Positions 1 through 64,000 of a stretch of DNA of 64,000 nt are shown here, one piece after another. The stretch comes from an uncultured Treponemataceae bacterium. Lineage in GTDB: Bacteria; Spirochaetota; Spirochaetia; Treponematales; UBA12059. The notes under the pieces were generated by a model, which was not told where the DNA came from, did not search any database, and was given only the letters and a program-made list of their open reading frames with translations. A program made the translations under genes and the position numbers. Every line of letters begins with the position of its first letter. Position 1 is the stretch's first letter. The stretch lies in the NCBI GenBank assembly GCA_964482955.1, contig CAYZZW010000003.1, positions 68,676 through 132,675 on the forward strand, given 5' to 3'.

Positions 1-385
1 GGTCGCGCTGGACCTGCATGCGGTCCTCGACCGCCTTCTTTCGGTCCTGCAGGGCCACGAGCTCCGCGGATACGTCGCGGGCGGTCTGCCGCGGCACCAC
101 GCGCACGTCGCGCAACGTGAAGGCTCCCGCGCCGCTCACCTGCACGCTCGACGGATCGAGCCGCGCCGGCAAGCCGCCGAAGACGAGCGTGCGCTCGCCC
201 GCGGCCAGGTCCAGCTCCGCGCGGCGCGTCACGAGGGCGCGGTCCGCATACACCGTCACCGCGACCACCTTCGACTGGGCGGCTTGCGCGGCGGCGTCCG
301 CCTCCGGGGGTTTCGGCTGCGCGAACGCGGCGGGCGCCGCGAAACACAGGGTCAGCATCGCCAGGAAACATCGGCGTGATTTCAT
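1..385 (-). CDS. Exported DUF4139/DUF4140-family protein (MuiA-like), 5' part only; the gene continues past the left edge
   Basis: Own translation of the minus strand from the ATG at 385-383: MKSRRCFLAMLTLCFAAPAAFAQPKPPEADAAAQAAQSKVVAVTVYADRALVTRRAELDLAAGERTLVFGGLPARLDPSSVQVSGAGAFTLRDVRVVP... It stays open to position 1. It has a signal-peptide-like N-terminus followed by the VTVYxDRAxVxR / LPxxLDxSSxxV pattern I associate with DUF4140. It is absent from the ORF track because it has no stop inside the window. Confidence 0.6.
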   Translation of the reverse strand, partial: MKSRRCFLAMLTLCFAAPAAFAQPKPPEADAAAQAAQSKVVAVTVYADRALVTRRAELDLAAGERTLVFGGLPARLDPSSVQVSGAGAFTLRDVRVVPRQTARDVSAELVALQDRKKAVEDRMQVQRD

Positions 386-461
386 GATCGCTCCTTCGCG
401 AGAACGCGCTACCGAAAGTCTAGGCCGTCGGACCCGCAATCCGCAAGCGCGCGTCCGGGCG

Positions 462-488
462 AAAAAAAGAGCCGGGCGAACCCGGCTC
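462..488 (-). terminator. Rho-independent terminator downstream of the SPOR gene
   Basis: The minus strand reads GAGCCGGG-TTCG-CCCGGCTC (8-bp GC stem, tetraloop) followed directly by TTTTTTT. It lies about 20 nt after the SPOR gene stop at 510. Confidence 0.8.
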
Positions 489-509
489 CCGATACGGCGC
501 GGTACGGAC

Positions 510-1253
510 CTAGCTTCGGCGTTCCACCGTGGAGCGCGACACGAAGGCTTCCACGCAGCCGTCGAAGGCCTTGACGCGCGCTAGCCAGCCGTCGGCTTCG
601 GACTTGACGGTGTAGGGGCCGATGCGCACGCGATAGTAGCTCTTCCCGTCGATGTCCTTCACCGTGATGACGGACGACAGTCCCTTTTCGGCCAACGCCG
701 CCTTGAGGCTTTCGGCGCGCTCGCGGCTGGTGAAGCTCGCGGCCTGGATCCAGTACTCCGTCACGGTGACGGTCGTCGGTTTCGTCGAGGTCGCCGGCTT
801 GGCGGCGGGCTTCGTGGCGGTCGCCGGTTTCGGAGCGGCGGCGGGTTTCGTCGCGGCGGCCGGCTTGGGCGCGGCGGCAGGCTGGGCCGTCGTCGAGCCC
901 TGCGGCGCGGCTGCCGGAGCCGTCGGGGTCGTGGCGGGCGCGGAGGTCGCGGGCGCGGTCGCCGCCGATCCGGCGGGCGCTTCGGTCGGCGGCACCGTCT
1001 CCTCGTCGGGACGCTCGCCGTAGATGATCACCGTCTGCGGCGCGGCCGGCTCGGGTCGGGCGGCGGGAGGCGGCTCGCCCAGGTAATCCTGCGGGTCCTC
1101 GACGCGGGCGGGCGACGCGTTCCCGACGGACGCGGGCGCCTTGGCCATGCCCTGCTTGGGGTAAAACAAAAGTAACGCCAATCCGAAAAACGCGATCAGC
1201 ACCACCCCCACGGAAAACACCGTCCACAGGACCTTTTTCGTCTCCACCGGCAT
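510..1253 (-). CDS. SPOR-domain (peptidoglycan-binding) membrane-anchored protein
   Basis: Track ORF 510..1751 trimmed to the ATG at 1253 (Met167 of the track ORF); the upstream part is Arg/Gly/Pro shadow sequence. It has an N-terminal TM (VLWTVFSVGVVLIAFFGLALLLF) and a Pro/Ala/Thr/Lys low-complexity linker (AAAPKPAAATKPAAAPKPATATKPAAKPATSTKP). The C-terminus is SPOR-like (YWIQAASFTSRERAESLKAALAEKGLSSVITVKDIDGKSYYRVRIGPY). Confidence 0.8.
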   Translation of the reverse strand: MPVETKKVLWTVFSVGVVLIAFFGLALLLFYPKQGMAKAPASVGNASPARVEDPQDYLGEPPPAARPEPAAPQTVIIYGERPDEETVPPTEAPAGSAATAPATSAPATTPTAPAAAPQGSTTAQPAAAPKPAAATKPAAAPKPATATKPAAKPATSTKPTTVTVTEYWIQAASFTSRERAESLKAALAEKGLSSVITVKDIDGKSYYRVRIGPYTVKSEADGWLARVKAFDGCVEAFVSRSTVERRS

Positions 1254-1486
1254 GTTCGCTTCCCTCCCGGACGGTTCCCGGACCGCGCACCGGGCGCGAT
1301 CCGACCATCTCACGTTTGAATATCGGACGGAAACGGCCGCCGGTTTAGCGGCATCAATAAGGGGGGGGCACGGGAACGAAGGCGGTCGGGCGTATCGTTT
1401 CGGGCGAAGGACCGGCCGCTCGCGGCTCCCCCTCGCTCCAGCCTCCTCGCGAACGCTGCGGGGGCTTCCGCTACCCCCACGCCGGT

Positions 1487-2461
1487 TCAAGCCCGCACGG
1501 CCTTCGAAAACCACACCGAAGTCGCGGTCACCGTAAAACCGACCCGCTTCGCCAGCGCCAGCATCGCCAGGTTGTCGCCGCTCGTGCCGAGGTCCGCGAC
1601 GCGCGCCCCGCGTAACTTCAGTTCGCGCAGGGCCGTGAGGAGGAGTGCCGCCCCGAGGCCGCGGCCCTGGTGTCCCGGGCGCGTCGCGACGGGATCGGTG
1701 CAGCCGGCGGTCGGGCAGCCGTCGTCCGCGCGCTCGATCGACGCCATGCAATAGGCCGCGAGCGTTCCGTCGGGCGCGGTGGCCACCAGGTCGAGCTCGG
1801 GAACGTACTCGGGCGTCCGCATCATCGACAGGCGCTCTTCTACGGTCATGTACTCCGTGCCGAAGGCGGCGCGGTGCAGTTCGACGAGCGCCGACGCCTC
1901 CGCTTCGCCGATCGCCGGCCGGATCGCGTAGCCCGGCGGCAGGGTCGGCTCGGGGATCGGCCCGTCGAGCGGGCGTGAAAGCTTCACGGACGTGGCGCCC
2001 TGCCGCTCGAAGCCGTGTCGTTCGAGGAGGGCGATCCGCTCCGCGTCTTCAGCCCGGCAATTCGTGTCCATCGACGCGCCTTCGCCCGGATCTGCTGCGT
2101 CCGGTGCGCCGGCGGCGCGACGCGCGCAGGTCTCGCCCCACGCGACGAGTTCCTCCGCCAGTTTCTCCCCAGCTTCGGCGGATATCGTCGCCGCCGGATC
2201 CGCCTGATTCGTCGGATCCGCCGTATCGTACGCGAACCAGAGGTTTCCGTAGTGCTCGAAGAGCGAGAAGGCGACGGGCGTTTCATCCGCGAACCAGAGG
2301 CGCAGGTTCGCCCGATCCGCTTCGACGCCCGTGAACTCGGTCAGGTCGACGAGGGTCGGATACGCGGGCGCCCGTCCGGCCGCGCGCAGACGTTCCAGCA
2401 GGGCGCCCAGCGCGTCGAGATCGGCTGGGCTCGCATAAACGCGGCTCGTGATGGTGGGCAA
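1487..2461 (-). CDS. GNAT-family N-acetyltransferase (two-lobed)
   Basis: Track ORF 1487..2620 trimmed to the TTG at 2461. This start is 9 nt after AAGGAG and lies downstream of the coaE stop. The C-terminal half carries a GNAT acetyl-CoA motif (VATRPGHQGRGLGAALLLTALRELKLRGA). The start codon is an inference. Confidence 0.7.
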   Translation of the reverse strand: MPTITSRVYASPADLDALGALLERLRAAGRAPAYPTLVDLTEFTGVEADRANLRLWFADETPVAFSLFEHYGNLWFAYDTADPTNQADPAATISAEAGEKLAEELVAWGETCARRAAGAPDAADPGEGASMDTNCRAEDAERIALLERHGFERQGATSVKLSRPLDGPIPEPTLPPGYAIRPAIGEAEASALVELHRAAFGTEYMTVEERLSMMRTPEYVPELDLVATAPDGTLAAYCMASIERADDGCPTAGCTDPVATRPGHQGRGLGAALLLTALRELKLRGARVADLGTSGDNLAMLALAKRVGFTVTATSVWFSKAVRA

Positions 2462-2495
2462 GACAGGCGGCTCCTTTGGACCCGCATTCGCGCGA

Positions 2496-3098
2496 CTACC
2501 TGGTCGCGGTCTGCGGGATTCGCATGAGTGTTCGCTCCAACGCGCGTGCAAGACCCTCTCGCGTCCCCGGATTGCGGATGACGAAGACCGGCACGCCTTC
2601 GGGCCGCTTGCGGGCGGCAAAGAGGCCGCGCTGCCCGTTTATCCGCTTGAGCACCGCGAACAGCCCGAGGCCGTCGCGCTTCCGGCCGCGCGCCACGCGG
2701 GCGCACAGGGGCGCGCGGAGTTCGATGATGGCGTCGCAGCGCTTCGCCGTCGGGAGTTTGTAGAGCACCGCCGCGTTGACGCACACATTCTGGCCGGACG
2801 CGACGATGTCGTCGATCCGTCCGTCGAGCAGCGAGATCATCGCCGGGTGCACGATCGCCTCGTAGCGCTCGAGAAGGCCTTGGTCCGCGAAGACGAGCGC
2901 GCCGATGGCGCGCCGTATCGGCTTGCCGCTGGCGTCGATCACCGACGGCCCGAGGAGCGCGGCGACTTCCTTCGCCGTCGCCTCGAGCGCCGCGTGCCCG
3001 AGCTTGTCCACGTCGATCTCGACGAAGCCCCGCTCCGCCAGCATTCCCGCGAGGACGTTCTTTCCCGCGCAATACCCGCCGGTCAGCCCCAGTATCAT
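2496..3098 (-). CDS. coaE: Dephospho-CoA kinase
   Basis: 200-aa ORF starting MILGLTGGYCAGKN (a P-loop at the extreme N-terminus, as in CoaE). Size and overall pattern fit the CoaE family. Confidence 0.8.
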   Translation of the reverse strand: MILGLTGGYCAGKNVLAGMLAERGFVEIDVDKLGHAALEATAKEVAALLGPSVIDASGKPIRRAIGALVFADQGLLERYEAIVHPAMISLLDGRIDDIVASGQNVCVNAAVLYKLPTAKRCDAIIELRAPLCARVARGRKRDGLGLFAVLKRINGQRGLFAARKRPEGVPVFVIRNPGTREGLARALERTLMRIPQTATR

Positions 3099-3128
3099 GC
3101 AGTCGCCCTACCTTCGAATCGAAGAATT

Positions 3129-3336
3129 TACCACGAAGGGCACGAAGGGAAGAAAATGCACGAAGGACACGAAGAAGAGAAAGGCATCGGTTTTAAAGTT
3201 CGATGCGGAAGCCGCAAATGGTTTACGCGGAAAAAGGAATCTATATAAATCTACACGATCTTCAATTTTCAATCTTTAACCCCTATTTTCTCTTCCTTCG
3301 TGTTCTTCGTGGTCGAACTTCGTGCCCTTCGTGGTA
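3129..3336. repeat. Long imperfect inverted repeat (REP/MITE-like element) between polA and coaE
   Basis: A perfect 19-nt inverted repeat: TACCACGAAGGGCACGAAG (3129-3147) and CTTCGTGCCCTTCGTGGTA (3318-3336). Each arm extends imperfectly to about 55 nt and contains four CACGAAG / CTTCGTG heptamers. The arms enclose about 105 bp of AT-rich DNA. The right arm ends 15 nt from the polA stop. Confidence 0.75.
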
Positions 3337-3350
3337 ATATCTTGTAGACA

Positions 3351-6107
3351 TCAGTGCATGTCGCCCCAGCGGGGGGAGGTCTCGACGCCGGTTCGCAGCG
3401 GCACGCTCAGTTTCATCGTCGATTCCATCTCGGCCTTGAGCGTCTCGGCCACGGCATTCGCGTCGGCCTTCGGACATTCGACGATGAGCTCGTCGTGCAC
3501 CTGGAGGAGGAGCCGCGCGTCCGGGTGGCGTTCCGCGAGCGCCCGGCGCACGCGGATCATGGCCAGCTTGACGATGTCCGCGGCCGAGCCCTGGATGGGC
3601 GTGTTCACGGCCACGCGCTCGGCCGCCTGCTTTTCGGTCTTGTTCGCGCTCGTCACGCGCGGCACCGGCCGCCTGCGGCCGAGCAGCGTGGACACGAAGC
3701 CGGTCCGTTCGGCGTCGCGTATCGTCCGCTCGATGAAGTCCTTCACGCCGACGTAGCGCCGGAAGTACGCGTCGATGAATTTCTGGGCCTCGCCGCGCCC
3801 GATGCCGAGCTCGTTCGCCAGGCGGAAGGCGCTCATCCCGTAGATGACGCCGAAGTTGATCGTCTTGGCGATGCGGCGCTTGTCGGGCGTCACGTCCTTC
3901 TCGTCGAGCCCGAAGATGAGCGCGGCCGTGCGGCGGTGCACGTCGGAGCCTTCCTCGAAGGCCTTGCAGAGCTCCGGATCGCGCGACAGGTGCGCGAACA
4001 CGACGAGCTCGATCTGCGAATAGTCGGCGGACACGAAGGTCATGCCCTTCGACGCGACGAAGGCCTGGCGGATGCGGCGGCCTTCCTCCTCGCGCACGGG
4101 GATGTTCTGGAGGTTCGGGTCGCGGCTCGAGAGGCGCCCCGTCGCGGTGCCGGTCTGCATGAAATGCGTGTGCACGCGGCCGTCGGCGGCGCGGAGTTCG
4201 AGGAGCGAGTCCACGTACGTGCTCTTGAGCTTCGCGAGGCTCCGGTGCCTGAGGATGCGCACCGGCACGGGGTCCTCGCGCGCGAGCTCCTCGAGCACCG
4301 ACACGTCCGTGCTGTAGCCGGTCTTCGTCTTCTTGCCGGAGGCCAGGCCGCGCTCGACGAAGAGCACTTCCTGGAGCTGCTTCGTGGAGGCGATGTTGAA
4401 CTCGTGCCCGACGAGCTCGTAGATTTCCTTCTTGATGCGCTCGAGTTCCGAGTCCAGCTCGACGCCGAACGAACGGAGTGCGTCCGCGTCGAGTCCGATG
4501 CCGATGCGCTCCATCTCGCCGAGGATGGGCAGCACGGGCATCTCCACGTCGCGAAAGAGATCGAGGAGTCCCGCGTCGCCGAGCTCGCGTTCGTAGAGGC
4601 GCTGGAGCCTGAGCGTGAAGTCCGCGTCCTCGGCGGCGTAGTCCGCGGCGCGCTCGATCGGCACCTGCGAAAAGACGCCGCCCTTCGGCACGACGTCCTC
4701 GTAGGCGACGCCCCCGGTGCCGAGCCGCGCCTCCGCGAGCGCGCCGAGCGCGAAGCTCGATTCCTCGGGATCGAGGAGCCACGCGGCGACCATCGTGTCC
4801 CACGGGCGCGCCTTCGCGGCGCAGCCCCAGTTTTCGAGGACGTGCCGGTCGAACTTGAGGTTGTGTCCGACCATCGTGAGGGCTTCGTCGCCCACGAGCG
4901 CGGCGAGGCGCTTCTTCGCGTCGGCCATGGGGATGCACGCGGCGTCCGGCGACGCGATCGGGACGTAGACGGCTTCCTTCGGCGTCCACGCGAGCGAAAA
5001 GCCCACGGGCAGCGTCCCGAGTTCGTCGAGGGAATCGGTCTCGAGGTCGAAGGCGAAGACGCCCGCCTTCCGGCACGCCGCGATGGCCGCGTCGAGTTCC
5101 GAAGCGTCCGTTATGACGCGATAGTTTCCCGCGCCGAGCAGCCCGGGCGGGGTGGGGCGCGTGCCGTGACGCGTGACGGGGGCTCCGGCGCCCGGCGCGG
5201 CGGCCGCGCCTTCGTCCCCCGAACCGGCGAACAAGTCGCCGCCCTCGTCCTTCGAGACGAGCGACTTCATCCCCTCGCGCCGGAATACCGGATTGGCCGC
5301 CGGGCGCTTGAGTCCCTTCACCGCGAGATCATCTATGGAAGAAATCGGAAGCGGAACGTCCTTGTGGAGCGTGACGAGCTCGCGCGAGAGGTAGGCGCTG
5401 CTCCGTCCCGCCTCGAGCTTCTTGCGCACGCCCTCCGGCTTGACGGCGTCGAGGCGCGCGTAGATGTCGTCGAGATCCTTGAACTCGGCCAGGAGCTTTT
5501 GCGCGGTCTTGTCGCCGATGCCCATCACGCCGGGGATGTTGTCGGACGCGTCGCCCGTAAGCGACAGGTAGTCGAGGATGCCTTCGGGCGTGACGCCCCA
5601 CTCGGCGGTCACCTCCTCCGGCCCGAAGAGACGCCAGCTCGTCGCCTTGTCCGGCTTGAGCGCCTTGACCGGGCCGCCCACCAGCTGGAGGAGGTCCTTG
5701 TCGCCCGAGACGACGTAGCAGGGCCTATCCTCTTTCCGGCAGCGCTCCGCGAGCGTGGCGATGAGGTCGTCCGCCTCGTAGCCGTCGACGCAGAGCCGCG
5801 GCACGCCGAGGAGCGCGAGGGTCTCCTCGATGACGGGCACCTGCGCGTGGAGGTCGTCCGGCGTTTTTTGGCGGTTGGCCTTGTACTCCTCGTACATTTC
5901 GTGACGGAAGGTCATCACGGGCGAGTCGAAGACGGCAGCGAAGGCGCCGGGATTGTACTGGTCGAAGAGCGCGAAGAGCGAGTTGAAAAACCCGAACATC
6001 GCGGAGCGGTTTTCGCCCTTCGGGTTCGACAGCGGCTTCGAGATGAACGCGAAGTAGCTCCGGTAGATGATGGCGTACGAATCGAGCAGGTACAACGGCG
6101 TCTTCAT
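3351..6107 (-). CDS. polA: DNA polymerase I
   Basis: 918-aa ORF with a 5'-nuclease N-terminus (MKTPLYLLDSYAIIYRSYFAF). Polymerase motif A is ADYSQIELVV, motif B is RRIAKTINFGVIYGMSAF and motif C is LQVHDELIVE. Confidence 0.95.
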   Translation of the reverse strand: MKTPLYLLDSYAIIYRSYFAFISKPLSNPKGENRSAMFGFFNSLFALFDQYNPGAFAAVFDSPVMTFRHEMYEEYKANRQKTPDDLHAQVPVIEETLALLGVPRLCVDGYEADDLIATLAERCRKEDRPCYVVSGDKDLLQLVGGPVKALKPDKATSWRLFGPEEVTAEWGVTPEGILDYLSLTGDASDNIPGVMGIGDKTAQKLLAEFKDLDDIYARLDAVKPEGVRKKLEAGRSSAYLSRELVTLHKDVPLPISSIDDLAVKGLKRPAANPVFRREGMKSLVSKDEGGDLFAGSGDEGAAAAPGAGAPVTRHGTRPTPPGLLGAGNYRVITDASELDAAIAACRKAGVFAFDLETDSLDELGTLPVGFSLAWTPKEAVYVPIASPDAACIPMADAKKRLAALVGDEALTMVGHNLKFDRHVLENWGCAAKARPWDTMVAAWLLDPEESSFALGALAEARLGTGGVAYEDVVPKGGVFSQVPIERAADYAAEDADFTLRLQRLYERELGDAGLLDLFRDVEMPVLPILGEMERIGIGLDADALRSFGVELDSELERIKKEIYELVGHEFNIASTKQLQEVLFVERGLASGKKTKTGYSTDVSVLEELAREDPVPVRILRHRSLAKLKSTYVDSLLELRAADGRVHTHFMQTGTATGRLSSRDPNLQNIPVREEEGRRIRQAFVASKGMTFVSADYSQIELVVFAHLSRDPELCKAFEEGSDVHRRTAALIFGLDEKDVTPDKRRIAKTINFGVIYGMSAFRLANELGIGRGEAQKFIDAYFRRYVGVKDFIERTIRDAERTGFVSTLLGRRRPVPRVTSANKTEKQAAERVAVNTPIQGSAADIVKLAMIRVRRALAERHPDARLLLQVHDELIVECPKADANAVAETLKAEMESTMKLSVPLRTGVETSPRWGDMH

Positions 6108-6235
6108 GCGAAAATCATACCCGAGCGCCGCGTCGAACGCAACCGCGGGACTTCGCGCGGAAAGACCGCGGCTTTACAAAACGATAATGGCCGCGTAGAC
6201 TTTCGGCACCGAACGCGACGGAACGGGGAGCGGGC

Positions 6236-7060
6236 ATGCAATACGAGTTGCGGAATTACACGGTCGGCGAGTGCGTCGGGAAGGCGTTGACGGTCTACAT
6301 CGACCACTTCTTCCTCTTTTTCGGGCTGGGTTTCGCGTTCGGCATCGTCTATTACGCGACAAACCTGCTGTGGGTCGGTCTCTTGACGAGGCTCGTCGCG
6401 AGCCTGTCCGCCGCGGGAACCATCGTCGGCAGCGTGGTGACCGGTCTGGGCTCGCTCTTCGTATCCCTCGCCTTGACTTCGCTCTTCAGCGTGGTGACCG
6501 CGCGCCTCGTGGCCTCGCGTTTCCTCGGCGCCGGGCGCATCGACGGGCGCCCCAGCCTGCGCGGCGTCATCCTGCCGGGCGTGATCACGTCCCTCCTGAC
6601 GGTGCTCGTCGTCATGGGCGGTTTCATCCTGCTCATCGTGCCCGGCATCCTGTGGGTGCTCTCGTACGCGTTTTCGGTGCAGTGCGCCGCGGTCGAGGGA
6701 CTCAAGCCGAGGGAGGCGATGAAGCGGAGCCGGGCTCTCACGAAGGGCGCGCGCGGGCGCGTGTTCGGGCTTTCCTTCGTCGTCTACCTCGTTTCGATGG
6801 TGGCGTCGGTGCCCGTCATGCTCCTCTCCGCCCTGCTGCTCCAATCGGGCTTCACGAACGGTCTCGCGGCGACCGCCATCGCGATCGTCACGGCGGCGAC
6901 CCAGGCGCTGACCCTGGCCTTCACCATGCCCTTCTCGTCGGCGGCGAAGACCATCCAGTACCTGGCTTTCCGCGTCGAGCGCGAGTCGCTGGACGTCGAG
7001 CGCCTGAGCTCCGATTTCGGAAGCGCCCCCGCCGAGGAATCCCTCGTCGCCTCCTTCTAG
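6236..7060 (+). CDS. Polytopic membrane protein of unknown function; first gene of the MoxR-associated cluster
   Basis: 274-aa ORF with several long hydrophobic segments (FFLFFGLGFAFGIVYYATNLLWVGLL, LTVLVVMGGFILLIVPGILWVLSYAF, VFGLSFVVYLVSMVASVPVMLLSALLL). Composition looks coding rather than shadow-like. It ends 10 nt before the next gene. Confidence 0.6.
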   Translation: MQYELRNYTVGECVGKALTVYIDHFFLFFGLGFAFGIVYYATNLLWVGLLTRLVASLSAAGTIVGSVVTGLGSLFVSLALTSLFSVVTARLVASRFLGAGRIDGRPSLRGVILPGVITSLLTVLVVMGGFILLIVPGILWVLSYAFSVQCAAVEGLKPREAMKRSRALTKGARGRVFGLSFVVYLVSMVASVPVMLLSALLLQSGFTNGLAATAIAIVTAATQALTLAFTMPFSSAAKTIQYLAFRVERESLDVERLSSDFGSAPAEESLVASF

Positions 7061-7070
7061 GTCCGGTCGC

Positions 7071-8846
7071 GTGAAGCAGTCGACCATCGTCATCGAGACG
7101 CCGGAACGCGTCCAGTTCGCGTACCGCATCGCGGAAAGCGCCACGCGAGCGGCGGCCTTCCTCGTCGACGCGCTCATCCAGGGCGTCGCGTTCGTCATCG
7201 TGTTCCTGGCCTTCTTCGGCTTCGTGTCGCGACTTGCCGGAGGGCTGGCGTCCTACGCCTTCATCGTCATTTTGCTCTTCGTCATGCAGTGGGGCTACGG
7301 GTTCGCCTTCGAGTGCCTGCTCGGCGGCAGGACGCCGGGCAAGCTGGCGTTCCGCATCCGCGTGGTCCGGAGCGACGGCGACGTCCTCGACGCGAAGACC
7401 CTCGCGCTCCGCAACCTGCTCCGCGCGGCGGACGGGCTTCCGGCCATGCTCGTGCCGGTGCTCGGGGGCTTCGTGTCGGTGGCGGACAGGTATTCGCGCA
7501 GGTTGGGCGACATCGTCGCCGGCACCATCGTGGTGCAGGACGAGCGCTCCGCCGTGCGCCGCCCCCTTGTCGGCGACCGTTTCATGCGCGACTGGCAGGC
7601 GGTCGAACCGCCGCGGGGATCGCGGCTGGGCGAACGCGAGCTTTTCATCGTCCGGAGCTTCCTCGACGGCCGCGCGAGCATGCCGCCCGAACGCGCCGCC
7701 GCCACCGCCCGCGCGCTCGCGGCCAAGGCCGCCGAACGGATAGGCTTGCCACCGCCGGCGGAAAGCGACGACGCCGTCGCGTTCCTCGGGGGACTCTACC
7801 GCGCGCACCTGCCCGTCGCGTCCACGCGCTTCGCGGACCGGCGGCAATCGTCCCTCGGCGCCCTCGAATCGATGCTCGAACGGGTCAGGACGCGCGGGGG
7901 CACCTTGCCCGCGTCGGAATCCGGCGCCTTCATCGCCCTGTACCGCTCGGCTTGCGCGGATCTGGCCGCCGCGCGGGGCGCGGGCTATTCGGAAGACGTG
8001 ACCGGCTACGTCAACGCCCTGGTCGCGGAAGCGCGTTCGGTGATCTACTCCATGCCGCCGCTCCCGCCCGGCGCGTTGCCCGACATCGTCTTGCGCGAGA
8101 TGCCGGCCCGGATCGCGGCGCGCTGGCGCTACCTGGTCGCGGCCGCCGCGCTCTTCGCGGTGCCCTTCGCGCTGTCGCTATCCGTGTCGCTCCGTTCGCC
8201 CGACTTCGCCGCGCGCCTCGTGAATCCCGCCACGCTGGCGCAGATGGCGGCGGCGCACGGCAGCGCGACCTTCGACGGCCGCGAGACGCCGGAGACGGCG
8301 TACATGCTGTCGTTCTACATCAGCAACAACGTGAGCATCGACTTCATGACGATGGCGACTGGGGTCTTCCTCGGCGTCGGTCCCCTGTTCTTCCTCGTCG
8401 AAAACGGCATCTCGATCGGCGGCGTGATGGGCTATGTCACCGCGATGGGACACGGGCCTTCCATCCTCCGCTTCGTCACGGCGCATTCGCCCTTCGAGCT
8501 CGCGGGACTCGTGCTGTCCGGCGCGGCGGGCCTGCTCCTCGGCATGGCCATGCTCAGGCCCGGGCGCGAAGGCCGGGCCGCCGCGCTGCGCCGCGTCATG
8601 GACGATTTCATCCCGCTCGCGGCCGCGGCGGCCGTCCTCACCTTCCTGGCGGCGTTCATCGAAGCGGGCGTCGGCCCGTCGCCCGTCAGCCAGGGCGCGC
8701 GCGCGATCATCGCCTCCGTGTGCCTGGGGCTCATGGCGGTTTATTTCGTCGCGCTGCCGATGGTTTTCCGCGTCGCCGGTTCGCGTTCCCGTCGGGCGCC
8801 CCCCGCGAACGCGACGCGTCCGACGGTCCCGGCGAGGCGCGCATGA
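7071..8846 (+). CDS. Fusion protein: N-terminal RDD-family domain plus C-terminal SpoIIM-like (stage II sporulation protein M family) membrane domain
   Basis: 591-aa ORF with a GTG start. The N-terminus is RDD-like (AAFLVDALIQGVAFVIVF ... RRLGDIVAGTIVVQDE). The C-terminal half has the SpoIIM-like pattern (FIALYRSACADLAAARGAGYSEDVTGYVNALVAEARSVIYS) followed by multiple TM segments. Confidence 0.7.
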   Translation: MKQSTIVIETPERVQFAYRIAESATRAAAFLVDALIQGVAFVIVFLAFFGFVSRLAGGLASYAFIVILLFVMQWGYGFAFECLLGGRTPGKLAFRIRVVRSDGDVLDAKTLALRNLLRAADGLPAMLVPVLGGFVSVADRYSRRLGDIVAGTIVVQDERSAVRRPLVGDRFMRDWQAVEPPRGSRLGERELFIVRSFLDGRASMPPERAAATARALAAKAAERIGLPPPAESDDAVAFLGGLYRAHLPVASTRFADRRQSSLGALESMLERVRTRGGTLPASESGAFIALYRSACADLAAARGAGYSEDVTGYVNALVAEARSVIYSMPPLPPGALPDIVLREMPARIAARWRYLVAAAALFAVPFALSLSVSLRSPDFAARLVNPATLAQMAAAHGSATFDGRETPETAYMLSFYISNNVSIDFMTMATGVFLGVGPLFFLVENGISIGGVMGYVTAMGHGPSILRFVTAHSPFELAGLVLSGAAGLLLGMAMLRPGREGRAAALRRVMDDFIPLAAAAAVLTFLAAFIEAGVGPSPVSQGARAIIASVCLGLMAVYFVALPMVFRVAGSRSRRAPPANATRPTVPARRA

Positions 8847-9532
8847 AAAAGGAATTTCAAGACGACATGAAGGCGATGCTCGCTCGGCGTTCCCCGGTCG
8901 TCAAAAAGGACGCGCTCGCGAAAGGGCGCGCATTCGCGTTCGCGTTGGCCGCCGCGGCCGTCCTGTCCTCGTGCGGAGCGATCGCCAAGGCGAACAAGGC
9001 GCCCGACGCCGCGCGCGTCCGCGAGGAAGTCGCCTTCATCACGGGCCGGAAGGACGATCCGGCCATCATGACTCTCGACGGCGACCGTATCGTCATTCCG
9101 CCGCAGGTCCTCGTCGGCGTCGGCATCGCCGCGGCGCTCGCGATCGGAGCCCGGTTTTTCATGACGTACGCGGCGTCGCGGAAGGCCGTCGCCCGCGTCG
9201 AAACGGCCGACGACGCGGATATCGCCGCGGAAACCGCGCCGGAGCCGTCGACGCCGGACGAAGCCCTCGCCGCAGCCGAACGCGGCGACTACACGACGGC
9301 CTGTCTCGTCCTCAACCGCGCCGCCGTGGCGCTCGCGGTGGAAGACGAGTCGACGCGCGCGTCGATCTCGAATCGCGAAGTCTACCATTTCCTGCCTGTC
9401 ACGATCCGGTCCGACTTCAGGACGATCTTCCTCAACGCCGAACGGGCGGAGTTCGGCCGGGTGCCCGCGGACGCCGACACGTGGCGGCGCTCGCTCGACG
9501 CGTGGACCGAGTTCAAGGGAGGTTTCGCGTGA
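8843..9532 (+). CDS. DUF4129-domain protein, probable lipoprotein
   Basis: The ATG at 8843 overlaps the upstream stop (ATGA). The frame is that of track ORF 7289..9532. There is a lipobox-like VLSSC near the N-terminus. The C-terminal pattern (ERGDYTTACLVLNRAAVALAV ... FLNAERAEFGRVPADADTWRRSLDAW) resembles DUF4129. Confidence 0.65.
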   Translation: MKKEFQDDMKAMLARRSPVVKKDALAKGRAFAFALAAAAVLSSCGAIAKANKAPDAARVREEVAFITGRKDDPAIMTLDGDRIVIPPQVLVGVGIAAALAIGARFFMTYAASRKAVARVETADDADIAAETAPEPSTPDEALAAAERGDYTTACLVLNRAAVALAVEDESTRASISNREVYHFLPVTIRSDFRTIFLNAERAEFGRVPADADTWRRSLDAWTEFKGGFA

Positions 9533-10770
9533 AGGGGAAACCGGATCGCGTGACGGTCATCGGCGTAGTGGGTGCCGCGCTCATCGCCATCGCCGTCGTG
9601 GCGGGCATCGCGGGCACGGATCGCGTGTTCGATCCCGGCCCGTATCAGACCTTCGCCATCCTCCTCGAACGTCTCGGCTATCCCGTCGGCGGAGTGCCCG
9701 CGGGCGGACTCGATCCCGCCAAGGACGTCGTGCTCGCGCTCGGCGATTACGTCGGAGCGCGAACGGATACGGATGAACCTGCGGCCGTCGACGACGGTCG
9801 GTCGGATGCGGAGGACGACAGCGAGACCTCCGACGAACCGGAACGGGACTCTTTCGACGAAGCCGAAACCGAAGCGCCGGCGGAGGACGCGTTCTTTTCC
9901 GATCTGTCGGCAGAGCTCGCGGCGGAGCGTTCACTCGTCTCTGATTTCCTCGAACGGGGCGGGCTCGTCATTTCGGCGGGCGCGTCGGGTTTCGAGCGTC
10001 GGGCGATCGAACGTCGACTCGTGCCATATCGGTCCGCGTACGCGGATTTCGAAACGCCGTACGATTCCGTCGTGCGCGGCGGCGTCGTGAAGGCGGAAGC
10101 GGCCTTCGCGCCCGCGTCCGGCGCGACGCTCGTGGCGGCCGCGAACGACCGCGCTTATGCCGTCACGGTGCCGGTCGGGAAAGGCCTGCTCGTTCATTTC
10201 GCGGACGACGCGTGTTTCCTCTCCGATGGCGTATTCAGCGCGGAAGGTCCGGTGCTGATCAACGAGTTCCTTCGAGGTCGCTGGGGCGGGCGCGTGTTCT
10301 TTTACGGTCGCACGGTCGTGGCGAAAACCTCGTCGTCGTTTTTCAGATCCCTCGCGGTGCCTGAGATCGCGCTCGTGGCCTCGCTCGCCGCGGTCGTCGT
10401 CCTCGCGGGCGCGGCGTCGCTCGCGATCGGAACCGAAGGCGCCAGGCGATCGATCCCGACGGAGCGTCGCTCGGTGCTGACGCAGACGCGCGCGGTGGCC
10501 GATTTCTACCGGAAGAACGGATCGTACGCGCACGCGGACCGCTTTCTCGCGCGCCGTTTCTGGCGCTTTCTCGAAAGCACCGCTCCGGCCGCGGCCGATC
10601 TCGACGAAGCGGCCAGGACTGTCGGCGCGGCCATTGGCGCGGATCCGGACGAGCTGTCGCGGCTTGCCATGCACGTCGACGGCTGCGACGAAAAAACGTT
10701 CGAAGAACGGCGCCGCGCGAGGGCGCGGCACGTCGATTCGATCAGGAAACGATACGGACGGACCGCGTGA
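9529..10770 (+). CDS. Membrane protein, DUF4350-like by position in the conserved MoxR cluster
   Basis: The GTG at 9529 overlaps the upstream stop (GTGA). The frame is that of track ORF 8434..10770. It has an N-terminal TM (VIGVVGAALIAIAVVAGIAG), an acidic low-complexity insert (DDGRSDAEDDSETSDEPERDSFDEAETEAPAED) and a second TM near residue 290. The family label rests on synteny, not on a motif I can verify. Confidence 0.55.
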   Translation: MKGKPDRVTVIGVVGAALIAIAVVAGIAGTDRVFDPGPYQTFAILLERLGYPVGGVPAGGLDPAKDVVLALGDYVGARTDTDEPAAVDDGRSDAEDDSETSDEPERDSFDEAETEAPAEDAFFSDLSAELAAERSLVSDFLERGGLVISAGASGFERRAIERRLVPYRSAYADFETPYDSVVRGGVVKAEAAFAPASGATLVAAANDRAYAVTVPVGKGLLVHFADDACFLSDGVFSAEGPVLINEFLRGRWGGRVFFYGRTVVAKTSSSFFRSLAVPEIALVASLAAVVVLAGAASLAIGTEGARRSIPTERRSVLTQTRAVADFYRKNGSYAHADRFLARRFWRFLESTAPAAADLDEAARTVGAAIGADPDELSRLAMHVDGCDEKTFEERRRARARHVDSIRKRYGRTA

Positions 10771-10809
10771 CCTTCGTCGCGCGGGAATCCTTTTGACGGG
10801 GAGCGAAGC

Positions 10810-11775
10810 ATGGAAGACGCCCTGACGGGTGAAGTGGCGAAGACGGCGGAAGCCGTCCGCCAGGCGGTGGGCAAGGCGGTGAAAGGTCTCGACGCGCAGG
10901 TCAACGCGACGCTCGTCGCGTTCATGGCCGGGGGACACGTTCTTATCGAGGGGCCGCCGGGCACCGGCAAGACCCTGCTCGCGCGCGCGCTGGCGAAGAG
11001 CCTCGGGCTTTCGCACGCGCGCGTGCAATTCACGCCGGATCTCACGCCGACGGACATCATCGGCGCCACCGTGTACGAGCGCTCGTCGGAGCGCTTCCGC
11101 TTCGAGAAGGGACCCGTCTTCACCGACATCCTCCTCGCCGACGAGATCAACCGCGCCCCGCCCAAGACGCAAGCCGCGCTCCTCGAGGCGATGCAGGAGC
11201 GCTCCGTCTCGGTGAACCGCGAAAGCATGGAGCTGGGCCGCCGCTTTTTCGTCATGGCCACGGAAAATCCCGTGGAGATGGAAGGCACGTATCCCCTGCC
11301 CGAAGCCCAGCTGGACCGTTTCATGATGAAGCTGGCCATCGACAGCCCGGCGCTCGACGCGGAGCTCGAGATACTCCGCTCCGTGCGCGACGGCGCGCGC
11401 TCCGACATCCTCGACCTGTCCGCCGTGACGACGGTGACGGACGCGGCCGCGGTGGACCGTCTCCGCGAAACCGTGCGAGTCGTCACCGTCGAGGACGCCA
11501 TGCTGGGCTACATCGCCTCGATCGTCCGCGGCACACGGGAGGCGTACGGCGTCGAGCTCGGCTGTTCGCCGCGCGCGGGCGTGGCCCTGCTCGCCGCCGC
11601 GCGCGCCGCCGCCGCCATGGAAGGCCGCGGTTTCGTGGTGCCGGACGACGTGAAGTCGCTCGCCCCCGCGGTCCTGCCGCACCGCGTCATCGTCACCGCC
11701 GAGGCGGAACTCGAGGGCCTCAGGCCGGCCGAGATCGTGCGCCGCGTCCTCGAGAGCGTCGAAGTGCCGCGATGA
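10810..11775 (+). CDS. MoxR-family AAA+ ATPase
   Basis: 321-aa ORF. Walker A is LIEGPPGTGKTLLARALA and Walker B/sensor region is ILLADEINRAPPKTQAALLEAMQERSVSV, typical of MoxR/RavA-type AAA+ proteins. Confidence 0.9.
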   Translation: MEDALTGEVAKTAEAVRQAVGKAVKGLDAQVNATLVAFMAGGHVLIEGPPGTGKTLLARALAKSLGLSHARVQFTPDLTPTDIIGATVYERSSERFRFEKGPVFTDILLADEINRAPPKTQAALLEAMQERSVSVNRESMELGRRFFVMATENPVEMEGTYPLPEAQLDRFMMKLAIDSPALDAELEILRSVRDGARSDILDLSAVTTVTDAAAVDRLRETVRVVTVEDAMLGYIASIVRGTREAYGVELGCSPRAGVALLAAARAAAAMEGRGFVVPDDVKSLAPAVLPHRVIVTAEAELEGLRPAEIVRRVLESVEVPR

Positions 11776-13121
11776 TCCCGAAGCCGCGCGCGCGCCTCAT
11801 CGTCCTGTCCGCGCTCCCGCTCGCCGTCGGCGCGCTCGGCACCGCCGTGCCGTACCTGCTCGGACTGCAGCCATTCCGCCATGTCGGCACGGCCGCGTAT
11901 CTCGCGCTCGGCTGCGTCGCGCTCGCGGCCGTCGTGGACGCTGTGGTGTCCTCGCGGGGAAGTCCTCCGCGCGTCCTCCTCGGACGGAGCGACGGGCTCG
12001 CGCTCGGTAAACGCGCCACCGTCGAGTTCCTGCTCGAGCCCGGAGCGGCGAGGGGGCGGCGAATCACGCTGTCGCCCGACGAAGGGCCGTGGCTCGCGTG
12101 GCTCGCGCCCTCCCTGACCGTGACCGCAGGATCGCGCGACGCGGACGAACCGACCGTGGTCTCGTTCGCCGGAACCGCGTCGCGCCGCGGTCCGTTTTCG
12201 GTCGGCACGGTCCGCGTGTCCTGGCCGTCCCGGTTGGGCCTCTTCGCCATGGTCGAAGACGCTTCCGTCGACGGAAGGCTCGTCGTGTTGCCCGCGCTCG
12301 AGGGGCTCGAGCGGGCCCGTTCCCGTTCGCGGCGCGGCGTCAACCGCGAAAACGGCATGCGTAAGACGCGGAGCTTCGGCGAGGACGGCGAAACCGAGGG
12401 CCTCCGCGAGTACGAGCCCGGCGAGGACGCGCGTCGCATAGACTGGAAGTCGTCCGCGCGAACGGAGGAGACGCTCGTCCGCGTGCGCCACTCGAGTTCG
12501 CGCTCGCGCGTCGTGTTCGCGATCGACTCGGGCCGGCTCATGGCCGCCGAGCGGGAAGGGCGCTCGGCCCTCGACCACGCGCTCGCGGCGTTCCTCGCGG
12601 CGGGCGACACCGCGCTCCGCGCCGGCGATTCCGTGTCGGCGTGCGCGTTCGCCGGCGGCATCGTGTCCGAGCTCGGAGAAGTGGCGTCGAACTCGTCGCT
12701 CGCCAGGCTCGCGCGCTTCTCGTCCGAACTCGAAGTGTCGAACGTGGAATCGGACTTCGTCCAGCTGTCGGGCTGGCTCAGGCGTCGGCTCGGGAAGCGC
12801 TCGCTCGTCGTGGTCGTGACCGAGGCGTCGGACACGATGCCGATCGAGGCGATGGAGCGGGCGGCCCGAGCCGTCTCGTCGCGCCACGCCCTCGTCATCG
12901 CCTTCCTCCGCGACCGCACGCTCGAGGAAGCCGCAGCCGACCGCTCCGACGGCGAGGTGGCCGGCTTCCGCGCCGCCGCCGCCGCCGAACTGCTCGAGCT
13001 CCGCGACGAAGCCGTCTCGCGCCTCCGCCGCCACGCCACCGTGATCGTCGCCCGCGCCTCCGACCTCCCCGACGCCGTCGTCAACGCGTATCTCGAGGCG
13101 AAGGCGCACAACCGCGCGTGA
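11772..13121 (+). CDS. DUF58-domain protein (usual MoxR partner)
   Basis: 449-aa ORF whose start overlaps the moxR stop by 4 nt. It carries the DUF58 signature GLREYEPGEDARRIDWKSSARTEETLVRV and two N-terminal TM segments. Confidence 0.85.
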   Translation: MIPKPRARLIVLSALPLAVGALGTAVPYLLGLQPFRHVGTAAYLALGCVALAAVVDAVVSSRGSPPRVLLGRSDGLALGKRATVEFLLEPGAARGRRITLSPDEGPWLAWLAPSLTVTAGSRDADEPTVVSFAGTASRRGPFSVGTVRVSWPSRLGLFAMVEDASVDGRLVVLPALEGLERARSRSRRGVNRENGMRKTRSFGEDGETEGLREYEPGEDARRIDWKSSARTEETLVRVRHSSSRSRVVFAIDSGRLMAAEREGRSALDHALAAFLAAGDTALRAGDSVSACAFAGGIVSELGEVASNSSLARLARFSSELEVSNVESDFVQLSGWLRRRLGKRSLVVVVTEASDTMPIEAMERAARAVSSRHALVIAFLRDRTLEEAAADRSDGEVAGFRAAAAAELLELRDEAVSRLRRHATVIVARASDLPDAVVNAYLEAKAHNRA

Positions 13122-13192
13122 CGCGCGCCATAAAACAAGATCAAATAGTACAACTTATCGCATGATTCTCTTTATCATGGCTGGGATCGATT

Positions 13193-13387
13193 TCAGGTCT
13201 GGGGAGTGGTATCGGAAGTCTTTCGTGTTTTCTTTTCGGACCCAAATTGCGCGTATCCCGGCGCGCTGGCGCCCGCGATGTCGGCTTCGAAGCTGTCCCC
13301 GAGCGACAGCCGTTCGGCGAGCGTGCCGGACCAGACGCCGGCGCGATACGCCAGCGTGCCGTCGAAGTCCCAGAGCAGGGTTTGCAT
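13193..13387 (-). pseudogene. Truncated HAD-superfamily hydrolase (5' remnant)
   Basis: The 64-aa ORF begins MQTLLWDFDGTLAYRAGVWSGTLAE, which is HAD motif I (DxDGT). After about 45 residues it runs into AT-rich non-homologous sequence and stops. Full-length HAD enzymes are about 200 aa or more. It starts 6 nt after the Nudix gene stop. Confidence 0.5.
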
Positions 13388-13393
13388 CGTGAA

Positions 13394-13903
13394 CTACCTT
13401 TCGCAGTACTCGAATAGATCGTCAACATACGGCGATACGTCAGGTACGAACCGCCCGTTTTTCAGCAATTCCGATATTTCCTTCTTGTCGGCGATTCTGT
13501 ACTCGGTGACTTCCTCTTCTTGAAAATCGATTTCCGCGACATCCCTTTCGTATCTCGCGATAAAGACGTCGACGAAATGATTGCTGAAGCGGTTCAAGCC
13601 CTTCAAGGTCCGGAAGAGGGCGATATCGCCGGAGTCGATGTTCAATCCCGTCTCTTCCCGAATCTCTCGAATGGCGGACTGAACGCTTTCCTCTCCCGAT
13701 ACGACGCTGCCGGTCGTTTCCCACAGACCGGGATAGATATCCTTGTCCGGGGATCTTTTTGTTATCAAGAATCTCCCGTTTTTGAGCCGAATCCAGGCAT
13801 GGACGATCAGGTGGAATTCGTCGGGCGCCGAAGGTTCGCCGCGACGCATCGTCTTGCCGGTCTTCCGTCTCGTCGAATCGTATACGTCCCAAAGCTCTGC
13901 CAT
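13394..13903 (-). CDS. Nudix hydrolase
   Basis: 169-aa ORF with the Nudix box GSVVSGEESVQSAIREIREETGL. GC content is visibly lower than the neighbours (29/60 on the line at 13441). Confidence 0.85.
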   Translation of the reverse strand: MAELWDVYDSTRRKTGKTMRRGEPSAPDEFHLIVHAWIRLKNGRFLITKRSPDKDIYPGLWETTGSVVSGEESVQSAIREIREETGLNIDSGDIALFRTLKGLNRFSNHFVDVFIARYERDVAEIDFQEEEVTEYRIADKKEISELLKNGRFVPDVSPYVDDLFEYCER

Positions 13904-14020
13904 CGGCTCTCCCTAATGTTCTCGTTTCGCGTTTCGTCCTTGATATGGTCAAAAGAAAAACAGGAGGACCTTCCGCGCCGCAGAACGTCAGCCTAAGCTC
14001 CGCGAGTATCCTCTCTGTAT

Positions 14021-14145
14021 ACCCCTATTCAACCCCCTTCTTCTTGTTCCCTCTCTTCCGCCCTCTTCCCCTCTTCTCCGTGCCCGACGCTCGAGTACTC
14101 GCTAAGCTTCGCTCCGTGGCCTAACTCTCCGTGGCTCCGTGGTCC
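14021..14145. repeat. Solo copy of the same repeat family as 3129-3336
   Basis: It starts with ACCCCTATT, identical to 3279-3287 at the inner edge of the right arm of the first element. A pyrimidine-rich stretch follows, then four CTCCGTG heptamers (14076, 14112, 14127, 14135) that parallel the four CTTCGTG heptamers of the first element. No inverted partner was seen. Confidence 0.5.
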
Positions 14146-14227
14146 CTCCGATGCGAGCCGCCCAAGAGCCGAAGCCGTGACGCCCCCCGCCTTTGCACGG
14201 CGGGCCACTTCCGGCTAATATGCCCTC

Positions 14228-15616
14228 ATGAGCGACTACAACACCTACCTTTCGCCGTATTCGTGGCGCTACGCCAGCGGAGAGATGCGTTCCCTCTGGA
14301 GCGAGCGTGACAAGCGCCTGCTCTGGCGCAGGATCTGGTGCGCCCTGGCGCGCGTGCAGTCCGGCTTCGGGCTCGTGAAGCCGGAGCAGGTCGCCGAGCT
14401 GGAAGCCAAGGCCGGCGAAATAGACATCGCGCGGTCAATCGCCATCGAGGAAGAGCTCAAGCACGACCTGATGGCCGAGGTGCGCGCCTTCGCGGAAAAG
14501 TGCCCGACGGCGGGCGGCGTCATCCACCTGGGCGCCACGTCGATGGACATCGAGGACAACGCGGACGCCCTCCGCATGCGCGCGGCGCTCGATATCGTCA
14601 TCAAGAAACTCGCGGACCTTCTCGGCGCCTTCGCGGCGAAGATCGACGAGCACGCGGACACGCCGGTCATGGCCTTCACGCACCTCCAGCCCGCGGAGCC
14701 GACGACCCTCGGCTACCGCTTCGCCATGTGGGCGCAGGACCTGCTCGCGGATTACCGCGCGCTCGTCCGCGTCAGGGCGGACTTGAAGGGGAAGGGTTTC
14801 AAGGGCGCCGTCGGCACGGCGGCATCCTACGCGGAGCTCCTCGGGATGGACAAGGTCGACGCCTTCGAGCGGGCGATGTCGAAGGCCCTCGACCTGCCGT
14901 TCTTCCCCATCGCCACGCAGACCTACCCGCGTCGCCAGGACTACGACGTCGTGAGCGCGCTCGCGGGTCTCGGCGCGAGCCTCCACAAGTTCGCGTTCGA
15001 TCTCCGCGTGCTCCAGTCGCCGCCGGTCGGCGAGCTGTCCGAGCCCTTCGGCGCCAAGCAGGTCGGGTCGTCGGCCATGCCCTTCAAGCGCAACCCGATC
15101 AACGCGGAGAAGATCGACTCGCTGTCGCGCGCGCTGTCGGTGCTGCCGCAGGTGGCGTGGCAGAACGCCGCGCAGTCGCTCCTCGAGCGCACGTTGGACG
15201 ATTCCGCCAACCGCCGGAGCATGCTGCCGGAAGCCTTCCTCGCGTGCGACGAGCTCCTCATCGTCGCGAAGAAGCTCGTGACCGGCGTGCAGGTCAGCCT
15301 CGAGTCGATCCAGCGGACGATGGACGCGTACGGACCGTTCGCGTCCACCGAGCGCGTGATGATGGCCGCCGCCAAGAAGGGCGCCGACCGCCAGGAGTGC
15401 CACGAACGCCTGCGCGAACTCGCGCTCGCGGCGTGGGCGGAGGTGCGCCTCGGAAAGCCGAACCCGCTCGCGGCCAACGTCGCGAAGGACACGTTCTTCG
15501 GTCGCTACCTCGATTCGTCGACCATCGCCTCTCTTATGAAGGAAGGCCACTACGCCGGCACCGCGCCCGCGCGCGCGCGCGACCTGGCCAGGGAGATACG
15601 GTCGGCCGTCGGCTGA
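14228..15616 (+). CDS. purB: Adenylosuccinate lyase
   Basis: 462-aa ORF with a fumarate-lyase-family signature (GSSAMPFKRNPINAEK) and a PurB-like N-terminus (YLSPYSWRYASGEMRSLWSE). Confidence 0.9.
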   Translation: MSDYNTYLSPYSWRYASGEMRSLWSERDKRLLWRRIWCALARVQSGFGLVKPEQVAELEAKAGEIDIARSIAIEEELKHDLMAEVRAFAEKCPTAGGVIHLGATSMDIEDNADALRMRAALDIVIKKLADLLGAFAAKIDEHADTPVMAFTHLQPAEPTTLGYRFAMWAQDLLADYRALVRVRADLKGKGFKGAVGTAASYAELLGMDKVDAFERAMSKALDLPFFPIATQTYPRRQDYDVVSALAGLGASLHKFAFDLRVLQSPPVGELSEPFGAKQVGSSAMPFKRNPINAEKIDSLSRALSVLPQVAWQNAAQSLLERTLDDSANRRSMLPEAFLACDELLIVAKKLVTGVQVSLESIQRTMDAYGPFASTERVMMAAAKKGADRQECHERLRELALAAWAEVRLGKPNPLAANVAKDTFFGRYLDSSTIASLMKEGHYAGTAPARARDLAREIRSAVG

Positions 15617-15710
15617 CAGCGTCGTTTTGTATACGGAATACGCGCGGAGCGGAGCGCGTTAAGCGATGCGAACGCTTGACGCGCGCGCGTTTCCGGTGGT
15701 AATAGTTCGC

Positions 15711-18590
15711 ATGGGAAACACGAGCAACGTCTACCGCTTCGTACAGCGGCCCAAGCGACCGGGAGGAGCGCGTTCCGCAGGCCTTTTGGCCGACGCGCGC
15801 GCGCTCGGATTGTCGAAGGTTCGGGCCGTGCGCTGCGCGGACCTGTATTTCATACGGGGTACTTTGACGCCCGGGGAGCAAGAGCTTCTCGGGCGTTCCC
15901 TTTTTTGCGACCCCGTCGTCGAGACCGTCGAGTTCGGTAACGGTCCCTTCCAGGGGCCGCCCGCCGGCGCGCGCCGCGTCGAGGTGGCGTTCCGCCCGGG
16001 CGTGACCGACCCGGTGGCGGCGGAGATCGTCCGCGCGGCGAAGGAACTCGGCGTGAACGGCGTCGAGGCGGCCACAACCGGCAGCTGCTACGACATCGAG
16101 GGCGAAAGCCTTTCGGACGCGGATCTCGCGCTCGTCGCCGACCGCCTGTTGGCCAATCCCGTCATCCAGCGCTGGTCGCTCGGGCGGATCGAGCCGCACT
16201 TCGCCGAGACGGCGGCGGCTTCGTCGGAGGTCGAGCGCTTCGATATCGCCTCGATGGACGACGACGCGCTCATGGCGCTCTCGAACGAACGCCGCGCCGC
16301 GCTCGACCTGGACGAGATGAAGGCCGTGCGCGGGTTCTTCCGCGCCGAAAAGCGGACCTGCACCGACGTCGAGTTCGAGATGATCGCCCAGACCTGGAGC
16401 GAGCACTGCGTGCACAAGACCTTCCGCGCGCGCATCGACGTGGACGCGCCGCAGCCGAATCCGTACGGCGGGCAGGTCGACAACATCCTCAAGACCTTCA
16501 TTAAAAAGGCGACCGACGAGATCGACGCGCCGTGGGTGCTGTCGGCCTTCGTCGACAACGCCGGCGTCATCGAGTTCGACGACGAGTACGAAGTGTCGTT
16601 CAAGGTTGAGACGCACAACCATCCGTCGGCCATCGAGCCCTTCGGCGGCGCGAACACGGGCGTCGGCGGCGTCATCCGCGACGTGGTGGGCGTGTCGGCC
16701 CGGCCCATCGCGGCCACGGACGTGCTCTGCTTCGGCCCCCTCGACACGCCGGTGGAGAGCCTGCCCGCGGGCGTCATCCATCCGCGCCTCGTGTTCTCCG
16801 GCGTCGTCTCCGGCGTGCAGGACTACGGCAACAAGATCGGCATCCCCACGGTGAACGGCGGCGTGCGCTTCGACCCGGGCTACACCGCGAACCCGCTCGT
16901 GTACTGCGGCTGCGTCGGCCTGGCGCCCCGCGGGCTCCGCAAGAGCGAGGCGAAGGCGGGCGACCGCGTCGTGCTCCTGGGCGGCGCCACCGGCCGAGAC
17001 GGCATACGCGGCGCCACGTTCTCTTCCATGACGATGGACTCGTCCACCGGCGAAGTGGCGGGCGCGTCCGTGCAGATCGGCGACCCGGTCGTCGAGAAGA
17101 AAACCACCGAAGTGATCATCCAGGCCCGCGACCTCGGGTTGTATTCTGCGATCACGGACTGCGGCGCGGGCGGCTTGTCCTCCGCGGTCGGCGAAATGGC
17201 GCAGACCCTCGGCGCCGACATCGACCTCGACGCGGTGCCGCTCAAGTACCCCGGTCTCGTGCCGTGGGAAGTGTGGCTCTCCGAGGCGCAGGAGCGCATG
17301 GTCCTCGCCGTGCCCGAGAAGAACATGGCGAAGCTCCGCGAACTCTGCGAGCGCAACGACGTGGACATGACGGACCTCGGTCCCTTCACGGGAAAGGGCC
17401 GGCTCGTCGTGAAGCACGGCGGCAAGGCGGCGCTCGACCTGCCCGGCGAGTTCCTCCACAAGGGACTGCCCCAGCGGAAGCTCAAGGCCGCACCGCCCGC
17501 GAAGAAGCCCGAGACGAAAAAAGCGTCCGGTTCGATCGATCCGAAGGCCGCGCTCCTTTCGCTCCTCGGACACCCGAACGTCGGCTCGCGCGAAAGCGTC
17601 GTGCGGCTCTACGACCACGAAATCCAGGGGGCCACCTGCGTGAAGCCCTTCGAAGGCCCCGAGCGCGACGGTCCCTCGGACGCCGCGGTGCTCAAGCCGC
17701 TCGAGACGAAGGGGACCACGGCGGTCGCCGTCTCGAATGGCTTCAATCCCGACTACGGCGCCGACCCGTACCGCATGGCGCTGTCCGCGGTGGACGAAGC
17801 CGTGCGCAACGTCGTGGCCACCGGCGCCGACCCGGACCGCGTCGCCATCCTCGACAACTTCTGCTGGGGCGATCCCAAGCGGCCAGAAAACATGTGGTCG
17901 CTCCTCGAAGCCGCGCGCGGCTGCAAGGACGCCGCGATCGCGCATCGCGCACCCTTCGTCTCCGGCAAGGACTCGTTCAACAACGAGTACAAGGCGGCGG
18001 ACGGCCAGCGCGTCTCCATCCCGCCCTCGCTCCTCATCTCCGCCATCGCGATCGTGCCGGACGTCGGCCGCAAGGTGACGATGGACTTGAAGAAGCCGGG
18101 GAACCCGCTCTACCTCGTCGGCGAATGGAAGCCGGTCGCGGGCGGCAGCCTCGTCGCCAAGCTCTACGGAGTCCCGGCGGGCGCGTCCGTCGAAGTGCCG
18201 GACGCGTCGCCGAGAGCGCACGACGCGTACAAGTCGCTCCACAGGGCGATGTCGGGCGGCCTCGTCGTCGCGTGCCACGACCTCTCCGAGGGCGGCCTCG
18301 GCGTCGCGGTGGCGGAGATGTGCATCGGCGGGCGCCTCGGCGCCGCGCTCGACCTGCCGGCCGGGGACGCGATCATCAATCTGTACGGAGAGACGAACGG
18401 CTGCCTCGTCGCGGAAGTGCCCGCGGGCAAGGCCGCGGAGTTCGAAAAGGCGATGGCCGGAGCGCCCTGCGCGAAGATCGGCCGCGTGACGGACGACGGA
18501 ACGCTCGCTGTGAAGGGAGCCGCGTCGTTCGCGGTCCCGGTGGCGACGCTCGTGGACGCCTGGAAGGGCGCGATCGGAGGTGGGAAATGA
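15711..18590 (+). CDS. purL: Phosphoribosylformylglycinamidine synthase, synthetase subunit with a fused N-terminal PurS-like extension
   Basis: Track ORF 15666..18590. I prefer the ATG at 15711 (MGNTSNVYRF...), with 15666 as the alternative. The FGAM synthase II core has QTWSEHCVHKTF and a duplicated AIR-synthase-like fold. It is preceded by about 190 aa resembling the PurS/linker region of large PurL proteins. Confidence 0.9.
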   Translation: MGNTSNVYRFVQRPKRPGGARSAGLLADARALGLSKVRAVRCADLYFIRGTLTPGEQELLGRSLFCDPVVETVEFGNGPFQGPPAGARRVEVAFRPGVTDPVAAEIVRAAKELGVNGVEAATTGSCYDIEGESLSDADLALVADRLLANPVIQRWSLGRIEPHFAETAAASSEVERFDIASMDDDALMALSNERRAALDLDEMKAVRGFFRAEKRTCTDVEFEMIAQTWSEHCVHKTFRARIDVDAPQPNPYGGQVDNILKTFIKKATDEIDAPWVLSAFVDNAGVIEFDDEYEVSFKVETHNHPSAIEPFGGANTGVGGVIRDVVGVSARPIAATDVLCFGPLDTPVESLPAGVIHPRLVFSGVVSGVQDYGNKIGIPTVNGGVRFDPGYTANPLVYCGCVGLAPRGLRKSEAKAGDRVVLLGGATGRDGIRGATFSSMTMDSSTGEVAGASVQIGDPVVEKKTTEVIIQARDLGLYSAITDCGAGGLSSAVGEMAQTLGADIDLDAVPLKYPGLVPWEVWLSEAQERMVLAVPEKNMAKLRELCERNDVDMTDLGPFTGKGRLVVKHGGKAALDLPGEFLHKGLPQRKLKAAPPAKKPETKKASGSIDPKAALLSLLGHPNVGSRESVVRLYDHEIQGATCVKPFEGPERDGPSDAAVLKPLETKGTTAVAVSNGFNPDYGADPYRMALSAVDEAVRNVVATGADPDRVAILDNFCWGDPKRPENMWSLLEAARGCKDAAIAHRAPFVSGKDSFNNEYKAADGQRVSIPPSLLISAIAIVPDVGRKVTMDLKKPGNPLYLVGEWKPVAGGSLVAKLYGVPAGASVEVPDASPRAHDAYKSLHRAMSGGLVVACHDLSEGGLGVAVAEMCIGGRLGAALDLPAGDAIINLYGETNGCLVAEVPAGKAAEFEKAMAGAPCAKIGRVTDDGTLAVKGAASFAVPVATLVDAWKGAIGGGK

Positions 18591-19372
18591 CGAAACCGAA
18601 AGCGCTCGTGCTGCACGCCGCGGGCACCAACCGCGACCCGGACGCCTGCGCCGCACTCGAGCTCGCGGGCGCCCAGCCTGAGATCGTCCACGTCAACCAG
18701 CTCAGGCGGAAGGAGCGCCGCATTTCGGACTACCAGATGCTCCTCCTCCCGGGCGGCTTTTCCTACGCGGACGCGCTCGGCGCGGGAAGGCTCATCGCGC
18801 TTGACCTCACGCGCTACTTCGAGGACGAAGTGAAAGCCTTCGTCGAGAGCGGCAAGCCCGTCATCGGCATCTGCAACGGCTTTCAGGCGCTCGTGAAGTC
18901 GGGCATCCTGCCGGACGCGGACATCCAGCGCCCGACGCCGCGCGCCACGCTCGCGCACAACGAGCTCGGCCGCTTCGAGTGCCGCTGGGTATTCCTCGAG
19001 GCGAAGGACGGTCCCTGCGTCTGGACGAAGGGAATCGGCCAGCCGATCTTCTGCCCCATCGCGCACGGCGAAGGCAACTTCGTGACGGATTCGGAAGCGA
19101 CGCTCGACGAGCTCGAAAAGCGCGGCCAGCTCGCGCTCCGCTACGTGAACGCCGACGGCACGCCCGCGCGCGGCGCGTATCCGGCGAACCCGAACGGATC
19201 GCTCCGCGACGTCGCCGGCGTCTGCAACAAGCGCGGCAACGTGCTCGGCCTCATGCCGCACCCCGAGGACAACATCTTCGCCAGGCAGGACACGGGCAAG
19301 ATCGCGTCGTCCCGCGCCATCTCCGGACTCAAACTGTTCGAAAACGGCGTCCGCTACGCGGCGTCCCTGTAA
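18587..19372 (+). CDS. purQ: Phosphoribosylformylglycinamidine synthase, glutaminase subunit
   Basis: The ATG at 18587 overlaps the purL stop (ATGA). The class-I amidotransferase triad context is present (GICNGFQAL ... MPHPED). Confidence 0.9.
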   Translation: MTKPKALVLHAAGTNRDPDACAALELAGAQPEIVHVNQLRRKERRISDYQMLLLPGGFSYADALGAGRLIALDLTRYFEDEVKAFVESGKPVIGICNGFQALVKSGILPDADIQRPTPRATLAHNELGRFECRWVFLEAKDGPCVWTKGIGQPIFCPIAHGEGNFVTDSEATLDELEKRGQLALRYVNADGTPARGAYPANPNGSLRDVAGVCNKRGNVLGLMPHPEDNIFARQDTGKIASSRAISGLKLFENGVRYAASL

Positions 19373-19411
19373 GCATACCCCCGCGCCAACGACACGACGA
19401 GGAGGAACGAC

Positions 19412-20382
<971 letters not shown>

Positions 20383-20386
<4 letters not shown>

Positions 20387-20883
20387 AGCCGCTCCTCGTC
20401 ATCCTCATGGGCTCCAAGGCCGACGAAGCCCACTGCGCCAAGATCGCGGAGGCCGCCGCCGCGTTCGGCATCGAGACCGAGACGCGCATCGGCAGCGCCC
20501 ACAAGACTCCGGCCCACGTCATGCGCATCCTCGAAGCGCACGAAGCCTCCGGCCGGCCCACGGTCTTCGTCACCGTGGCGGGACGCTCGAACGCGCTGTC
20601 CGGCTTCACCGACGCGTCGCTCAGCCTTCCCGTCATCGCGTGCCCGCCGCCCTCGGACGCTTTCGCGGGAGCGGACCTCTATTCGTCCATCCGCATGCCC
20701 TCGGGCGTCGCGCCGGCCTTCGTGCTGGAGCCGGCCAACGCGGCCCTGCTCGCCGCGAAGATCTTCGGCGTGTCCGACGCCGCGGTGCGCGACAAGGTGC
20801 GCGCCTACCAGCGGGCGCAAGCCGACAAGATCGTCAAGGACGACGAGGCGGTTTCGAAGCTGCCCGGCGGAGGCACGCGATGA
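20383..20883 (+). CDS. purE: PurE; the sequence suggests the class II (AIR carboxylase) type
   Basis: The GTG at 20383 overlaps the purC stop (GTGA). The product is VKPLLVILMGSKADEAH...RIGSAHKTPAHV...VAGRSNALSG. The SAHK (Lys) motif replaces the SAHR of class I N5-CAIR mutases. No purK is present in the operon. Confidence 0.85.
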
Positions 20884-22310
20884 GCGATCCCCTCCGGCGG
20901 GACGAGCGGCCGCGCGAGGAGTGCGGCGTCGTCGCGGTGGCGTCGAAGGGATCCGACGCGGCCACCACCGCCTTCTACGGCATCTACGCGCTCCAGCACC
21001 GCGGACAGGAGGCGGCGGGCATCGTCACGCACGACGGCGTCGCCGCGCACATCCACAAGGACGTGGGGCTCGTGTCGCGCGTCTTCGGCGAAAAGGAGAT
21101 CGCGTCGCTCCCCGGCGGCATGGCCATCGGGCACACGCGCTACTCGACCACCGGCGCCTCGAGCGCGCGCAACGCGCAACCGTTCCTCATCGAGACGCGG
21201 TACGGCCAGGCCGCGCTCGCGCACAACGGCAACCTCGTGAACGCCCCCGAACTGCGGAAGAAGCTTCTCGAGCGCGGCGTGGGGCTCTCGTCGGCTTCAG
21301 ACACCGAGCTCATGGTGATGACCCTGGCGTCCGCGGAGGGAAGCGATTGGCCCGAGCGCATCGTCAACGCGATGAAGTCGTGGACCGGCGCGTTTTCATT
21401 CGTGACCGTCGTGGGCGGCCGCGTCTTCGCCGCGCGCGATCCCTGGGGCTTCCGCCCGCTCAGTTGCGGCACGCTGCCGGACGGCGGCACGGCGGCGGCG
21501 TCGGAAACCTGCGCCCTGCGCACCATCGGCTGCGAAGCGACGACCGAGGTCGAGCCCGGCGCCGTCGTCGAGCTCACGCCGAGCGGCGTGGTCAGGCACC
21601 CCGGGCTGCCTCCCGCCAAGCGCCTCGCCTCGTGCGTGTTCGAGTTCATCTACTTCGCCCGTCCGGACAGCGTGTGGAACGGAATCTCAGTCCACGAAGC
21701 CAGGCGGCGCTTCGGCGCCATGCTGGCCGAGGAAGCCCCTGTGGAGGCGGACATCGTCATACCCGTGCCGGACTCCTCCATCTCCGCGGCCATCGGCTAC
21801 GCCGCGAAAGCGGGCCTCCCGTACGACGAGGGCTTCGTGAAGAACCGCTACATCGGCCGCACCTTCATCCAGCCGACGCAGGCGCTCCGTAAGCAGGGCG
21901 TGGCGCTCAAGTTCAACGCCCTGCCGCATACGGTGAAGGGCAAGCGCCTCGTCGTCGTGGACGATTCGATCGTGCGCGGCACGACGGCCGGTCCCCTCAT
22001 CGCCCTGCTTCGCAAGGCCGGCGCGAAGGAAGTGCACCTGCGCGTATCCAGCCCGCCGATCAAGCACCCCTGCTACATGGGCGTCGACATGGGCGAGCCT
22101 GACGACCTCATCGCCCACCGCCTTTCCGTCGAGGAGATCCGCGCCTCGATCGGCGCCGACTCGCTCGCGTACCTGTCGCTCGCCGGACTGGCCCGTTCCA
22201 TGGGCAGCGATTCCGGCTACTGCGAAGCCTGTTTTACGGGCGACTATCCGGTCGACATCGCGCCGGGATCCTCAAAGCACGGCTTCGAGGCTGGAGGGAA
22301 ACGCTCATGA
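20880..22310 (+). CDS. purF: Amidophosphoribosyltransferase
   Basis: The ATG at 20880 overlaps the purE stop (ATGA). It has an N-terminal propeptide followed by the nucleophile Cys (EECGVVAV), the PRPP motif VVVDDSIVRGTT and a C-terminal Cys cluster (YCEACFTGDYP). Confidence 0.9.
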   Translation: MSDPLRRDERPREECGVVAVASKGSDAATTAFYGIYALQHRGQEAAGIVTHDGVAAHIHKDVGLVSRVFGEKEIASLPGGMAIGHTRYSTTGASSARNAQPFLIETRYGQAALAHNGNLVNAPELRKKLLERGVGLSSASDTELMVMTLASAEGSDWPERIVNAMKSWTGAFSFVTVVGGRVFAARDPWGFRPLSCGTLPDGGTAAASETCALRTIGCEATTEVEPGAVVELTPSGVVRHPGLPPAKRLASCVFEFIYFARPDSVWNGISVHEARRRFGAMLAEEAPVEADIVIPVPDSSISAAIGYAAKAGLPYDEGFVKNRYIGRTFIQPTQALRKQGVALKFNALPHTVKGKRLVVVDDSIVRGTTAGPLIALLRKAGAKEVHLRVSSPPIKHPCYMGVDMGEPDDLIAHRLSVEEIRASIGADSLAYLSLAGLARSMGSDSGYCEACFTGDYPVDIAPGSSKHGFEAGGKRS

Positions 22311-24595
22311 AAGTTCTCGTCGTCGGATCAGGCGCCCGCGAGCACGCGATCGCCTGGAAACTGTCGCAGTCCCCGCTCGTCGACGAGTTGCTCGTCGCCC
22401 CGGGCAACGCGGGCACCGAAGCGATGGCGCGCAACGTCTCTGTCAAGGCGGAGGACGTCCCCGGCATCGTCGGACTCGCGGCAAGCGAAGGAATCGACTT
22501 CGTCGTGGTCGGCCCGGAAGGCCCGCTCGCGCTCGGCCTCGCGGACGCGATCCGCGCGAAGGGCATCCCGTGCTTCGGCCCGTCGAAGGTCGCCGCCGAG
22601 ATCGAAAGCTCCAAGGCTTTCGCGAAAGACTTCATGAAACGGCACGGCATACCCAGCGCAGCGTACGAGCGCTTCACCGACTTTGACAAGGCGCTCGCGT
22701 ACGCGAAGACGCGCGGGACCGCCGTCGTCGTCAAGGCGTCCGGACTGGCGGCGGGGAAGGGCGTCGTCGTCCCCGAGACGCCGAAGGAAGTCGAAGACGC
22801 GCTCCGCGCCTTCATGGTCGATAAAAAGCTCGGCGAAGCCGGGGCGGAAGTGGTGATCGAGGAGCGCCTGTCCGGACCGGAGCTGTCCCTGATGGCGTTC
22901 ACCGACGGGAAGACCGTCCGCCTCATGCCGCCGTCGCGCGACCACAAGCGCCTCCTCGACGGCGACCTGGGACCGAACACGGGCGGCATGGGCGCCTTCG
23001 CGCCGGTGCAGGGCATCGCGCCCGCGCTCCTCGAGGAGATCGAGGCGAAAATCATGCGCCCCGCGATCGAAGGACTCGCGAAGGACGGCCGCCCGTTCTC
23101 GGGCTGTCTCTACGCCGGCCTCATGCTCACCGCGGACGGACCGCGCGTCATCGAATTCAACTGCCGCTTCGGCGATCCCGAAACCGAAGTCGTCCTGCCG
23201 CTCCTCGACGGCGACCTCCTTCCCGTCCTGTACGCCTGCGCGACCGGCAAGCTCGACTCCGTCCAACCGCGCTGGAAACACGGCGCCGCGGCGTGTGTCG
23301 TCATCGCCTCCGAAGGTTATCCCGACAGCCCCAAGACGGGGCGGGTGATCGCGGGCCTCGGCAAGACGCCCGCGGACGCGACGGTCTTCCACGCGGCCAC
23401 AGCGAAGAAAGACGGCGCGGTCGTCACGTCGGGCGGACGCGTGCTGTGCGTCGCCGGCTCGGGCGCCGATCTCTCCGCGGCAGTGAGGTCAGCCAACGCG
23501 GCCGCCGCGGCGATATCGTTCGAAGGGGCGCAGCGCCGCTCCGACATCGCCGCGCGCGAATTGACGCCCGCCGCGGGAGGCTCGGCGTACGCCTCCGCCG
23601 GCGTCGACATCGACGCGGGCAACGAAGCCGTGCGGCTCATGTCGAAGGCGGTGAAGTCCACCTACACGCCCGCCGTGCTCGCGGGCATCGGCTCGTTCGG
23701 CGGTCTCTTCGACGCGGCGGAACTCCGTTCCATGAAGAATCCCGCGCTCGTCGCGTCCACGGACGGCGTCGGCACGAAGGTGAAGCTCGCGTCGATGGCG
23801 AAGAGCTACCGCTCCGTCGGCATGGACATCGTCAACCACTGCATCGACGACATCCTCGTGCAGGGCGCGAAGCCGCTCTTTTTCCTCGATTACTTCGCCA
23901 GCTCCAAGCTCGACCCGACCCACGTGGCGGAAGTCGTCGCGGGCATGTCCGAAGCCTGCCGCGCCTCGGGCTGCGTCCTGCTGGGCGGCGAGACCGCGGA
24001 GATGCCGGGAGTCTACGCTCCCGGCGAGTTCGACATCGCGGGCACCATCGTCGGCGTCGTCGAGCGCGACATGATCCTGCCGACCCTTGATCTCGTACCC
24101 GGCGACGTCCTCGTGGGGCTCGCCTCGAGCGGCCTCCACACGAACGGCTACTCGCTGGCGCGGAAGATCTTCGAGGGCTACGACCTCAAGGCCGCGTTGC
24201 CCGAACTCGGAAGGCCGCTCGGCGAGGTGCTCCTCGCGCCGCACCGCTCGTACCTGAACGCCCTGTACCCGGTGCTCCAGAAGATGCCCGGTTCCGTGAA
24301 GGCGCTCGCGCACATCACGGGCGGCGGCTTCCCCGAAAACCTGCCGCGCGTGCTCACCGAAAGCGTGGACGCGGTGGTGCGCATGGACGCGTGGACTCCG
24401 CCCGCCATCTACGGCCTCATGCAGAGGATCGGCAAGGTGGATAGGCTCGAGATGTACCGCGTGTTCAATATGGGCATCGGCATGGTCGCCGTCGTCCCGA
24501 AGGACAAGGCGGACGATTTCCGCCGCGCCCTCGACGAGGACAGCTGGATCCTGGGCGAGCTCGTCCCGGGTTCGGGAAAGGTCAGGCTCGCGTGA
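22307..24595 (+). CDS. purD/purM: Bifunctional GAR synthetase / AIR synthetase (PurD::PurM fusion)
   Basis: 762-aa ORF. The N-terminal ~425 aa are ATP-grasp PurD (MKVLVVGSGAREHAIAWKL, NTGGMGAFAP). The C-terminal ~335 aa are PurM (GSFGGLFD, STDGVGTKVKLA, LGGETAEMPGVY). The start overlaps the purF stop. Confidence 0.9.
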   Translation: MKVLVVGSGAREHAIAWKLSQSPLVDELLVAPGNAGTEAMARNVSVKAEDVPGIVGLAASEGIDFVVVGPEGPLALGLADAIRAKGIPCFGPSKVAAEIESSKAFAKDFMKRHGIPSAAYERFTDFDKALAYAKTRGTAVVVKASGLAAGKGVVVPETPKEVEDALRAFMVDKKLGEAGAEVVIEERLSGPELSLMAFTDGKTVRLMPPSRDHKRLLDGDLGPNTGGMGAFAPVQGIAPALLEEIEAKIMRPAIEGLAKDGRPFSGCLYAGLMLTADGPRVIEFNCRFGDPETEVVLPLLDGDLLPVLYACATGKLDSVQPRWKHGAAACVVIASEGYPDSPKTGRVIAGLGKTPADATVFHAATAKKDGAVVTSGGRVLCVAGSGADLSAAVRSANAAAAAISFEGAQRRSDIAARELTPAAGGSAYASAGVDIDAGNEAVRLMSKAVKSTYTPAVLAGIGSFGGLFDAAELRSMKNPALVASTDGVGTKVKLASMAKSYRSVGMDIVNHCIDDILVQGAKPLFFLDYFASSKLDPTHVAEVVAGMSEACRASGCVLLGGETAEMPGVYAPGEFDIAGTIVGVVERDMILPTLDLVPGDVLVGLASSGLHTNGYSLARKIFEGYDLKAALPELGRPLGEVLLAPHRSYLNALYPVLQKMPGSVKALAHITGGGFPENLPRVLTESVDAVVRMDAWTPPAIYGLMQRIGKVDRLEMYRVFNMGIGMVAVVPKDKADDFRRALDEDSWILGELVPGSGKVRLA

Positions 24596-25203
24596 CGGAA
24601 ACGAAACGCGCCCGGCTCGTCGTGCTGGCGTCGGGCAACGGCTCGAACCTGCAGGCGGTCATCGACGCGTGCGCCGAAAGCCGCCTGGACGCGGTCGTGG
24701 CCGGCGTGGTTTCCGACAAGCCGGAGGCGTACGCCCTCACGCGCGCGCACGAAGCGGGCGTCACGCATGTCGCCGTCCCGAAGCGCAAGGAAGAGTCCCG
24801 GGGCGATTACGATCGCGCGTTGGCTGACGTCGTCGCGTCCTTCGATCCGGACTGGGTGCTGCTGCTCGGCTGGATGCGCGTCCTGTCGCCGGGCTTCCTC
24901 GACCGCTTTCCCGGCCGCGTCGTGAATCTGCATCCGGCCCTGCCGGGCGCCTACCCCGGCACGCACGCCATCGAGCGCGCCTTCGAGGACTGGAAATCGG
25001 GCGGCAAGCCTGAATCCGGCGTGATGACGCACCTCGTGCCGGACTCCGGCGTCGACGACGGACCGGTGCTGGGAACGCGCACGGTGCCCATCCTGCCGGG
25101 CGACACGCTCGAAGCCTTCGAAGAACGCGTACACGAAGCCGAACGGGCGCTCGTGTTCGAGACTCTTGGTCGGCTCATTTCCGAAAGCGCCACGAACCAT
25201 TGA
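24592..25203 (+). CDS. purN: GAR formyltransferase
   Basis: 203-aa ORF whose GTG overlaps the upstream stop (GTGA). Motifs are LVVLASGNGSNLQAVID and VVNLHPALPGAYPG. Confidence 0.9.
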   Translation: MTETKRARLVVLASGNGSNLQAVIDACAESRLDAVVAGVVSDKPEAYALTRAHEAGVTHVAVPKRKEESRGDYDRALADVVASFDPDWVLLLGWMRVLSPGFLDRFPGRVVNLHPALPGAYPGTHAIERAFEDWKSGGKPESGVMTHLVPDSGVDDGPVLGTRTVPILPGDTLEAFEERVHEAERALVFETLGRLISESATNH

Positions 25204-25219
25204 TTTATTGGAGGACGAC

Positions 25220-26722
25220 ATGCCCACGGCTTTGATCTCGGTGTCCGACAAGACCGGACTCGTCGATTTCGCGAAGGGACTCTCCGCGCTCGGCTGGAAG
25301 CTGCTCGCCTCCGGCGGGACCGCAAAGGCTATCCGGGACGCCGGCATCGACGCGACGGAAGTGGCGACGTACGCCGGGTCGCCCGAGATTCTCGGGGGGC
25401 GCGTGAAGACGCTCCATCCCGCGATCCACGGCGGCATCCTGGCGCGCGGCACCGACGCGGACGCCGCGGAACTCGCCAGGCAGGGCTGGGGCTACATCGA
25501 TCTCGTCGCCGTGAACCTGTATCCCTTCGAGGCGACCGTGGCCAAGCCCGGCGTCACCCTGGCGGAGGCGATCGAGGAGATTGACATCGGCGGCGTCGCG
25601 CTCATCCGGGCCGCCGCGAAGAACCACGACCGCGTGACGCTCGTCTGCGACCCCGCCGATTACGGCGCCGTGCTCGACGAGTTCAAGAAGTCGGGCTCAG
25701 TCTCGCCCGAGACGCGGACGCGACTCGCGCGGAAGGGCTTCGCGCGCACGGCCGCCTACGATTCGGCCATCTTCGCGTACCTCGATCCGGACGGCGCGAC
25801 GATGGTGCGCGGCTACTCGAAGAAGACGCTCCGTTACGGCGAAAACCCGCACCAGGAAGCCGAGTACTGGTCGCTGACGCCCGGCGGCGGACCCCTGGGC
25901 GGCGAAGTCCTCCAGGGCAAGGAACTCTCCTACAACAACATTCTCGACCTCGACGCCGCGTGGCGCGCGGTGGAATCGCTCGACGGAAACGGCGTCGTGA
26001 TCGTAAAGCACCTGTCGCCTTGCGGCATCGCGGAAGCCCCCGCGTTGCGCGACGCCGTGACGTCGGCGATAGCGTCGGATCCGGTATCGGCGTTCGGCGG
26101 CGTCATCGCCGTCAATCGCGTGATGGACTCCGCGTCCGTGGAAGCCCTCGGCGAACTCTTCGTGGAGTGCATAGCGGCCGTCGGCTTCGACGACGGGGCG
26201 CGGGCTTTGCTCTCCAAGCGGAAGAACGCGCGCCTCGTCTCGATGGGGAACGCGCCGGCCCGGACGGGGAGGGAACTCCGCACGGTGGCGGGCGGCTTCC
26301 TGTCCCAGTCGCCGGACTCGGGCGATCCCGCGGGCACCGAGTGGAAAGTCGTGTCGAAGCGGCAGCCGACGGACGCCGAACTGGCCGCGCTCCGCTTCGC
26401 GTGGAAGGCGTGTACGCACGTGAAGTCGAACGCCATCGTCTTCGCTCGGGGTACCGCGACCGTCGGCATCGGGGGCGGGCAACCGAACCGCGTCGATTGC
26501 GTGCGCATCGCCGTGAACCGCGCGGGAGAGAAATCGAAGGGCGCCGTGATGGCGTCCGACGCGTTCTTCCCGTTCCCCGACTCGATCGAGGAGGCGGCCA
26601 AGGCCGGCGTGACGGCCGTCGTGCATCCGGGCGGCTCCATCCGCGACGACCTGAGCGTGGCCGCCGCCGACGCCGCCGGCATGGCGATGGTGGTGACGGG
26701 CGTGAGGCATTTTCGGCACTGA
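25220..26722 (+). CDS. purH: Bifunctional AICAR formyltransferase / IMP cyclohydrolase
   Basis: Track ORF 25166..26722 trimmed to the ATG at 25220, which is preceded by GGAGGA. It has an MGS-like N-terminus (ALISVSDKTGLVDFAKGL, RVKTLHPAIHGGIL) and an AICARFT C-terminus. Confidence 0.9.
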   Translation: MPTALISVSDKTGLVDFAKGLSALGWKLLASGGTAKAIRDAGIDATEVATYAGSPEILGGRVKTLHPAIHGGILARGTDADAAELARQGWGYIDLVAVNLYPFEATVAKPGVTLAEAIEEIDIGGVALIRAAAKNHDRVTLVCDPADYGAVLDEFKKSGSVSPETRTRLARKGFARTAAYDSAIFAYLDPDGATMVRGYSKKTLRYGENPHQEAEYWSLTPGGGPLGGEVLQGKELSYNNILDLDAAWRAVESLDGNGVVIVKHLSPCGIAEAPALRDAVTSAIASDPVSAFGGVIAVNRVMDSASVEALGELFVECIAAVGFDDGARALLSKRKNARLVSMGNAPARTGRELRTVAGGFLSQSPDSGDPAGTEWKVVSKRQPTDAELAALRFAWKACTHVKSNAIVFARGTATVGIGGGQPNRVDCVRIAVNRAGEKSKGAVMASDAFFPFPDSIEEAAKAGVTAVVHPGGSIRDDLSVAAADAAGMAMVVTGVRHFRH

Positions 26723-26737
26723 TTTCGTAAGCATGAT

Positions 26738-28231
26738 ATGGAGGGTGATATGAACGAGAGGATTTTCGGGGGAGACGCGGCGTTGACGTTCGACGACGTG
26801 CTCGTCGTGCCGGGATACAGCGAGGTGTTGCCGTCGCAGGTGGACGTGAAGGCCACGCTGGCGCGCGGCGTCAAGCTCGGCATACCGCTCGTGTCGGCGG
26901 CCATGGACACGGTCACCGGTTCCGCGCTCGCCATCGCCATGGCGCGCATGGGCGGCATCGGCATCATCCACCGCAACATGTCGCCGGACGAGCAGGCGCT
27001 CGAGGTCGAACGCGTGAAGCGCTCCGAGTCCGGCATGATCCACGATCCCGTGTGCCTGCACGAAAGCGCCACGCTCGGCGAGGCGCTCAAGATCATGGGG
27101 TCATTCCGCATCTCCGGCATCCCCATCGTCGAGGAAGGCACGAAGAAGCTCGTCGGCATCCTCACGAACCGCGACATCCGTTTCTGCGGCCGGGAAGAAG
27201 AGGGCAAGGCCGTCCGCGAGTTCATGACGCGAGAAGGTCTCGTCACCGCCCGCGTCGGCACCACGCTCGACGAGGCGCGCGGCATCCTCCAGAAGCACCG
27301 CATCGAAAAGTTGCCGCTCGTCGACGACAAGGGCCGCCTCGAGGGACTCATCACCGTAAAGGACATACAGAAGAAGGCCGATTACCCGAACGCCTCCGTC
27401 GACTCGGACGGGCGACTCCTCGCGGGCGCGGCCGTCGGCGTCGGCGCGGACCTCGAGACGCGCGTGAAGCTCCTCGTCGCGCGCGGCGTGGACGTCGTCG
27501 CGGTGGACACGGCGCACGGCCACTCGAAGGGCGTCATCGACGCCGTGAAGCGCATCAAGGCCGTCGCGAAGGACCTGCCAGTCATCGCGGGCAACGTCGT
27601 CACCGCCGAAGGCGTCGCGGCGCTCGTGGCCGCCGGCGCGGACGCGGTGAAGATCGGCGTGGGCGCCGGCTCCATCTGCACGACGCGCATCGTCTCCGGC
27701 TCCGGCATGCCGCAACTCTCCGCCGTCTACGCCTGCGCCGTCGAAGGCAGGAAACGCGGCGTCCCGGTCATCGCGGACGGCGGCGTCAAGTATTCCGGTG
27801 ACATCGTGAAAGCCATCGTCGCGGGCGCGGAGACGGTCATGCTCGGCAGCCTCCTCGCGGGTTTGGAAGAATCGCCCGGCGAACTCATCCTCTATAATGG
27901 AAGGCAGTACAAGACCTATCGCGGCATGGGCAGCATGGGCGCGCTCCAGGGCTACGGCCGCGACCGCTACGGCACCGGCCAGTCGGGCCCGGACAAGCTC
28001 GTGCCGGAAGGCGTCGAGGGCATGATCCCGTACAAGGGCAAGCTCGAGGAATACGTCTTTCAGCTCGTCGGCGGCCTCCGCTCCGGCATGGGCTACGCGG
28101 GCGCCGCGACCCTAAACGACCTCCGCACGAAGACCGCGCTCGTCCGCATCACGAACGCCGGTCTCACCGAAAGTCACCCGCACTCGATCACCATCACCCG
28201 CGAAGCCCCGAACTACAACCGCGGCGAGTAA
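26738..28231 (+). CDS. guaB: IMP dehydrogenase
   Basis: 497-aa ORF with the catalytic loop [15 protein letters not shown] and a CBS pair in the middle. An alternative start is the second Met at 26750. Confidence 0.9.
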
Positions 28232-28237
28232 ACAACG

Positions 28238-28268
28238 GCCCGGATTTCCTTTAATGGGGGATCCGGGC
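28238..28268. terminator. Hairpin between convergent guaB and the GGDEF gene (possible bidirectional terminator)
   Basis: GCCCGGAT (28238-28245) pairs with ATCCGGGC (28261-28268), and TATTT follows on the plus strand. The loop is rather long (15 nt), so confidence is moderate. Confidence 0.45.
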
Positions 28269-28296
28269 TATTTCCCAATACCGAAATACCCTGCCG

Positions 28297-30036
28297 TCAA
28301 ACGACGTGCGCCACCGTCTTCATCCCCTCCGCCCACGTGACGACCCTGTTCCGTCCCGATCGCTTGGCTTCGTAGAGGGCTTCGTCCGCACGGAGGAGGC
28401 CGGTCTCCAGGTCGAGCCCGACGGAGGAGTGGACGCCGATCGAGATCGTAAAGGAAATTTCCCTATCCTGGTGGACGAAGGACATGGCCTCCACGGATTT
28501 CCGCAGGCGCTCCGCGATCTCGCGGGCGGTGTCGGCCCCGGCTTCGGGGAGGAGGAGCGCGAATTCCTCCCCGCCGTAGCGGCAGGCGCGATCGGAGGAG
28601 CGGAGCGCGGAACCGATGACGGCGGCGAGCTTCCGGAGGGCCTCGTCGCCGGCGGCGTGCCCGTGCGTGTCGTTCACCGCCTTGAAGAAGTCGATGTCGG
28701 CCATGGCCACGGCGCAGGTCTTGCCGCGTTCGGAAAGCGACGCGACGATGCGGGCGCCCCGCTCCGTGAAGGCGCGCCGGTTCAAGAGCCCGGTGAGCCC
28801 GTCGTAGTCGGCGATCTTCCGGATCTCGGCGTTCAGACGGTGCTCCGCGAGGTTCGCGCTGATGAGCACGTCCGCCGCCCGGGCCAGCACGACTAATTCG
28901 TCGGTGCGGGCATCCGTCCCGGAGCCGGTCTCGATGCAGCTCTGGCAGGCGTCGTTGAGGCGGCGCATCACCTCCTCGATGGGCTTGAAGACGCGGTCGC
29001 GCAGGATGGCGGGGGCGGCGATCACGGCGCAAATGGACCAGACGAAGAGGAGGAAGCCGCCTGAAAAGCCGAAGGCAGCGTTTTTTTCGCGCGCGTCCGC
29101 GTAGGACATCGCCTCGGCGAAGACGGCTTCCCGCAGCATCGAGATGGAATCCAACGCTTTCACGGAGAGTTCCGAAAGGCGGACGGCGTCGTAGGGCGGC
29201 GTCGTTCCGGCGGCCAGCGCGTTCCGCACGCCGTTCAAGGCCATGCGGTATTCGCCGTTGCACAGGCGGTCCACCATGGCGAACGCGGCGGGCAGGACCG
29301 GCGAACCGAGGCTGTCGACGTACACGCGCATCGCGCGGAAGGCTTCGTCCTGCCGCCCGACGTGGCGCATGACGCTCTCCATCTCGTCGAAGGTCGGTTC
29401 GCGCCCGCTCTTGAGCAGGGCCGTCACCGCGGAGGCTTCGCTGCCGTAATAGTCGCGGAAGATGACGGTCATCACGAGCAGCCGCTCGTAGACGAAGGCG
29501 GCGCTCGAGCGCTTTCGGTCGAGCGACAGCCGAGACAGCGTGTCGCAGGTCTCCTGAACGAACGACGAGGCGCGCGCGAACCAGACCGGACGGAAGTCCG
29601 CGTCGCGACGGTCCAAGGGCTTGAGGGCTTCGGTATCGGCCTTCACCTTGAGGGCGAGCATCGATCCGTAGCGGGTGCGGAGCGCGTCGGCGATGTCGGG
29701 CGTGTCGCGACCGAGCAGCTCGAGTCCGGCATTGATGGCGTCGGTCGCCTTCGCCAGGCGCGTGGCCATGAAGGCCGCGTCCGCGTTCGACACCGGAGCC
29801 GCGGCCACGAGCACGACGTTCATGCGGCCGCGCACGAACATGAAGTCCATGCAACCGGCCAGCACGCGCTCGATCCCGGAGGTCGAGCGTTTCATCGCGG
29901 AGGAATCGCGGTAGGCTTGCATCGACTGTATGGTGATGATGAACGAGGCGACCAGGAGCGATATCGAGAGGGCGGCGACGATCGAGTTGATGACGGTTTC
30001 GAGGCGACCTTGCCGTTGGTACCGTACGCGTCCCAT
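28297..30036 (-). CDS. Membrane-bound diguanylate cyclase (GGDEF) with an extracytoplasmic sensor region
   Basis: 579-aa ORF. Two hydrophobic segments (IVAALSISLLVASFIITIQSM and GFLLFVWSICAVIAAPAIL) bracket a region of roughly 280 aa. The active site is RYGGEEFALLL, and an RSSD (RxxD I-site) lies five residues upstream. Confidence 0.9.
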   Translation of the reverse strand: MGRVRYQRQGRLETVINSIVAALSISLLVASFIITIQSMQAYRDSSAMKRSTSGIERVLAGCMDFMFVRGRMNVVLVAAAPVSNADAAFMATRLAKATDAINAGLELLGRDTPDIADALRTRYGSMLALKVKADTEALKPLDRRDADFRPVWFARASSFVQETCDTLSRLSLDRKRSSAAFVYERLLVMTVIFRDYYGSEASAVTALLKSGREPTFDEMESVMRHVGRQDEAFRAMRVYVDSLGSPVLPAAFAMVDRLCNGEYRMALNGVRNALAAGTTPPYDAVRLSELSVKALDSISMLREAVFAEAMSYADAREKNAAFGFSGGFLLFVWSICAVIAAPAILRDRVFKPIEEVMRRLNDACQSCIETGSGTDARTDELVVLARAADVLISANLAEHRLNAEIRKIADYDGLTGLLNRRAFTERGARIVASLSERGKTCAVAMADIDFFKAVNDTHGHAAGDEALRKLAAVIGSALRSSDRACRYGGEEFALLLPEAGADTAREIAERLRKSVEAMSFVHQDREISFTISIGVHSSVGLDLETGLLRADEALYEAKRSGRNRVVTWAEGMKTVAHVV

Positions 30037-30085
30037 GCTTCAACTATACCGGAGCGGGGGCTCCGCGGCAAACGGGCAAAGGAAA

Positions 30086-30120
30086 GGAAGGCCGGCGGAC
30101 GCGCGGTCCGCCGGCCTTCC
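30086..30120 (-). terminator. Strong hairpin downstream of the DAACS symporter gene
   Basis: A 15-bp perfect stem, GGAAGGCCGGCGGAC (30086-30100) with GTCCGCCGGCCTTCC (30106-30120), and a 5-nt loop. On the minus strand it is followed by TTTCCTTTG, a modest U-tract. Confidence 0.6.
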
Positions 30121-30190
30121 TGTTCGGTTCATGCGATTCCGGGAACCCGATGGGATTCGGAATCCGGACGGATCCCGGAACCGGCCCGGA

Positions 30191-31504
30191 TCACTTCCAT
30201 TTCGAGAGATCGAGTTCCTTTTCGGTCTTGGCGACGATGGCGGAGCCGGCGATGTCGCCCGTGACGTTGAGGCAGGTGCGGCCCATGTCGAGAAGGGCGT
30301 CGATGCCGAGGATCATCGCGTAGGCGGCCGCGATGGCCGAGCCTTCGGTGACCTTGAGGCCGATGGACTCGAGGACCATGAGGAGCATGATGGCGCCGGC
30401 GCCGGGCACGCCCGCCGTGCCGATGGACGCGAGCGTGGCGGTGATGACCACCGTCAGCTGCTGGTTGAAGGTGAGGGGATTCCCGGTGGCGTAGCCGATG
30501 AACATCGCGCAGACGCCAAGGTAGATGGCCGTTCCGTCCATGTTGATCGTCGCGCCGAGGGGCAGAGTGAAGGAGCAGATGCCGCGCGGGATGCCGAGCT
30601 TCTCCTCGGAGCAGCGCATGGTGACGGGCAGGGTGCCGTTCGACGAGCGGGACACGAACGCCGTGATCATCGCCTCGTTCGCGCCCTTCAGGAACTTGAA
30701 GAAGCCGAGGCGGAAGATCGAGAGGAAGCCGCCGTAGCAGCCGACGAGGTGGATGAGGAGTCCGAGGTAGACGGTGATCGTCACCATGAGGAGCGGACCG
30801 ACGGCCTTCGCGCCCTGCTGGGCGAAGACCTGCGCGATGAGGACGAACACGCCGACCGGCGCGTACTGCATGATGCCGGCCACGACCTTGTACATGGTCT
30901 CGGCGGCGGCGTTGCAGACGTCGAAGAGGGCGGAGGCTCCTTTGGCGACGGACTCGTTCTTCGAATCCTTGACGTAGGAGATGGCCAGGCCGAAGACCAC
31001 CGCGAAGAATATGATGGGGAGCACGTCGCCCTTGGTCAGGGATTCGACCGGGTTGGTGGGTACGATGTTGAGGAGGATCTGGACGAGCGTCGGGGCTTCC
31101 GCCGTCTTGCCCTTGATGGCGGCGTCGCCGACGATGTTCATGCCCAGGCCCGGCTGGAAAATGTTGGCGAACGCGAGGCCGATGACGACGGCGACCGCGC
31201 TCGTGAAGAGGTAATAGAGGATGATCTTCACGCCGACTCGGCCGAGGCGCGACGGCGCGATGCTCGCGGCGCCCGCGATGAGCGAGAAGAGGATGACCGG
31301 CACGACGATCATCTTGAGCAGGCGGATGAAGAGGTCTCCGAAGAATTTCGTGTAGTCGACGAAGGGTTTGACCGCGTCGGGATTGAACCCGAGCGCGATG
31401 CCGACCACGGCGCCGAGCCCGAGGGCGATGAGGATCCTGAGAAGCAGATTCGACTTGAAGTACCAGTCGAAGATGCCCCTCTTTCCGGAATTGGCAGCGC
31501 TCAT
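30191..31504 (-). CDS. Dicarboxylate/amino acid:cation symporter (DAACS/SDF family)
   Basis: 437-aa ORF preceded by AAGGAGG. Family motifs are [25 protein letters not shown] and [14 protein letters not shown]. Confidence 0.9.
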
Positions 31505-31632
31505 GTGCGCCTCCTTATGGAACCTGACGTACGCTCCGCCCGATCGGGCGAAAACTTTTCATCCAGTCTACACCTCGCCCGTCGCGGGCGAAATGCACCA
31601 TAGGGAGTATTTTGCTTGCGCCGCGGGCGCCG

Positions 31633-32289
31633 TCAGATGAGACGTTCCTCGAGGACCTTCTTCACGATCTCGGCCTTCGACGAGACGTTGAGCTTCTGGT
31701 AGATGTGAAGGATGTGTTTCTTCGCGGTGGAGCCGGCGATGTGGTGCCGTTCGGCCAGCTCGCGGTAGGTGAGCCCGTCGACGATGTCCTTGAGGACTTC
31801 GCGTTCGCGGGAGGTCAGCTTGTAGTCGCTGACCGGTTCGCGGTTCGCGTCGCGCCTGACTTCGTCGAGCAGGCGGCGGGCCACGGTGGGGCTGATCGGC
31901 GAGCCGTCGTCGCGGGCCGAGAGGATCTGCTCGACGAGCGCGTCCGGCTTCGTGTTCTTGAGGATGTAGCCCTTCGCGCCGGCCTTGATCGAATCGAGGA
32001 TGCGGTCTTCGTCCTCGAAGATCGTGAGGACGATGACGGATACGGACGGGTATCGCCCGCCGAGCAGCTTCGTGGCTTCGATGCCGGTCATGCCGGTGAG
32101 GTTGATGTCCATGAGGACGATCTCCGGCGGCTGGTTGTCCCCGAGCCACGAGAAGAGGTCCTCGGCCCCGGAAAACGACGCCAGGACCTTCACCCGCGCG
32201 TCCAGCCCGAGGAGGTAGCACAGGCCTTCCCGCACCTCGAGCTCGTCCTCGACGACGACGATCGTCGTCGGTTCCCCCGTTTCCTTCAC
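31633..32289 (-). CDS. NarL/LuxR-type response regulator
   Basis: Track ORF 31633..33738 trimmed to the GTG at 32289, which overlaps the kinase stop (GTGA); the product is 218 aa. It has a receiver domain (IVVVEDELEVREGL, IVLMDINLTGMTG) and a LuxR HTH (LTSREREVLKDIVDGLTYRELAERHHIAGSTAKKHILHIYQKLNV). Confidence 0.9.
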   Translation of the reverse strand: MKETGEPTTIVVVEDELEVREGLCYLLGLDARVKVLASFSGAEDLFSWLGDNQPPEIVLMDINLTGMTGIEATKLLGGRYPSVSVIVLTIFEDEDRILDSIKAGAKGYILKNTKPDALVEQILSARDDGSPISPTVARRLLDEVRRDANREPVSDYKLTSREREVLKDIVDGLTYRELAERHHIAGSTAKKHILHIYQKLNVSSKAEIVKKVLEERLI

Positions 32290-34082
32290 GCCTTCACCTC
32301 CGCGCCCGCCGGAACTTCGATCACATAACGCGTGCCCGCTCCGTCGGCCGATTCGAAATCCACCGCGCCGCCGAGCCTCGTTATGCGATATTGGATGTTG
32401 TCGAGGCCCGTCGCGCCGCGCCCGCGGCTCCGCGAGCCGATGCCGATCCCGTCGTCCGAGAACCGGAGGATGACGCCGTTCTTGCCTCCCCCGAGGAGGA
32501 AGCGCACTTTCGCGGCCTTCGAATGCTTGAGCACGTTGCTCACGAGCTCCTCGCACACCTTCTCGATCTCGTCGCGGCTTTCCTGCGAAAGGCCGTTGTA
32601 GGCTTCCCGGCCGCGGACGCGGCATTCGAAGCCGATGCCGGACGCCTTGAGCCGATTGCGCATGCCGGCCACGAGGAGCTTCGAGGGATCGCTGCCGATG
32701 GTCTCGTCGCGCTTCATCCCGAGGATGATCTCCTTGAGCTGGCGCACGGCCTCGAGGCAGTTGCCCTCGACGCGGTCCAGGAGCTCGCGCAGGCGGGCCG
32801 GGCCGCCCTTGGCCAGGTCCTTGGCGACGCCGTTCGCGAAGAAGATGTTCGTGAGCCGCGCCCCGATGGAGTCGTGCATGTCGCGGTAGATCCGCTGGCG
32901 CTCCTCCATGATCCGGAGCTGGGTGTTTTCCCGCTGGAGGCGCCACGCTTCCTCGGTGCGCCGGGCGACCTTCTCCTCGAGTTCGCGCGAGTATTCCTCG
33001 ACCGTGCCGAAGAGGCGGTTGAACTCGTTCCCGAGTATGCCGAATTCGTCGTGGGTCTTGATGTCCACCCGGGCGTTCTTGTCCCCGGATTCGAGCCGGT
33101 TGATCACCGAGACGATGTGGCCGAGCGGCGACACGATCAGCTTCCCGGTGACGGCAGCTATGGCGAGCACGAGGAAGACCGTGAGGGCGATCTCGATGGC
33201 GCTCACCGTGTTGAGGAGGGTCCGCATGGAGAGGAACATGGGCTCGAGGGGCATGCCCACCGCGATCTTCCATTTGAAGCGTCCCGTCTGCCGGTGGAAG
33301 AAGAGGTATTCCCGTCCGCTCGCCACGCCGCGGAAGTCGCCCGAATCGAGCTCGACGATTCGGCGGTAGTCCCGTTCCGACAGGCCGCCGCGCGGCGGAC
33401 CGGCGGATACCGCGTCCTCGAACTGGCTGGCCACGATGACGCCGCCGGGAGCCAGGACGATGGCCTTGCCGCCCCGGGGGATGTCGAGCTTTTCGAGCAT
33501 GGTGTGGAAGTCGTCGAGCAGGATGTCCAGCCCGAGCACGCCGACGAAGGAGCCGTTCTCGGCGAGCACGGGCATGGCGCAAGTGATGCCGTAGCGGTCG
33601 GTGCTCGCGAAACGGTAGGGCTTGGACAGGATGAGGTCTCCGCGCGCGATCGCGTCGAGGTACCAGGGCCGCGTCCGCGGGTCGTAGTCGGGGGGGATGG
33701 CGGGCAGGTAATCGGAAAAGCCCTCTCCGTAGCCCCATTCCAGCATCCGTCCGTCGACGGTGCCGAGATAGATCGCCCTCAAATAGCTCTGGCGTTCGAG
33801 CACGGTGGACACGAAGAGGTCCCGCATCGCGTCGGCCCGGACGTTCTTGACGATTTTCAAGTCCGCGTAGGATCGGGCCAGGTGTTCCAGTTCGCCGACG
33901 AAGTCGTCGAGGCGGCGCTCGGTCTGGTCGAGCATGAGCGAGGCGATGCCGTCGGCCGTGTCGTTCGCGTATTCGCCGACCATGCCGCGGATCACGGCGA
34001 AGCTGGCTACCATGAACGCTACCACGAAGCAGGCGACCACGAGTATGAATTTCTCACCGAGTCCGAAACGACGCTTGTCCAT
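32286..34082 (-). CDS. Sensor histidine kinase: dCache-like sensor, HAMP, HisKA_3, HATPase
   Basis: Track ORF 32286..34223 trimmed to Met48 (ATG at 34082, MDKRRFGLGEKFILVVACFVVAFMV). It has a Cache-like periplasmic region (YRFASTDRYGITCAMPVLAENGSFVGVLGLDILLDDF), an H-box (RQRIYRDMHDSIGARLTNI) and an ATPase G-box region (DDGIGIGSRSRGRGATGLDNI). Confidence 0.9.
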   Translation of the reverse strand: MDKRRFGLGEKFILVVACFVVAFMVASFAVIRGMVGEYANDTADGIASLMLDQTERRLDDFVGELEHLARSYADLKIVKNVRADAMRDLFVSTVLERQSYLRAIYLGTVDGRMLEWGYGEGFSDYLPAIPPDYDPRTRPWYLDAIARGDLILSKPYRFASTDRYGITCAMPVLAENGSFVGVLGLDILLDDFHTMLEKLDIPRGGKAIVLAPGGVIVASQFEDAVSAGPPRGGLSERDYRRIVELDSGDFRGVASGREYLFFHRQTGRFKWKIAVGMPLEPMFLSMRTLLNTVSAIEIALTVFLVLAIAAVTGKLIVSPLGHIVSVINRLESGDKNARVDIKTHDEFGILGNEFNRLFGTVEEYSRELEEKVARRTEEAWRLQRENTQLRIMEERQRIYRDMHDSIGARLTNIFFANGVAKDLAKGGPARLRELLDRVEGNCLEAVRQLKEIILGMKRDETIGSDPSKLLVAGMRNRLKASGIGFECRVRGREAYNGLSQESRDEIEKVCEELVSNVLKHSKAAKVRFLLGGGKNGVILRFSDDGIGIGSRSRGRGATGLDNIQYRITRLGGAVDFESADGAGTRYVIEVPAGAEVKA

Positions 34083-34181
34083 GACGGACGCCGATTGTAC
34101 CGCGCCTTCGGGCGCGGGGCAAGGACCGGCCCGAACGCGCGTTCCGAAAAACCGCCTTGGAAAATTGCCAGCGGCGGGCAA

Positions 34182-37100
34182 ATGGAGTACACTGTCTCCA
34201 TGGATCCAGAACGATCTCATCATATCGCCCCGACCGACTTCCCGAACCTCGCGTTCGACAAGCTCGCGTCTTCATACACCATCGTCAAGACGGTCCATGA
34301 CCAGTTCCGCGGGCGCATCGCCGAGATAGCGCCGAAACTGGACGGCCAGGAAAGGCTCATCGCGCAGGCGCAGGCCCGTTGCGACGCGCTCAAGCCGCGG
34401 CTCGCCGAGCTTGCCGAGGCCATATCCGCGGTCATCTCCGTGGTCAACGACGCGCGCGGCTTCGTCGCGTCTGGCGAGGAGAGCCTCAAGGTCTCGGTCG
34501 TCAGGGTGCGCGACGCCGTCGAGCGCGTGCGCGCCCTGGACGCCGAGATGCGGGTCATCGTGGAGATCGCGGGGCGCGTGGCGGAGCGCATGGGGGAGAT
34601 CGCGGACATCGCCGTCGAGAACAAGCTGATAGCGATCAACGCGTCCATCACCGCGAGCCGCGCCGGCGACAAGGTACGCGGATTCAAGGTGATCGCGGCG
34701 GAAGTGACCCGCCTGTCGGTGCTCATGGCCGAAAAGGTGGACGCCATCGTGGCCCGGTCGTCGAGGACGGCGGAGCGCGTGTCGCTCATGACGCGGCAGA
34801 TGCGGGACGGCGTGGACAGCACAGCCAACGCCGTGCGCAGCATCGACGAGGCCTTCGGCATCCTGTCGGACATCCTGGAGACGATGGAAGGCGCCGGCCG
34901 TTCGGCCCGCGAGATGCTCGAGGAAGCGGGCACGCTCGCCGCGGGCGTCGAGCACCTCCGTTCCTCGCTGTCCGACGTCGCCGAATCGGGTTCGGGCGCC
35001 GCCCGCGTGGCGGAGGAGAGCGCGCGGCTCATCGCCTCCCAGCAGTCGGAACTCGAAGGCATCGGTTCGGACATGCCGGAGCTCGGGCATCGCGCCCGCG
35101 ATCTGGCCGCTCGGGCGCGAGAACTCGGGGGCGAAGGGCAGGAGCCCGGCGACGACGAGACCACCCTCGTCATGAGCGAACTTCCCATCGGCCAATACGA
35201 TCCGGCGCTCGCCACCCTCGTGCGCGAATACCACTACGCCATCTTCACGTGCCTCCGGCTCATCCGTTACTCGAGCGACAAGAAACTCGTGCCGTACTTC
35301 GCGGAATCCTGGACCCTGGTCGACGGCGAACGCACCTGGGACTTCACGCTCAAGAAGGGCGTCAAGTTCCCCGACGGCACCGAGGTGACGTCCGCGGACG
35401 TCAAGTTCTCGCTCGAACGCGTCCTCAAGCCCGATTTGAAATCGCCCTACGCCAACTTCCTCACCGTCATCGAGGGAGCGGACGAGTTCCGCGCCGGGCG
35501 GGCGGCCGAAGTGCGCGGCATCGCGCCGACCGGCCCCTACGCCGTGCGCATCGTGCTCAAGAGCGCGACGAATTTCTTCCTCGGGCTCCTCGCGCACAGT
35601 TTCTGCTCGATCGTGAAGAAGGATCCCGCTTGGTTCGGCGCGCCCCTGACCCGTTCCGCCGTCGTGTCGGCGGGGCCCTACCGTTCGCTTCCCGAGAGCA
35701 CCGACGCCGTGCAGGTCCTCGAGGCGAATCCCGGTTTCGTGAACGGTTCGCCGTTCTTCCGCCGGTTGGTGATCAGGCGGGACGTGAAGGACATCGCGGC
35801 CGCGGCGGCCGCCGGCGAGATGCGGATCGCCTACAACATTCCCGCGGCGCTCGAGCGCGACATCAGGCACGCCGGTTTCCGCGGCGAAACGCGCCGCTAC
35901 GTCTCGCGGTACTGCGCCGGCATCTGCGTCAACTTCCTGAAGGACAATCCCGTCACCCGGAACGCCGAGCTCAGGCGCGCCCTGGTCATGGCGCTCGACC
36001 GGGACGGCATCGTGGGACGGGCGTTCGGGGGCGACGCTGTCCGGGCCGATACCGTCATCGTGAAGGAACTCCTCGACACGGGCGAGCGCGGATTCGTGGA
36101 ATTCAACCCGGATCGCGCCAAGGAGACAATCGCGGCTTCGGGCGTCTCGGGCATGACCTTCACGCTCGCGTTCGTGAAAAGCCCGGCGTACGTCGGCGCG
36201 GACAAGGTCGTCCGCGACGTGGCCGAGGATTTCGCGCGTGCCGGGGTCAAGGTTTCGATCGTGGAGCTGCCGCCCGAAAAGGCCAAGGTCGAGGAATACC
36301 GAAAATACGACCTCGTGCTCCTCCGCTTCATGCCGGAGCCGGATCTCTACGCGGGACTCGAGCCCTTCATCAATCCCGAAGGCGGCGACAACTACTTCCA
36401 TTACGACAATCCGGCCATCTTCGACGAGCTCAAGGCGTCGATCTCGATCCGCAACGAAAACGACCGCAAGGAGCGGTTCAAGACCATCATCGAGCACTTC
36501 ACGCTCGACGTGTTCATGATCCCGCTCTATTTCCAGAAGACCATCTGCCTCATCGCGCGCGGGGTGAAGAGCGTGTACCTTTCGCTCGAGGAATCCTTCT
36601 TGCCCGACGCCGCCTATCCGGACGTCCTTTCGGCTTCGTTCGAGGCGGTCCGAAGGGACCAGGCTGGCAAGGCGCTCGTGGCCGAGTACGCGAGCCGAAC
36701 CAACGCGATGCGCGCCCGCGTTGCGCGGGTGGACGAGAGCGCGGCATCGCTGAACGGTTCGCTCGGCGCGATGATACACGGCGTCCTCGGGCAGGGGCGA
36801 AAACTGGCGGAAATAGACGCGGCCATCCGCGATTTCGAGGAACGTTCCGCGCGGCTCAAGGGCAAGAGCGTCGCCGTCAGCGCCGAGGTCCGCAAGTCGG
36901 CCGAGGAAGCCCGCGGCAGCGCGGACGCCGCGCGCATGATCCTGGACGGCCTGGACCGGCTCCAGCGCGAGCTGTCGGCCACCGCGGCGTCGCTCGACCT
37001 CGTGACGAAGGACATCGCCGAGATGGTGTCCATCTCCGAGTCGATCGCCAAGTCGAACGACGTGATCGGCTCGGTGGCGGTCAACGCGGCCATCATCTCG

Positions 37101-37577
37101 TCGAAGGGGGGAGCCGCGAAGGCGGATCTGCTCAAGGTGTCGAAAGCCATCGCGGAACTCGCCCGGCGCAACGACGAGTACGGCACGGCGACGAAGAGCA
37201 TCCTCGCCGAGATGTACGAGCTCGCGCGCGCGGACTCGGGCGGGCTCGCGAAGTCGATCGCCGTCATGGCGGAGGCGATCGGCGAAGTCGGTTCGTCGGG
37301 CGCCATGCTGGCGCGCGTGGCGCCCACCCTGGGCGACGTCGAAGGCCGGACGAACCGCATCGCCGCGCTCACCGACGAACTCGCCGGGCTCCTCGGCGAG
37401 ACGGCCCGGGCGGTTTCGGACAGGAGCGGCGCCTCGAGCTACGTCATGTCGTCCGCCGAGACGATGAAGTACGGCATCGAGCTCGAGCGCGCCGTCGTGG
37501 AAGTCCTCCGCGACGTAGTCGAGCTCAACAAGCAGTTCGGCGTCGAAGTGTCCGGCGAGCAGGCTTCGATTCGCTGA
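34182..37577 (+). CDS. Cytoplasmic chimera: MCP-signalling domain, family-5 solute-binding (OppA/DppA-like) domain, then a second degenerate MCP-like coiled coil
   Basis: This is the 3' part (1131 aa) of track ORF 32391..37577, starting at the ATG at 34182 (alternative 34200). The upstream part of that ORF is antisense to the kinase gene. The MCP hairpin tip is EIADIAVENKLIAINASITASRAGDKVRGFKVIAAEVTRLS (34599-34718). The SBP_bac_5-like core is FAESWTLVDGERTWDFTLKKGVKFPDGTEVTSADVKFSLERVLKP, spanning roughly 35163-36611. A degenerate second tip is ISESIAKSNDVIGSVAVNAAIISSKGG (37032-37163). I see no signal peptide or TM segment. Confidence 0.8.
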   Translation: MEYTVSMDPERSHHIAPTDFPNLAFDKLASSYTIVKTVHDQFRGRIAEIAPKLDGQERLIAQAQARCDALKPRLAELAEAISAVISVVNDARGFVASGEESLKVSVVRVRDAVERVRALDAEMRVIVEIAGRVAERMGEIADIAVENKLIAINASITASRAGDKVRGFKVIAAEVTRLSVLMAEKVDAIVARSSRTAERVSLMTRQMRDGVDSTANAVRSIDEAFGILSDILETMEGAGRSAREMLEEAGTLAAGVEHLRSSLSDVAESGSGAARVAEESARLIASQQSELEGIGSDMPELGHRARDLAARARELGGEGQEPGDDETTLVMSELPIGQYDPALATLVREYHYAIFTCLRLIRYSSDKKLVPYFAESWTLVDGERTWDFTLKKGVKFPDGTEVTSADVKFSLERVLKPDLKSPYANFLTVIEGADEFRAGRAAEVRGIAPTGPYAVRIVLKSATNFFLGLLAHSFCSIVKKDPAWFGAPLTRSAVVSAGPYRSLPESTDAVQVLEANPGFVNGSPFFRRLVIRRDVKDIAAAAAAGEMRIAYNIPAALERDIRHAGFRGETRRYVSRYCAGICVNFLKDNPVTRNAELRRALVMALDRDGIVGRAFGGDAVRADTVIVKELLDTGERGFVEFNPDRAKETIAASGVSGMTFTLAFVKSPAYVGADKVVRDVAEDFARAGVKVSIVELPPEKAKVEEYRKYDLVLLRFMPEPDLYAGLEPFINPEGGDNYFHYDNPAIFDELKASISIRNENDRKERFKTIIEHFTLDVFMIPLYFQKTICLIARGVKSVYLSLEESFLPDAAYPDVLSASFEAVRRDQAGKALVAEYASRTNAMRARVARVDESAASLNGSLGAMIHGVLGQGRKLAEIDAAIRDFEERSARLKGKSVAVSAEVRKSAEEARGSADAARMILDGLDRLQRELSATAASLDLVTKDIAEMVSISESIAKSNDVIGSVAVNAAIISSKGGAAKADLLKVSKAIAELARRNDEYGTATKSILAEMYELARADSGGLAKSIAVMAEAIGEVGSSGAMLARVAPTLGDVEGRTNRIAALTDELAGLLGETARAVSDRSGASSYVMSSAETMKYGIELERAVVEVLRDVVELNKQFGVEVSGEQASIR

Positions 37578-37624
37578 CCGCGCGGCCGGTCTTTCGCGTC
37601 CGGCGCTCGGATCGGAGGGCCGCT

Positions 37625-38548
37625 TCAGGCGCGGGAAGCGACGAAGGCCAGCACCGCGCGCTCGATGTCGTCGCGCACCGCCCGCACGCGAGCCATGATA
37701 TCGTCGTCGCTTCCCTGAAAGGCCGAAGGATCGTCGAAGGGCCAGTGAAGGCGTTCGACGCGGCCGGGAAAGATGGGGCAGCGTTCGGAAGCTTCCTTCG
37801 AACAGACCGTCACGACGACGTCGAACGCGGCTCCCGCGTCCTCGAGCGCGAACACGGTTTTCGTCGAGTTGCCGGAGATGTCGATGCCGCGTTCCGCCAT
37901 CGCGCGCACGACGAAGGGATTCAGTTTTCCCGCCTCCAGTCCGGCGCTTTCGACCGCGTAGTCGCCGCCGGCGTGTCGTTCCAGGAAAGCCGCGGCCATC
38001 TGGCTCCGCGCGGAGTTGTGGACGCACAGGAAGAGGACGCGCGTCTTGCCGACGCCGGCAAGACGATCGGCGCCGCGCTCCGGCTCCCGTTGCGCCGGCT
38101 TCGCCATGAGCGGATTCTCCCCGGATCGTGTCTTGATCTTGCAGGCGCACTGACCGCCGAGTTCGTATTCGACGTCGCGCCGTACCGGCAGGCCGTCGTT
38201 GTCCCACTCCACCATGCCGCCCGCCAGGTACGCGATGTTTTCGTAGCCGGCGGCGGCAAGCGCCGCCGCCGCCTGCCGGGCGTAGATGCCAACGGCGTCC
38301 GCGATCACGAGCGGCCTGTCCCGAGGCAGCTCCGGCTCGATCGACTCGAATTTCGTCCAGGGCGCGTAGATCGCGTCGGGTACGTCGAAGACGCGGAAGT
38401 TCGTCTCGTAGGTTTCGCGGAGATCGACGAGGACCGCGCCTCGGCGGAGGCATTCGTACGCTTCCGCCGACGACAGAACCGCGATGCCGTCGTGCCGCGG
38501 CAGCTTGCCTTGGTACGCGCGGAAATCCGGGATCCCGACCATGCTCAC
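37625..38548 (-). CDS. arsC: Rhodanese-like domain fused to a thioredoxin-coupled (LMW-PTP type) arsenate reductase
   Basis: 307-aa ORF. The N-terminal rhodanese fold includes LVDLRETYE and ENIAYLAGGMVEW. The C-terminal ArsC has a CX5R P-loop (LFLCVHNSARSQMAAAF) and the downstream Cys pair (VTVCSKEASERCPIFPG). Confidence 0.85.
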   Translation of the reverse strand: MSMVGIPDFRAYQGKLPRHDGIAVLSSAEAYECLRRGAVLVDLRETYETNFRVFDVPDAIYAPWTKFESIEPELPRDRPLVIADAVGIYARQAAAALAAAGYENIAYLAGGMVEWDNDGLPVRRDVEYELGGQCACKIKTRSGENPLMAKPAQREPERGADRLAGVGKTRVLFLCVHNSARSQMAAAFLERHAGGDYAVESAGLEAGKLNPFVVRAMAERGIDISGNSTKTVFALEDAGAAFDVVVTVCSKEASERCPIFPGRVERLHWPFDDPSAFQGSDDDIMARVRAVRDDIERAVLAFVASRA

Positions 38549-38570
38549 CTCCGGTACGGTCCGGACGGGC

Positions 38571-39623
38571 TCACGCCGTCTTCGGGAACGAGGAGCGGGT
38601 GGCCTTGGCGATGCGCACGAGCGAGAGCATCACGGGCACTTCCACGAGCACGCCGACAACGGTCGCCAACGCGGCGCCCGAAGACAGCCCGAAGAGGCTG
38701 ATCGCCACGGCGACGGAGAGCTCGAAGAAATTCGACGCGCCGATCATTCCCGCGGGCGCCGCCACTTCGTACGGCACCTTCCACGCCTTGGCCCAGCCGT
38801 AGCCGAGGAAGAAGATGACGTAGGTCTGGATGACGAGCGGCACGGCGATGAGGACGATGGCGAGCGGATTGGCGAGGATCACGCGGCCCTGGAAGGCGAA
38901 GAGGATGACGAGCGTGAGGAGGAGTCCCGCTTCGGTGATGCCTTCGAAACGCTTGAGGAAGACGCCCTCGAACCACTCGACGCCGCGCTTCCGGATGAGA
39001 AGCGTCCGGGTGACCGCCCCGGCGCCGAGCGGGATGACCACGAAGAGCGCGACGGAGAGGAAGAGCGTGTCCCAGGGGACGCGCACGTCGCTCACGCCGA
39101 GGAGGAAGCCCACGATGGGCGTGAAGGCGAAGAGGATGACGAGGTCGTTGACCGCCACCTGCACCACGGTGTAGCCCGCGTCGCCGTCGGAGAGGTAGGA
39201 CCAGACGAAGACCATGGCGGTGCAGGGCGCGGCGCCGAGGAGCACGGCCCCGGCCAAATATTCGGTGGAGAGTCCCGCGGGGATGAGCGCCTTGAAGACC
39301 ACCTTGAGGAAGAACCAGGCGATCGCGTACATCGTGAAGGGCTTCACGAGCCAGTTCACGACGAGCGTGACGACGAGTCCCTTCGGTTTCTTTCCGGCGT
39401 TCTTGACGCTGCCGAAATCGACCTTGAGCATCATGGGATAGATCATGAGCCAGATGAGGATGGCGACGGGTATCGAGACCCGCGCGTATTCGAACTTGCC
39501 GAGGAAGGCGGGCACTCCCGGGAGGAAATGCCCGATGGCCACGCCGAGCCCGATGCAGAGCGCCACCCACAGCGAAAGATACTTCGCGAAAAAGCCGATG
39601 CCCGAACGCGCCGCTTTTTCCAT
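38571..39623 (-). CDS. acr3: ACR3-family arsenite efflux transporter
   Basis: 350-aa polytopic ORF with an ACR3-like N-terminus (FFAKYLSLWVALCIGLGVAIG ... VAILIWLMIYPMMLKVDF). Confidence 0.9.
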   Translation of the reverse strand: MEKAARSGIGFFAKYLSLWVALCIGLGVAIGHFLPGVPAFLGKFEYARVSIPVAILIWLMIYPMMLKVDFGSVKNAGKKPKGLVVTLVVNWLVKPFTMYAIAWFFLKVVFKALIPAGLSTEYLAGAVLLGAAPCTAMVFVWSYLSDGDAGYTVVQVAVNDLVILFAFTPIVGFLLGVSDVRVPWDTLFLSVALFVVIPLGAGAVTRTLLIRKRGVEWFEGVFLKRFEGITEAGLLLTLVILFAFQGRVILANPLAIVLIAVPLVIQTYVIFFLGYGWAKAWKVPYEVAAPAGMIGASNFFELSVAVAISLFGLSSGAALATVVGVLVEVPVMLSLVRIAKATRSSFPKTA

Positions 39624-39660
39624 GTCGACCTCCCGATTTCGTTCCTTCCTGTTCGACCGG

Positions 39661-39903
39661 TTACTTCGAGAACTTCCTGATGAGCGTCACCGCGTCTTTC
39701 GTCTCGATGAGCTTGCCGAAGGACACGACCTTCCCGTCGATGACGAGCGCGGGCGTGGTCATGACCCCGTACGCCGCGATCTCCCCGAGGTCCCCGACGT
39801 TCTCGACCTCGACGCCGAGCCCGAGCTCGGCCACCGCCTTCTTCACGTTTTCGAAACTGGCCTGGCTTTTCTTGCAGCAGGCGCCCAGCACTTTGATGGT
39901 CAT
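39661..39903 (-). CDS. Small thioredoxin-fold protein (redox-active disulfide protein 2-like) with a vicinal Cys pair
   Basis: 80-aa ORF, MTIKVLGACCKKSQASFENVKKAV...TPALVIDGKVVSFGK. Size and pattern match the small Trx_3-type proteins. The usual CxxC position reads CCKKS. Confidence 0.75.
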   Translation of the reverse strand: MTIKVLGACCKKSQASFENVKKAVAELGLGVEVENVGDLGEIAAYGVMTTPALVIDGKVVSFGKLIETKDAVTLIRKFSK

Positions 39904-39916
39904 GATATCGCCTCCC

Positions 39917-40162
39917 TTATCCGCAGCACTTGCCGCCGCAGCCGCATTCGTCCTTGACCGACGCGTCGCCGACGTACTGGATGGCGCCGGCGGGGCACTT
40001 GTTGCCGCAGCCTTTGCAGCCCTGTACGCAGCCTTCGGGATACACGACGAGGGGCGAAGGCGCCTTCGCCTTGTCGTAGACGCCGTGGCGGCACATGGCC
40101 ACGCAGGCGCCGCACTCGGCGCAGAGCGAATAATCGATTACCGGGTACCAGGTCTTGGACAT
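39917..40162 (-). CDS. Small 2x[4Fe-4S] ferredoxin-like protein with a Cys-rich tail
   Basis: Track ORF 39917..41137 trimmed to the ATG at 40162 (81 aa). The cluster motifs are CAECGACVAMC and CVQGCKGCGNKCP, and the C-terminus is DECGCGGKCCG. Confidence 0.75.
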   Translation of the reverse strand: MSKTWYPVIDYSLCAECGACVAMCRHGVYDKAKAPSPLVVYPEGCVQGCKGCGNKCPAGAIQYVGDASVKDECGCGGKCCG

Positions 40163-40179
40163 GGCTCTCTCCTTTCGTG

Positions 40180-41184
40180 TCAGACGAACAAGAATCCCAG
40201 GGCGTTGAACGCGTAGCCGATGACGACGATGCCGGCGGCGACGATGGAAACGAAGACGGCGAGCAGTTTCGCCTTCACGACCTTCTTGAGCATGATCATG
40301 GAAGGCAATGACAACGCGGTCACGGCCATCATGAGCGAGAGGATGGTCCCGACCCCGACGCCCTTGGCGTAGAGAGCTTCCGCCACGGGAATGGTCCCGA
40401 ATATGTCCGCGTACATGGGGATGCCGACCGCGGTGGCGATGAGCACGGAAAAGGGATTGCCGGCGCCGAGGACGTTCTGTATCCATGTCTCCGGCACCCA
40501 GTTGTGGATGACGGCGCCGACGCCCACGCCGACGAGGACGTAGGGCCACACTTTGAGGAAGGTCTCCAGCATGCGGTCCCGCGCGTAGACCAGACGGTCT
40601 CTCCGCGTCAGCTCGGGAAGCTCGAGGTCCGCGCCCCCTGCGGGTTTTCCGATGCGGATGACGAACGCCTCCATCCCGAGCTTGTCGATGAGGGTGCCGC
40701 CGACGACGGCCAGCATGAGGCCGACGACGACGTAGGCCACGGCGATGGGCGCTCCGAAGACGCTCACGAGGAGGACGAGGGCCCCGAGGTCCACGAGCGG
40801 CGACGATATGAGGAAGGAAAACGTCACGCCGACGGGAAGGCCGGCGTTCGTGAAGCCGATGAAGAGCGGTATGGACGAACAGCTGCAGAACGGCGTGATC
40901 GTGCCGAGCAGGGCGCTCAGGACGTTGGCCGTGATTCCCTTGAAACGCCCGAGGATTTTCTTCGTGCGCTCCGGCGGAAAGTGGCTCTGGACGTACGAGA
41001 TGACGAAGATGAGCGTGCAGAGGAGGGCGAGTATCTTGACCGAGTCGTAGAGGAAGAACCGGACGCTGGCCCCGAGCCGCGACGAAACGTCGAACCCGAG
41101 CGCGGCGAGCGCCGAACCGACGAGCGCGTCGAGCCACGCCATTCCCAGCACCTGTTTTTGGATGAAGTTCCAGATCACGAGCAT
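40180..41184 (-). CDS. DUF318/ArsP-type permease
   Basis: 334-aa polytopic ORF with the conserved TPFCSCSSIPLF motif of this permease family. An alternative start is Met15 at 41142. The first start overlaps the arsR stop by 10 nt. Confidence 0.8.
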   Translation of the reverse strand: MLVIWNFIQKQVLGMAWLDALVGSALAALGFDVSSRLGASVRFFLYDSVKILALLCTLIFVISYVQSHFPPERTKKILGRFKGITANVLSALLGTITPFCSCSSIPLFIGFTNAGLPVGVTFSFLISSPLVDLGALVLLVSVFGAPIAVAYVVVGLMLAVVGGTLIDKLGMEAFVIRIGKPAGGADLELPELTRRDRLVYARDRMLETFLKVWPYVLVGVGVGAVIHNWVPETWIQNVLGAGNPFSVLIATAVGIPMYADIFGTIPVAEALYAKGVGVGTILSLMMAVTALSLPSMIMLKKVVKAKLLAVFVSIVAAGIVVIGYAFNALGFLFV

Positions 41185-41510
41185 GCGTTCATCTCCTTGG
41201 CGCCGAATGAGGCGGCTTTCCGGCGTCCGGCGTGCGGAGCGGTGAAGGCTTCGAAGACTTTGAGCGCCTCGTCATGGCCGGAGCGCGACAGCGAGTAATG
41301 CGTCCATTTGCCGTCCTGGCGCGAATCGACGAGGCCCGAATCGCAGAGGATCTTCAGATGGTGGGACAGGGTGGACTGCGCGATGTCGAGTTCCTCGAGG
41401 AGGACGCAGGCGCATTTTTCGCCGGAGCACAGCAGCTCCAGGACGCGCAGGCGGTTTTCGTCGCAGAGCGCCTTGAAGATCCGCGCGCCGCGGGCGTAGC
41501 CGGTTTCCAG
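41175..41510 (-). CDS. arsR: ArsR/SmtB-family metalloregulator
   Basis: This is the C-terminal 111 codons of track ORF 41175..42716. The winged HTH is IFKALCDENRLRVLELLCSGEKCACVLLEELDIAQSTLSHHLKILCDSGLV, with the CAC metalloid site. There is no in-frame ATG/GTG/TTG after the promoter. The only candidate is CTG at 41510, 6 nt after AGGAGG, so the start is uncertain. Confidence 0.75.
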   Translation of the reverse strand: METGYARGARIFKALCDENRLRVLELLCSGEKCACVLLEELDIAQSTLSHHLKILCDSGLVDSRQDGKWTHYSLSRSGHDEALKVFEAFTAPHAGRRKAASFGAKEMNACS

Positions 41511-41522
41511 AACGGGCCTCCT

Positions 41523-41576
41523 CGTATCGAAAAACGTCGATACGAGGAGGATAGCGATCACATCGACGATTGTCAA
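41523..41576 (-). promoter_or_regulatory. Sigma70-type promoter plus palindromic operator of the ars operon
   Basis: The minus strand reads TTGACA (41576-41571), a 17-nt spacer, TATCCT (41553-41548), and then the perfect palindrome CGTATCGA-CGTTTT-TCGATACG (41544-41523). The palindrome abuts the AGGAGG ribosome-binding site of arsR. Confidence 0.55.
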
Positions 41577-41593
41577 TGTGAAGCGGGGAAGGA

Positions 41594-42871
41594 TCAGCGG
41601 ATCGCGGCGGCGACCGCGGAGGCGTCCTTGGCGGCCTCGAGCGAGACCGAGAGGTTCGAGAGCGTGCCGACGGGGTCGTGGAAGCCCATCGAGTTCGCGC
41701 TCGCCGTGTAGTCCCAGAACCACTGCGCCTTGCGCACCAGGTCCCGCGCGCGCGCGAGGTCGGGAGACGAAGGCGCGCGTTTCGCGGCGGCCGCGATGGC
41801 CAGGTGGGCGTCGGCCACGGCCGAGCCGGCCCTGGTCTGGGCGGCGTAGACCGCGTCCTGCCGCGACTTGACCTGGGCGACGATCCAGTCCTTCGTCTTC
41901 GACTTGTGGCAGCGCAGGCACGAATCCTCGACGGCCGCGAGCGGGGTCGTGATGTGGTGGCTCCGCATCCCCTTGCCGTCCACCTCGGTCCACGGCATGT
42001 GGCAGGTGGCGCAAGACACTTTCGACTGTCCGTGCACCCCGGCCGAGTATTCCTCGTAGTCGGGGTGCTGCGCCTTGAGGAGGCGGGCTTTCGAGTCGTC
42101 GTGCGTGAAGTCGCCGTCGAAGCCCGCGGGCTTCGTCTCGTAGTAATCCCACGCGGCTTGCGCGCCGAGGCCCTTCGCCCACGGGAAGACGACCTTCGTC
42201 GTCCCCGGCTCGAAGTAGTATTCCGAGTGGCACTGGGCGCACACGTAGGTTTCCATCTGTCCGCGCGTCGCCTGGTCGAAGTCGATGCCGGTCGCCTTCG
42301 CGGCGTCGAGGAAGCCGGGCTGGATCGGGCGGAGCTTGCCCGTCGCCTTGTCGTGGCAGGTGAGGCAGTCGATGCCGGGATGCTCCGTCGAGGTGAATTC
42401 CTTCAGGGGCTTTTTCGCGTAGTCCCAGCCTTCCTTGGCGTAGATGTCGGCGATCGAGCTCGTCTTGCACGACAGGCAGGCGCCCGGGCTCTTGTCGGAA
42501 ACCCGCTTCGTCTTGAGGAGGTCTTCCCACGCGTAGACGTGGCCGCGGTCTTCCGCGTAGTCCTTCGAGAACGGACTGCCGCGGAAGTTGACGGCGAGCT
42601 CCTTCACGAGCCCGACGCGCTGGAACGGTACCGAGCCGCCGTAGCCCGTCGGAGACGGGGCCATGATCCGGTTGTCCGCGTCCATCTTCGCCTGGAGCGG
42701 GAAGCGCGCCGCCCACTGCGCCGCGTTCGGGCCTTCCGCCTCGGGCGTGGCGGCGCCGACCGCGTCGGGCTGCTGGGGAGCCTGCGCCGGTGCCGGTTTG
42801 GGGGCGCAGGACGCGACTGCGAAGGCGACTACCGCTACGGATAGAATCGTGGCTACGCGGCGTTGGATCAT
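41594..42871 (-). CDS. nrfA: Pentahaem cytochrome c nitrite reductase (NrfA-like), probable lipoprotein
   Basis: Track ORF trimmed to Met24 (ATG at 42871, preceded by GGAGGT). The signal/lipobox is MIQRRVATILSVAVVAFAVASC. The haem motifs are CLSCK (the NrfA-specific CxxCK), CLTCH, CAQCH, CATCH and CLRCH. Confidence 0.85.
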   Translation of the reverse strand: MIQRRVATILSVAVVAFAVASCAPKPAPAQAPQQPDAVGAATPEAEGPNAAQWAARFPLQAKMDADNRIMAPSPTGYGGSVPFQRVGLVKELAVNFRGSPFSKDYAEDRGHVYAWEDLLKTKRVSDKSPGACLSCKTSSIADIYAKEGWDYAKKPLKEFTSTEHPGIDCLTCHDKATGKLRPIQPGFLDAAKATGIDFDQATRGQMETYVCAQCHSEYYFEPGTTKVVFPWAKGLGAQAAWDYYETKPAGFDGDFTHDDSKARLLKAQHPDYEEYSAGVHGQSKVSCATCHMPWTEVDGKGMRSHHITTPLAAVEDSCLRCHKSKTKDWIVAQVKSRQDAVYAAQTRAGSAVADAHLAIAAAAKRAPSSPDLARARDLVRKAQWFWDYTASANSMGFHDPVGTLSNLSVSLEAAKDASAVAAAIR

Positions 42872-42958
42872 GGCGACCTCCCGGCGGGCGCGACGGCGGC
42901 CCGACGCCCGAATTCTAGCCGATGCGGCGCCGCGGGGCAAGCGTACGGCCGACGTGGG

Positions 42959-43984
42959 TCACGTGTCCCGGTGGGCGTGGCGGTGGTGGAGGTCGGGATA
43001 ATGCCGGTGCGCGTGCGCGGTTTCCGCGTGCTCGTGTTGGTGCGAATGCGGCGCCGTCGGGACCGATCCGTCCGCGTGGACGTGGTCGTGGTGGCCGTCG
43101 TCGTGCGCGTGGAGGTGCACGTGGGACGTCGCGGCATGCCGGTGCGCGTGTTCGTGGACGACGAGATTCGTGAAGACGATGCCGAGAGCGAGGAGGCCCA
43201 TGGCGACGATCGCGTGGACGGAGACGGATTCGCCGAGGACGGCGAACGCGACGAGGATCCCCCAGAACGGCCCCGTGGAAAAGAGGATCTGGGCCCGCGT
43301 GGCGCCGAGCTGCTGGGCGGACGCCACGTACAGCGCGATGCTCGCGCCGTAGGACACCGCGCCGACGCCGAGCGCGAGGGCGAGCTGCGGGAGCGGGACG
43401 CCGCCTCCGGCGACGAGGAAGCCGAGCGCGAAGTTCACCGAGCCCGCGAAGAGTCCCTTGATGAACGTGATGGTCTTGGGGGACGCGCCGTCCACGAGGG
43501 CGGTCAGGTGGTTGTCCATCCCCCAGCTGACGCACGCGAGCGTGACGAGGAGCGCGGGCGCGAGGCCGCCGAGGCCGTCCTTGACCGACATGACGAGCCC
43601 GGCCGCGAGCGTGAGGAGGACGCCGACGGCGGCGGGCGCGTCCAGGTGGTCCTTGAAGAAGAGGACGCCGAGCGCCGCGGTGGCCACGAGCTCCATGTTG
43701 AGCCACACGGACACGGACGACGAGGCGGCGAGCCCGAGGCCGGCGAGGAGCAGCACGGGTCCGAGCAATCCTCCGAACACGACGATGCCGACGACCGCTC
43801 CTTTTCGCTTCGTGTCCCGCATCCACGAAAGCTCGCGCGTCCGGTTCCGGAGGAGGTACGGCAGGAAGGCGAGGGCGGCGCCGAGGTAGAGGAGCCCCGC
43901 CAGCTGGAAGCCGTTCATCGAGCCGAGGAGGAGCTTGCTGACCGGCGTCGCGACCCCGAAGAGGATTCCCGCGGCCAGCCCCAT
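42959..43984 (-). CDS. EamA/DMT-family transporter with a His-rich C-terminal tail
   Basis: 341-aa ORF with about ten hydrophobic segments typical of the duplicated EamA fold. The last 65 residues contain 23 His (HEHAHRHAATSHVHLHAHDDGHHDHVHADG...HRHYPDLHHRHAHRDT). Confidence 0.8.
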   Translation of the reverse strand: MGLAAGILFGVATPVSKLLLGSMNGFQLAGLLYLGAALAFLPYLLRNRTRELSWMRDTKRKGAVVGIVVFGGLLGPVLLLAGLGLAASSSVSVWLNMELVATAALGVLFFKDHLDAPAAVGVLLTLAAGLVMSVKDGLGGLAPALLVTLACVSWGMDNHLTALVDGASPKTITFIKGLFAGSVNFALGFLVAGGGVPLPQLALALGVGAVSYGASIALYVASAQQLGATRAQILFSTGPFWGILVAFAVLGESVSVHAIVAMGLLALGIVFTNLVVHEHAHRHAATSHVHLHAHDDGHHDHVHADGSVPTAPHSHQHEHAETAHAHRHYPDLHHRHAHRDT

Positions 43985-44086
43985 GACGACGGCGAGGATC
44001 TTCCTACCCGGCCCCTGACGGTTCGCATCATGGCGGCAGTATACACGATCGGACCGGGCCGTGTCGGCGGGCGATCCGATCCGGTG

Positions 44087-47000
44087 TCATTTGCCCCAAT
44101 ACTGGAACGCCGCGTAATAGTACGGATTCGAGTAATCCGTCGGCGTTCCCGCGCCGAGGAGCGCCTTCCATCGCGCGTCGCGCGGCCACGTGCCGTCAGC
44201 CAACGCGTCCCGGGCCGTCCGCATGGCGTCGCGGGGCGAGGCTCCGGACGCGAGCATGGAATGGAAGATGACCATGAACACGCGCGTCGCGTCGTCGGAG
44301 ACCGGCCAGAGGCTGACGACGACGCCGTTGGCGCCCGAGGTCATCCAGGCTTGGGTCAAGCCGATCACGCCCTCGGTGGCCGTCACCTTGCCCATCGCCG
44401 TCTCGCAGGCTGAGAGGACGACGAGGTCCGCTTTCGTCTCGAGCGCGACGATCTCGGCGGCGAGCAGGCTGCCGTCTTCCCGGCGACCCGGGGCTTCGAG
44501 CGACTCGTATGCCTGCCGTTTCGCGGCCGGCACGGCGTCGGGCTGGGTGAGGAGGAGCCGGCTCGTCTCGGGCAGGTCGGGCACCGATTCGCCGTGGCAC
44601 GCGAAGTGGATCGTCTTCGCGTCCGCGAGGCGCAGGGTTTTTCCGTTCGCCGAAAGGCCCGGGCCTCCGAGCTTCTTCACGACGGGTTCAGAGGCCATGA
44701 TCCCCCGGAACAGCGCCGCCTGGGCATTCTTGGGATCCGCGTAATGGATGGCGGCCACCTCGATCGCCTCGCGTTCGGCCCCCGGAAGATCCTCCCATCT
44801 GCGCTCGCGGAAGCCGCGGTCCAGGATGTCCGCGAGCGCCGAGACGCGGCGGGATCCGTCGAGGTCCGCCGCCTCGCCCGCGGACGCGTCCGTGCCGCCC
44901 GACTCCGCGCTTTCCACCGAGTAGTGCGCGCCTCCGAACGCCAACACGGGGACGCGCTTCAGTTTCGAGTAGTCGCGATTCGGGCTCCGGAGCCGCGCGA
45001 GGACGGCGAGGGACGGCGCGTAGGAGGTCGAAAAACGTTGGCCGAACCGCGCGCCCTCGTAAGGCAGCGCATCCCACGGGAGGAGGCAGAGATCGCCGTC
45101 CGGCACCACGACGAGCGAGGATACGTCCGGGCCGAACGACGCCTTCGAAGGAAGGATCACGAGCGCGATGACGGCGAGCCGCTCCGCCGGCCGCGTTTCG
45201 CCGAGTTTCCGCGAACCTTGCACCCAGCGCAGGAGCGAGGCGCGGTATTCGCCGACCGCCTTGTGGAGATCCTGCTCCTTGTCGTGTTCGAAATACTTCA
45301 CGGTACCGTCGCGTTTGGCGATCCACGCGCCCGTGCGGTCTTCCACCGTCGCGTACACGAGCGCCGCCTCGTCGCCGGCGAGGCAGGCGAGCGACGCGCC
45401 CAGGGCGGGCGCGGACGATTCGCGCAGCTCGGCGTAGCGGGGATACCGGCGCCCGAGTTCGGCTTCCAGCGCGTCCACGTCCCGTTCCGCCGAGCGCTTC
45501 GACGACGCGAGCTGGGCCAGCGCGCCGTCCTTCCCGCGGGCCGAGTCCGACAGTTCCCTGAGCCCCGAGGACAGGGCCGCCAGGCGCTCGTCGAGGGCGA
45601 CGCGCCGTTCGATGTCGGCGGCGGAAACCCCCGCCGCCTTGAGCGCGTCGCGCACGGAGAGGTTTTCCATGAAGGTCCGGCCCTTGAGCGCTTCCCACGC
45701 CTCGAGGGCGCCCGCGGGATCGGAAGGCGCCAGCTCGAGCGCGAGCCGCTTCAGGGTGTCGGAGACGTTTTCGGCGTACTGCGTGCGTTCCGCCGAGACG
45801 CCGGCGCGCCTCCGCACGGCGAGCGCCTCGGAGACGGCCGCGCGCAGTTCGGCCATGGCGCGTTTCGGTTCGCCGCCGCGCGCCACGGCTCGGGCGAGGC
45901 CGGCGCGCGCGTACACGGACGACCAGGCGTCGCCCGCGTCGCCGAACAGGGCGAGGGCCGCGCGGTAGCGGGCTTCGGCGCGCGCCGGGTCGGGCGGCGT
46001 CGAGTCGAGCGCGAGGTCGCCGAGGCTCTGCTCGCAGTTCGCCTCGCCGAGCGACGAGCCGTACGCGCGGTAGAGCGGTATCGCCTCCTCGAAGCGCCGT
46101 TTCGCCTCGTCATGGCGGCCGGTCCGGAGCGCGATCTCGCCGAGCCCGTGCAGGCAGTTCGCCGTTCCCAGCGTCGACTTGGTTCTTTCAAAGGCGGCCA
46201 ACGCGGCTTCGTAGCGTCCGAGCGCCTCCGGATAGCGCTTCCGCGCGAGCGACACGTCGCCGGCGGAGCGCAGGCAGTTGGCCTCGCCGAGCAGGTCGCC
46301 CGCGGAGCGGTAGAGCGCGGCGGCTTCGTCGTAACGGGCTTCCGCCTCGGCGTATTCGCCGCGGGCGCGATACAGCTCGGCGATCCCGAACGCGCACGAC
46401 GCCTCGCCCGCCGGATCCTTCGCAGCCGTGCTGAGCGACCGGGCCTCGTCGAACGAGGCGCGGGCTCCCGAGGCGTCGGCCCTCCGCGAAAGGAGCGTCC
46501 CGAGTCCGAGCAGCGCCTGAGCGCGCAGGCGCGGATCGGCCTTCGCGGCGGGATCGGCCAGGACGCCCCGGTATTTCTTCTCCGCGGCCGCGAGGTCGCC
46601 GCGCCTCGTCAAAATGCCGGCCGCCTCGAGCTCGCACGCGAGGACGCCCCCGGGGGCGTTCGCCGAGCGGTAGGCTTCCCGCGCCGCGTTCACTGCCTTT
46701 TCCGCCGCGTCGAAGTCGGAGGTCGCGAGGGCCGCCTGCGCGTCGACGAGCCAGCACGCCGCGACGTCGCCAGGTCGCTTGGCGGCCGCGTACCGTTCGC
46801 GGGCGCGGGCCGAACGCTCGAGCGCACGGGGGAAATCGGCTTCGCGGAGATCGGCGCGCGCGAGTCCCGCGAGGGCGCCGCCTTCGCCGGTCGCGTCGCC
46901 GCTCCGGGCGAAGGCGTCCGCCGCGAGCTGGAAGAAGACACGGGCGGCCGCCGTCTCGCCGAGCGCGAACGCGGCGGTCCCGGACGCGAGGTCCGCGTTC

Positions 47001-48289
47001 GCGAGTCCCCGCGCCGCGCCGGGCGTCGCCGACGCCTTGAACTGCGCACGGGCGTCGTCGAGCAGGGAGAGCGCCTCCCGGTGTTCCCCGGTCGCGTCGA
47101 CGAGCACCGCCAGGGCCAGGAGCGCGTTGCCGAAATCGAGCCGGCGTTCCGGATCGAGCGCGGTCGAAGCCCGGTAGCAGGCGATCGCCTCCCGGTACGC
47201 GGCCGACGCTGCCGCGACCTTGCCCGCCAGGCGGTCTTCGTCAGCGGAACGCTGGAGGAAATACGCCCGCTCGGGAAGGAGGCCGTTCCGTTCGCAGAGA
47301 TCCTCGGCGGCGGCCCACGCCGCGCGCGCCTTCGGAAGGTCTCCGAGGAAAACGCACAGGTCGCCCAGGCGCCCGAGGGCGTCGACCGCGCCGGCGGGAT
47401 CGCCCGCTTCAGAGAGGAATTCGGCCGCGGAGGCGTAGCGCTCCCGCGCTTTCGCGTAGAGCTTCGCCGCGGCGCTTCCGGCGGCCGGCGTCTTGCCCGC
47501 GCGCGCCTCCGGACTCGACGCGTGGGCCGCATCGCCCGCGTTCCGGTACGCGTCGCCCGCAAAGGCGCGCGCCGTTCCTGCCGCGTACGGGTCGGAGGCG
47601 GCAGGCGACGCGAACCCGGTCGCCGCGCGGTCGAAGGCGTCCGCCGCGCCCGCGTGGTCCTTCGACGCCGCCAGGCAACGGCCGATGCCGGCCCACGCCG
47701 CCGCCGTCCCGTAGGCGGCGCCGCCCGGATCGCCGGACGCCTCGTACAGCCCGACGGCGCTCCGGTAGTCGGCCAAGGCCCGGTCTGACGGACCCCACGT
47801 TTCGCCGACGAGCCCGCGGTAGCGGACGCAATCGGCGATCCCGAGCGGCGCCTCGTTGTCGCGGTAGATCGCCTGGGCGCGATCGACGAGGGCTTCCGCC
47901 TTGGCCCGCTCCGCCTTCGCGGCGACGAGGCAGTCCGCGTACACGAGCCTGAGCCACGCGTCAGAGAGCGGGAGGCCCGTGAGATCGCACAACGCGGCCA
48001 GGTTGAGGAAGGCGCGCTCGGCCCGCGCCCGCTCGCCGGACTCGAACAGCGAGCGCGCTGCGTCCGCGGCTTCGGCGATCCATTCGTCCGTAAGGAAGGC
48101 TTCCGCCCCGTCCGCGACGGCGCGGAGGGCGGCGCCCGCGGGCTTCCACGGATCGCCCGCGTCGGCGATGCGCGCGAGGATGGCGCCGTCCCGTTCCGAG
48201 TCCCAGGCCGCGGCCGGGAGCGCGAGGACGAAGGCGAACGCGAGGAGCGCGAGGGTTTTCGCGTAGTTTTCGCGGAACTGCTTCTTCAT
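44087..48289 (-). CDS. Exported TPR-repeat protein with a C-terminal CHAT (caspase-like) protease domain
   Basis: 1404-aa track ORF. I prefer the Met5 start at 48289 (MKKQFRENYAKTLALLAFAFVLALPAAAWD, signal-like). It has many ~40-aa TPR-like units with a recurring LGEANCxxSLGD. The CHAT dyad is intact: IHFACHGE (His codon 44594-44596) and VVLSACETAMG (Cys codon 44405-44407). Confidence 0.9.
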   Translation of the reverse strand: MKKQFRENYAKTLALLAFAFVLALPAAAWDSERDGAILARIADAGDPWKPAGAALRAVADGAEAFLTDEWIAEAADAARSLFESGERARAERAFLNLAALCDLTGLPLSDAWLRLVYADCLVAAKAERAKAEALVDRAQAIYRDNEAPLGIADCVRYRGLVGETWGPSDRALADYRSAVGLYEASGDPGGAAYGTAAAWAGIGRCLAASKDHAGAADAFDRAATGFASPAASDPYAAGTARAFAGDAYRNAGDAAHASSPEARAGKTPAAGSAAAKLYAKARERYASAAEFLSEAGDPAGAVDALGRLGDLCVFLGDLPKARAAWAAAEDLCERNGLLPERAYFLQRSADEDRLAGKVAAASAAYREAIACYRASTALDPERRLDFGNALLALAVLVDATGEHREALSLLDDARAQFKASATPGAARGLANADLASGTAAFALGETAAARVFFQLAADAFARSGDATGEGGALAGLARADLREADFPRALERSARARERYAAAKRPGDVAACWLVDAQAALATSDFDAAEKAVNAAREAYRSANAPGGVLACELEAAGILTRRGDLAAAEKKYRGVLADPAAKADPRLRAQALLGLGTLLSRRADASGARASFDEARSLSTAAKDPAGEASCAFGIAELYRARGEYAEAEARYDEAAALYRSAGDLLGEANCLRSAGDVSLARKRYPEALGRYEAALAAFERTKSTLGTANCLHGLGEIALRTGRHDEAKRRFEEAIPLYRAYGSSLGEANCEQSLGDLALDSTPPDPARAEARYRAALALFGDAGDAWSSVYARAGLARAVARGGEPKRAMAELRAAVSEALAVRRRAGVSAERTQYAENVSDTLKRLALELAPSDPAGALEAWEALKGRTFMENLSVRDALKAAGVSAADIERRVALDERLAALSSGLRELSDSARGKDGALAQLASSKRSAERDVDALEAELGRRYPRYAELRESSAPALGASLACLAGDEAALVYATVEDRTGAWIAKRDGTVKYFEHDKEQDLHKAVGEYRASLLRWVQGSRKLGETRPAERLAVIALVILPSKASFGPDVSSLVVVPDGDLCLLPWDALPYEGARFGQRFSTSYAPSLAVLARLRSPNRDYSKLKRVPVLAFGGAHYSVESAESGGTDASAGEAADLDGSRRVSALADILDRGFRERRWEDLPGAEREAIEVAAIHYADPKNAQAALFRGIMASEPVVKKLGGPGLSANGKTLRLADAKTIHFACHGESVPDLPETSRLLLTQPDAVPAAKRQAYESLEAPGRREDGSLLAAEIVALETKADLVVLSACETAMGKVTATEGVIGLTQAWMTSGANGVVVSLWPVSDDATRVFMVIFHSMLASGASPRDAMRTARDALADGTWPRDARWKALLGAGTPTDYSNPYYYAAFQYWGK

Positions 48290-48305
48290 CGGATACCCCA
48301 TTGTC

Positions 48306-49817
48306 TCAGCGGACGCTCTGGGCCAGACGCAGCCCGATGAACTCGTCGCGGTAGGACGGATCGTACGGGTAGCGTATGCTCGTGCGCGCGCCGTCCTCGT
48401 TGTAGTACCAGGAACCGCCGCGCAGGACGCGGTAATCGTCGCCGCCGGGGCCGACCGGATCGGTCTGGTCCGCGGCGTCGTAGCTCCCGAAATTGTCCCA
48501 GCACCATTCCCACACGTTGCCGCTCATGTCGTACAGCCCGAGCTCGTTCGCGGCCTTGAGCGCCACTTCGTGGGCCAGGTCGCCCGAGTTGCCCTTGTAG
48601 AACGCCACCGCGTCGATGTCGTCTGAACCCGCGTAACGGGTGCCCCGCGACTTCTGGCCGCCGCGCGCGGCGTATTCCCATTCGGCTTCGGTGGGCAGGC
48701 GGTAGCCGTCCGCGCCGAAATCGCACGTTACCGAAGCGCCGTCCACGCGGTACGCGGGCGCGAGCCCGTCCTTGAGGCTCTTGGCGTTGCAGAACGCGAC
48801 GGCGTCCAGCCACGACACCGATTCCACGGGAAGGTTCTTGTACCCCTGGATGGCGCTCGGGTTCGAACCCATGACCGACTGCCATTCGCCCTGCGTGACT
48901 TCGTACTTGCTCAGGCGATAGTCGCCCAGCGTCACCGCGTGCACCGGCTCGGCGATGCCGCGCTGGCCCATCTGGAAGGCGCCGCCCTTCACGAGGACGA
49001 ACTCCGACTTGAGCTGCGGCCGAGCCGCCGTGGGCTTGGCCGCGCGAGTGGGGATGGCCGCCGCGGGCTTCTTCGCGGTCGCGGAAGCCGTGTCGACCGT
49101 GGCCGACGAACCCGCCGGGCCCGACGATCTCCGTTCGGCTTCGGAACTCTGCCGCTTGAGCTCCGCCACCTTGTCGATGCGGGCTTTCGCCTCCGCGTAC
49201 TCGGCGGCGGCCACCATGCCCCGTTCGTTCATGCTCTCGAGCACTTCGCGCGCGAACGCCGGGGCCGCCGAATCGAGCGCCTTGTCGACGAGCGCGAGCC
49301 CTTCCTCTTTCGTCAGGATGGCCGCCGCGATGAAGCGACCGCGCTCGACTTCGACGCTTTCGTCCGCGCTCACGGCGTCGCGGAAGGGCAGGGTCATGGC
49401 CTCGACGTATTCGGCGCGCGCCAGCGCGGCTTCCATCGCCTTGGAAGCGGGCGCTTCGGCGCGTGCCGCCTCCAGCGCGTCCACCAGTTCCGAAACGGCG
49501 CGATCCCTCGTCATCCCCGTTTCGCTACTCGGCCCCACCTGACCGTTCGCGGTCATGCCAGCGAGCGCTTCGTCGACGAGCTTCGCCGCGGAATCGCGCG
49601 AAACGGAATCTTTGGCTTCCAGGGCGGACACGATGCCGCGGGCGGCGTCTTTCGGATCCGACGGCGCTGCGGATGGTGCGGTCGTCCGCGTTGAATCTGT
49701 CGTTGTAGAGTTTGTCGCGGTTTCCTTTTTCGTGCAGGAAACGAGCGCGATGAACGTCATCGTCGAAAGCAGCGCCGTGACGCAAAGTACCGCAATCATT
49801 TTGATCGTTCTTGTCAT
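48306..49817 (-). CDS. Lipoprotein with a C-terminal FGE-sulfatase (SUMF1/C-type-lectin-like fold) domain, probably non-catalytic
   Basis: 503-aa ORF. The lipobox is MTRTIKMIAVLCVTALLSTMTFIALVSC, followed by an Ala/Glu-rich helical region. The FGE-sulfatase domain has YRLSKYEVTQGEWQSVMG, YRLPTEAEWEYAARGG, LYDMSGNVWEWCWD and RVLRGGSWYYNEDGAR. The Cys pair of true formylglycine-generating enzymes is absent after RGGSW. Confidence 0.85.
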   Translation of the reverse strand: MTRTIKMIAVLCVTALLSTMTFIALVSCTKKETATNSTTTDSTRTTAPSAAPSDPKDAARGIVSALEAKDSVSRDSAAKLVDEALAGMTANGQVGPSSETGMTRDRAVSELVDALEAARAEAPASKAMEAALARAEYVEAMTLPFRDAVSADESVEVERGRFIAAAILTKEEGLALVDKALDSAAPAFAREVLESMNERGMVAAAEYAEAKARIDKVAELKRQSSEAERRSSGPAGSSATVDTASATAKKPAAAIPTRAAKPTAARPQLKSEFVLVKGGAFQMGQRGIAEPVHAVTLGDYRLSKYEVTQGEWQSVMGSNPSAIQGYKNLPVESVSWLDAVAFCNAKSLKDGLAPAYRVDGASVTCDFGADGYRLPTEAEWEYAARGGQKSRGTRYAGSDDIDAVAFYKGNSGDLAHEVALKAANELGLYDMSGNVWEWCWDNFGSYDAADQTDPVGPGGDDYRVLRGGSWYYNEDGARTSIRYPYDPSYRDEFIGLRLAQSVR

Positions 49818-49850
49818 GCCAGTACTCCCATGAATCGTCTGGTGAACCGT

Positions 49851-51116
49851 TTATTTCCGGATGTCTTCAAAGACGGCTTTCGAACCGTCCCAGCTGAAAT
49901 CGGCCGCTTTCGCGCGCGTTGTCCGGCCGTCGGCGAAGATGTCGGAATCGATGATGTGCCCGAGGATCACATCGCCCGACGCGTCGAGGCGGAGCTGGAT
50001 GCCTTGGGCGAAGCGATAGGTCTTGCCGTCAGCGGCCCGGAGCGGCGTCGGTTCTTTCAGGACGAGTACCGACTTGTCGAAACGTGCCGTGCCGCCCGTG
50101 AAATCCGCTCCCCACCCCAGCGTCTGCACGGCGACACCGCGGATGTCGGTGGTGCCTTCGGATCGCGCCACGCCCTGGATCACGCGGCCTTCGTCGTTCC
50201 AGTTGATCGACATCGCCCAACCGGGTTGGAACGCGTACGCCTTTCCGTCGTTCGCGTCGAGACGCGCCTCTTCATCGAGGTACGCCTCCCCGAGCAGGAT
50301 CGAAGGCTGCCCGCTTTCCGGGCGGTCGAACCAAGCCATGCACCACGCGACGGCAAGGTCGCGTCCCGCGAAGCGGATCTTCTGGCTTAGCAACGCGCCG
50401 CTCTTGACGAGTCCGGATCCGCCGTCATCGAAGCATGTGTAGCGGAATCCGGCGGTGAAATAATACGAACGTCCGTCCAGCGCTTCGAGACTCGTCATGG
50501 CGTCCAAGGCGACCTTGCGACGTCCGAAGACCGCGCGCCCTCCCTCGTCGAAACTCAAGTCGCACGCGTTCACGACGACCGGTCGACCCGTTTCCAGCTT
50601 GAGGGTGCGGACGCCTTGCACGGTTCCGCGCTCGACAAGACCTTCCGTCGTCAGCCACAGTTCCTCGCCTGCCATGAAAGGGTAAGCGTTTCCGTCACGC
50701 GCTTTCAGGATGATATCGTCGATCGGCATCGAAAAATCGCCCGCCAGATCGTACGCCGCGACACGGATTGTCCTGCCCTGAAGCGTCGCGTCCTTTTCTT
50801 CCCTGAATCCGGCTTCGAAAAGCGTTCCGTCCTTGTCGATGCATACCGGGTGGTCCCAACCGCCCATCAGGACGGTAGCCCGTCCGTCCGGCAGCGTCAC
50901 GTCGGCGTCGTTCCGCAAGTAAAGGCGATATCCGCCTCCGTCCAGCTCCGTGACGGAAACGCAATCGAGCTCCTGCCCGTTCCAGGAGAAGGAGCGCTCC
51001 GTATTTCCGCCCGAGCCGACGGCCTGTGCTTCTGGGTCCGCGCTCGTAAAAGGCAACGCGAGCTCGCTGACGATGAGGAGAAGGACAAGGCGGGCAAGGC
51101 GGCTCGGATGGATCAC
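49851..51116 (-). CDS. Exported repeat protein of unknown function
   Basis: 421-aa ORF preceded by GAGGAGG. The N-terminus is signal-like (MIHPSRLARLVLLLIVSELALPFTSA). It has at least five spaced repeats of the form DG(K/R/N)xYxFxxG ... G: DGRATVLMGG, DGNAYPFMAG, DGRSYYFTAG, DGKAYAFQPG, DGKTYRFAQG. I recognised no family. Confidence 0.7.
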   Translation of the reverse strand: MIHPSRLARLVLLLIVSELALPFTSADPEAQAVGSGGNTERSFSWNGQELDCVSVTELDGGGYRLYLRNDADVTLPDGRATVLMGGWDHPVCIDKDGTLFEAGFREEKDATLQGRTIRVAAYDLAGDFSMPIDDIILKARDGNAYPFMAGEELWLTTEGLVERGTVQGVRTLKLETGRPVVVNACDLSFDEGGRAVFGRRKVALDAMTSLEALDGRSYYFTAGFRYTCFDDGGSGLVKSGALLSQKIRFAGRDLAVAWCMAWFDRPESGQPSILLGEAYLDEEARLDANDGKAYAFQPGWAMSINWNDEGRVIQGVARSEGTTDIRGVAVQTLGWGADFTGGTARFDKSVLVLKEPTPLRAADGKTYRFAQGIQLRLDASGDVILGHIIDSDIFADGRTTRAKAADFSWDGSKAVFEDIRK

Positions 51117-51406
51117 GTGTTCCTCCTCGAACTTGTTGGCATGATACGATAATTACGAGGCCGGGTTTTGGGTTACGGGGGAGAAGGAAATTTGTTTCGC
51201 GTTCTTCGCGGATGCTTGAAAACGCCGCATCCGGAAGCGGGGATTCTCTCGACTAGTGATGATGTTGACCTCTGGAAACCGAAGCCGAGTATCGGCGAGC
51301 CCGAACCGTATGTCAAGGATAATGGGCGTCGCTGCGGCTGGTCGAAAAAGATAAAACATGCCGCTTCCGTCAGCTTGATCTCATGTTACACGAGCTTGAT
51401 TCCGGT

Positions 51407-51435
51407 TTGACAGCACCCGAAACGCCCCTTATAGT
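51407..51435 (+). promoter_or_regulatory. Candidate sigma70 promoter for the giant-gene operon
   Basis: TTGACA (51407-51412), a 17-nt spacer, then TATAGT (51430-51435), about 90 nt upstream of the ATG at 51528. It sits inside the AT-richer 411-bp divergent spacer. Confidence 0.45.
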
Positions 51436-51527
51436 GACCGCAACAAGTAACCGAAGACTAATCCGCGTGTTTATCGGGCAGGTCCACGACCGCTTTCCCG
51501 AAAATCCATGCATGAAGGACAAGCCAC

Positions 51528-54500
51528 ATGAAACGTCCGCGCATCGTCGCCCTCCTGACAGTGATCGTCGCCGCAGCTTCCTTCGCCCAAACCCCTTCTT
51601 TGGACGACTACCGCGTGTGGACCCAGCTCAAGGAATACGTCTATTGCGATACCGGCGTGGCGGAATCGGGGGAAGTGCTGGGTATCTTTCCGGATTTTCC
51701 GCCTTTCGCCGATTTCCCCTTTCGGTATCGGGGCCAGGACACCTTCGCGGTCACCGGATCAGGCAACGAGATTTTCGTGGACGGGAAACCGTATTGCCTG
51801 CTCGTGGAAACCGAAGCTGATTTCGCGAAAGCCGACGGACGTTACGAAGCGTTGTGGTTCACGGACGCCGCCCTGCTCAAGCCCGAACGTCTCAAGCTGC
51901 TCCCGAAGCCGCTCGCGGGACGCAGCATCAAGATTACCGGGGCGGACGACGAGACGATTGCCGGCATGGTGAATGCGGGAGTCCTGGATGGCGTGACGGT
52001 GCTCTCCGTCAGTCGGTGCCGTATCGGAGATGATACGGCGATAGCACTGTGCAAAAGGCTTCCCGATCTTGAATATCTTGATATCACCGCCACTGACGTC
52101 GGGGATCGCGGCTTTCTGGAAGGCGTCGTGTCGTTTTGCGGCGGATTGAGAGGACTCAGTATCCGGGAAACCCGAATAACGGAGGCGAGTTACGTCAAGG
52201 GAATTTCCAAACTCGCCACTTTGAGGAACCTGTATCTCGGGGACTGGTCAGGAACCAGCCTGACGGATCGGGCCATTGTCGATGGCGTTTGCGCCGTCAA
52301 AGGGCTCAGGAAGATCGACATCATGTGGGCCAGCAGTCCTACGGATGTTTCAATGGCGGCGCTTTCCGGATTGCCTGAACTCCGGAGCCTCGTTTTTTCC
52401 TGCCCGAAGGTGACGGATCGGGCACTGATGACTATCGCGAAAAACGCGAAAAAGCTGATGGAACTCCGCTTCGGAACCGGTCGGAACGCGAAACAAGATG
52501 ACGCCTTGGTTTCGCTGGGCGCGATGCAGAACCTGAAAATCCTGCATCTCAATACGGATTACGGAGTCGAGTGGAACGAAATCTACGAGCCCATCATGAG
52601 CGAAATCGCCTGGAGAGACGGTATCGGCAAGCTCGGGAATTTGAAGGTATTGGGAATCAACGGGGCGCGAATCACGGAAGCCGACGCGCGCGATGGTCTC
52701 GGTCGGCTCGAAAACCTCGAGTTCCTCCAGCTTATGGGCTCCGATCTGAACGACAGGACCATGTCCGTGGCCTTCGCCAACCTCCATAAGTTAAAGCGCG
52801 TGTATCTGAACGACTGCAAACAAGCCGGCGACGACGGGGCGATCGCTCTCTGCGTCAACAACCCGGGCATGGATACGCTTTACATCAGCCAGTCAACCAT
52901 CGGCGACCGGGCGTTCGTCGACGGGATTTCCCGCCTCAAGTCGCTCAGGACGCTCAACGTGTGGGGCAACCGACGCTTGGGAACGGATGGCGTCGTCGCA
53001 TTGTGCGAAGGATGTCCGGATCTGTTGTCGCTCGACATGCTCGGAGCCCAAGTAGACGTAAAAGCCTTCAACGAAGGCGTCGCATCGCTCAAGAAACTCG
53101 TCAGGCTCGGCGCGCAACAAACGTCGTTGTCGGACGATTTCTTTTCGGGGAATCCCGATATCGCGCCCAGGCTGAAAGTACTTGTCGCACACGATCACAC
53201 CGAATTGACCGATCGTTTCGCCAAAGAAGTATTGCCTAAAATGAGGAACCTTTATTCCCTCACGGTGGCGGGAACCCGGATTTCCGAGGAAGCCCTCTAC
53301 GCCGCGCTTCCGCGCCTCCCCCGCCTCTATTCGATCGACGACCAGACCGTGAAGGATAGGATGCGCTACCTGCTCGAGCGTATCGCCGTGAAAAAGCGGG
53401 TGGGGCCGGATATCTACAGATTCGATCCAGGCACGGGGACGCTCGGCGGACTCAAATGCGGCATGGCGCTGGCCGAGATAGAATCCGTTTACGGCAGGAA
53501 ACTCGTTCCGTGGAAAAACCCGGACGAGTGGGAACGGACGAACTTCGACGCCGTGTACGAACTGTTCGGTCTCAAGATCTGCTCCAAGAACGGCCGCGTG
53601 GCGCGGATCCTGAGCCCGTGGTGGGACATGAAGTTTTCGACCGTCGCCGGAACGACGCTCGGCATGAAACTCGAACGAGGTCTGGCGCTCGAGCGAAAAC
53701 CCGATGACATAAGTCAAAACAGCTTCGCGTTCCGCGATGGTCCGGAAACCCGCTCATTCTTGACTGAAGAAAAAGGTCGGATTGTCCATTTCGAAGTCAA
53801 TACGAAGATCGAATTTCTGGAAACCGCCGGACTGCCGTCGTTCGCTCCTCTGCCGAGGGAACTGGTTGATTCGCTCGGTGACCGGGCATTCATGTTCAAG
53901 ACAGGTAAGGAACTCGAGTTGTGCGGTATCGCGCCGGGCATGAAGATTCCCGAAATTCTCTCGAAAACGTACGCAAATTACGCGGCACTCGACGCCGTAA
54001 GGGAACTTCAAGCGCTGCCCGGCGAGACGATGTATCGTTTTCCGAACGTTGCCTTCGCGGCGAAGAACGGCATCGTGACGCGCGTACAGGGCAACCTATG
54101 GGACGCGCGACTCCATCTATCCAGCATGAACGTGAAGGTGGGCGACGATTCGGCGATGCTCGTGGCTTCGACCGGCGCCCCGCAGCGTACGACGAACCGG
54201 AGCGACGGCCTCCGTGAGCTCGCGTGGGACGCCGCGAAAGCGACGGTCGTCGTCATCGTGGACAGGCACGGAACCGTGGCCGGTTTCCGCCTGGAGATCC
54301 TGGCGTCAGGCGTTACGGGCGGCAACCGTGTATTCGACAACGAAGAAGATCCGAACGCCGGGGAACGCTTCCGCTCAGCCGTCGCGCGAATCTCCGAAGG
54401 ATCCGGGCGCTGGGAAGCATGGGACAACATCCGCGATTTCTCGTGTTCGAATGGCCGCATACTCGGCGTCGCGAGAAACGATGATCCCTACTTCGGCGCA

Positions 54501-55880
54501 GAAGGTCTTTCCATCGGGGGCGCGGAAGGGCAGAAGATCGTCGTGCGGTTCAAGGCGGGCTCGGGGGATTCGATCGGCATGTATTGGATAACCGAAGACG
54601 CGCCGGAATTCGATGAAGAAAAAGCGATGCATCTTCCTCTCGTTTCTGACGGCCAGTTCCGCGACTACGTGTTCGACGTGGGCGCCAGATCTGAATGGGC
54701 GGGCAAGCGGATCACCGGTCTCCGCATCGATCCGACGGAAGGCGGTCCCGGCGGACCGTTCGAGATCGAGTCGATCAAGGGCGTGTATCTATCGAAGTCG
54801 GAGCGCGAGGCGCTCGACCGGAAGAACAATCCGCAGCTCGGAAAATCCTTCGAGCGCATCGTTGCGAACTTGGCGGCCGAATGCGGCATGAGGCCGGGTT
54901 TCCGGACGGATTTCAAAGACGCGGCTATCAAGACTTTTGACCGGTGGAATTCGCCGGAACTCGTCGTGAAAGACGGAGCGGTCATATTCGCGAAGGGCAA
55001 TACCGAAGATCCCGCGTTCGTCCGGCCGTCTACCATGAAGCCGGGCAAGCTCATAGCCCTGCGCTTCCGCAAGACGCCGGGAGCCAGATTCGCGATGGAT
55101 GTCGAACGCGGAACCTGGGACACGCCGGATTTCCAGAGCATACACGTGGAAGGGGTTCCCGAACAGGAATGGTATTCGAGCGGATTCAACGCGGGAGCCG
55201 ATAAGCGCGCGGACTGGGAAACCCGTGGATACGAGGTCAAAAACGACGGCGAGTACCTGGCCGTCTGGACGACGACCGAAGACGGGAAACTTCTGGTGAA
55301 TGTCTATGACGCGAATGGCCGTGAATGGAGTTCGGGACCGCGTTTGGCCGTCGCCGGCATGCCCTGGCATTGGATCGTCAGGATATGGGAAGGTTCGATA
55401 AAGCTGGTAGACTACGCCGAATACGAAATCGTCAAACCGGCGAGTGATTTTGCGAAGATCATGGAGGTCATTTCCGCGGACCCCGCCGGCTGGTATCCGC
55501 TCAATCAAATGAAGGGCCTGGATTCCGCGGGAACGACGCTGAAGGGTACGGCGACCGGTGGCGATCCGAGTCTGGAACGATACGATATGTGTTTTCAAGG
55601 CGACAGGAACCAAACCATCGTGATTCGCGCCAAGGCCGAATCCGGAAAGATGATCGCCCTGTATTGGTGCAGCAACGACACGAATACCATGGACGAGACA
55701 AAGTCCATCCATCTTCCGCTCATCGCGGACGGCAAGTTCCACGATTACGTCTTCAAGGTAGGTTCCGATCCCGATTGGATCGGCAAGACTATATCCGGTC
55801 TCCGCATCGACCCGACGGAAGGCGGCCCCGGTGGCCCGTTCGAGATCGAGTTGATCAAAGGTCTCTACAAAGGAAGGTAA
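51528..55880 (+). CDS. Giant exported protein 1: conserved N-domain, RNI-type leucine-rich repeats, small beta-rich domains, and two copies of an unassigned ~140-aa module flanking a ~220-aa module
   Basis: 1450-aa ORF with a signal-like N-terminus (MKRPRIVALLTVIVAAASFAQ). The LRR array spans roughly aa 140-600 (nt 51945-53327), for example LPDLEYLDITATDVGDRGFLEGV and LENLEFLQLMGSDLNDRTM. The modules end in GLRIDPTEGGPGGPFEIESIKGVY (A1, nt 54378-54788) and GLRIDPTEGGPGGPFEIELIKGLY (A2, nt 55449-55868). Confidence 0.85.
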   Translation: MKRPRIVALLTVIVAAASFAQTPSLDDYRVWTQLKEYVYCDTGVAESGEVLGIFPDFPPFADFPFRYRGQDTFAVTGSGNEIFVDGKPYCLLVETEADFAKADGRYEALWFTDAALLKPERLKLLPKPLAGRSIKITGADDETIAGMVNAGVLDGVTVLSVSRCRIGDDTAIALCKRLPDLEYLDITATDVGDRGFLEGVVSFCGGLRGLSIRETRITEASYVKGISKLATLRNLYLGDWSGTSLTDRAIVDGVCAVKGLRKIDIMWASSPTDVSMAALSGLPELRSLVFSCPKVTDRALMTIAKNAKKLMELRFGTGRNAKQDDALVSLGAMQNLKILHLNTDYGVEWNEIYEPIMSEIAWRDGIGKLGNLKVLGINGARITEADARDGLGRLENLEFLQLMGSDLNDRTMSVAFANLHKLKRVYLNDCKQAGDDGAIALCVNNPGMDTLYISQSTIGDRAFVDGISRLKSLRTLNVWGNRRLGTDGVVALCEGCPDLLSLDMLGAQVDVKAFNEGVASLKKLVRLGAQQTSLSDDFFSGNPDIAPRLKVLVAHDHTELTDRFAKEVLPKMRNLYSLTVAGTRISEEALYAALPRLPRLYSIDDQTVKDRMRYLLERIAVKKRVGPDIYRFDPGTGTLGGLKCGMALAEIESVYGRKLVPWKNPDEWERTNFDAVYELFGLKICSKNGRVARILSPWWDMKFSTVAGTTLGMKLERGLALERKPDDISQNSFAFRDGPETRSFLTEEKGRIVHFEVNTKIEFLETAGLPSFAPLPRELVDSLGDRAFMFKTGKELELCGIAPGMKIPEILSKTYANYAALDAVRELQALPGETMYRFPNVAFAAKNGIVTRVQGNLWDARLHLSSMNVKVGDDSAMLVASTGAPQRTTNRSDGLRELAWDAAKATVVVIVDRHGTVAGFRLEILASGVTGGNRVFDNEEDPNAGERFRSAVARISEGSGRWEAWDNIRDFSCSNGRILGVARNDDPYFGAEGLSIGGAEGQKIVVRFKAGSGDSIGMYWITEDAPEFDEEKAMHLPLVSDGQFRDYVFDVGARSEWAGKRITGLRIDPTEGGPGGPFEIESIKGVYLSKSEREALDRKNNPQLGKSFERIVANLAAECGMRPGFRTDFKDAAIKTFDRWNSPELVVKDGAVIFAKGNTEDPAFVRPSTMKPGKLIALRFRKTPGARFAMDVERGTWDTPDFQSIHVEGVPEQEWYSSGFNAGADKRADWETRGYEVKNDGEYLAVWTTTEDGKLLVNVYDANGREWSSGPRLAVAGMPWHWIVRIWEGSIKLVDYAEYEIVKPASDFAKIMEVISADPAGWYPLNQMKGLDSAGTTLKGTATGGDPSLERYDMCFQGDRNQTIVIRAKAESGKMIALYWCSNDTNTMDETKSIHLPLIADGKFHDYVFKVGSDPDWIGKTISGLRIDPTEGGPGGPFEIELIKGLYKGR

Positions 55881-55883
55881 ACG

Positions 55884-58800
55884 ATGAACAAATCATCCCG
55901 CGTCACGCTGATGCTCGCGCTGCTGTGTGCGGCCATGGTGACCGCGCAGGCCCCGTCTCCGGACGGGTACCGGCACTGCATCGTGTTCAAGGAAAACGCG
56001 TTCATCGACGACTTTTGCGCGCGACCCGGGGACCTCGTGAGCATAAGCGTCGATTTCCCGCCGTGGGGCAGCGTGCCGTTCCGCTATGAAGGCCAGGAAT
56101 CGATACGGATCTCCGGCAAGGGCAACGAGATCTTCATAGACGGGAAACCGTGGTGCCTGCTCATCGAGTCGGAGGCGGATTTCGCCAAGGCGGATTCGCG
56201 CTACGCCGCGCTCTGGTTCACGAAAGGCGAACTCCTGAAGCCGGAGTACTTCAAGAAGATCCCCGGATCGCTGGCCAATAGGATCATCCGGGTATCGAAA
56301 ACGACCACGGAACAGTGGAAGGCGATAGCGGAGTCCGGAGCCTTGGACGCGGTAACCATTCTGGACATTTCCGGTTGCCCGATCCAGGGCCATTGGTTCC
56401 TGCCGACGCTCAAGCGCATGCCGAATCTCGTGTACCTCGACGCGAGCAATACGAATATCAACGATGGCGGAGCACTGGCGAGTCTCCAAGAGTATGCGGG
56501 AACTCCGAAACTAGAAACGTTGCTCTTGCATGGCGTGATTGTCTGGGAAGCCGATTTGGTGAACGGGATTTCAAAGCTAACGATGCTTCGTTCCCTCGCG
56601 TTCGTCAACTATTGGGAAGGTTTTCCAAAACCTGAGGTCATAAGTGCTCTGTGCAAGCTTGAAAAACTGGAAAATCTCGAACTGGGACCGGTTGCTTTTC
56701 TTTCCGACGACAATCTCAAGACAATCTGCGAACGGCTCGTGAATCTCCGGAAACTGCGTATCTATTCGAAAAAAGCAACGTCGGCAGCCGTCATCGACTC
56801 AATTTCAAAACGCACAGACCTCGTGGAATTGCAACTCGGTCTGTCGACGAACGGACTTTCGGAAGACGCGGTCGTGTCGCTGTCGAAGCTGCAAAACCTC
56901 AAAAAGCTCAACCTCAATACGGATTACTGGCCCAACTGGAACGAGCCTTTCAAGCCGCTGCTGACGGAACGGAGCTGGATCGACGGTCTCGGCAAGCTCG
57001 CTTCGCTCGAAAGCTTAACCGCGTACGGGGCGCGGATCACGGAAAAAGCCGCGCGGGAGGGATTGGGGCGGCTTTCGAACTTGACCTATCTCGATCTGTG
57101 CGGCAACGAGCTCGACGACGCGGGGGCCAAGGCCGCGTTCCCGACGCTCGGGAAGCTCCGCCACCTCAACCTCTATCGATCTCCCAAGTTGGGCGATGAC
57201 GGAGTGGTAGCCGTCTGCGCTGGTGCTCCGCAACTTGAAACGCTGCTCGTGACGAGCTCCGGACTTTCGGATCGCGGCATCAAGGAGGGAATCGCCAAGC
57301 TGTCGAAGTTGCGCGTGACGAAGCTGTCGATCAACAAGATAACGGCGGACGGCTTGATCGCCCTCTGCTCGGCGATACCGGGCATTACCACGTTGGACAT
57401 CGGCGGACAGAATATCGAGGACCGCGGTTTCGTCGAAGGCTTGCCCAAACTGAAAAATCTGGAAGTATTGAACGCATGGCAGTCGCTCATTACCGACCGG
57501 TACTTCCTGGAGCATCCCGAAATGGCGACGAAGTTCCGCGTGCTTGATTTCCATGACCACGCGATGATGACCGATCGCTTCGCCAAGGAAGTCCTGCCGA
57601 CGATGACAAACCTGCATTCCTTGAACGTAGACAAAAATCCCGTGAGCGAGGAAGCGGTCGTGTCGGTACTGCCGCGGCTTCCGCGTCTCGACACTCTGGA
57701 CGGAGAACCGGTATTTGAACGGCAAAAGCGGTATGTCGAGCGGATTGGCATCAAGAAACGCGTCGGGTCGGGAATTTATACGTTCGACGTGGCGACGAAC
57801 GTCTACGGCGGGGTGCGGCTCGGCATGACCTTGCAGGAAGTCGCGTCCATCTACGGTTCAATGCCCACACGCGTGGCCAAGCCCAGCGAATGGGAGGCGA
57901 AGACCTTCGAATCGGTCTGGGAGAACTTCAACCTCCGCTTTGGGGTAAAACGGAACCGCGTCGTCCGCATCGCGGGGCAGTGGTGGGATCCGAGGTATAC
58001 GACCAAGACTGGCGTGCGACCCGGGACGATCCTCGCCGCGGCCAAGACGGCCGACCGGGCGCCGGACGAAGTCCGCGACGACGCGCTCGTGTACCGCAAC
58101 GGCATCGTCTCGTTCACGATCGGCGCGTACGCCTTGGTCGGTTCCGATCGCTACGTCACGGATTTCTCGGCCGACGCGGACATCGACGCGCTCGAAGCCT
58201 CCGGTCTGCCGAAGCTCGCGCCGTTCGACGATGTACTCAATACCGCTTTGAAAGGCGACGCCTTTACGCTCAGGACTGGGGACAAGCCTTCGATCGGCGG
58301 CATCCGGCCGGGCATGAAGTACGACGGCGTCGTATGGAACGTCTACGCCGGGCAGGCGCCGCTCGAGGGATCCCCGGGCGTGAAAGCCGCAGCCGGCGAA
58401 AAGTCGTACCATTACGGCAACGTCTCGTTCGGCGCGAAGAACGGTCTCGTTACCTGGGTGTCGGGCAACGCGTGGGACGAACGATTCAAGGTTTCGAAAC
58501 CCCGCATGCGCGTGGGCGATCCGGCGGACGAACTCCTCAGGAAAGCCGGCCCGGCGGCGAGGAAGGCGAAAACGGACGACGGGCTCGACGATCTGGCGTG
58601 GGAAACGCCCGACGCCGTGGTGCATGTTTTTATCGACCGATATGGCACGATCGCGGGCTTCCGGCTTGACGCCCAAACCACCGCTAAAATACCGCGCCAT
58701 CCGTTCTGGAACGATCCGACGGATTACGGAAAGGGTGTGTCCGCGTGGGGCTCGCTCAAGCCGGGAGACGTCGCGGAATTCACGGCGGGCGGGGTGTCCT

Positions 58801-61715
58801 TCGCGATGCGCTTCGTGCCGGGCACGACCTTCCCGCAGGGATGGGAAGACGTCGACGTCGCGACGCTCGACGCGGGATTCTGGCTCGGCGAGACGGAAGT
58901 GACCTGGGAGCTCTGGGATGCCGTGGTCTCGTGGGCTACCGATCCGGCGAGGGGTGAAGCGATGTATCGTTTCGCCCAAACGGGTTGGCAGGGCGGATTC
59001 ACCGGACCCCAATGGATCGTGGATCCGCGCAGCACCGACCAGCATCCCGTGACGCTCGTCGCCTGGCGCAGTTCCATGATTTGGTGCAACGCGCTCACCG
59101 AATGGTACAACGCGACGAACGGCACTTCGTACACCTGCGCGTATTACGAAGACGCCGATTATAAAAAACCCATACGCACCTGCACGGACGAACGAAACGT
59201 CAATACCATCGAAGGCAAGCAGGACCGGCCCTATGTCAAGGCGGAGCTTCCCGGCAACGTGGATCCCGCCCGCTGCGACGCCACGGGCTTCCGGATGCAG
59301 CGCGCGCTCGAGTGGGAACTGGCGGCCCGCTACCGCGGCGACACGAACGACGATGGAGATATCCGGGATCCGGGAGAGTATTCTCCCTATAACTGGGCAA
59401 GCGGCGCCAAAGGGGACTTCAACGACATGGCCGCGACCGCGGAGGTGGCGAACGTCGATAAAGTCCTGACCGAACGCGTCGGAACGAGGAAGGCAAATGC
59501 CCTCGGCATCCACGACATGAGCGGAAACGTGTCGGAATGGTGTTTTGACGGTGAACCGACCGAAGGCAATCCCGTCCGCACCCGCGTCGGCTCCTCCTGG
59601 TCGTGGGGCCCGGGAATACACAACGGTTGCGCCGTGGTCGAACGCTGGATGCTGTATGGCACGAATACGGGCACCGGCTTGCGCGTAGCGCGGTCGTGGT
59701 TCCCCGAGGCAACCGCGGCGCGGACCGCTACGCAAAAAGAAGCGTACTGGCGCTCCGCTCTCGAAAAGTTGGCGCTTTCGCCCCGCGGCTGGAAGGCGGC
59801 CGACCAGGTCGCCGATCTCCAATCGGACCGCGGCCTCGTCTCCGGCCAGGCGACGGGCGGAAAGCCGATCCTCTTCCGTGACGATCTCCGTCTCTTCGGA
59901 GAAGCCGGCCAGGCGATTCCGATCCGCGTTTCCGCGGCCTCCGGTTCCGCGCTTCGCCTGTACTGGATCACGGACGACGACGGCGCGTGGTCCGAGAAAA
60001 AATCATTGCGCGTTCCGATCAAAGCCGACGGCACAGTCCACGACTACGTCCTGCAAGTCGGGACGAACGCGGCGTGGGCTGGCAAGATCGTCACCGCCCT
60101 CAGGCTCGTTCCGGCGGAAGGCGGGAAGGGCGGCGCGTTCTCCGTCGACTTCGGCGGCGGCGCCGCGTGCTACGAAGAGAGCCGCGCGAACCCCGAATTC
60201 GCCAAGGCGATCGAACTGCTCTCCGCCCATCCGGAAGTCTGGAGCGCGTGGAACCAGGTGGAAGGGCTCGCGGTTTCGAAGGGCATAATCAAGGGTAAGG
60301 CTACGGGGGGCGATCCTTTCATCGGCATCAATCGGACGCGCCTTGTCGGCACCACGACACAGAAGATCCTCATCCGCATCAAGGCCGTTTCGGGTGATCG
60401 AACCGCCATATTCTGGACCACGACCGACGATACGAACTGGGGCGGCGACAAGTGCGTGAGCGTGCCGCTCGTCCCCGACGGCGCTTTCCACGACTACGTG
60501 TTCGACGTCGGCGCGAATCCGGCTTGGGCAGGCTGGGTGATTAACAGGCTCCGCATAGATCCGACCGCGGGCGGTCCGGGCGGGCCTTTCGAGATCGAGT
60601 CGATCAAAGGCGTGTACGTATCGAAAGAAGAACGGGCGGCCGCGGAGCGCGCCGCGAATCCGCAGCTCGGGAAATCCTTCGAGCGCATCGTGGCTGATCT
60701 TGCCGCCGAGCGTGGGATGAAACCGGGTTTCCGGACGGATTTCAAGGACGCCGCGTTCAAGACCTTCGACCTCTGGGAAGAACCTGAAATCGCCGTAAAA
60801 GACGGCTTTCTTCAGTTCACGAAAGGGAAGACGCAAAATCCCGTGCTCGCGCGGTACCAAGCGATGAAAGCGGGAAGGATGATCGCGCTGCGGTTTTCGA
60901 TGCTGAAAGGAGCGCGCTTCTGCTTCATGCTCGAACGTGGCGAATGGCCGACCCCGGCGTATCAAAAGTCGATCCTGTGCGGCGGATCGGAAAGCGGATG
61001 GGGGTTGGATGAAGGCGGGGTTGACGCGACAAAGGCCCTCGCGTGGGATGCAAGCGGCTACACGGTCAAGCAGGGACCCGAATACCTGGCCGTATGGACC
61101 GCGACGCCCGACGGGAAGATCGGTCTCGCCGTGTACGATGGTACCGGGCGCGAGTGGCGCGCCGTATCATGTGCGGACGGCTCGGGCGCTCCGTGGATGC
61201 TGACCATCCGGATCGGTCAAGGTTCTATCAAGCTCATCGACTACGCGGAATACGAAACAGTCCAGCTGGCGAGCGACTTTCCGAAAATCATGGACGGCAT
61301 CTCCGCGAACCCGGCCGGGTGGAACCCGATCAACCACCTGAAGGATTTGAAAGCCGCGGGCACGATTTTGAAGGGTGTGGCGACGGGGGACGATCCGTAC
61401 ATGGAGCGCTACGACCTGTGCTTCGAGGGGGACATAAGTCACAAGATAGTCGTTCGGCTCAAAGCTGTTTCAGGTGACGACACCGAATTTCTGTGGATCA
61501 CCGCGGAGGAACCGAATTGGGGCGGGAACAAAGGACTCGGTGTTTCACTCATCCCGGACGGGCAGTTTCACGACTACGTGTTCGACGTGGGCAGCCGGAA
61601 AGAATGGGCCGGCAAGCGGATCACGGGACTCAGGCTCGATCCGACCGCGGGCGGACCGGGCGGGTCCTTCGAGCTCGAATCGATCAAGGGCGTGTACGAA
61701 ACGCAGAATCGCTGA
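55884..61715 (+). CDS. Giant exported protein 2: paralogue of protein 1 with an extra FGE-sulfatase domain and three copies of the ~140-aa module
   Basis: 1943-aa ORF starting 3 nt after the previous stop, with AGGAAGG upstream. The signal is MNKSSRVTLMLALLCAAMVTAQA. It is collinear with protein 1 over aa 1-930. An inserted FGE-sulfatase domain covers roughly nt 58776-59702 (FWLGETEVTWELWDAV, FRMQRALEWELAARY, IHDMSGNVSEWCFDG). The modules are B1 59742-60158, B2 60195-60617 and B3 61275-61697. Confidence 0.85.
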   Translation: MNKSSRVTLMLALLCAAMVTAQAPSPDGYRHCIVFKENAFIDDFCARPGDLVSISVDFPPWGSVPFRYEGQESIRISGKGNEIFIDGKPWCLLIESEADFAKADSRYAALWFTKGELLKPEYFKKIPGSLANRIIRVSKTTTEQWKAIAESGALDAVTILDISGCPIQGHWFLPTLKRMPNLVYLDASNTNINDGGALASLQEYAGTPKLETLLLHGVIVWEADLVNGISKLTMLRSLAFVNYWEGFPKPEVISALCKLEKLENLELGPVAFLSDDNLKTICERLVNLRKLRIYSKKATSAAVIDSISKRTDLVELQLGLSTNGLSEDAVVSLSKLQNLKKLNLNTDYWPNWNEPFKPLLTERSWIDGLGKLASLESLTAYGARITEKAAREGLGRLSNLTYLDLCGNELDDAGAKAAFPTLGKLRHLNLYRSPKLGDDGVVAVCAGAPQLETLLVTSSGLSDRGIKEGIAKLSKLRVTKLSINKITADGLIALCSAIPGITTLDIGGQNIEDRGFVEGLPKLKNLEVLNAWQSLITDRYFLEHPEMATKFRVLDFHDHAMMTDRFAKEVLPTMTNLHSLNVDKNPVSEEAVVSVLPRLPRLDTLDGEPVFERQKRYVERIGIKKRVGSGIYTFDVATNVYGGVRLGMTLQEVASIYGSMPTRVAKPSEWEAKTFESVWENFNLRFGVKRNRVVRIAGQWWDPRYTTKTGVRPGTILAAAKTADRAPDEVRDDALVYRNGIVSFTIGAYALVGSDRYVTDFSADADIDALEASGLPKLAPFDDVLNTALKGDAFTLRTGDKPSIGGIRPGMKYDGVVWNVYAGQAPLEGSPGVKAAAGEKSYHYGNVSFGAKNGLVTWVSGNAWDERFKVSKPRMRVGDPADELLRKAGPAARKAKTDDGLDDLAWETPDAVVHVFIDRYGTIAGFRLDAQTTAKIPRHPFWNDPTDYGKGVSAWGSLKPGDVAEFTAGGVSFAMRFVPGTTFPQGWEDVDVATLDAGFWLGETEVTWELWDAVVSWATDPARGEAMYRFAQTGWQGGFTGPQWIVDPRSTDQHPVTLVAWRSSMIWCNALTEWYNATNGTSYTCAYYEDADYKKPIRTCTDERNVNTIEGKQDRPYVKAELPGNVDPARCDATGFRMQRALEWELAARYRGDTNDDGDIRDPGEYSPYNWASGAKGDFNDMAATAEVANVDKVLTERVGTRKANALGIHDMSGNVSEWCFDGEPTEGNPVRTRVGSSWSWGPGIHNGCAVVERWMLYGTNTGTGLRVARSWFPEATAARTATQKEAYWRSALEKLALSPRGWKAADQVADLQSDRGLVSGQATGGKPILFRDDLRLFGEAGQAIPIRVSAASGSALRLYWITDDDGAWSEKKSLRVPIKADGTVHDYVLQVGTNAAWAGKIVTALRLVPAEGGKGGAFSVDFGGGAACYEESRANPEFAKAIELLSAHPEVWSAWNQVEGLAVSKGIIKGKATGGDPFIGINRTRLVGTTTQKILIRIKAVSGDRTAIFWTTTDDTNWGGDKCVSVPLVPDGAFHDYVFDVGANPAWAGWVINRLRIDPTAGGPGGPFEIESIKGVYVSKEERAAAERAANPQLGKSFERIVADLAAERGMKPGFRTDFKDAAFKTFDLWEEPEIAVKDGFLQFTKGKTQNPVLARYQAMKAGRMIALRFSMLKGARFCFMLERGEWPTPAYQKSILCGGSESGWGLDEGGVDATKALAWDASGYTVKQGPEYLAVWTATPDGKIGLAVYDGTGREWRAVSCADGSGAPWMLTIRIGQGSIKLIDYAEYETVQLASDFPKIMDGISANPAGWNPINHLKDLKAAGTILKGVATGDDPYMERYDLCFEGDISHKIVVRLKAVSGDDTEFLWITAEEPNWGGNKGLGVSLIPDGQFHDYVFDVGSRKEWAGKRITGLRLDPTAGGPGGSFELESIKGVYETQNR

Positions 61716-61724
61716 GGAGAAAAC

Positions 61725-62318
61725 ATGGATATTGCCGACGGCAAGCACCGCATGAGCGACGAGGATATGCGTCGTTTGATAGATCTAAGCGTATCGCCGT
61801 ATCTGCAGCTGGCGTACCGGCTCGTGGACGTGCCGCGGAAATACCACGGCAACATGTTCCGTCACCAGGGAGCCACCTTCTTCATCCTCATCGACTACGG
61901 CTACACGGACCACGTCCTGCTCAAGGCTTCGATCATCCACGACATCCTCGAGGACACGCCTACGAAACCGGAAGAGATCGAACGGCTCGACGACGGGGCC
62001 GCGGTGCTGGCGCTCGTGCGCGAAGTGACGAAGGCGGAGGATGAAACGAAGGACGAGTTCCTCGGACGCATCGTGGCCGCGGGATCCGAACGGGCGCGCG
62101 TCCTCAAGTGCGCGGACCGGATTTCCAACATGACGGACATCGGCTTTTCGTGCGAGTACGAGGAGCTCATGAAAACCGTCAGGGAGACGGAGCGGCACAT
62201 CCTGCCGATGGCGCGCTCGATCAATCCGTGGATGGCGAAGGAGCTCGAGGATCTCGTCGCGTCGCGTACGGCGATAGCCGCGCGAATGCTCGAAAACGGA
62301 AAAGGAAGAAGATTCTAA
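61725..62318 (+). CDS. HD-domain hydrolase resembling the SpoT/RelA (p)ppGpp-hydrolase domain (small-alarmone-hydrolase-like)
   Basis: 197-aa ORF starting 9 nt after the giant gene, preceded by GAGGAG. Motifs are FRHQGATFFIL, ASIIHDILEDTPTKPEEI, VLALVREVTK and ARVLKCADRISNM, in the same order as the SpoT hydrolase HD motifs. There is no signal peptide. Confidence 0.75.
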   Translation: MDIADGKHRMSDEDMRRLIDLSVSPYLQLAYRLVDVPRKYHGNMFRHQGATFFILIDYGYTDHVLLKASIIHDILEDTPTKPEEIERLDDGAAVLALVREVTKAEDETKDEFLGRIVAAGSERARVLKCADRISNMTDIGFSCEYEELMKTVRETERHILPMARSINPWMAKELEDLVASRTAIAARMLENGKGRRF

Positions 62319-62362
62319 AAGGCCGGACCGCTTGGTCTCGTTCGATGCTTGCGCGACCTGCT

Positions 62363-62908
62363 TCACGCCCGCAGCATGCCCCTGAAGCCGCGTACCGCAT
62401 AGTAGGAGTCCGCGCCGTTGTGGTAGACGAACACGCGGCCGTAGCGGCGGTCGCCGAAGATGGCGCCGCCGAGCTTCCGCACTCCGGGCGGCGTCTCGAG
62501 CCAGCTCGAGGTCTTCAAGTCGAACTCGCCGAGTTCCTGGAGCGCGCGGTACCGCTCCTCGGTGAGGAGCTCGATTCCCAGCTCCTTGGCCAGGCTGGCG
62601 GCGTCGCCCGCGGGCTGATGCTCCTTACGCGACTCCAGCCCCGCGCGGTCGTAGCACAGGCTCCGCCTGCCGGCCGGGCTTTCAGCCGCGCAGTCGACGA
62701 ACAGGCATTCGCCGGTTTTCCCGTCGATTCCGATCACGTCGGGCTCCCCGCCCGTGCGCTCCATGCCGTCGACCGCGTCGAGCTTTTTCGGATTCGCGTC
62801 GAGCCGGGCGCGGACCGTCTCCCACGCGACGCCCTCGTGGCGTTCCGCGTTCGCCTCGAAGCGGAACCGCAGGATTTCGGTCAATTCTTTCCGTCGTTTC
62901 GCGTCCAT
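62363..62908 (-). CDS. DUF4256-family protein
   Basis: Track ORF trimmed to Met13 (ATG at 62908). Recognisable family strings are MERTGGEPDVIGID, RRSLCYD, KTSSWLETP and VFVYHNGADSYYAVRGFRG. Confidence 0.75.
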   Translation of the reverse strand: MDAKRRKELTEILRFRFEANAERHEGVAWETVRARLDANPKKLDAVDGMERTGGEPDVIGIDGKTGECLFVDCAAESPAGRRSLCYDRAGLESRKEHQPAGDAASLAKELGIELLTEERYRALQELGEFDLKTSSWLETPPGVRKLGGAIFGDRRYGRVFVYHNGADSYYAVRGFRGMLRA

Positions 62909-62940
62909 GCGTTTCCCCCTCCCGTTCGGGCGGCTTGACC

Positions 62941-63426
62941 TCAACCGACCTCGTAGGCGCGGCGCAGCGCGGCCACGTCGAACTTTTTCATGGCCATGAA
63001 CGCCTCGGTGACCGCGCGGCGCTGACCGGTCGTCCCGGTTTGCAGCATCTCACCGAGTCCGGACGGCACGATCTGCCACGACACGCCGTACTTGTCGCGC
63101 AGCCAGCCGCATTGCTCCGCCTCGGGATACGCGGACAGCCGCTCCCAGAACCGGTCGATCTCTTCCTGGTCGTCGCATTCGACCATGAACGACACCGACG
63201 GATTGAACCGGAACTCGGGACCGGCGTTGATGGCGATGAACCTGGACCCGCGTATCTCGAACTCGATGGTGAGGATGTCGCCTTCCTCGTGGCCCGTGAT
63301 CTCCTCGCCGACGTCGGTATAGCGGTCGACGGCGAGGATCCGACCGTCCTCGAACACCGACAGATAGAAGTCGACGGCTTCCTTCGCGTTGCCGTCGAAC
63401 CAGAGGTTCGGCGTGATTCCTCTCAT
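62941..63426 (-). CDS. VOC-superfamily protein (PhnB / 3-demethylubiquinone-9 3-methyltransferase-domain type)
   Basis: 161-aa ORF, MRGITPNLWFDGNAKEAVDFYLSVF ... CGWLRDKYGVSWQIVP ... MKKFDVAALRRAY, a pattern typical of this family. Confidence 0.8.
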   Translation of the reverse strand: MRGITPNLWFDGNAKEAVDFYLSVFEDGRILAVDRYTDVGEEITGHEEGDILTIEFEIRGSRFIAINAGPEFRFNPSVSFMVECDDQEEIDRFWERLSAYPEAEQCGWLRDKYGVSWQIVPSGLGEMLQTGTTGQRRAVTEAFMAMKKFDVAALRRAYEVG

Positions 63427-63496
63427 GGCGCGCCCCTTCCCGGATCCGTCGTCCGGTTTCCCTCAAGATACCGAAATCCGGGCGGAACGAGCACGT

Positions 63497-64000
63497 TCAC
63501 CACACGCCGGGAATGAGCTTGAAGCGCACCCGTTTCACGTACTCTTCGTAGCCGGGCAGCCCTTCGCGCAGCACCTTTTCCTCGTTCGCGATGCGGAGGG
63601 CGAGCACGAACGGCATGAGGAGGGCGGGCGCGAGCGCCACGAACGATCCGAGCGCCAGGGCCGATCCAGCGTAGATGAAGATGATCGCCGTGTACATGGG
63701 ATGCCGCACGATCGAGTAGAGCCCCGTATCGACCAGGGTTTGACGCTCCTGGATTTCCACGACGCGCGACGCGTAGGCGTTCTGGAGCATCGCGACCAGG
63801 TTGACGACGTAGCCGCCCGTCACGACGGCGAAGCCGACGACGACGAGCCAGGTCGGCACGGCCGTCCAGCCGTAGCGCCGGTCCAACCCGGGCAGCGCGT
63901 AGACGAGGAGAATCGCGATGGAGGACGCGACGACGAACGCCACCTGCGCCTTTTGCGTCTCGCGCGTCTTGAGCCGCTTGCGGAGCAGTTCCCGGTCCGT
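63497..64000 (-). CDS. Isoprenylcysteine carboxyl / phospholipid methyltransferase-family membrane protein; the 5' end lies beyond the right edge
   Basis: The C-terminal motif is VRHPMYTAIIFIYAGSALALGS...LRIANEEKVLREGLPGYEEYVKRVRFKLIPGVW. My translation upstream of the track start (GTG at 63943) stays open to position 64000 (...DRELLRKRLKTRETQKAQ), so the real start is probably outside the window. Confidence 0.75.
   Translation of the reverse strand, partial: TDRELLRKRLKTRETQKAQVAFVVASSIAILLVYALPGLDRRYGWTAVPTWLVVVGFAVVTGGYVVNLVAMLQNAYASRVVEIQERQTLVDTGLYSIVRHPMYTAIIFIYAGSALALGSFVALAPALLMPFVLALRIANEEKVLREGLPGYEEYVKRVRFKLIPGVW

Follow-up and report, generated by a model that had tools for sequence, protein, structure and literature searches.

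Five copies of a probably CBM-like beta-jelly-roll module from a large uncurated family in two tandem LRR proteins of an uncultured Treponemataceae bacterium

Two large adjacent genes, here called A and B, lie on a stretch of 64,000 nucleotides from an uncultured Treponemataceae bacterium (the window, which in this text means the whole of that stretch) and share a module of about 140 aa that occurs five times. A preliminary description of this DNA gave the module no family name and supposed it to be a beta-sandwich, possibly binding carbohydrate or another ligand. The locus raises the question of what kind of domain this is, and what it could be doing in proteins whose other recognisable parts are LRRs and an FGE-like domain. 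Our analysis indicates that the five modules are probably non-catalytic beta-jelly-rolls of a large uncurated family, resembling carbohydrate-binding modules (CBMs) in fold and in domain context.

The two genes and their parts outside the modules are the following.

51407..51435, + strand: sigma-70-like promoter match (TTGACA-17-TATAGT, 11/12), 93 nt upstream of gene A
51528..55880, + strand: gene A, 1450 aa, in a long ORF with LRR_14, LRR_4 and LRR_6 (Pfam)
51528..51587, + strand: predicted Sec signal peptide of A, MKRPRIVALLTVIVAAASFA/QT, as read off the translation
51993..53327, + strand: LRR region of A, about aa 156-600 (LRR_14 E 1.5e-12, LRR_4 E 1.5e-13, LRR_6)
54789..55448, + strand: spacer domain of A, 220 aa, a beta-rich orphan between modules A1 and A2
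55884..61715, + strand: gene B, 1943 aa, starting 3 nt past the stop of A
55884..55946, + strand: predicted Sec signal peptide of B, MNKSSRVTLMLALLCAAMVTA/QA, as read off the translation
56328..57683, + strand: LRR region of B, about aa 149-600 (LRR_14 E 5.2e-17, LRR_4)
58860..59549, + strand: FGE-sulfatase-like domain of B (SUMF1/GldK/PvdO-type), aa 993-1222, Pfam PF03781
60618..61274, + strand: spacer domain of B, 220 aa, between modules B2 and B3, 54% identical to the spacer of A

Protein A is composed of a signal peptide, an N-terminal domain, the LRR region, a duplicated mid region, module A1, the 220-aa spacer and module A2, and B repeats this plan with the addition of the FGE-sulfatase-like domain and of an extra module, B1. 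The two proteins are paralogues, with 39% of positions identical across aa 2-923 and 53% in the C-terminal 509 aa, and both genes were called identically on independent assemblies (Logan contigs SRR10083294 and SRR10083296). Their products would be secreted through the Sec pathway, and the intergenic gap of 3 nt suggests that they are co-transcribed. No lipobox was seen in the putative signal peptide of A when the translation was read directly. The promoter near gene A is a match to the consensus alone, and the regional count of such sites does not exceed that of shuffled controls.

The extent of the LRR region in A was taken from the alignment of A with B. In A and B, respectively, LRR_14 scored 47.4 and 62.1 bits (cutoff 40) and LRR_4 scored 50.9 and 33.5 bits (cutoff 27), and the region of B gave in addition weak internalin-like NCBIfam matches. 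The FGE-like domain of B matched positions 32-191 of the 255 in the PF03781 profile (E 1.3e-18), its score of 68.1 bits exceeding the cutoff of 23.3, and the nearest NCBIfam models were those of the non-FGE proteins GldK, GldJ and PvdO, far under cutoff. No carbohydrate-active catalytic domain was recognised in A or B with Pfam or NCBIfam, and the classical role of a CBM, which is the targeting of an enzyme, is therefore inapplicable to these two proteins. Models of the Por_Secre_tail/T9SS C-terminal domain from Pfam and NCBIfam likewise matched neither A, nor B, nor the modules.

The spacer domain had no Pfam match, and no homologue of it was returned by a word-based search. Its AF2 model in A was poor (pLDDT 59.5), and the weak Foldseek matches of this model to galectin/ConA-like proteins (TM 0.3-0.5) are a hint only. 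A word search with an 8,000-candidate filter found no orthologue of full-length A; since the same filter also missed the paralogue B, the absence of A orthologues is weakly supported. The architecture as a whole, in which LRR, FGE-like domain, module and 220-aa orphan domain are combined, had no orthologue detected in the word-based searches.

The five copies of the module have the following positions.

54378..54788, + strand: module A1, aa 951-1087 of A, with ARNDDP in place of ATGGDP
55449..55868, + strand: module A2, aa 1308-1447 of A, at the C-terminus of A
59742..60158, + strand: module B1, aa 1287-1425 of B, the most divergent copy, LRLVPAEGGKGG
60195..60617, + strand: module B2, aa 1438-1578 of B
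61275..61697, + strand: module B3, aa 1798-1938 of B, at the C-terminus of B, the copy modelled by AF2

All five are 137-141 aa long and in frame with the ORFs of A and B, just where the preliminary description had placed them. A six-frame scan of the whole window with the family HMM recovered exactly these copies (domain E 1e-39 to 1e-46); no further match had an E-value under 1. Their alignment has 142 columns, of which 30 are invariant, with 36-50% identity to A1, and BLASTP related every one of the ten pairs (E 1e-31 to 1.8e-57, 37-56% identity). The landmarks formerly listed are all present in the alignment, namely a W near the start, ATGGDP, IxIRxKAxSG, YWxT, DGxFHDYVFxVG and WAGKxITGLRxDP, and alignment and BLASTP agree with the earlier view that B1 is the most divergent copy. 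There is one slight departure from the C-terminal motif given earlier: A2 reads FEIELIKGLY, with L replacing S. In DNA the copies are 61-73% identical, so the duplications must be old. The start-to-start spacing is 1080 nt from A1 to A2 and again from B2 to B3 (450 nt from B1 to B2), and this equal spacing in the two genes indicates that the unit of module, spacer and module is older than the gene duplication.

Comparison of the five copies with Pfam gave no match at E<=10, and none was obtained with NCBIfam. The search was extended to 69 family members, made up of the five copies and 64 relatives; the sole match of a curated CBM model was a weak one of CBM_11 to one member (E 0.012), NCBIfam had none, and PHROG 2589, described as 'tail protein', was matched by six of the 69. 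One member (P0006, 1404 aa) has by coincidence the same length as the CHAT protein encoded in the window, also 1404 aa, and the two are not the same protein. The earlier statement that no family could be named therefore holds, in that neither a Pfam nor an NCBIfam model covers the module. The HMM search that had been proposed along with it shows that the module, while unnamed, is not rare: an exhaustive HMMER search returned 2,999 protein clusters at E<=1e-3, 1,096 of them at E<=1e-10, with members in the PVC group, Omnitrophota, Acidobacteriota, Chloroflexota and Firmicutes. The module is thus no orphan and belongs to a large family. A search for related loci yielded only four genome and three metagenome loci, all from distant relatives (29-36% identity), and no viral contigs.

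As for an already described family, there is none in Pfam, and there is one solved homologue, PDB 8gtc chain M, whose domain was named by its topology. When the profile of the 69 family sequences was run against all PDB sequences, residues 490-626 of this chain were the sole match (E=1.3e-10, 44.7 bits), aligned over family-profile positions 3-134. No deposited CBM appeared in that search, which rules out only families with a solved member. A profile built only from the five copies missed 8gtc in the PDB and returned chance PDZ matches only (E 0.16), so that the link runs via the wider family. B3 had no tblastn match among 50,697 phage records. Chain M is the megatron of the baseplate of the roseophage vB_DshS-R4C, in which residues 482-629 were called a carbohydrate-binding domain with CtCBM11-like topology, situated within a mannanase-like domain (PMC10276861). 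This name was given from topology alone (PMC10276861). Judged by the profile match, the module family is homologous to the R4C domain.

Structure prediction leads in the same direction. The AF2 model of B3 (pLDDT 94.4, pTM 0.88) has one N-terminal helix and ten strands and is a confident beta-jelly-roll, which bears out the beta-sandwich that had been suspected from the alternation of hydrophobic residues. The comparison of this model by Foldseek, which had also been suggested, gave as neighbours beta-jelly-roll CBMs, CBM11-like ones among them, and accessory domains of phage tail fibres. Against the PDB there were 81 matches at E<=1e-3, mostly CBM4, CBM6, CBM16, CBM22-like, CBM28, CBM29, CBM86, CBMs attached to GHs and phage tailspike domains, with TM 0.5-0.6. 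The matches to solved CBMs had E-values from 7e-6 to 5e-4, TM 0.45-0.60 and 9-16% identity. The best TM of the PDB list belonged again to 8gtc chain M (0.71, query-normalised; rmsd 3.2 A over 139 columns; 19% identity), and against BFVD the top matches were phage tip-attachment and straight-fibre proteins (TM 0.70-0.75). The same PDB list included ephrin-receptor and Cry-toxin domains, which are protein-binding jelly-rolls. The fold predicted for the module can therefore serve protein binding too, and its likeness to solved CBMs is only moderate.

In B3 numbering, the near-invariant residues are W16, G30, D40-P41, W111, R120 and D122-P123. These are more likely to determine the fold than to specify a ligand, because they are kept across relatives that bear very different enzymes. 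No binding face could be defined from a strand-by-strand table of conservation.

The relatives provide the domain context. The majority of the best 150 of the 2,999 clusters carry 2-8 copies. At least two copies are present in 131 of the 151 family proteins that passed a local HMM re-scan, with a median gap between copies of 19 aa, and one protein of 6,462 aa contains 28 matched stretches. The last module lies at most 15 aa from the C-terminus in 82 of the 151 proteins and copies are found at the N-terminus in 63, counts that are soft as many of these proteins are metagenomic fragments. Among 43 full-length relatives the accompanying domains were WbsX (5), Beta_helix (4), GH99 (3), CEMIP beta-helix with G8 (2), GH28, DUF5722, GDSL esterases, CBM96, F5/8C and LamG, and, for anchoring or sorting, dockerin (2), SLH and Por_Secre_tail (3), the last being in all three proteins a separate domain additional to the module. 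Domains of fn3 or Ig type also occur separately in relatives. Proteins of Lentisphaeraceae and Kiritimatiellae have the order module, module, WbsX/GH99-like domain, module. This company is the usual setting of CBMs. A catalytic neighbour, which belongs to the CAZy definition of a CBM, is seen in the relatives, while A and B carry LRR and FGE-like domains only.

From fold and domain context together we infer that the module binds sugar. The two or three copies of each protein would then probably cooperate in anchoring it to a glycan in a multivalent way, several weak sites per chain giving a higher avidity. Such an anchor would hold the protein-binding LRR and the FGE-like parts on a polysaccharide surface, which could belong to the cell itself (its envelope or capsule) or be external, for example a host or algal polysaccharide.

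Other explanations have to be weighed against this one. That chance or the composition of G+C-rich sequence has produced the repeat, which would then be no real domain, can be regarded as refuted, its probability being negligible: the G+C content of the window (0.57-0.74), which inflates spurious ORFs, is all that could be said for it, against pairwise E-values of 1e-31 to 1e-57, a family of 2,999 clusters with thousands of homologues in other phyla, a confident AF2 model and the identical calling of the genes on independent assemblies. It is more conceivable, though still quite improbable, that the modules are inert, rigid beta-sandwich beads in the manner of Ig-like or fn3 domains, which would hold the LRR and FGE-like parts out from the cell without binding any ligand. 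Tandem runs of up to eight copies with short linkers (median 19 aa) would suit such a role, as would the fact that the highest conservation falls on residues typical of fold cores and turns (W, G, DP, LRxDP). However, the last two modules of both A and B are parted by a 220-aa domain and do not form a stalk, the modules of relatives stand on both sides of catalytic domains in the fashion of CBMs, by fold the module stands closest to jelly-rolls that bind ligands and not to Ig or fn3 domains, and the relatives have separate fn3 or Ig domains for that function.

A somewhat better case, which we nevertheless hold to be unlikely, can be made for modules that bind protein or the envelope of their producer, and so serve retention, sorting or adhesion between proteins instead of acting as lectins for an external glycan. 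The frequent position of the last module near the C-terminus (82 of 151), which A and B share, is consistent with this, and the remainder of A and B consists of protein-interaction domains (LRR). Moreover, the phage homologues are located in the host-adsorption apparatus and protein-binding jelly-rolls are among the Foldseek matches. Yet the N-terminal copies (63 of 151) and the many internal ones do not fit a sorting signal, and the statistics of the termini suffer from the fragmentary state of many of the proteins. Some relatives possess a dedicated Por_Secre_tail, SLH or dockerin domain, and the company of polysaccharide-active domains points to glycans. Our preference is accordingly for CBM-like modules of a family that awaits curation, and we hold it as probable.

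A wider reading, which we put forward tentatively and think may well prove wrong, joins three proposals: a major uncatalogued CBM family, a new type of glycan-anchored LRR protein represented by A and B, and a possible tuning by the GGPGG motif. The family, with a GxDP...LRxDP signature of its own, would comprise some 3,000 clusters (at 50% identity) and would range from PVC bacteria, Omnitrophota, Acidobacteriota and Firmicutes to the baseplates of marine phages. A and B would be secreted LRR receptors or adhesins in which a galectin-like orphan domain, specific to the lineage, is clamped between two modules, and the glycine-rich GGPGG loop, specific to the subfamily, might tune specificity, for example towards anionic or sulfated glycans.

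Confirmation of binding would provide a function for several thousand clusters that are now 'hypothetical' or annotated by their other domains. Surface proteins and proteins that degrade polysaccharides could be better annotated in little-studied phyla (Kiritimatiellota, Lentisphaerota, Sumerlaeota, Omnitrophota and Desantisbacteria), and confirmation would give an experimental footing to the topology-based 'carbohydrate-binding domain' of the R4C baseplate. At the locus itself it would suggest that a glycan surface displays two orphan LRR proteins or is the place to which they are targeted. No current concept would be overturned, as secreted multidomain proteins commonly carry CBM-like jelly-rolls; the family is uncurated, and the kind to which it belongs is already known.

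Among known systems, the R4C domain is the one solved structure with detectable homology in sequence. The EGW, DP, W and LRxD landmarks are preserved in it, and it is an accessory part of a surface-recognition machine. However, it is present as a single copy within a phage tail protein, whereas the modules are repeats in cellular LRR proteins, and it has LRFDF for LRxDP and is devoid of the GGPGG loop. The beta-jelly-roll CBMs (CBM4/6/11/16/22/28/29/86, with the galactose-binding-domain-like fold) have in common with the module a size of about 130-150 aa and the beta-sandwich, and with its family the tandem repetition and, in relatives, the attachment to glycoside hydrolases, lyases and esterases. 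In contrast, the GxDP and LRxDP signatures are the module family's own, and there is no membership at the level of sequence.

Secreted LRR adhesins of bacteria, those of internalin type among them, resemble A and B in secretion, which for A and B is predicted, and in an LRR region of about 450 aa followed by beta-sandwich domains. They differ in that the NCBIfam match of A/B reaches 26.7 bits against a cutoff of 1600, that A and B have no LPXTG, GW or SLH anchor, and that the C-terminal modules of A and B belong to a new family. A recent parallel is the newly proposed beta-mannan-binding CBM family, formerly an internal DUF, which is intercalated in GH26 enzymes of Bacteroides (bioRxiv 10.64898/2026.02.11.704390). 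That CBM is found inserted in mannanases, repeated, or on non-enzymatic surface glycan-binding proteins, and two tryptophans conserved throughout its family are essential (bioRxiv 10.64898/2026.02.11.704390). Compared by description, it counts 82 proteins, mostly from Bacteroidota, whereas the family of the present module extends over thousands of clusters and is seen in several phyla.

Two tandem, paralogous genes, A and B, carry the five copies of a module of about 140 aa (A1 and A2 in A, B1, B2 and B3 in B) whose intervals had been named in the preliminary description, and all five are in frame with the two ORFs:

51528-55880, plus strand: gene A, ORF of 1450 aa
55884-61715, plus strand: gene B, ORF of 1943 aa
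54789-55448 (in A) and 60618-61274 (in B), plus strand: 220-aa spacer domain between the last two modules

An alignment of the five translations spans 142 columns, 30 of them invariant, and in pairwise BLASTP all ten pairs matched (E values 1e-31 to 1.8e-57, identities of 37-56%). When the whole window (64 kb) was translated in all six frames and searched with a family-level HMM, filters off, these five copies alone were found, with no other match below E=1. The observation of five copies is thereby confirmed. A chance or compositional artefact is refuted by the BLASTP E values, the 2,999 homologues obtained with HMMER and the confident AlphaFold2 model. The copies share 61-73% DNA identity and the start-to-start distance of the last two modules is the same in A and B (1080 nt), which indicates that the duplications are old; the unit formed by module, 220-aa domain and module predates the A/B gene pair.

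The stop codon of A and the start of B are separated by only 3 nt (window 55878-55886), which suggests a single operon and possibly translational coupling. Identity between the two proteins is 39% in the stretch aa 2-923 and 53% in the last 509 aa or so. Both begin with a predicted signal-peptide-like sequence without a lipobox, contain an LRR region of about 450 aa (Pfam LRR_14, LRR_4 and LRR_6) and end in the same module, spacer and module plan. Only B has an FGE-sulfatase-like domain (aa 993-1222; PF03781, 68.1 bits), followed by the divergent copy B1. The mid region of about 330 aa (A, approximately 53341-54332, aa 605-935; B, approximately 57700-58680) had no Pfam match, the only signal being a sub-threshold DUF7256 at E 0.01. 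It consists of a weak internal duplication of a unit of about 165 aa (BLASTP E 1e-4) with the motif G[LI]xxGMxxxEI...NGxVxR. This architecture, in which LRR, an FGE-like domain, modules and an orphan domain are combined, is unusual, and no orthologue of the whole was found in a search of limited sensitivity that missed even the paralogue B.

The spacer, 54% identical between A and B, matched no Pfam model, and no homologue elsewhere turned up among 5.8 billion proteins in a word-based search. Its AlphaFold2 model is of low confidence (pLDDT 59.5) and gave weak galectin/ConA-like matches in Foldseek, which we treat as a hint only; the spacer may be a lineage-specific lectin-like domain.

The surroundings of the pair are as follows:

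44087-51116, minus strand: three genes upstream of A (CHAT+TPR protein, 1404 aa; FGE-sulfatase-domain protein, 503 aa; hypothetical protein, 421 aa)
51316-51288, minus strand: sigma-70-like promoter match (10/12)
51407-51435, plus strand: sigma-70-like promoter match (11/12), well placed at 93 nt upstream of A
61725-63943: genes for a small HD-domain protein (weak HD_4), DUF4256, a PhnB/3-demethylubiquinone-9 3-methyltransferase-like protein and an ICMT/PEMT-family methyltransferase

The minus-strand run, whose 421-aa product looks secreted, diverges from A and B. The promoter matches stand back-to-back in the 411-nt intergenic region and are consistent with divergent transcription, their number not being above that in shuffled controls. 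An FGE-like domain occurs on both sides of this region, in a minus-strand gene and in protein B. The G+C content is 0.57-0.61 over 50001-62000, a stretch that covers both LRR genes and the gene next to them upstream, and 0.65-0.74 elsewhere in the window; the drop may stem from a foreign origin or from another amino-acid composition. The downstream genes appear unrelated to the modules.

Even with the threshold relaxed to E<=10, none of the five copies matched a Pfam-A or NCBIfam model; among 64 relatives there were only scattered single matches at chance level. The module falls outside every curated CBM model examined in these collections. Although without a name, it is not rare. A word-indexed search returned three short relatives only, but HMMER, run exhaustively against 1.84 billion cluster representatives, retrieved 2,999 proteins at E<=1e-3 (1,096 of them at E<=1e-10 and 103 at E<=1e-30). 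Relatives are annotated as hypothetical proteins or after other domains (LamG-like, Ig-like, SLH, discoidin); their named sources include Desantisbacteria, Chloroflexota, Omnitrophota, Acidobacteriota, Cohnella and Paenibacillus, and their genome loci lie in MAGs of Sumerlaeia, Kiritimatiellae and Lentisphaeraceae. Of the 151 proteins retained by a local HMM re-scan, 131 contain at least two copies and up to eight (median linker 19 aa). The extreme case of repetition is P0026, a protein of 6462 aa from a 3.7-Mb contig, with 28 stretches matching the module profile.

The preliminary description had suggested a beta-sandwich, and the model of B3 bears this out: it is confident (pLDDT 94.4, pTM 0.88; 8-sequence alignment) and shows ten strands after a helix at the N-terminus. 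In the wider family a strand-like IxFxFD...EGW motif replaces the helix segment, so the helix is a trait of the subfamily of the window copies. Against the PDB, Foldseek found beta-jelly-roll CBMs (CBM4, 6, 16, 28, 29, 86), GH-attached CBMs and phage tailspike domains (E 7e-6 to 5e-4, TM 0.45-0.6); among predicted viral structures phage tip-attachment and straight-fibre proteins came first (TM 0.70-0.75). Residues W16, G30, D40-P41, W111, R120 and D122-P123 (B3 numbering) are near-invariant whatever enzyme is attached and are therefore probably structural. The conserved R61, K63 and W74 of the beta5-beta6 hairpin are candidates for a functional face.

Pfam domains in 43 full-length relatives include WbsX (5), Beta_helix (4), GH99 (3) and CEMIP beta-helix with G8 (2), as well as GH28, DUF5722, GDSL esterases, CBM96, F5/8 type C, a sialidase-like CBM and LamG, together with domains for anchoring or sorting (dockerin, SLH and Por_Secre_tail). 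In relatives from Lentisphaeraceae and Kiritimatiellae two modules are followed by a WbsX/GH99-like domain and then by a terminal module, as in the 937-aa proteins of a Lentisphaeraceae MAG (L003, 1758-4568) and a JGI metagenome (L007, 5478-8288), where the first two modules are N-terminal and the last C-terminal. Carbohydrate-binding modules typically occur in such settings. In two Sumerlaeia loci (L001 and L004) a large unassigned region and an fn3-like segment precede two modules.

We consider it fairly probable that the modules are non-catalytic domains whose ligand would be a glycan. Acting together as several binding sites in one chain, they would keep A and B, as secreted LRR proteins, on a polysaccharide surface. 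Their fold, the homology to a phage domain and the domain company of the family are shown; binding, the identity of the ligand and the anchoring of A and B are inferred. A retention domain that binds protein or envelope is rather unlikely: the module is often C-terminal (82 of 151 proteins), as such a domain might be, but internal and N-terminal copies, and the separate sorting domains of relatives, weaken this explanation. That the modules are inert spacer beads we regard as quite improbable.

The 69-member family profile matched exactly one PDB sequence, residues 490-626 of 8gtc chain M (E=1.3e-10), the 'megatron' baseplate protein of roseophage vB_DshS-R4C, which also gave the best TM-score (0.71); judged by this profile match, the module is homologous to the phage domain. 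Residues 482-629 of that protein form an extra domain within a mannanase-like peripheral domain, designated a 'carbohydrate-binding domain' from its CtCBM11-like topology alone (PMC10276861). PHROG 2589 ('tail protein') was matched by six of the 69 members. A mannan-binding CBM family recently put forward for GH26 enzymes of Bacteroides illustrates how internal 'DUFs' become CBM families (bioRxiv 10.64898/2026.02.11.704390); compared by description only, it differs from ours in size and taxonomy. The module folds like one CBM type and is predicted to work like it, and its family is an uncurated one inside a known fold.
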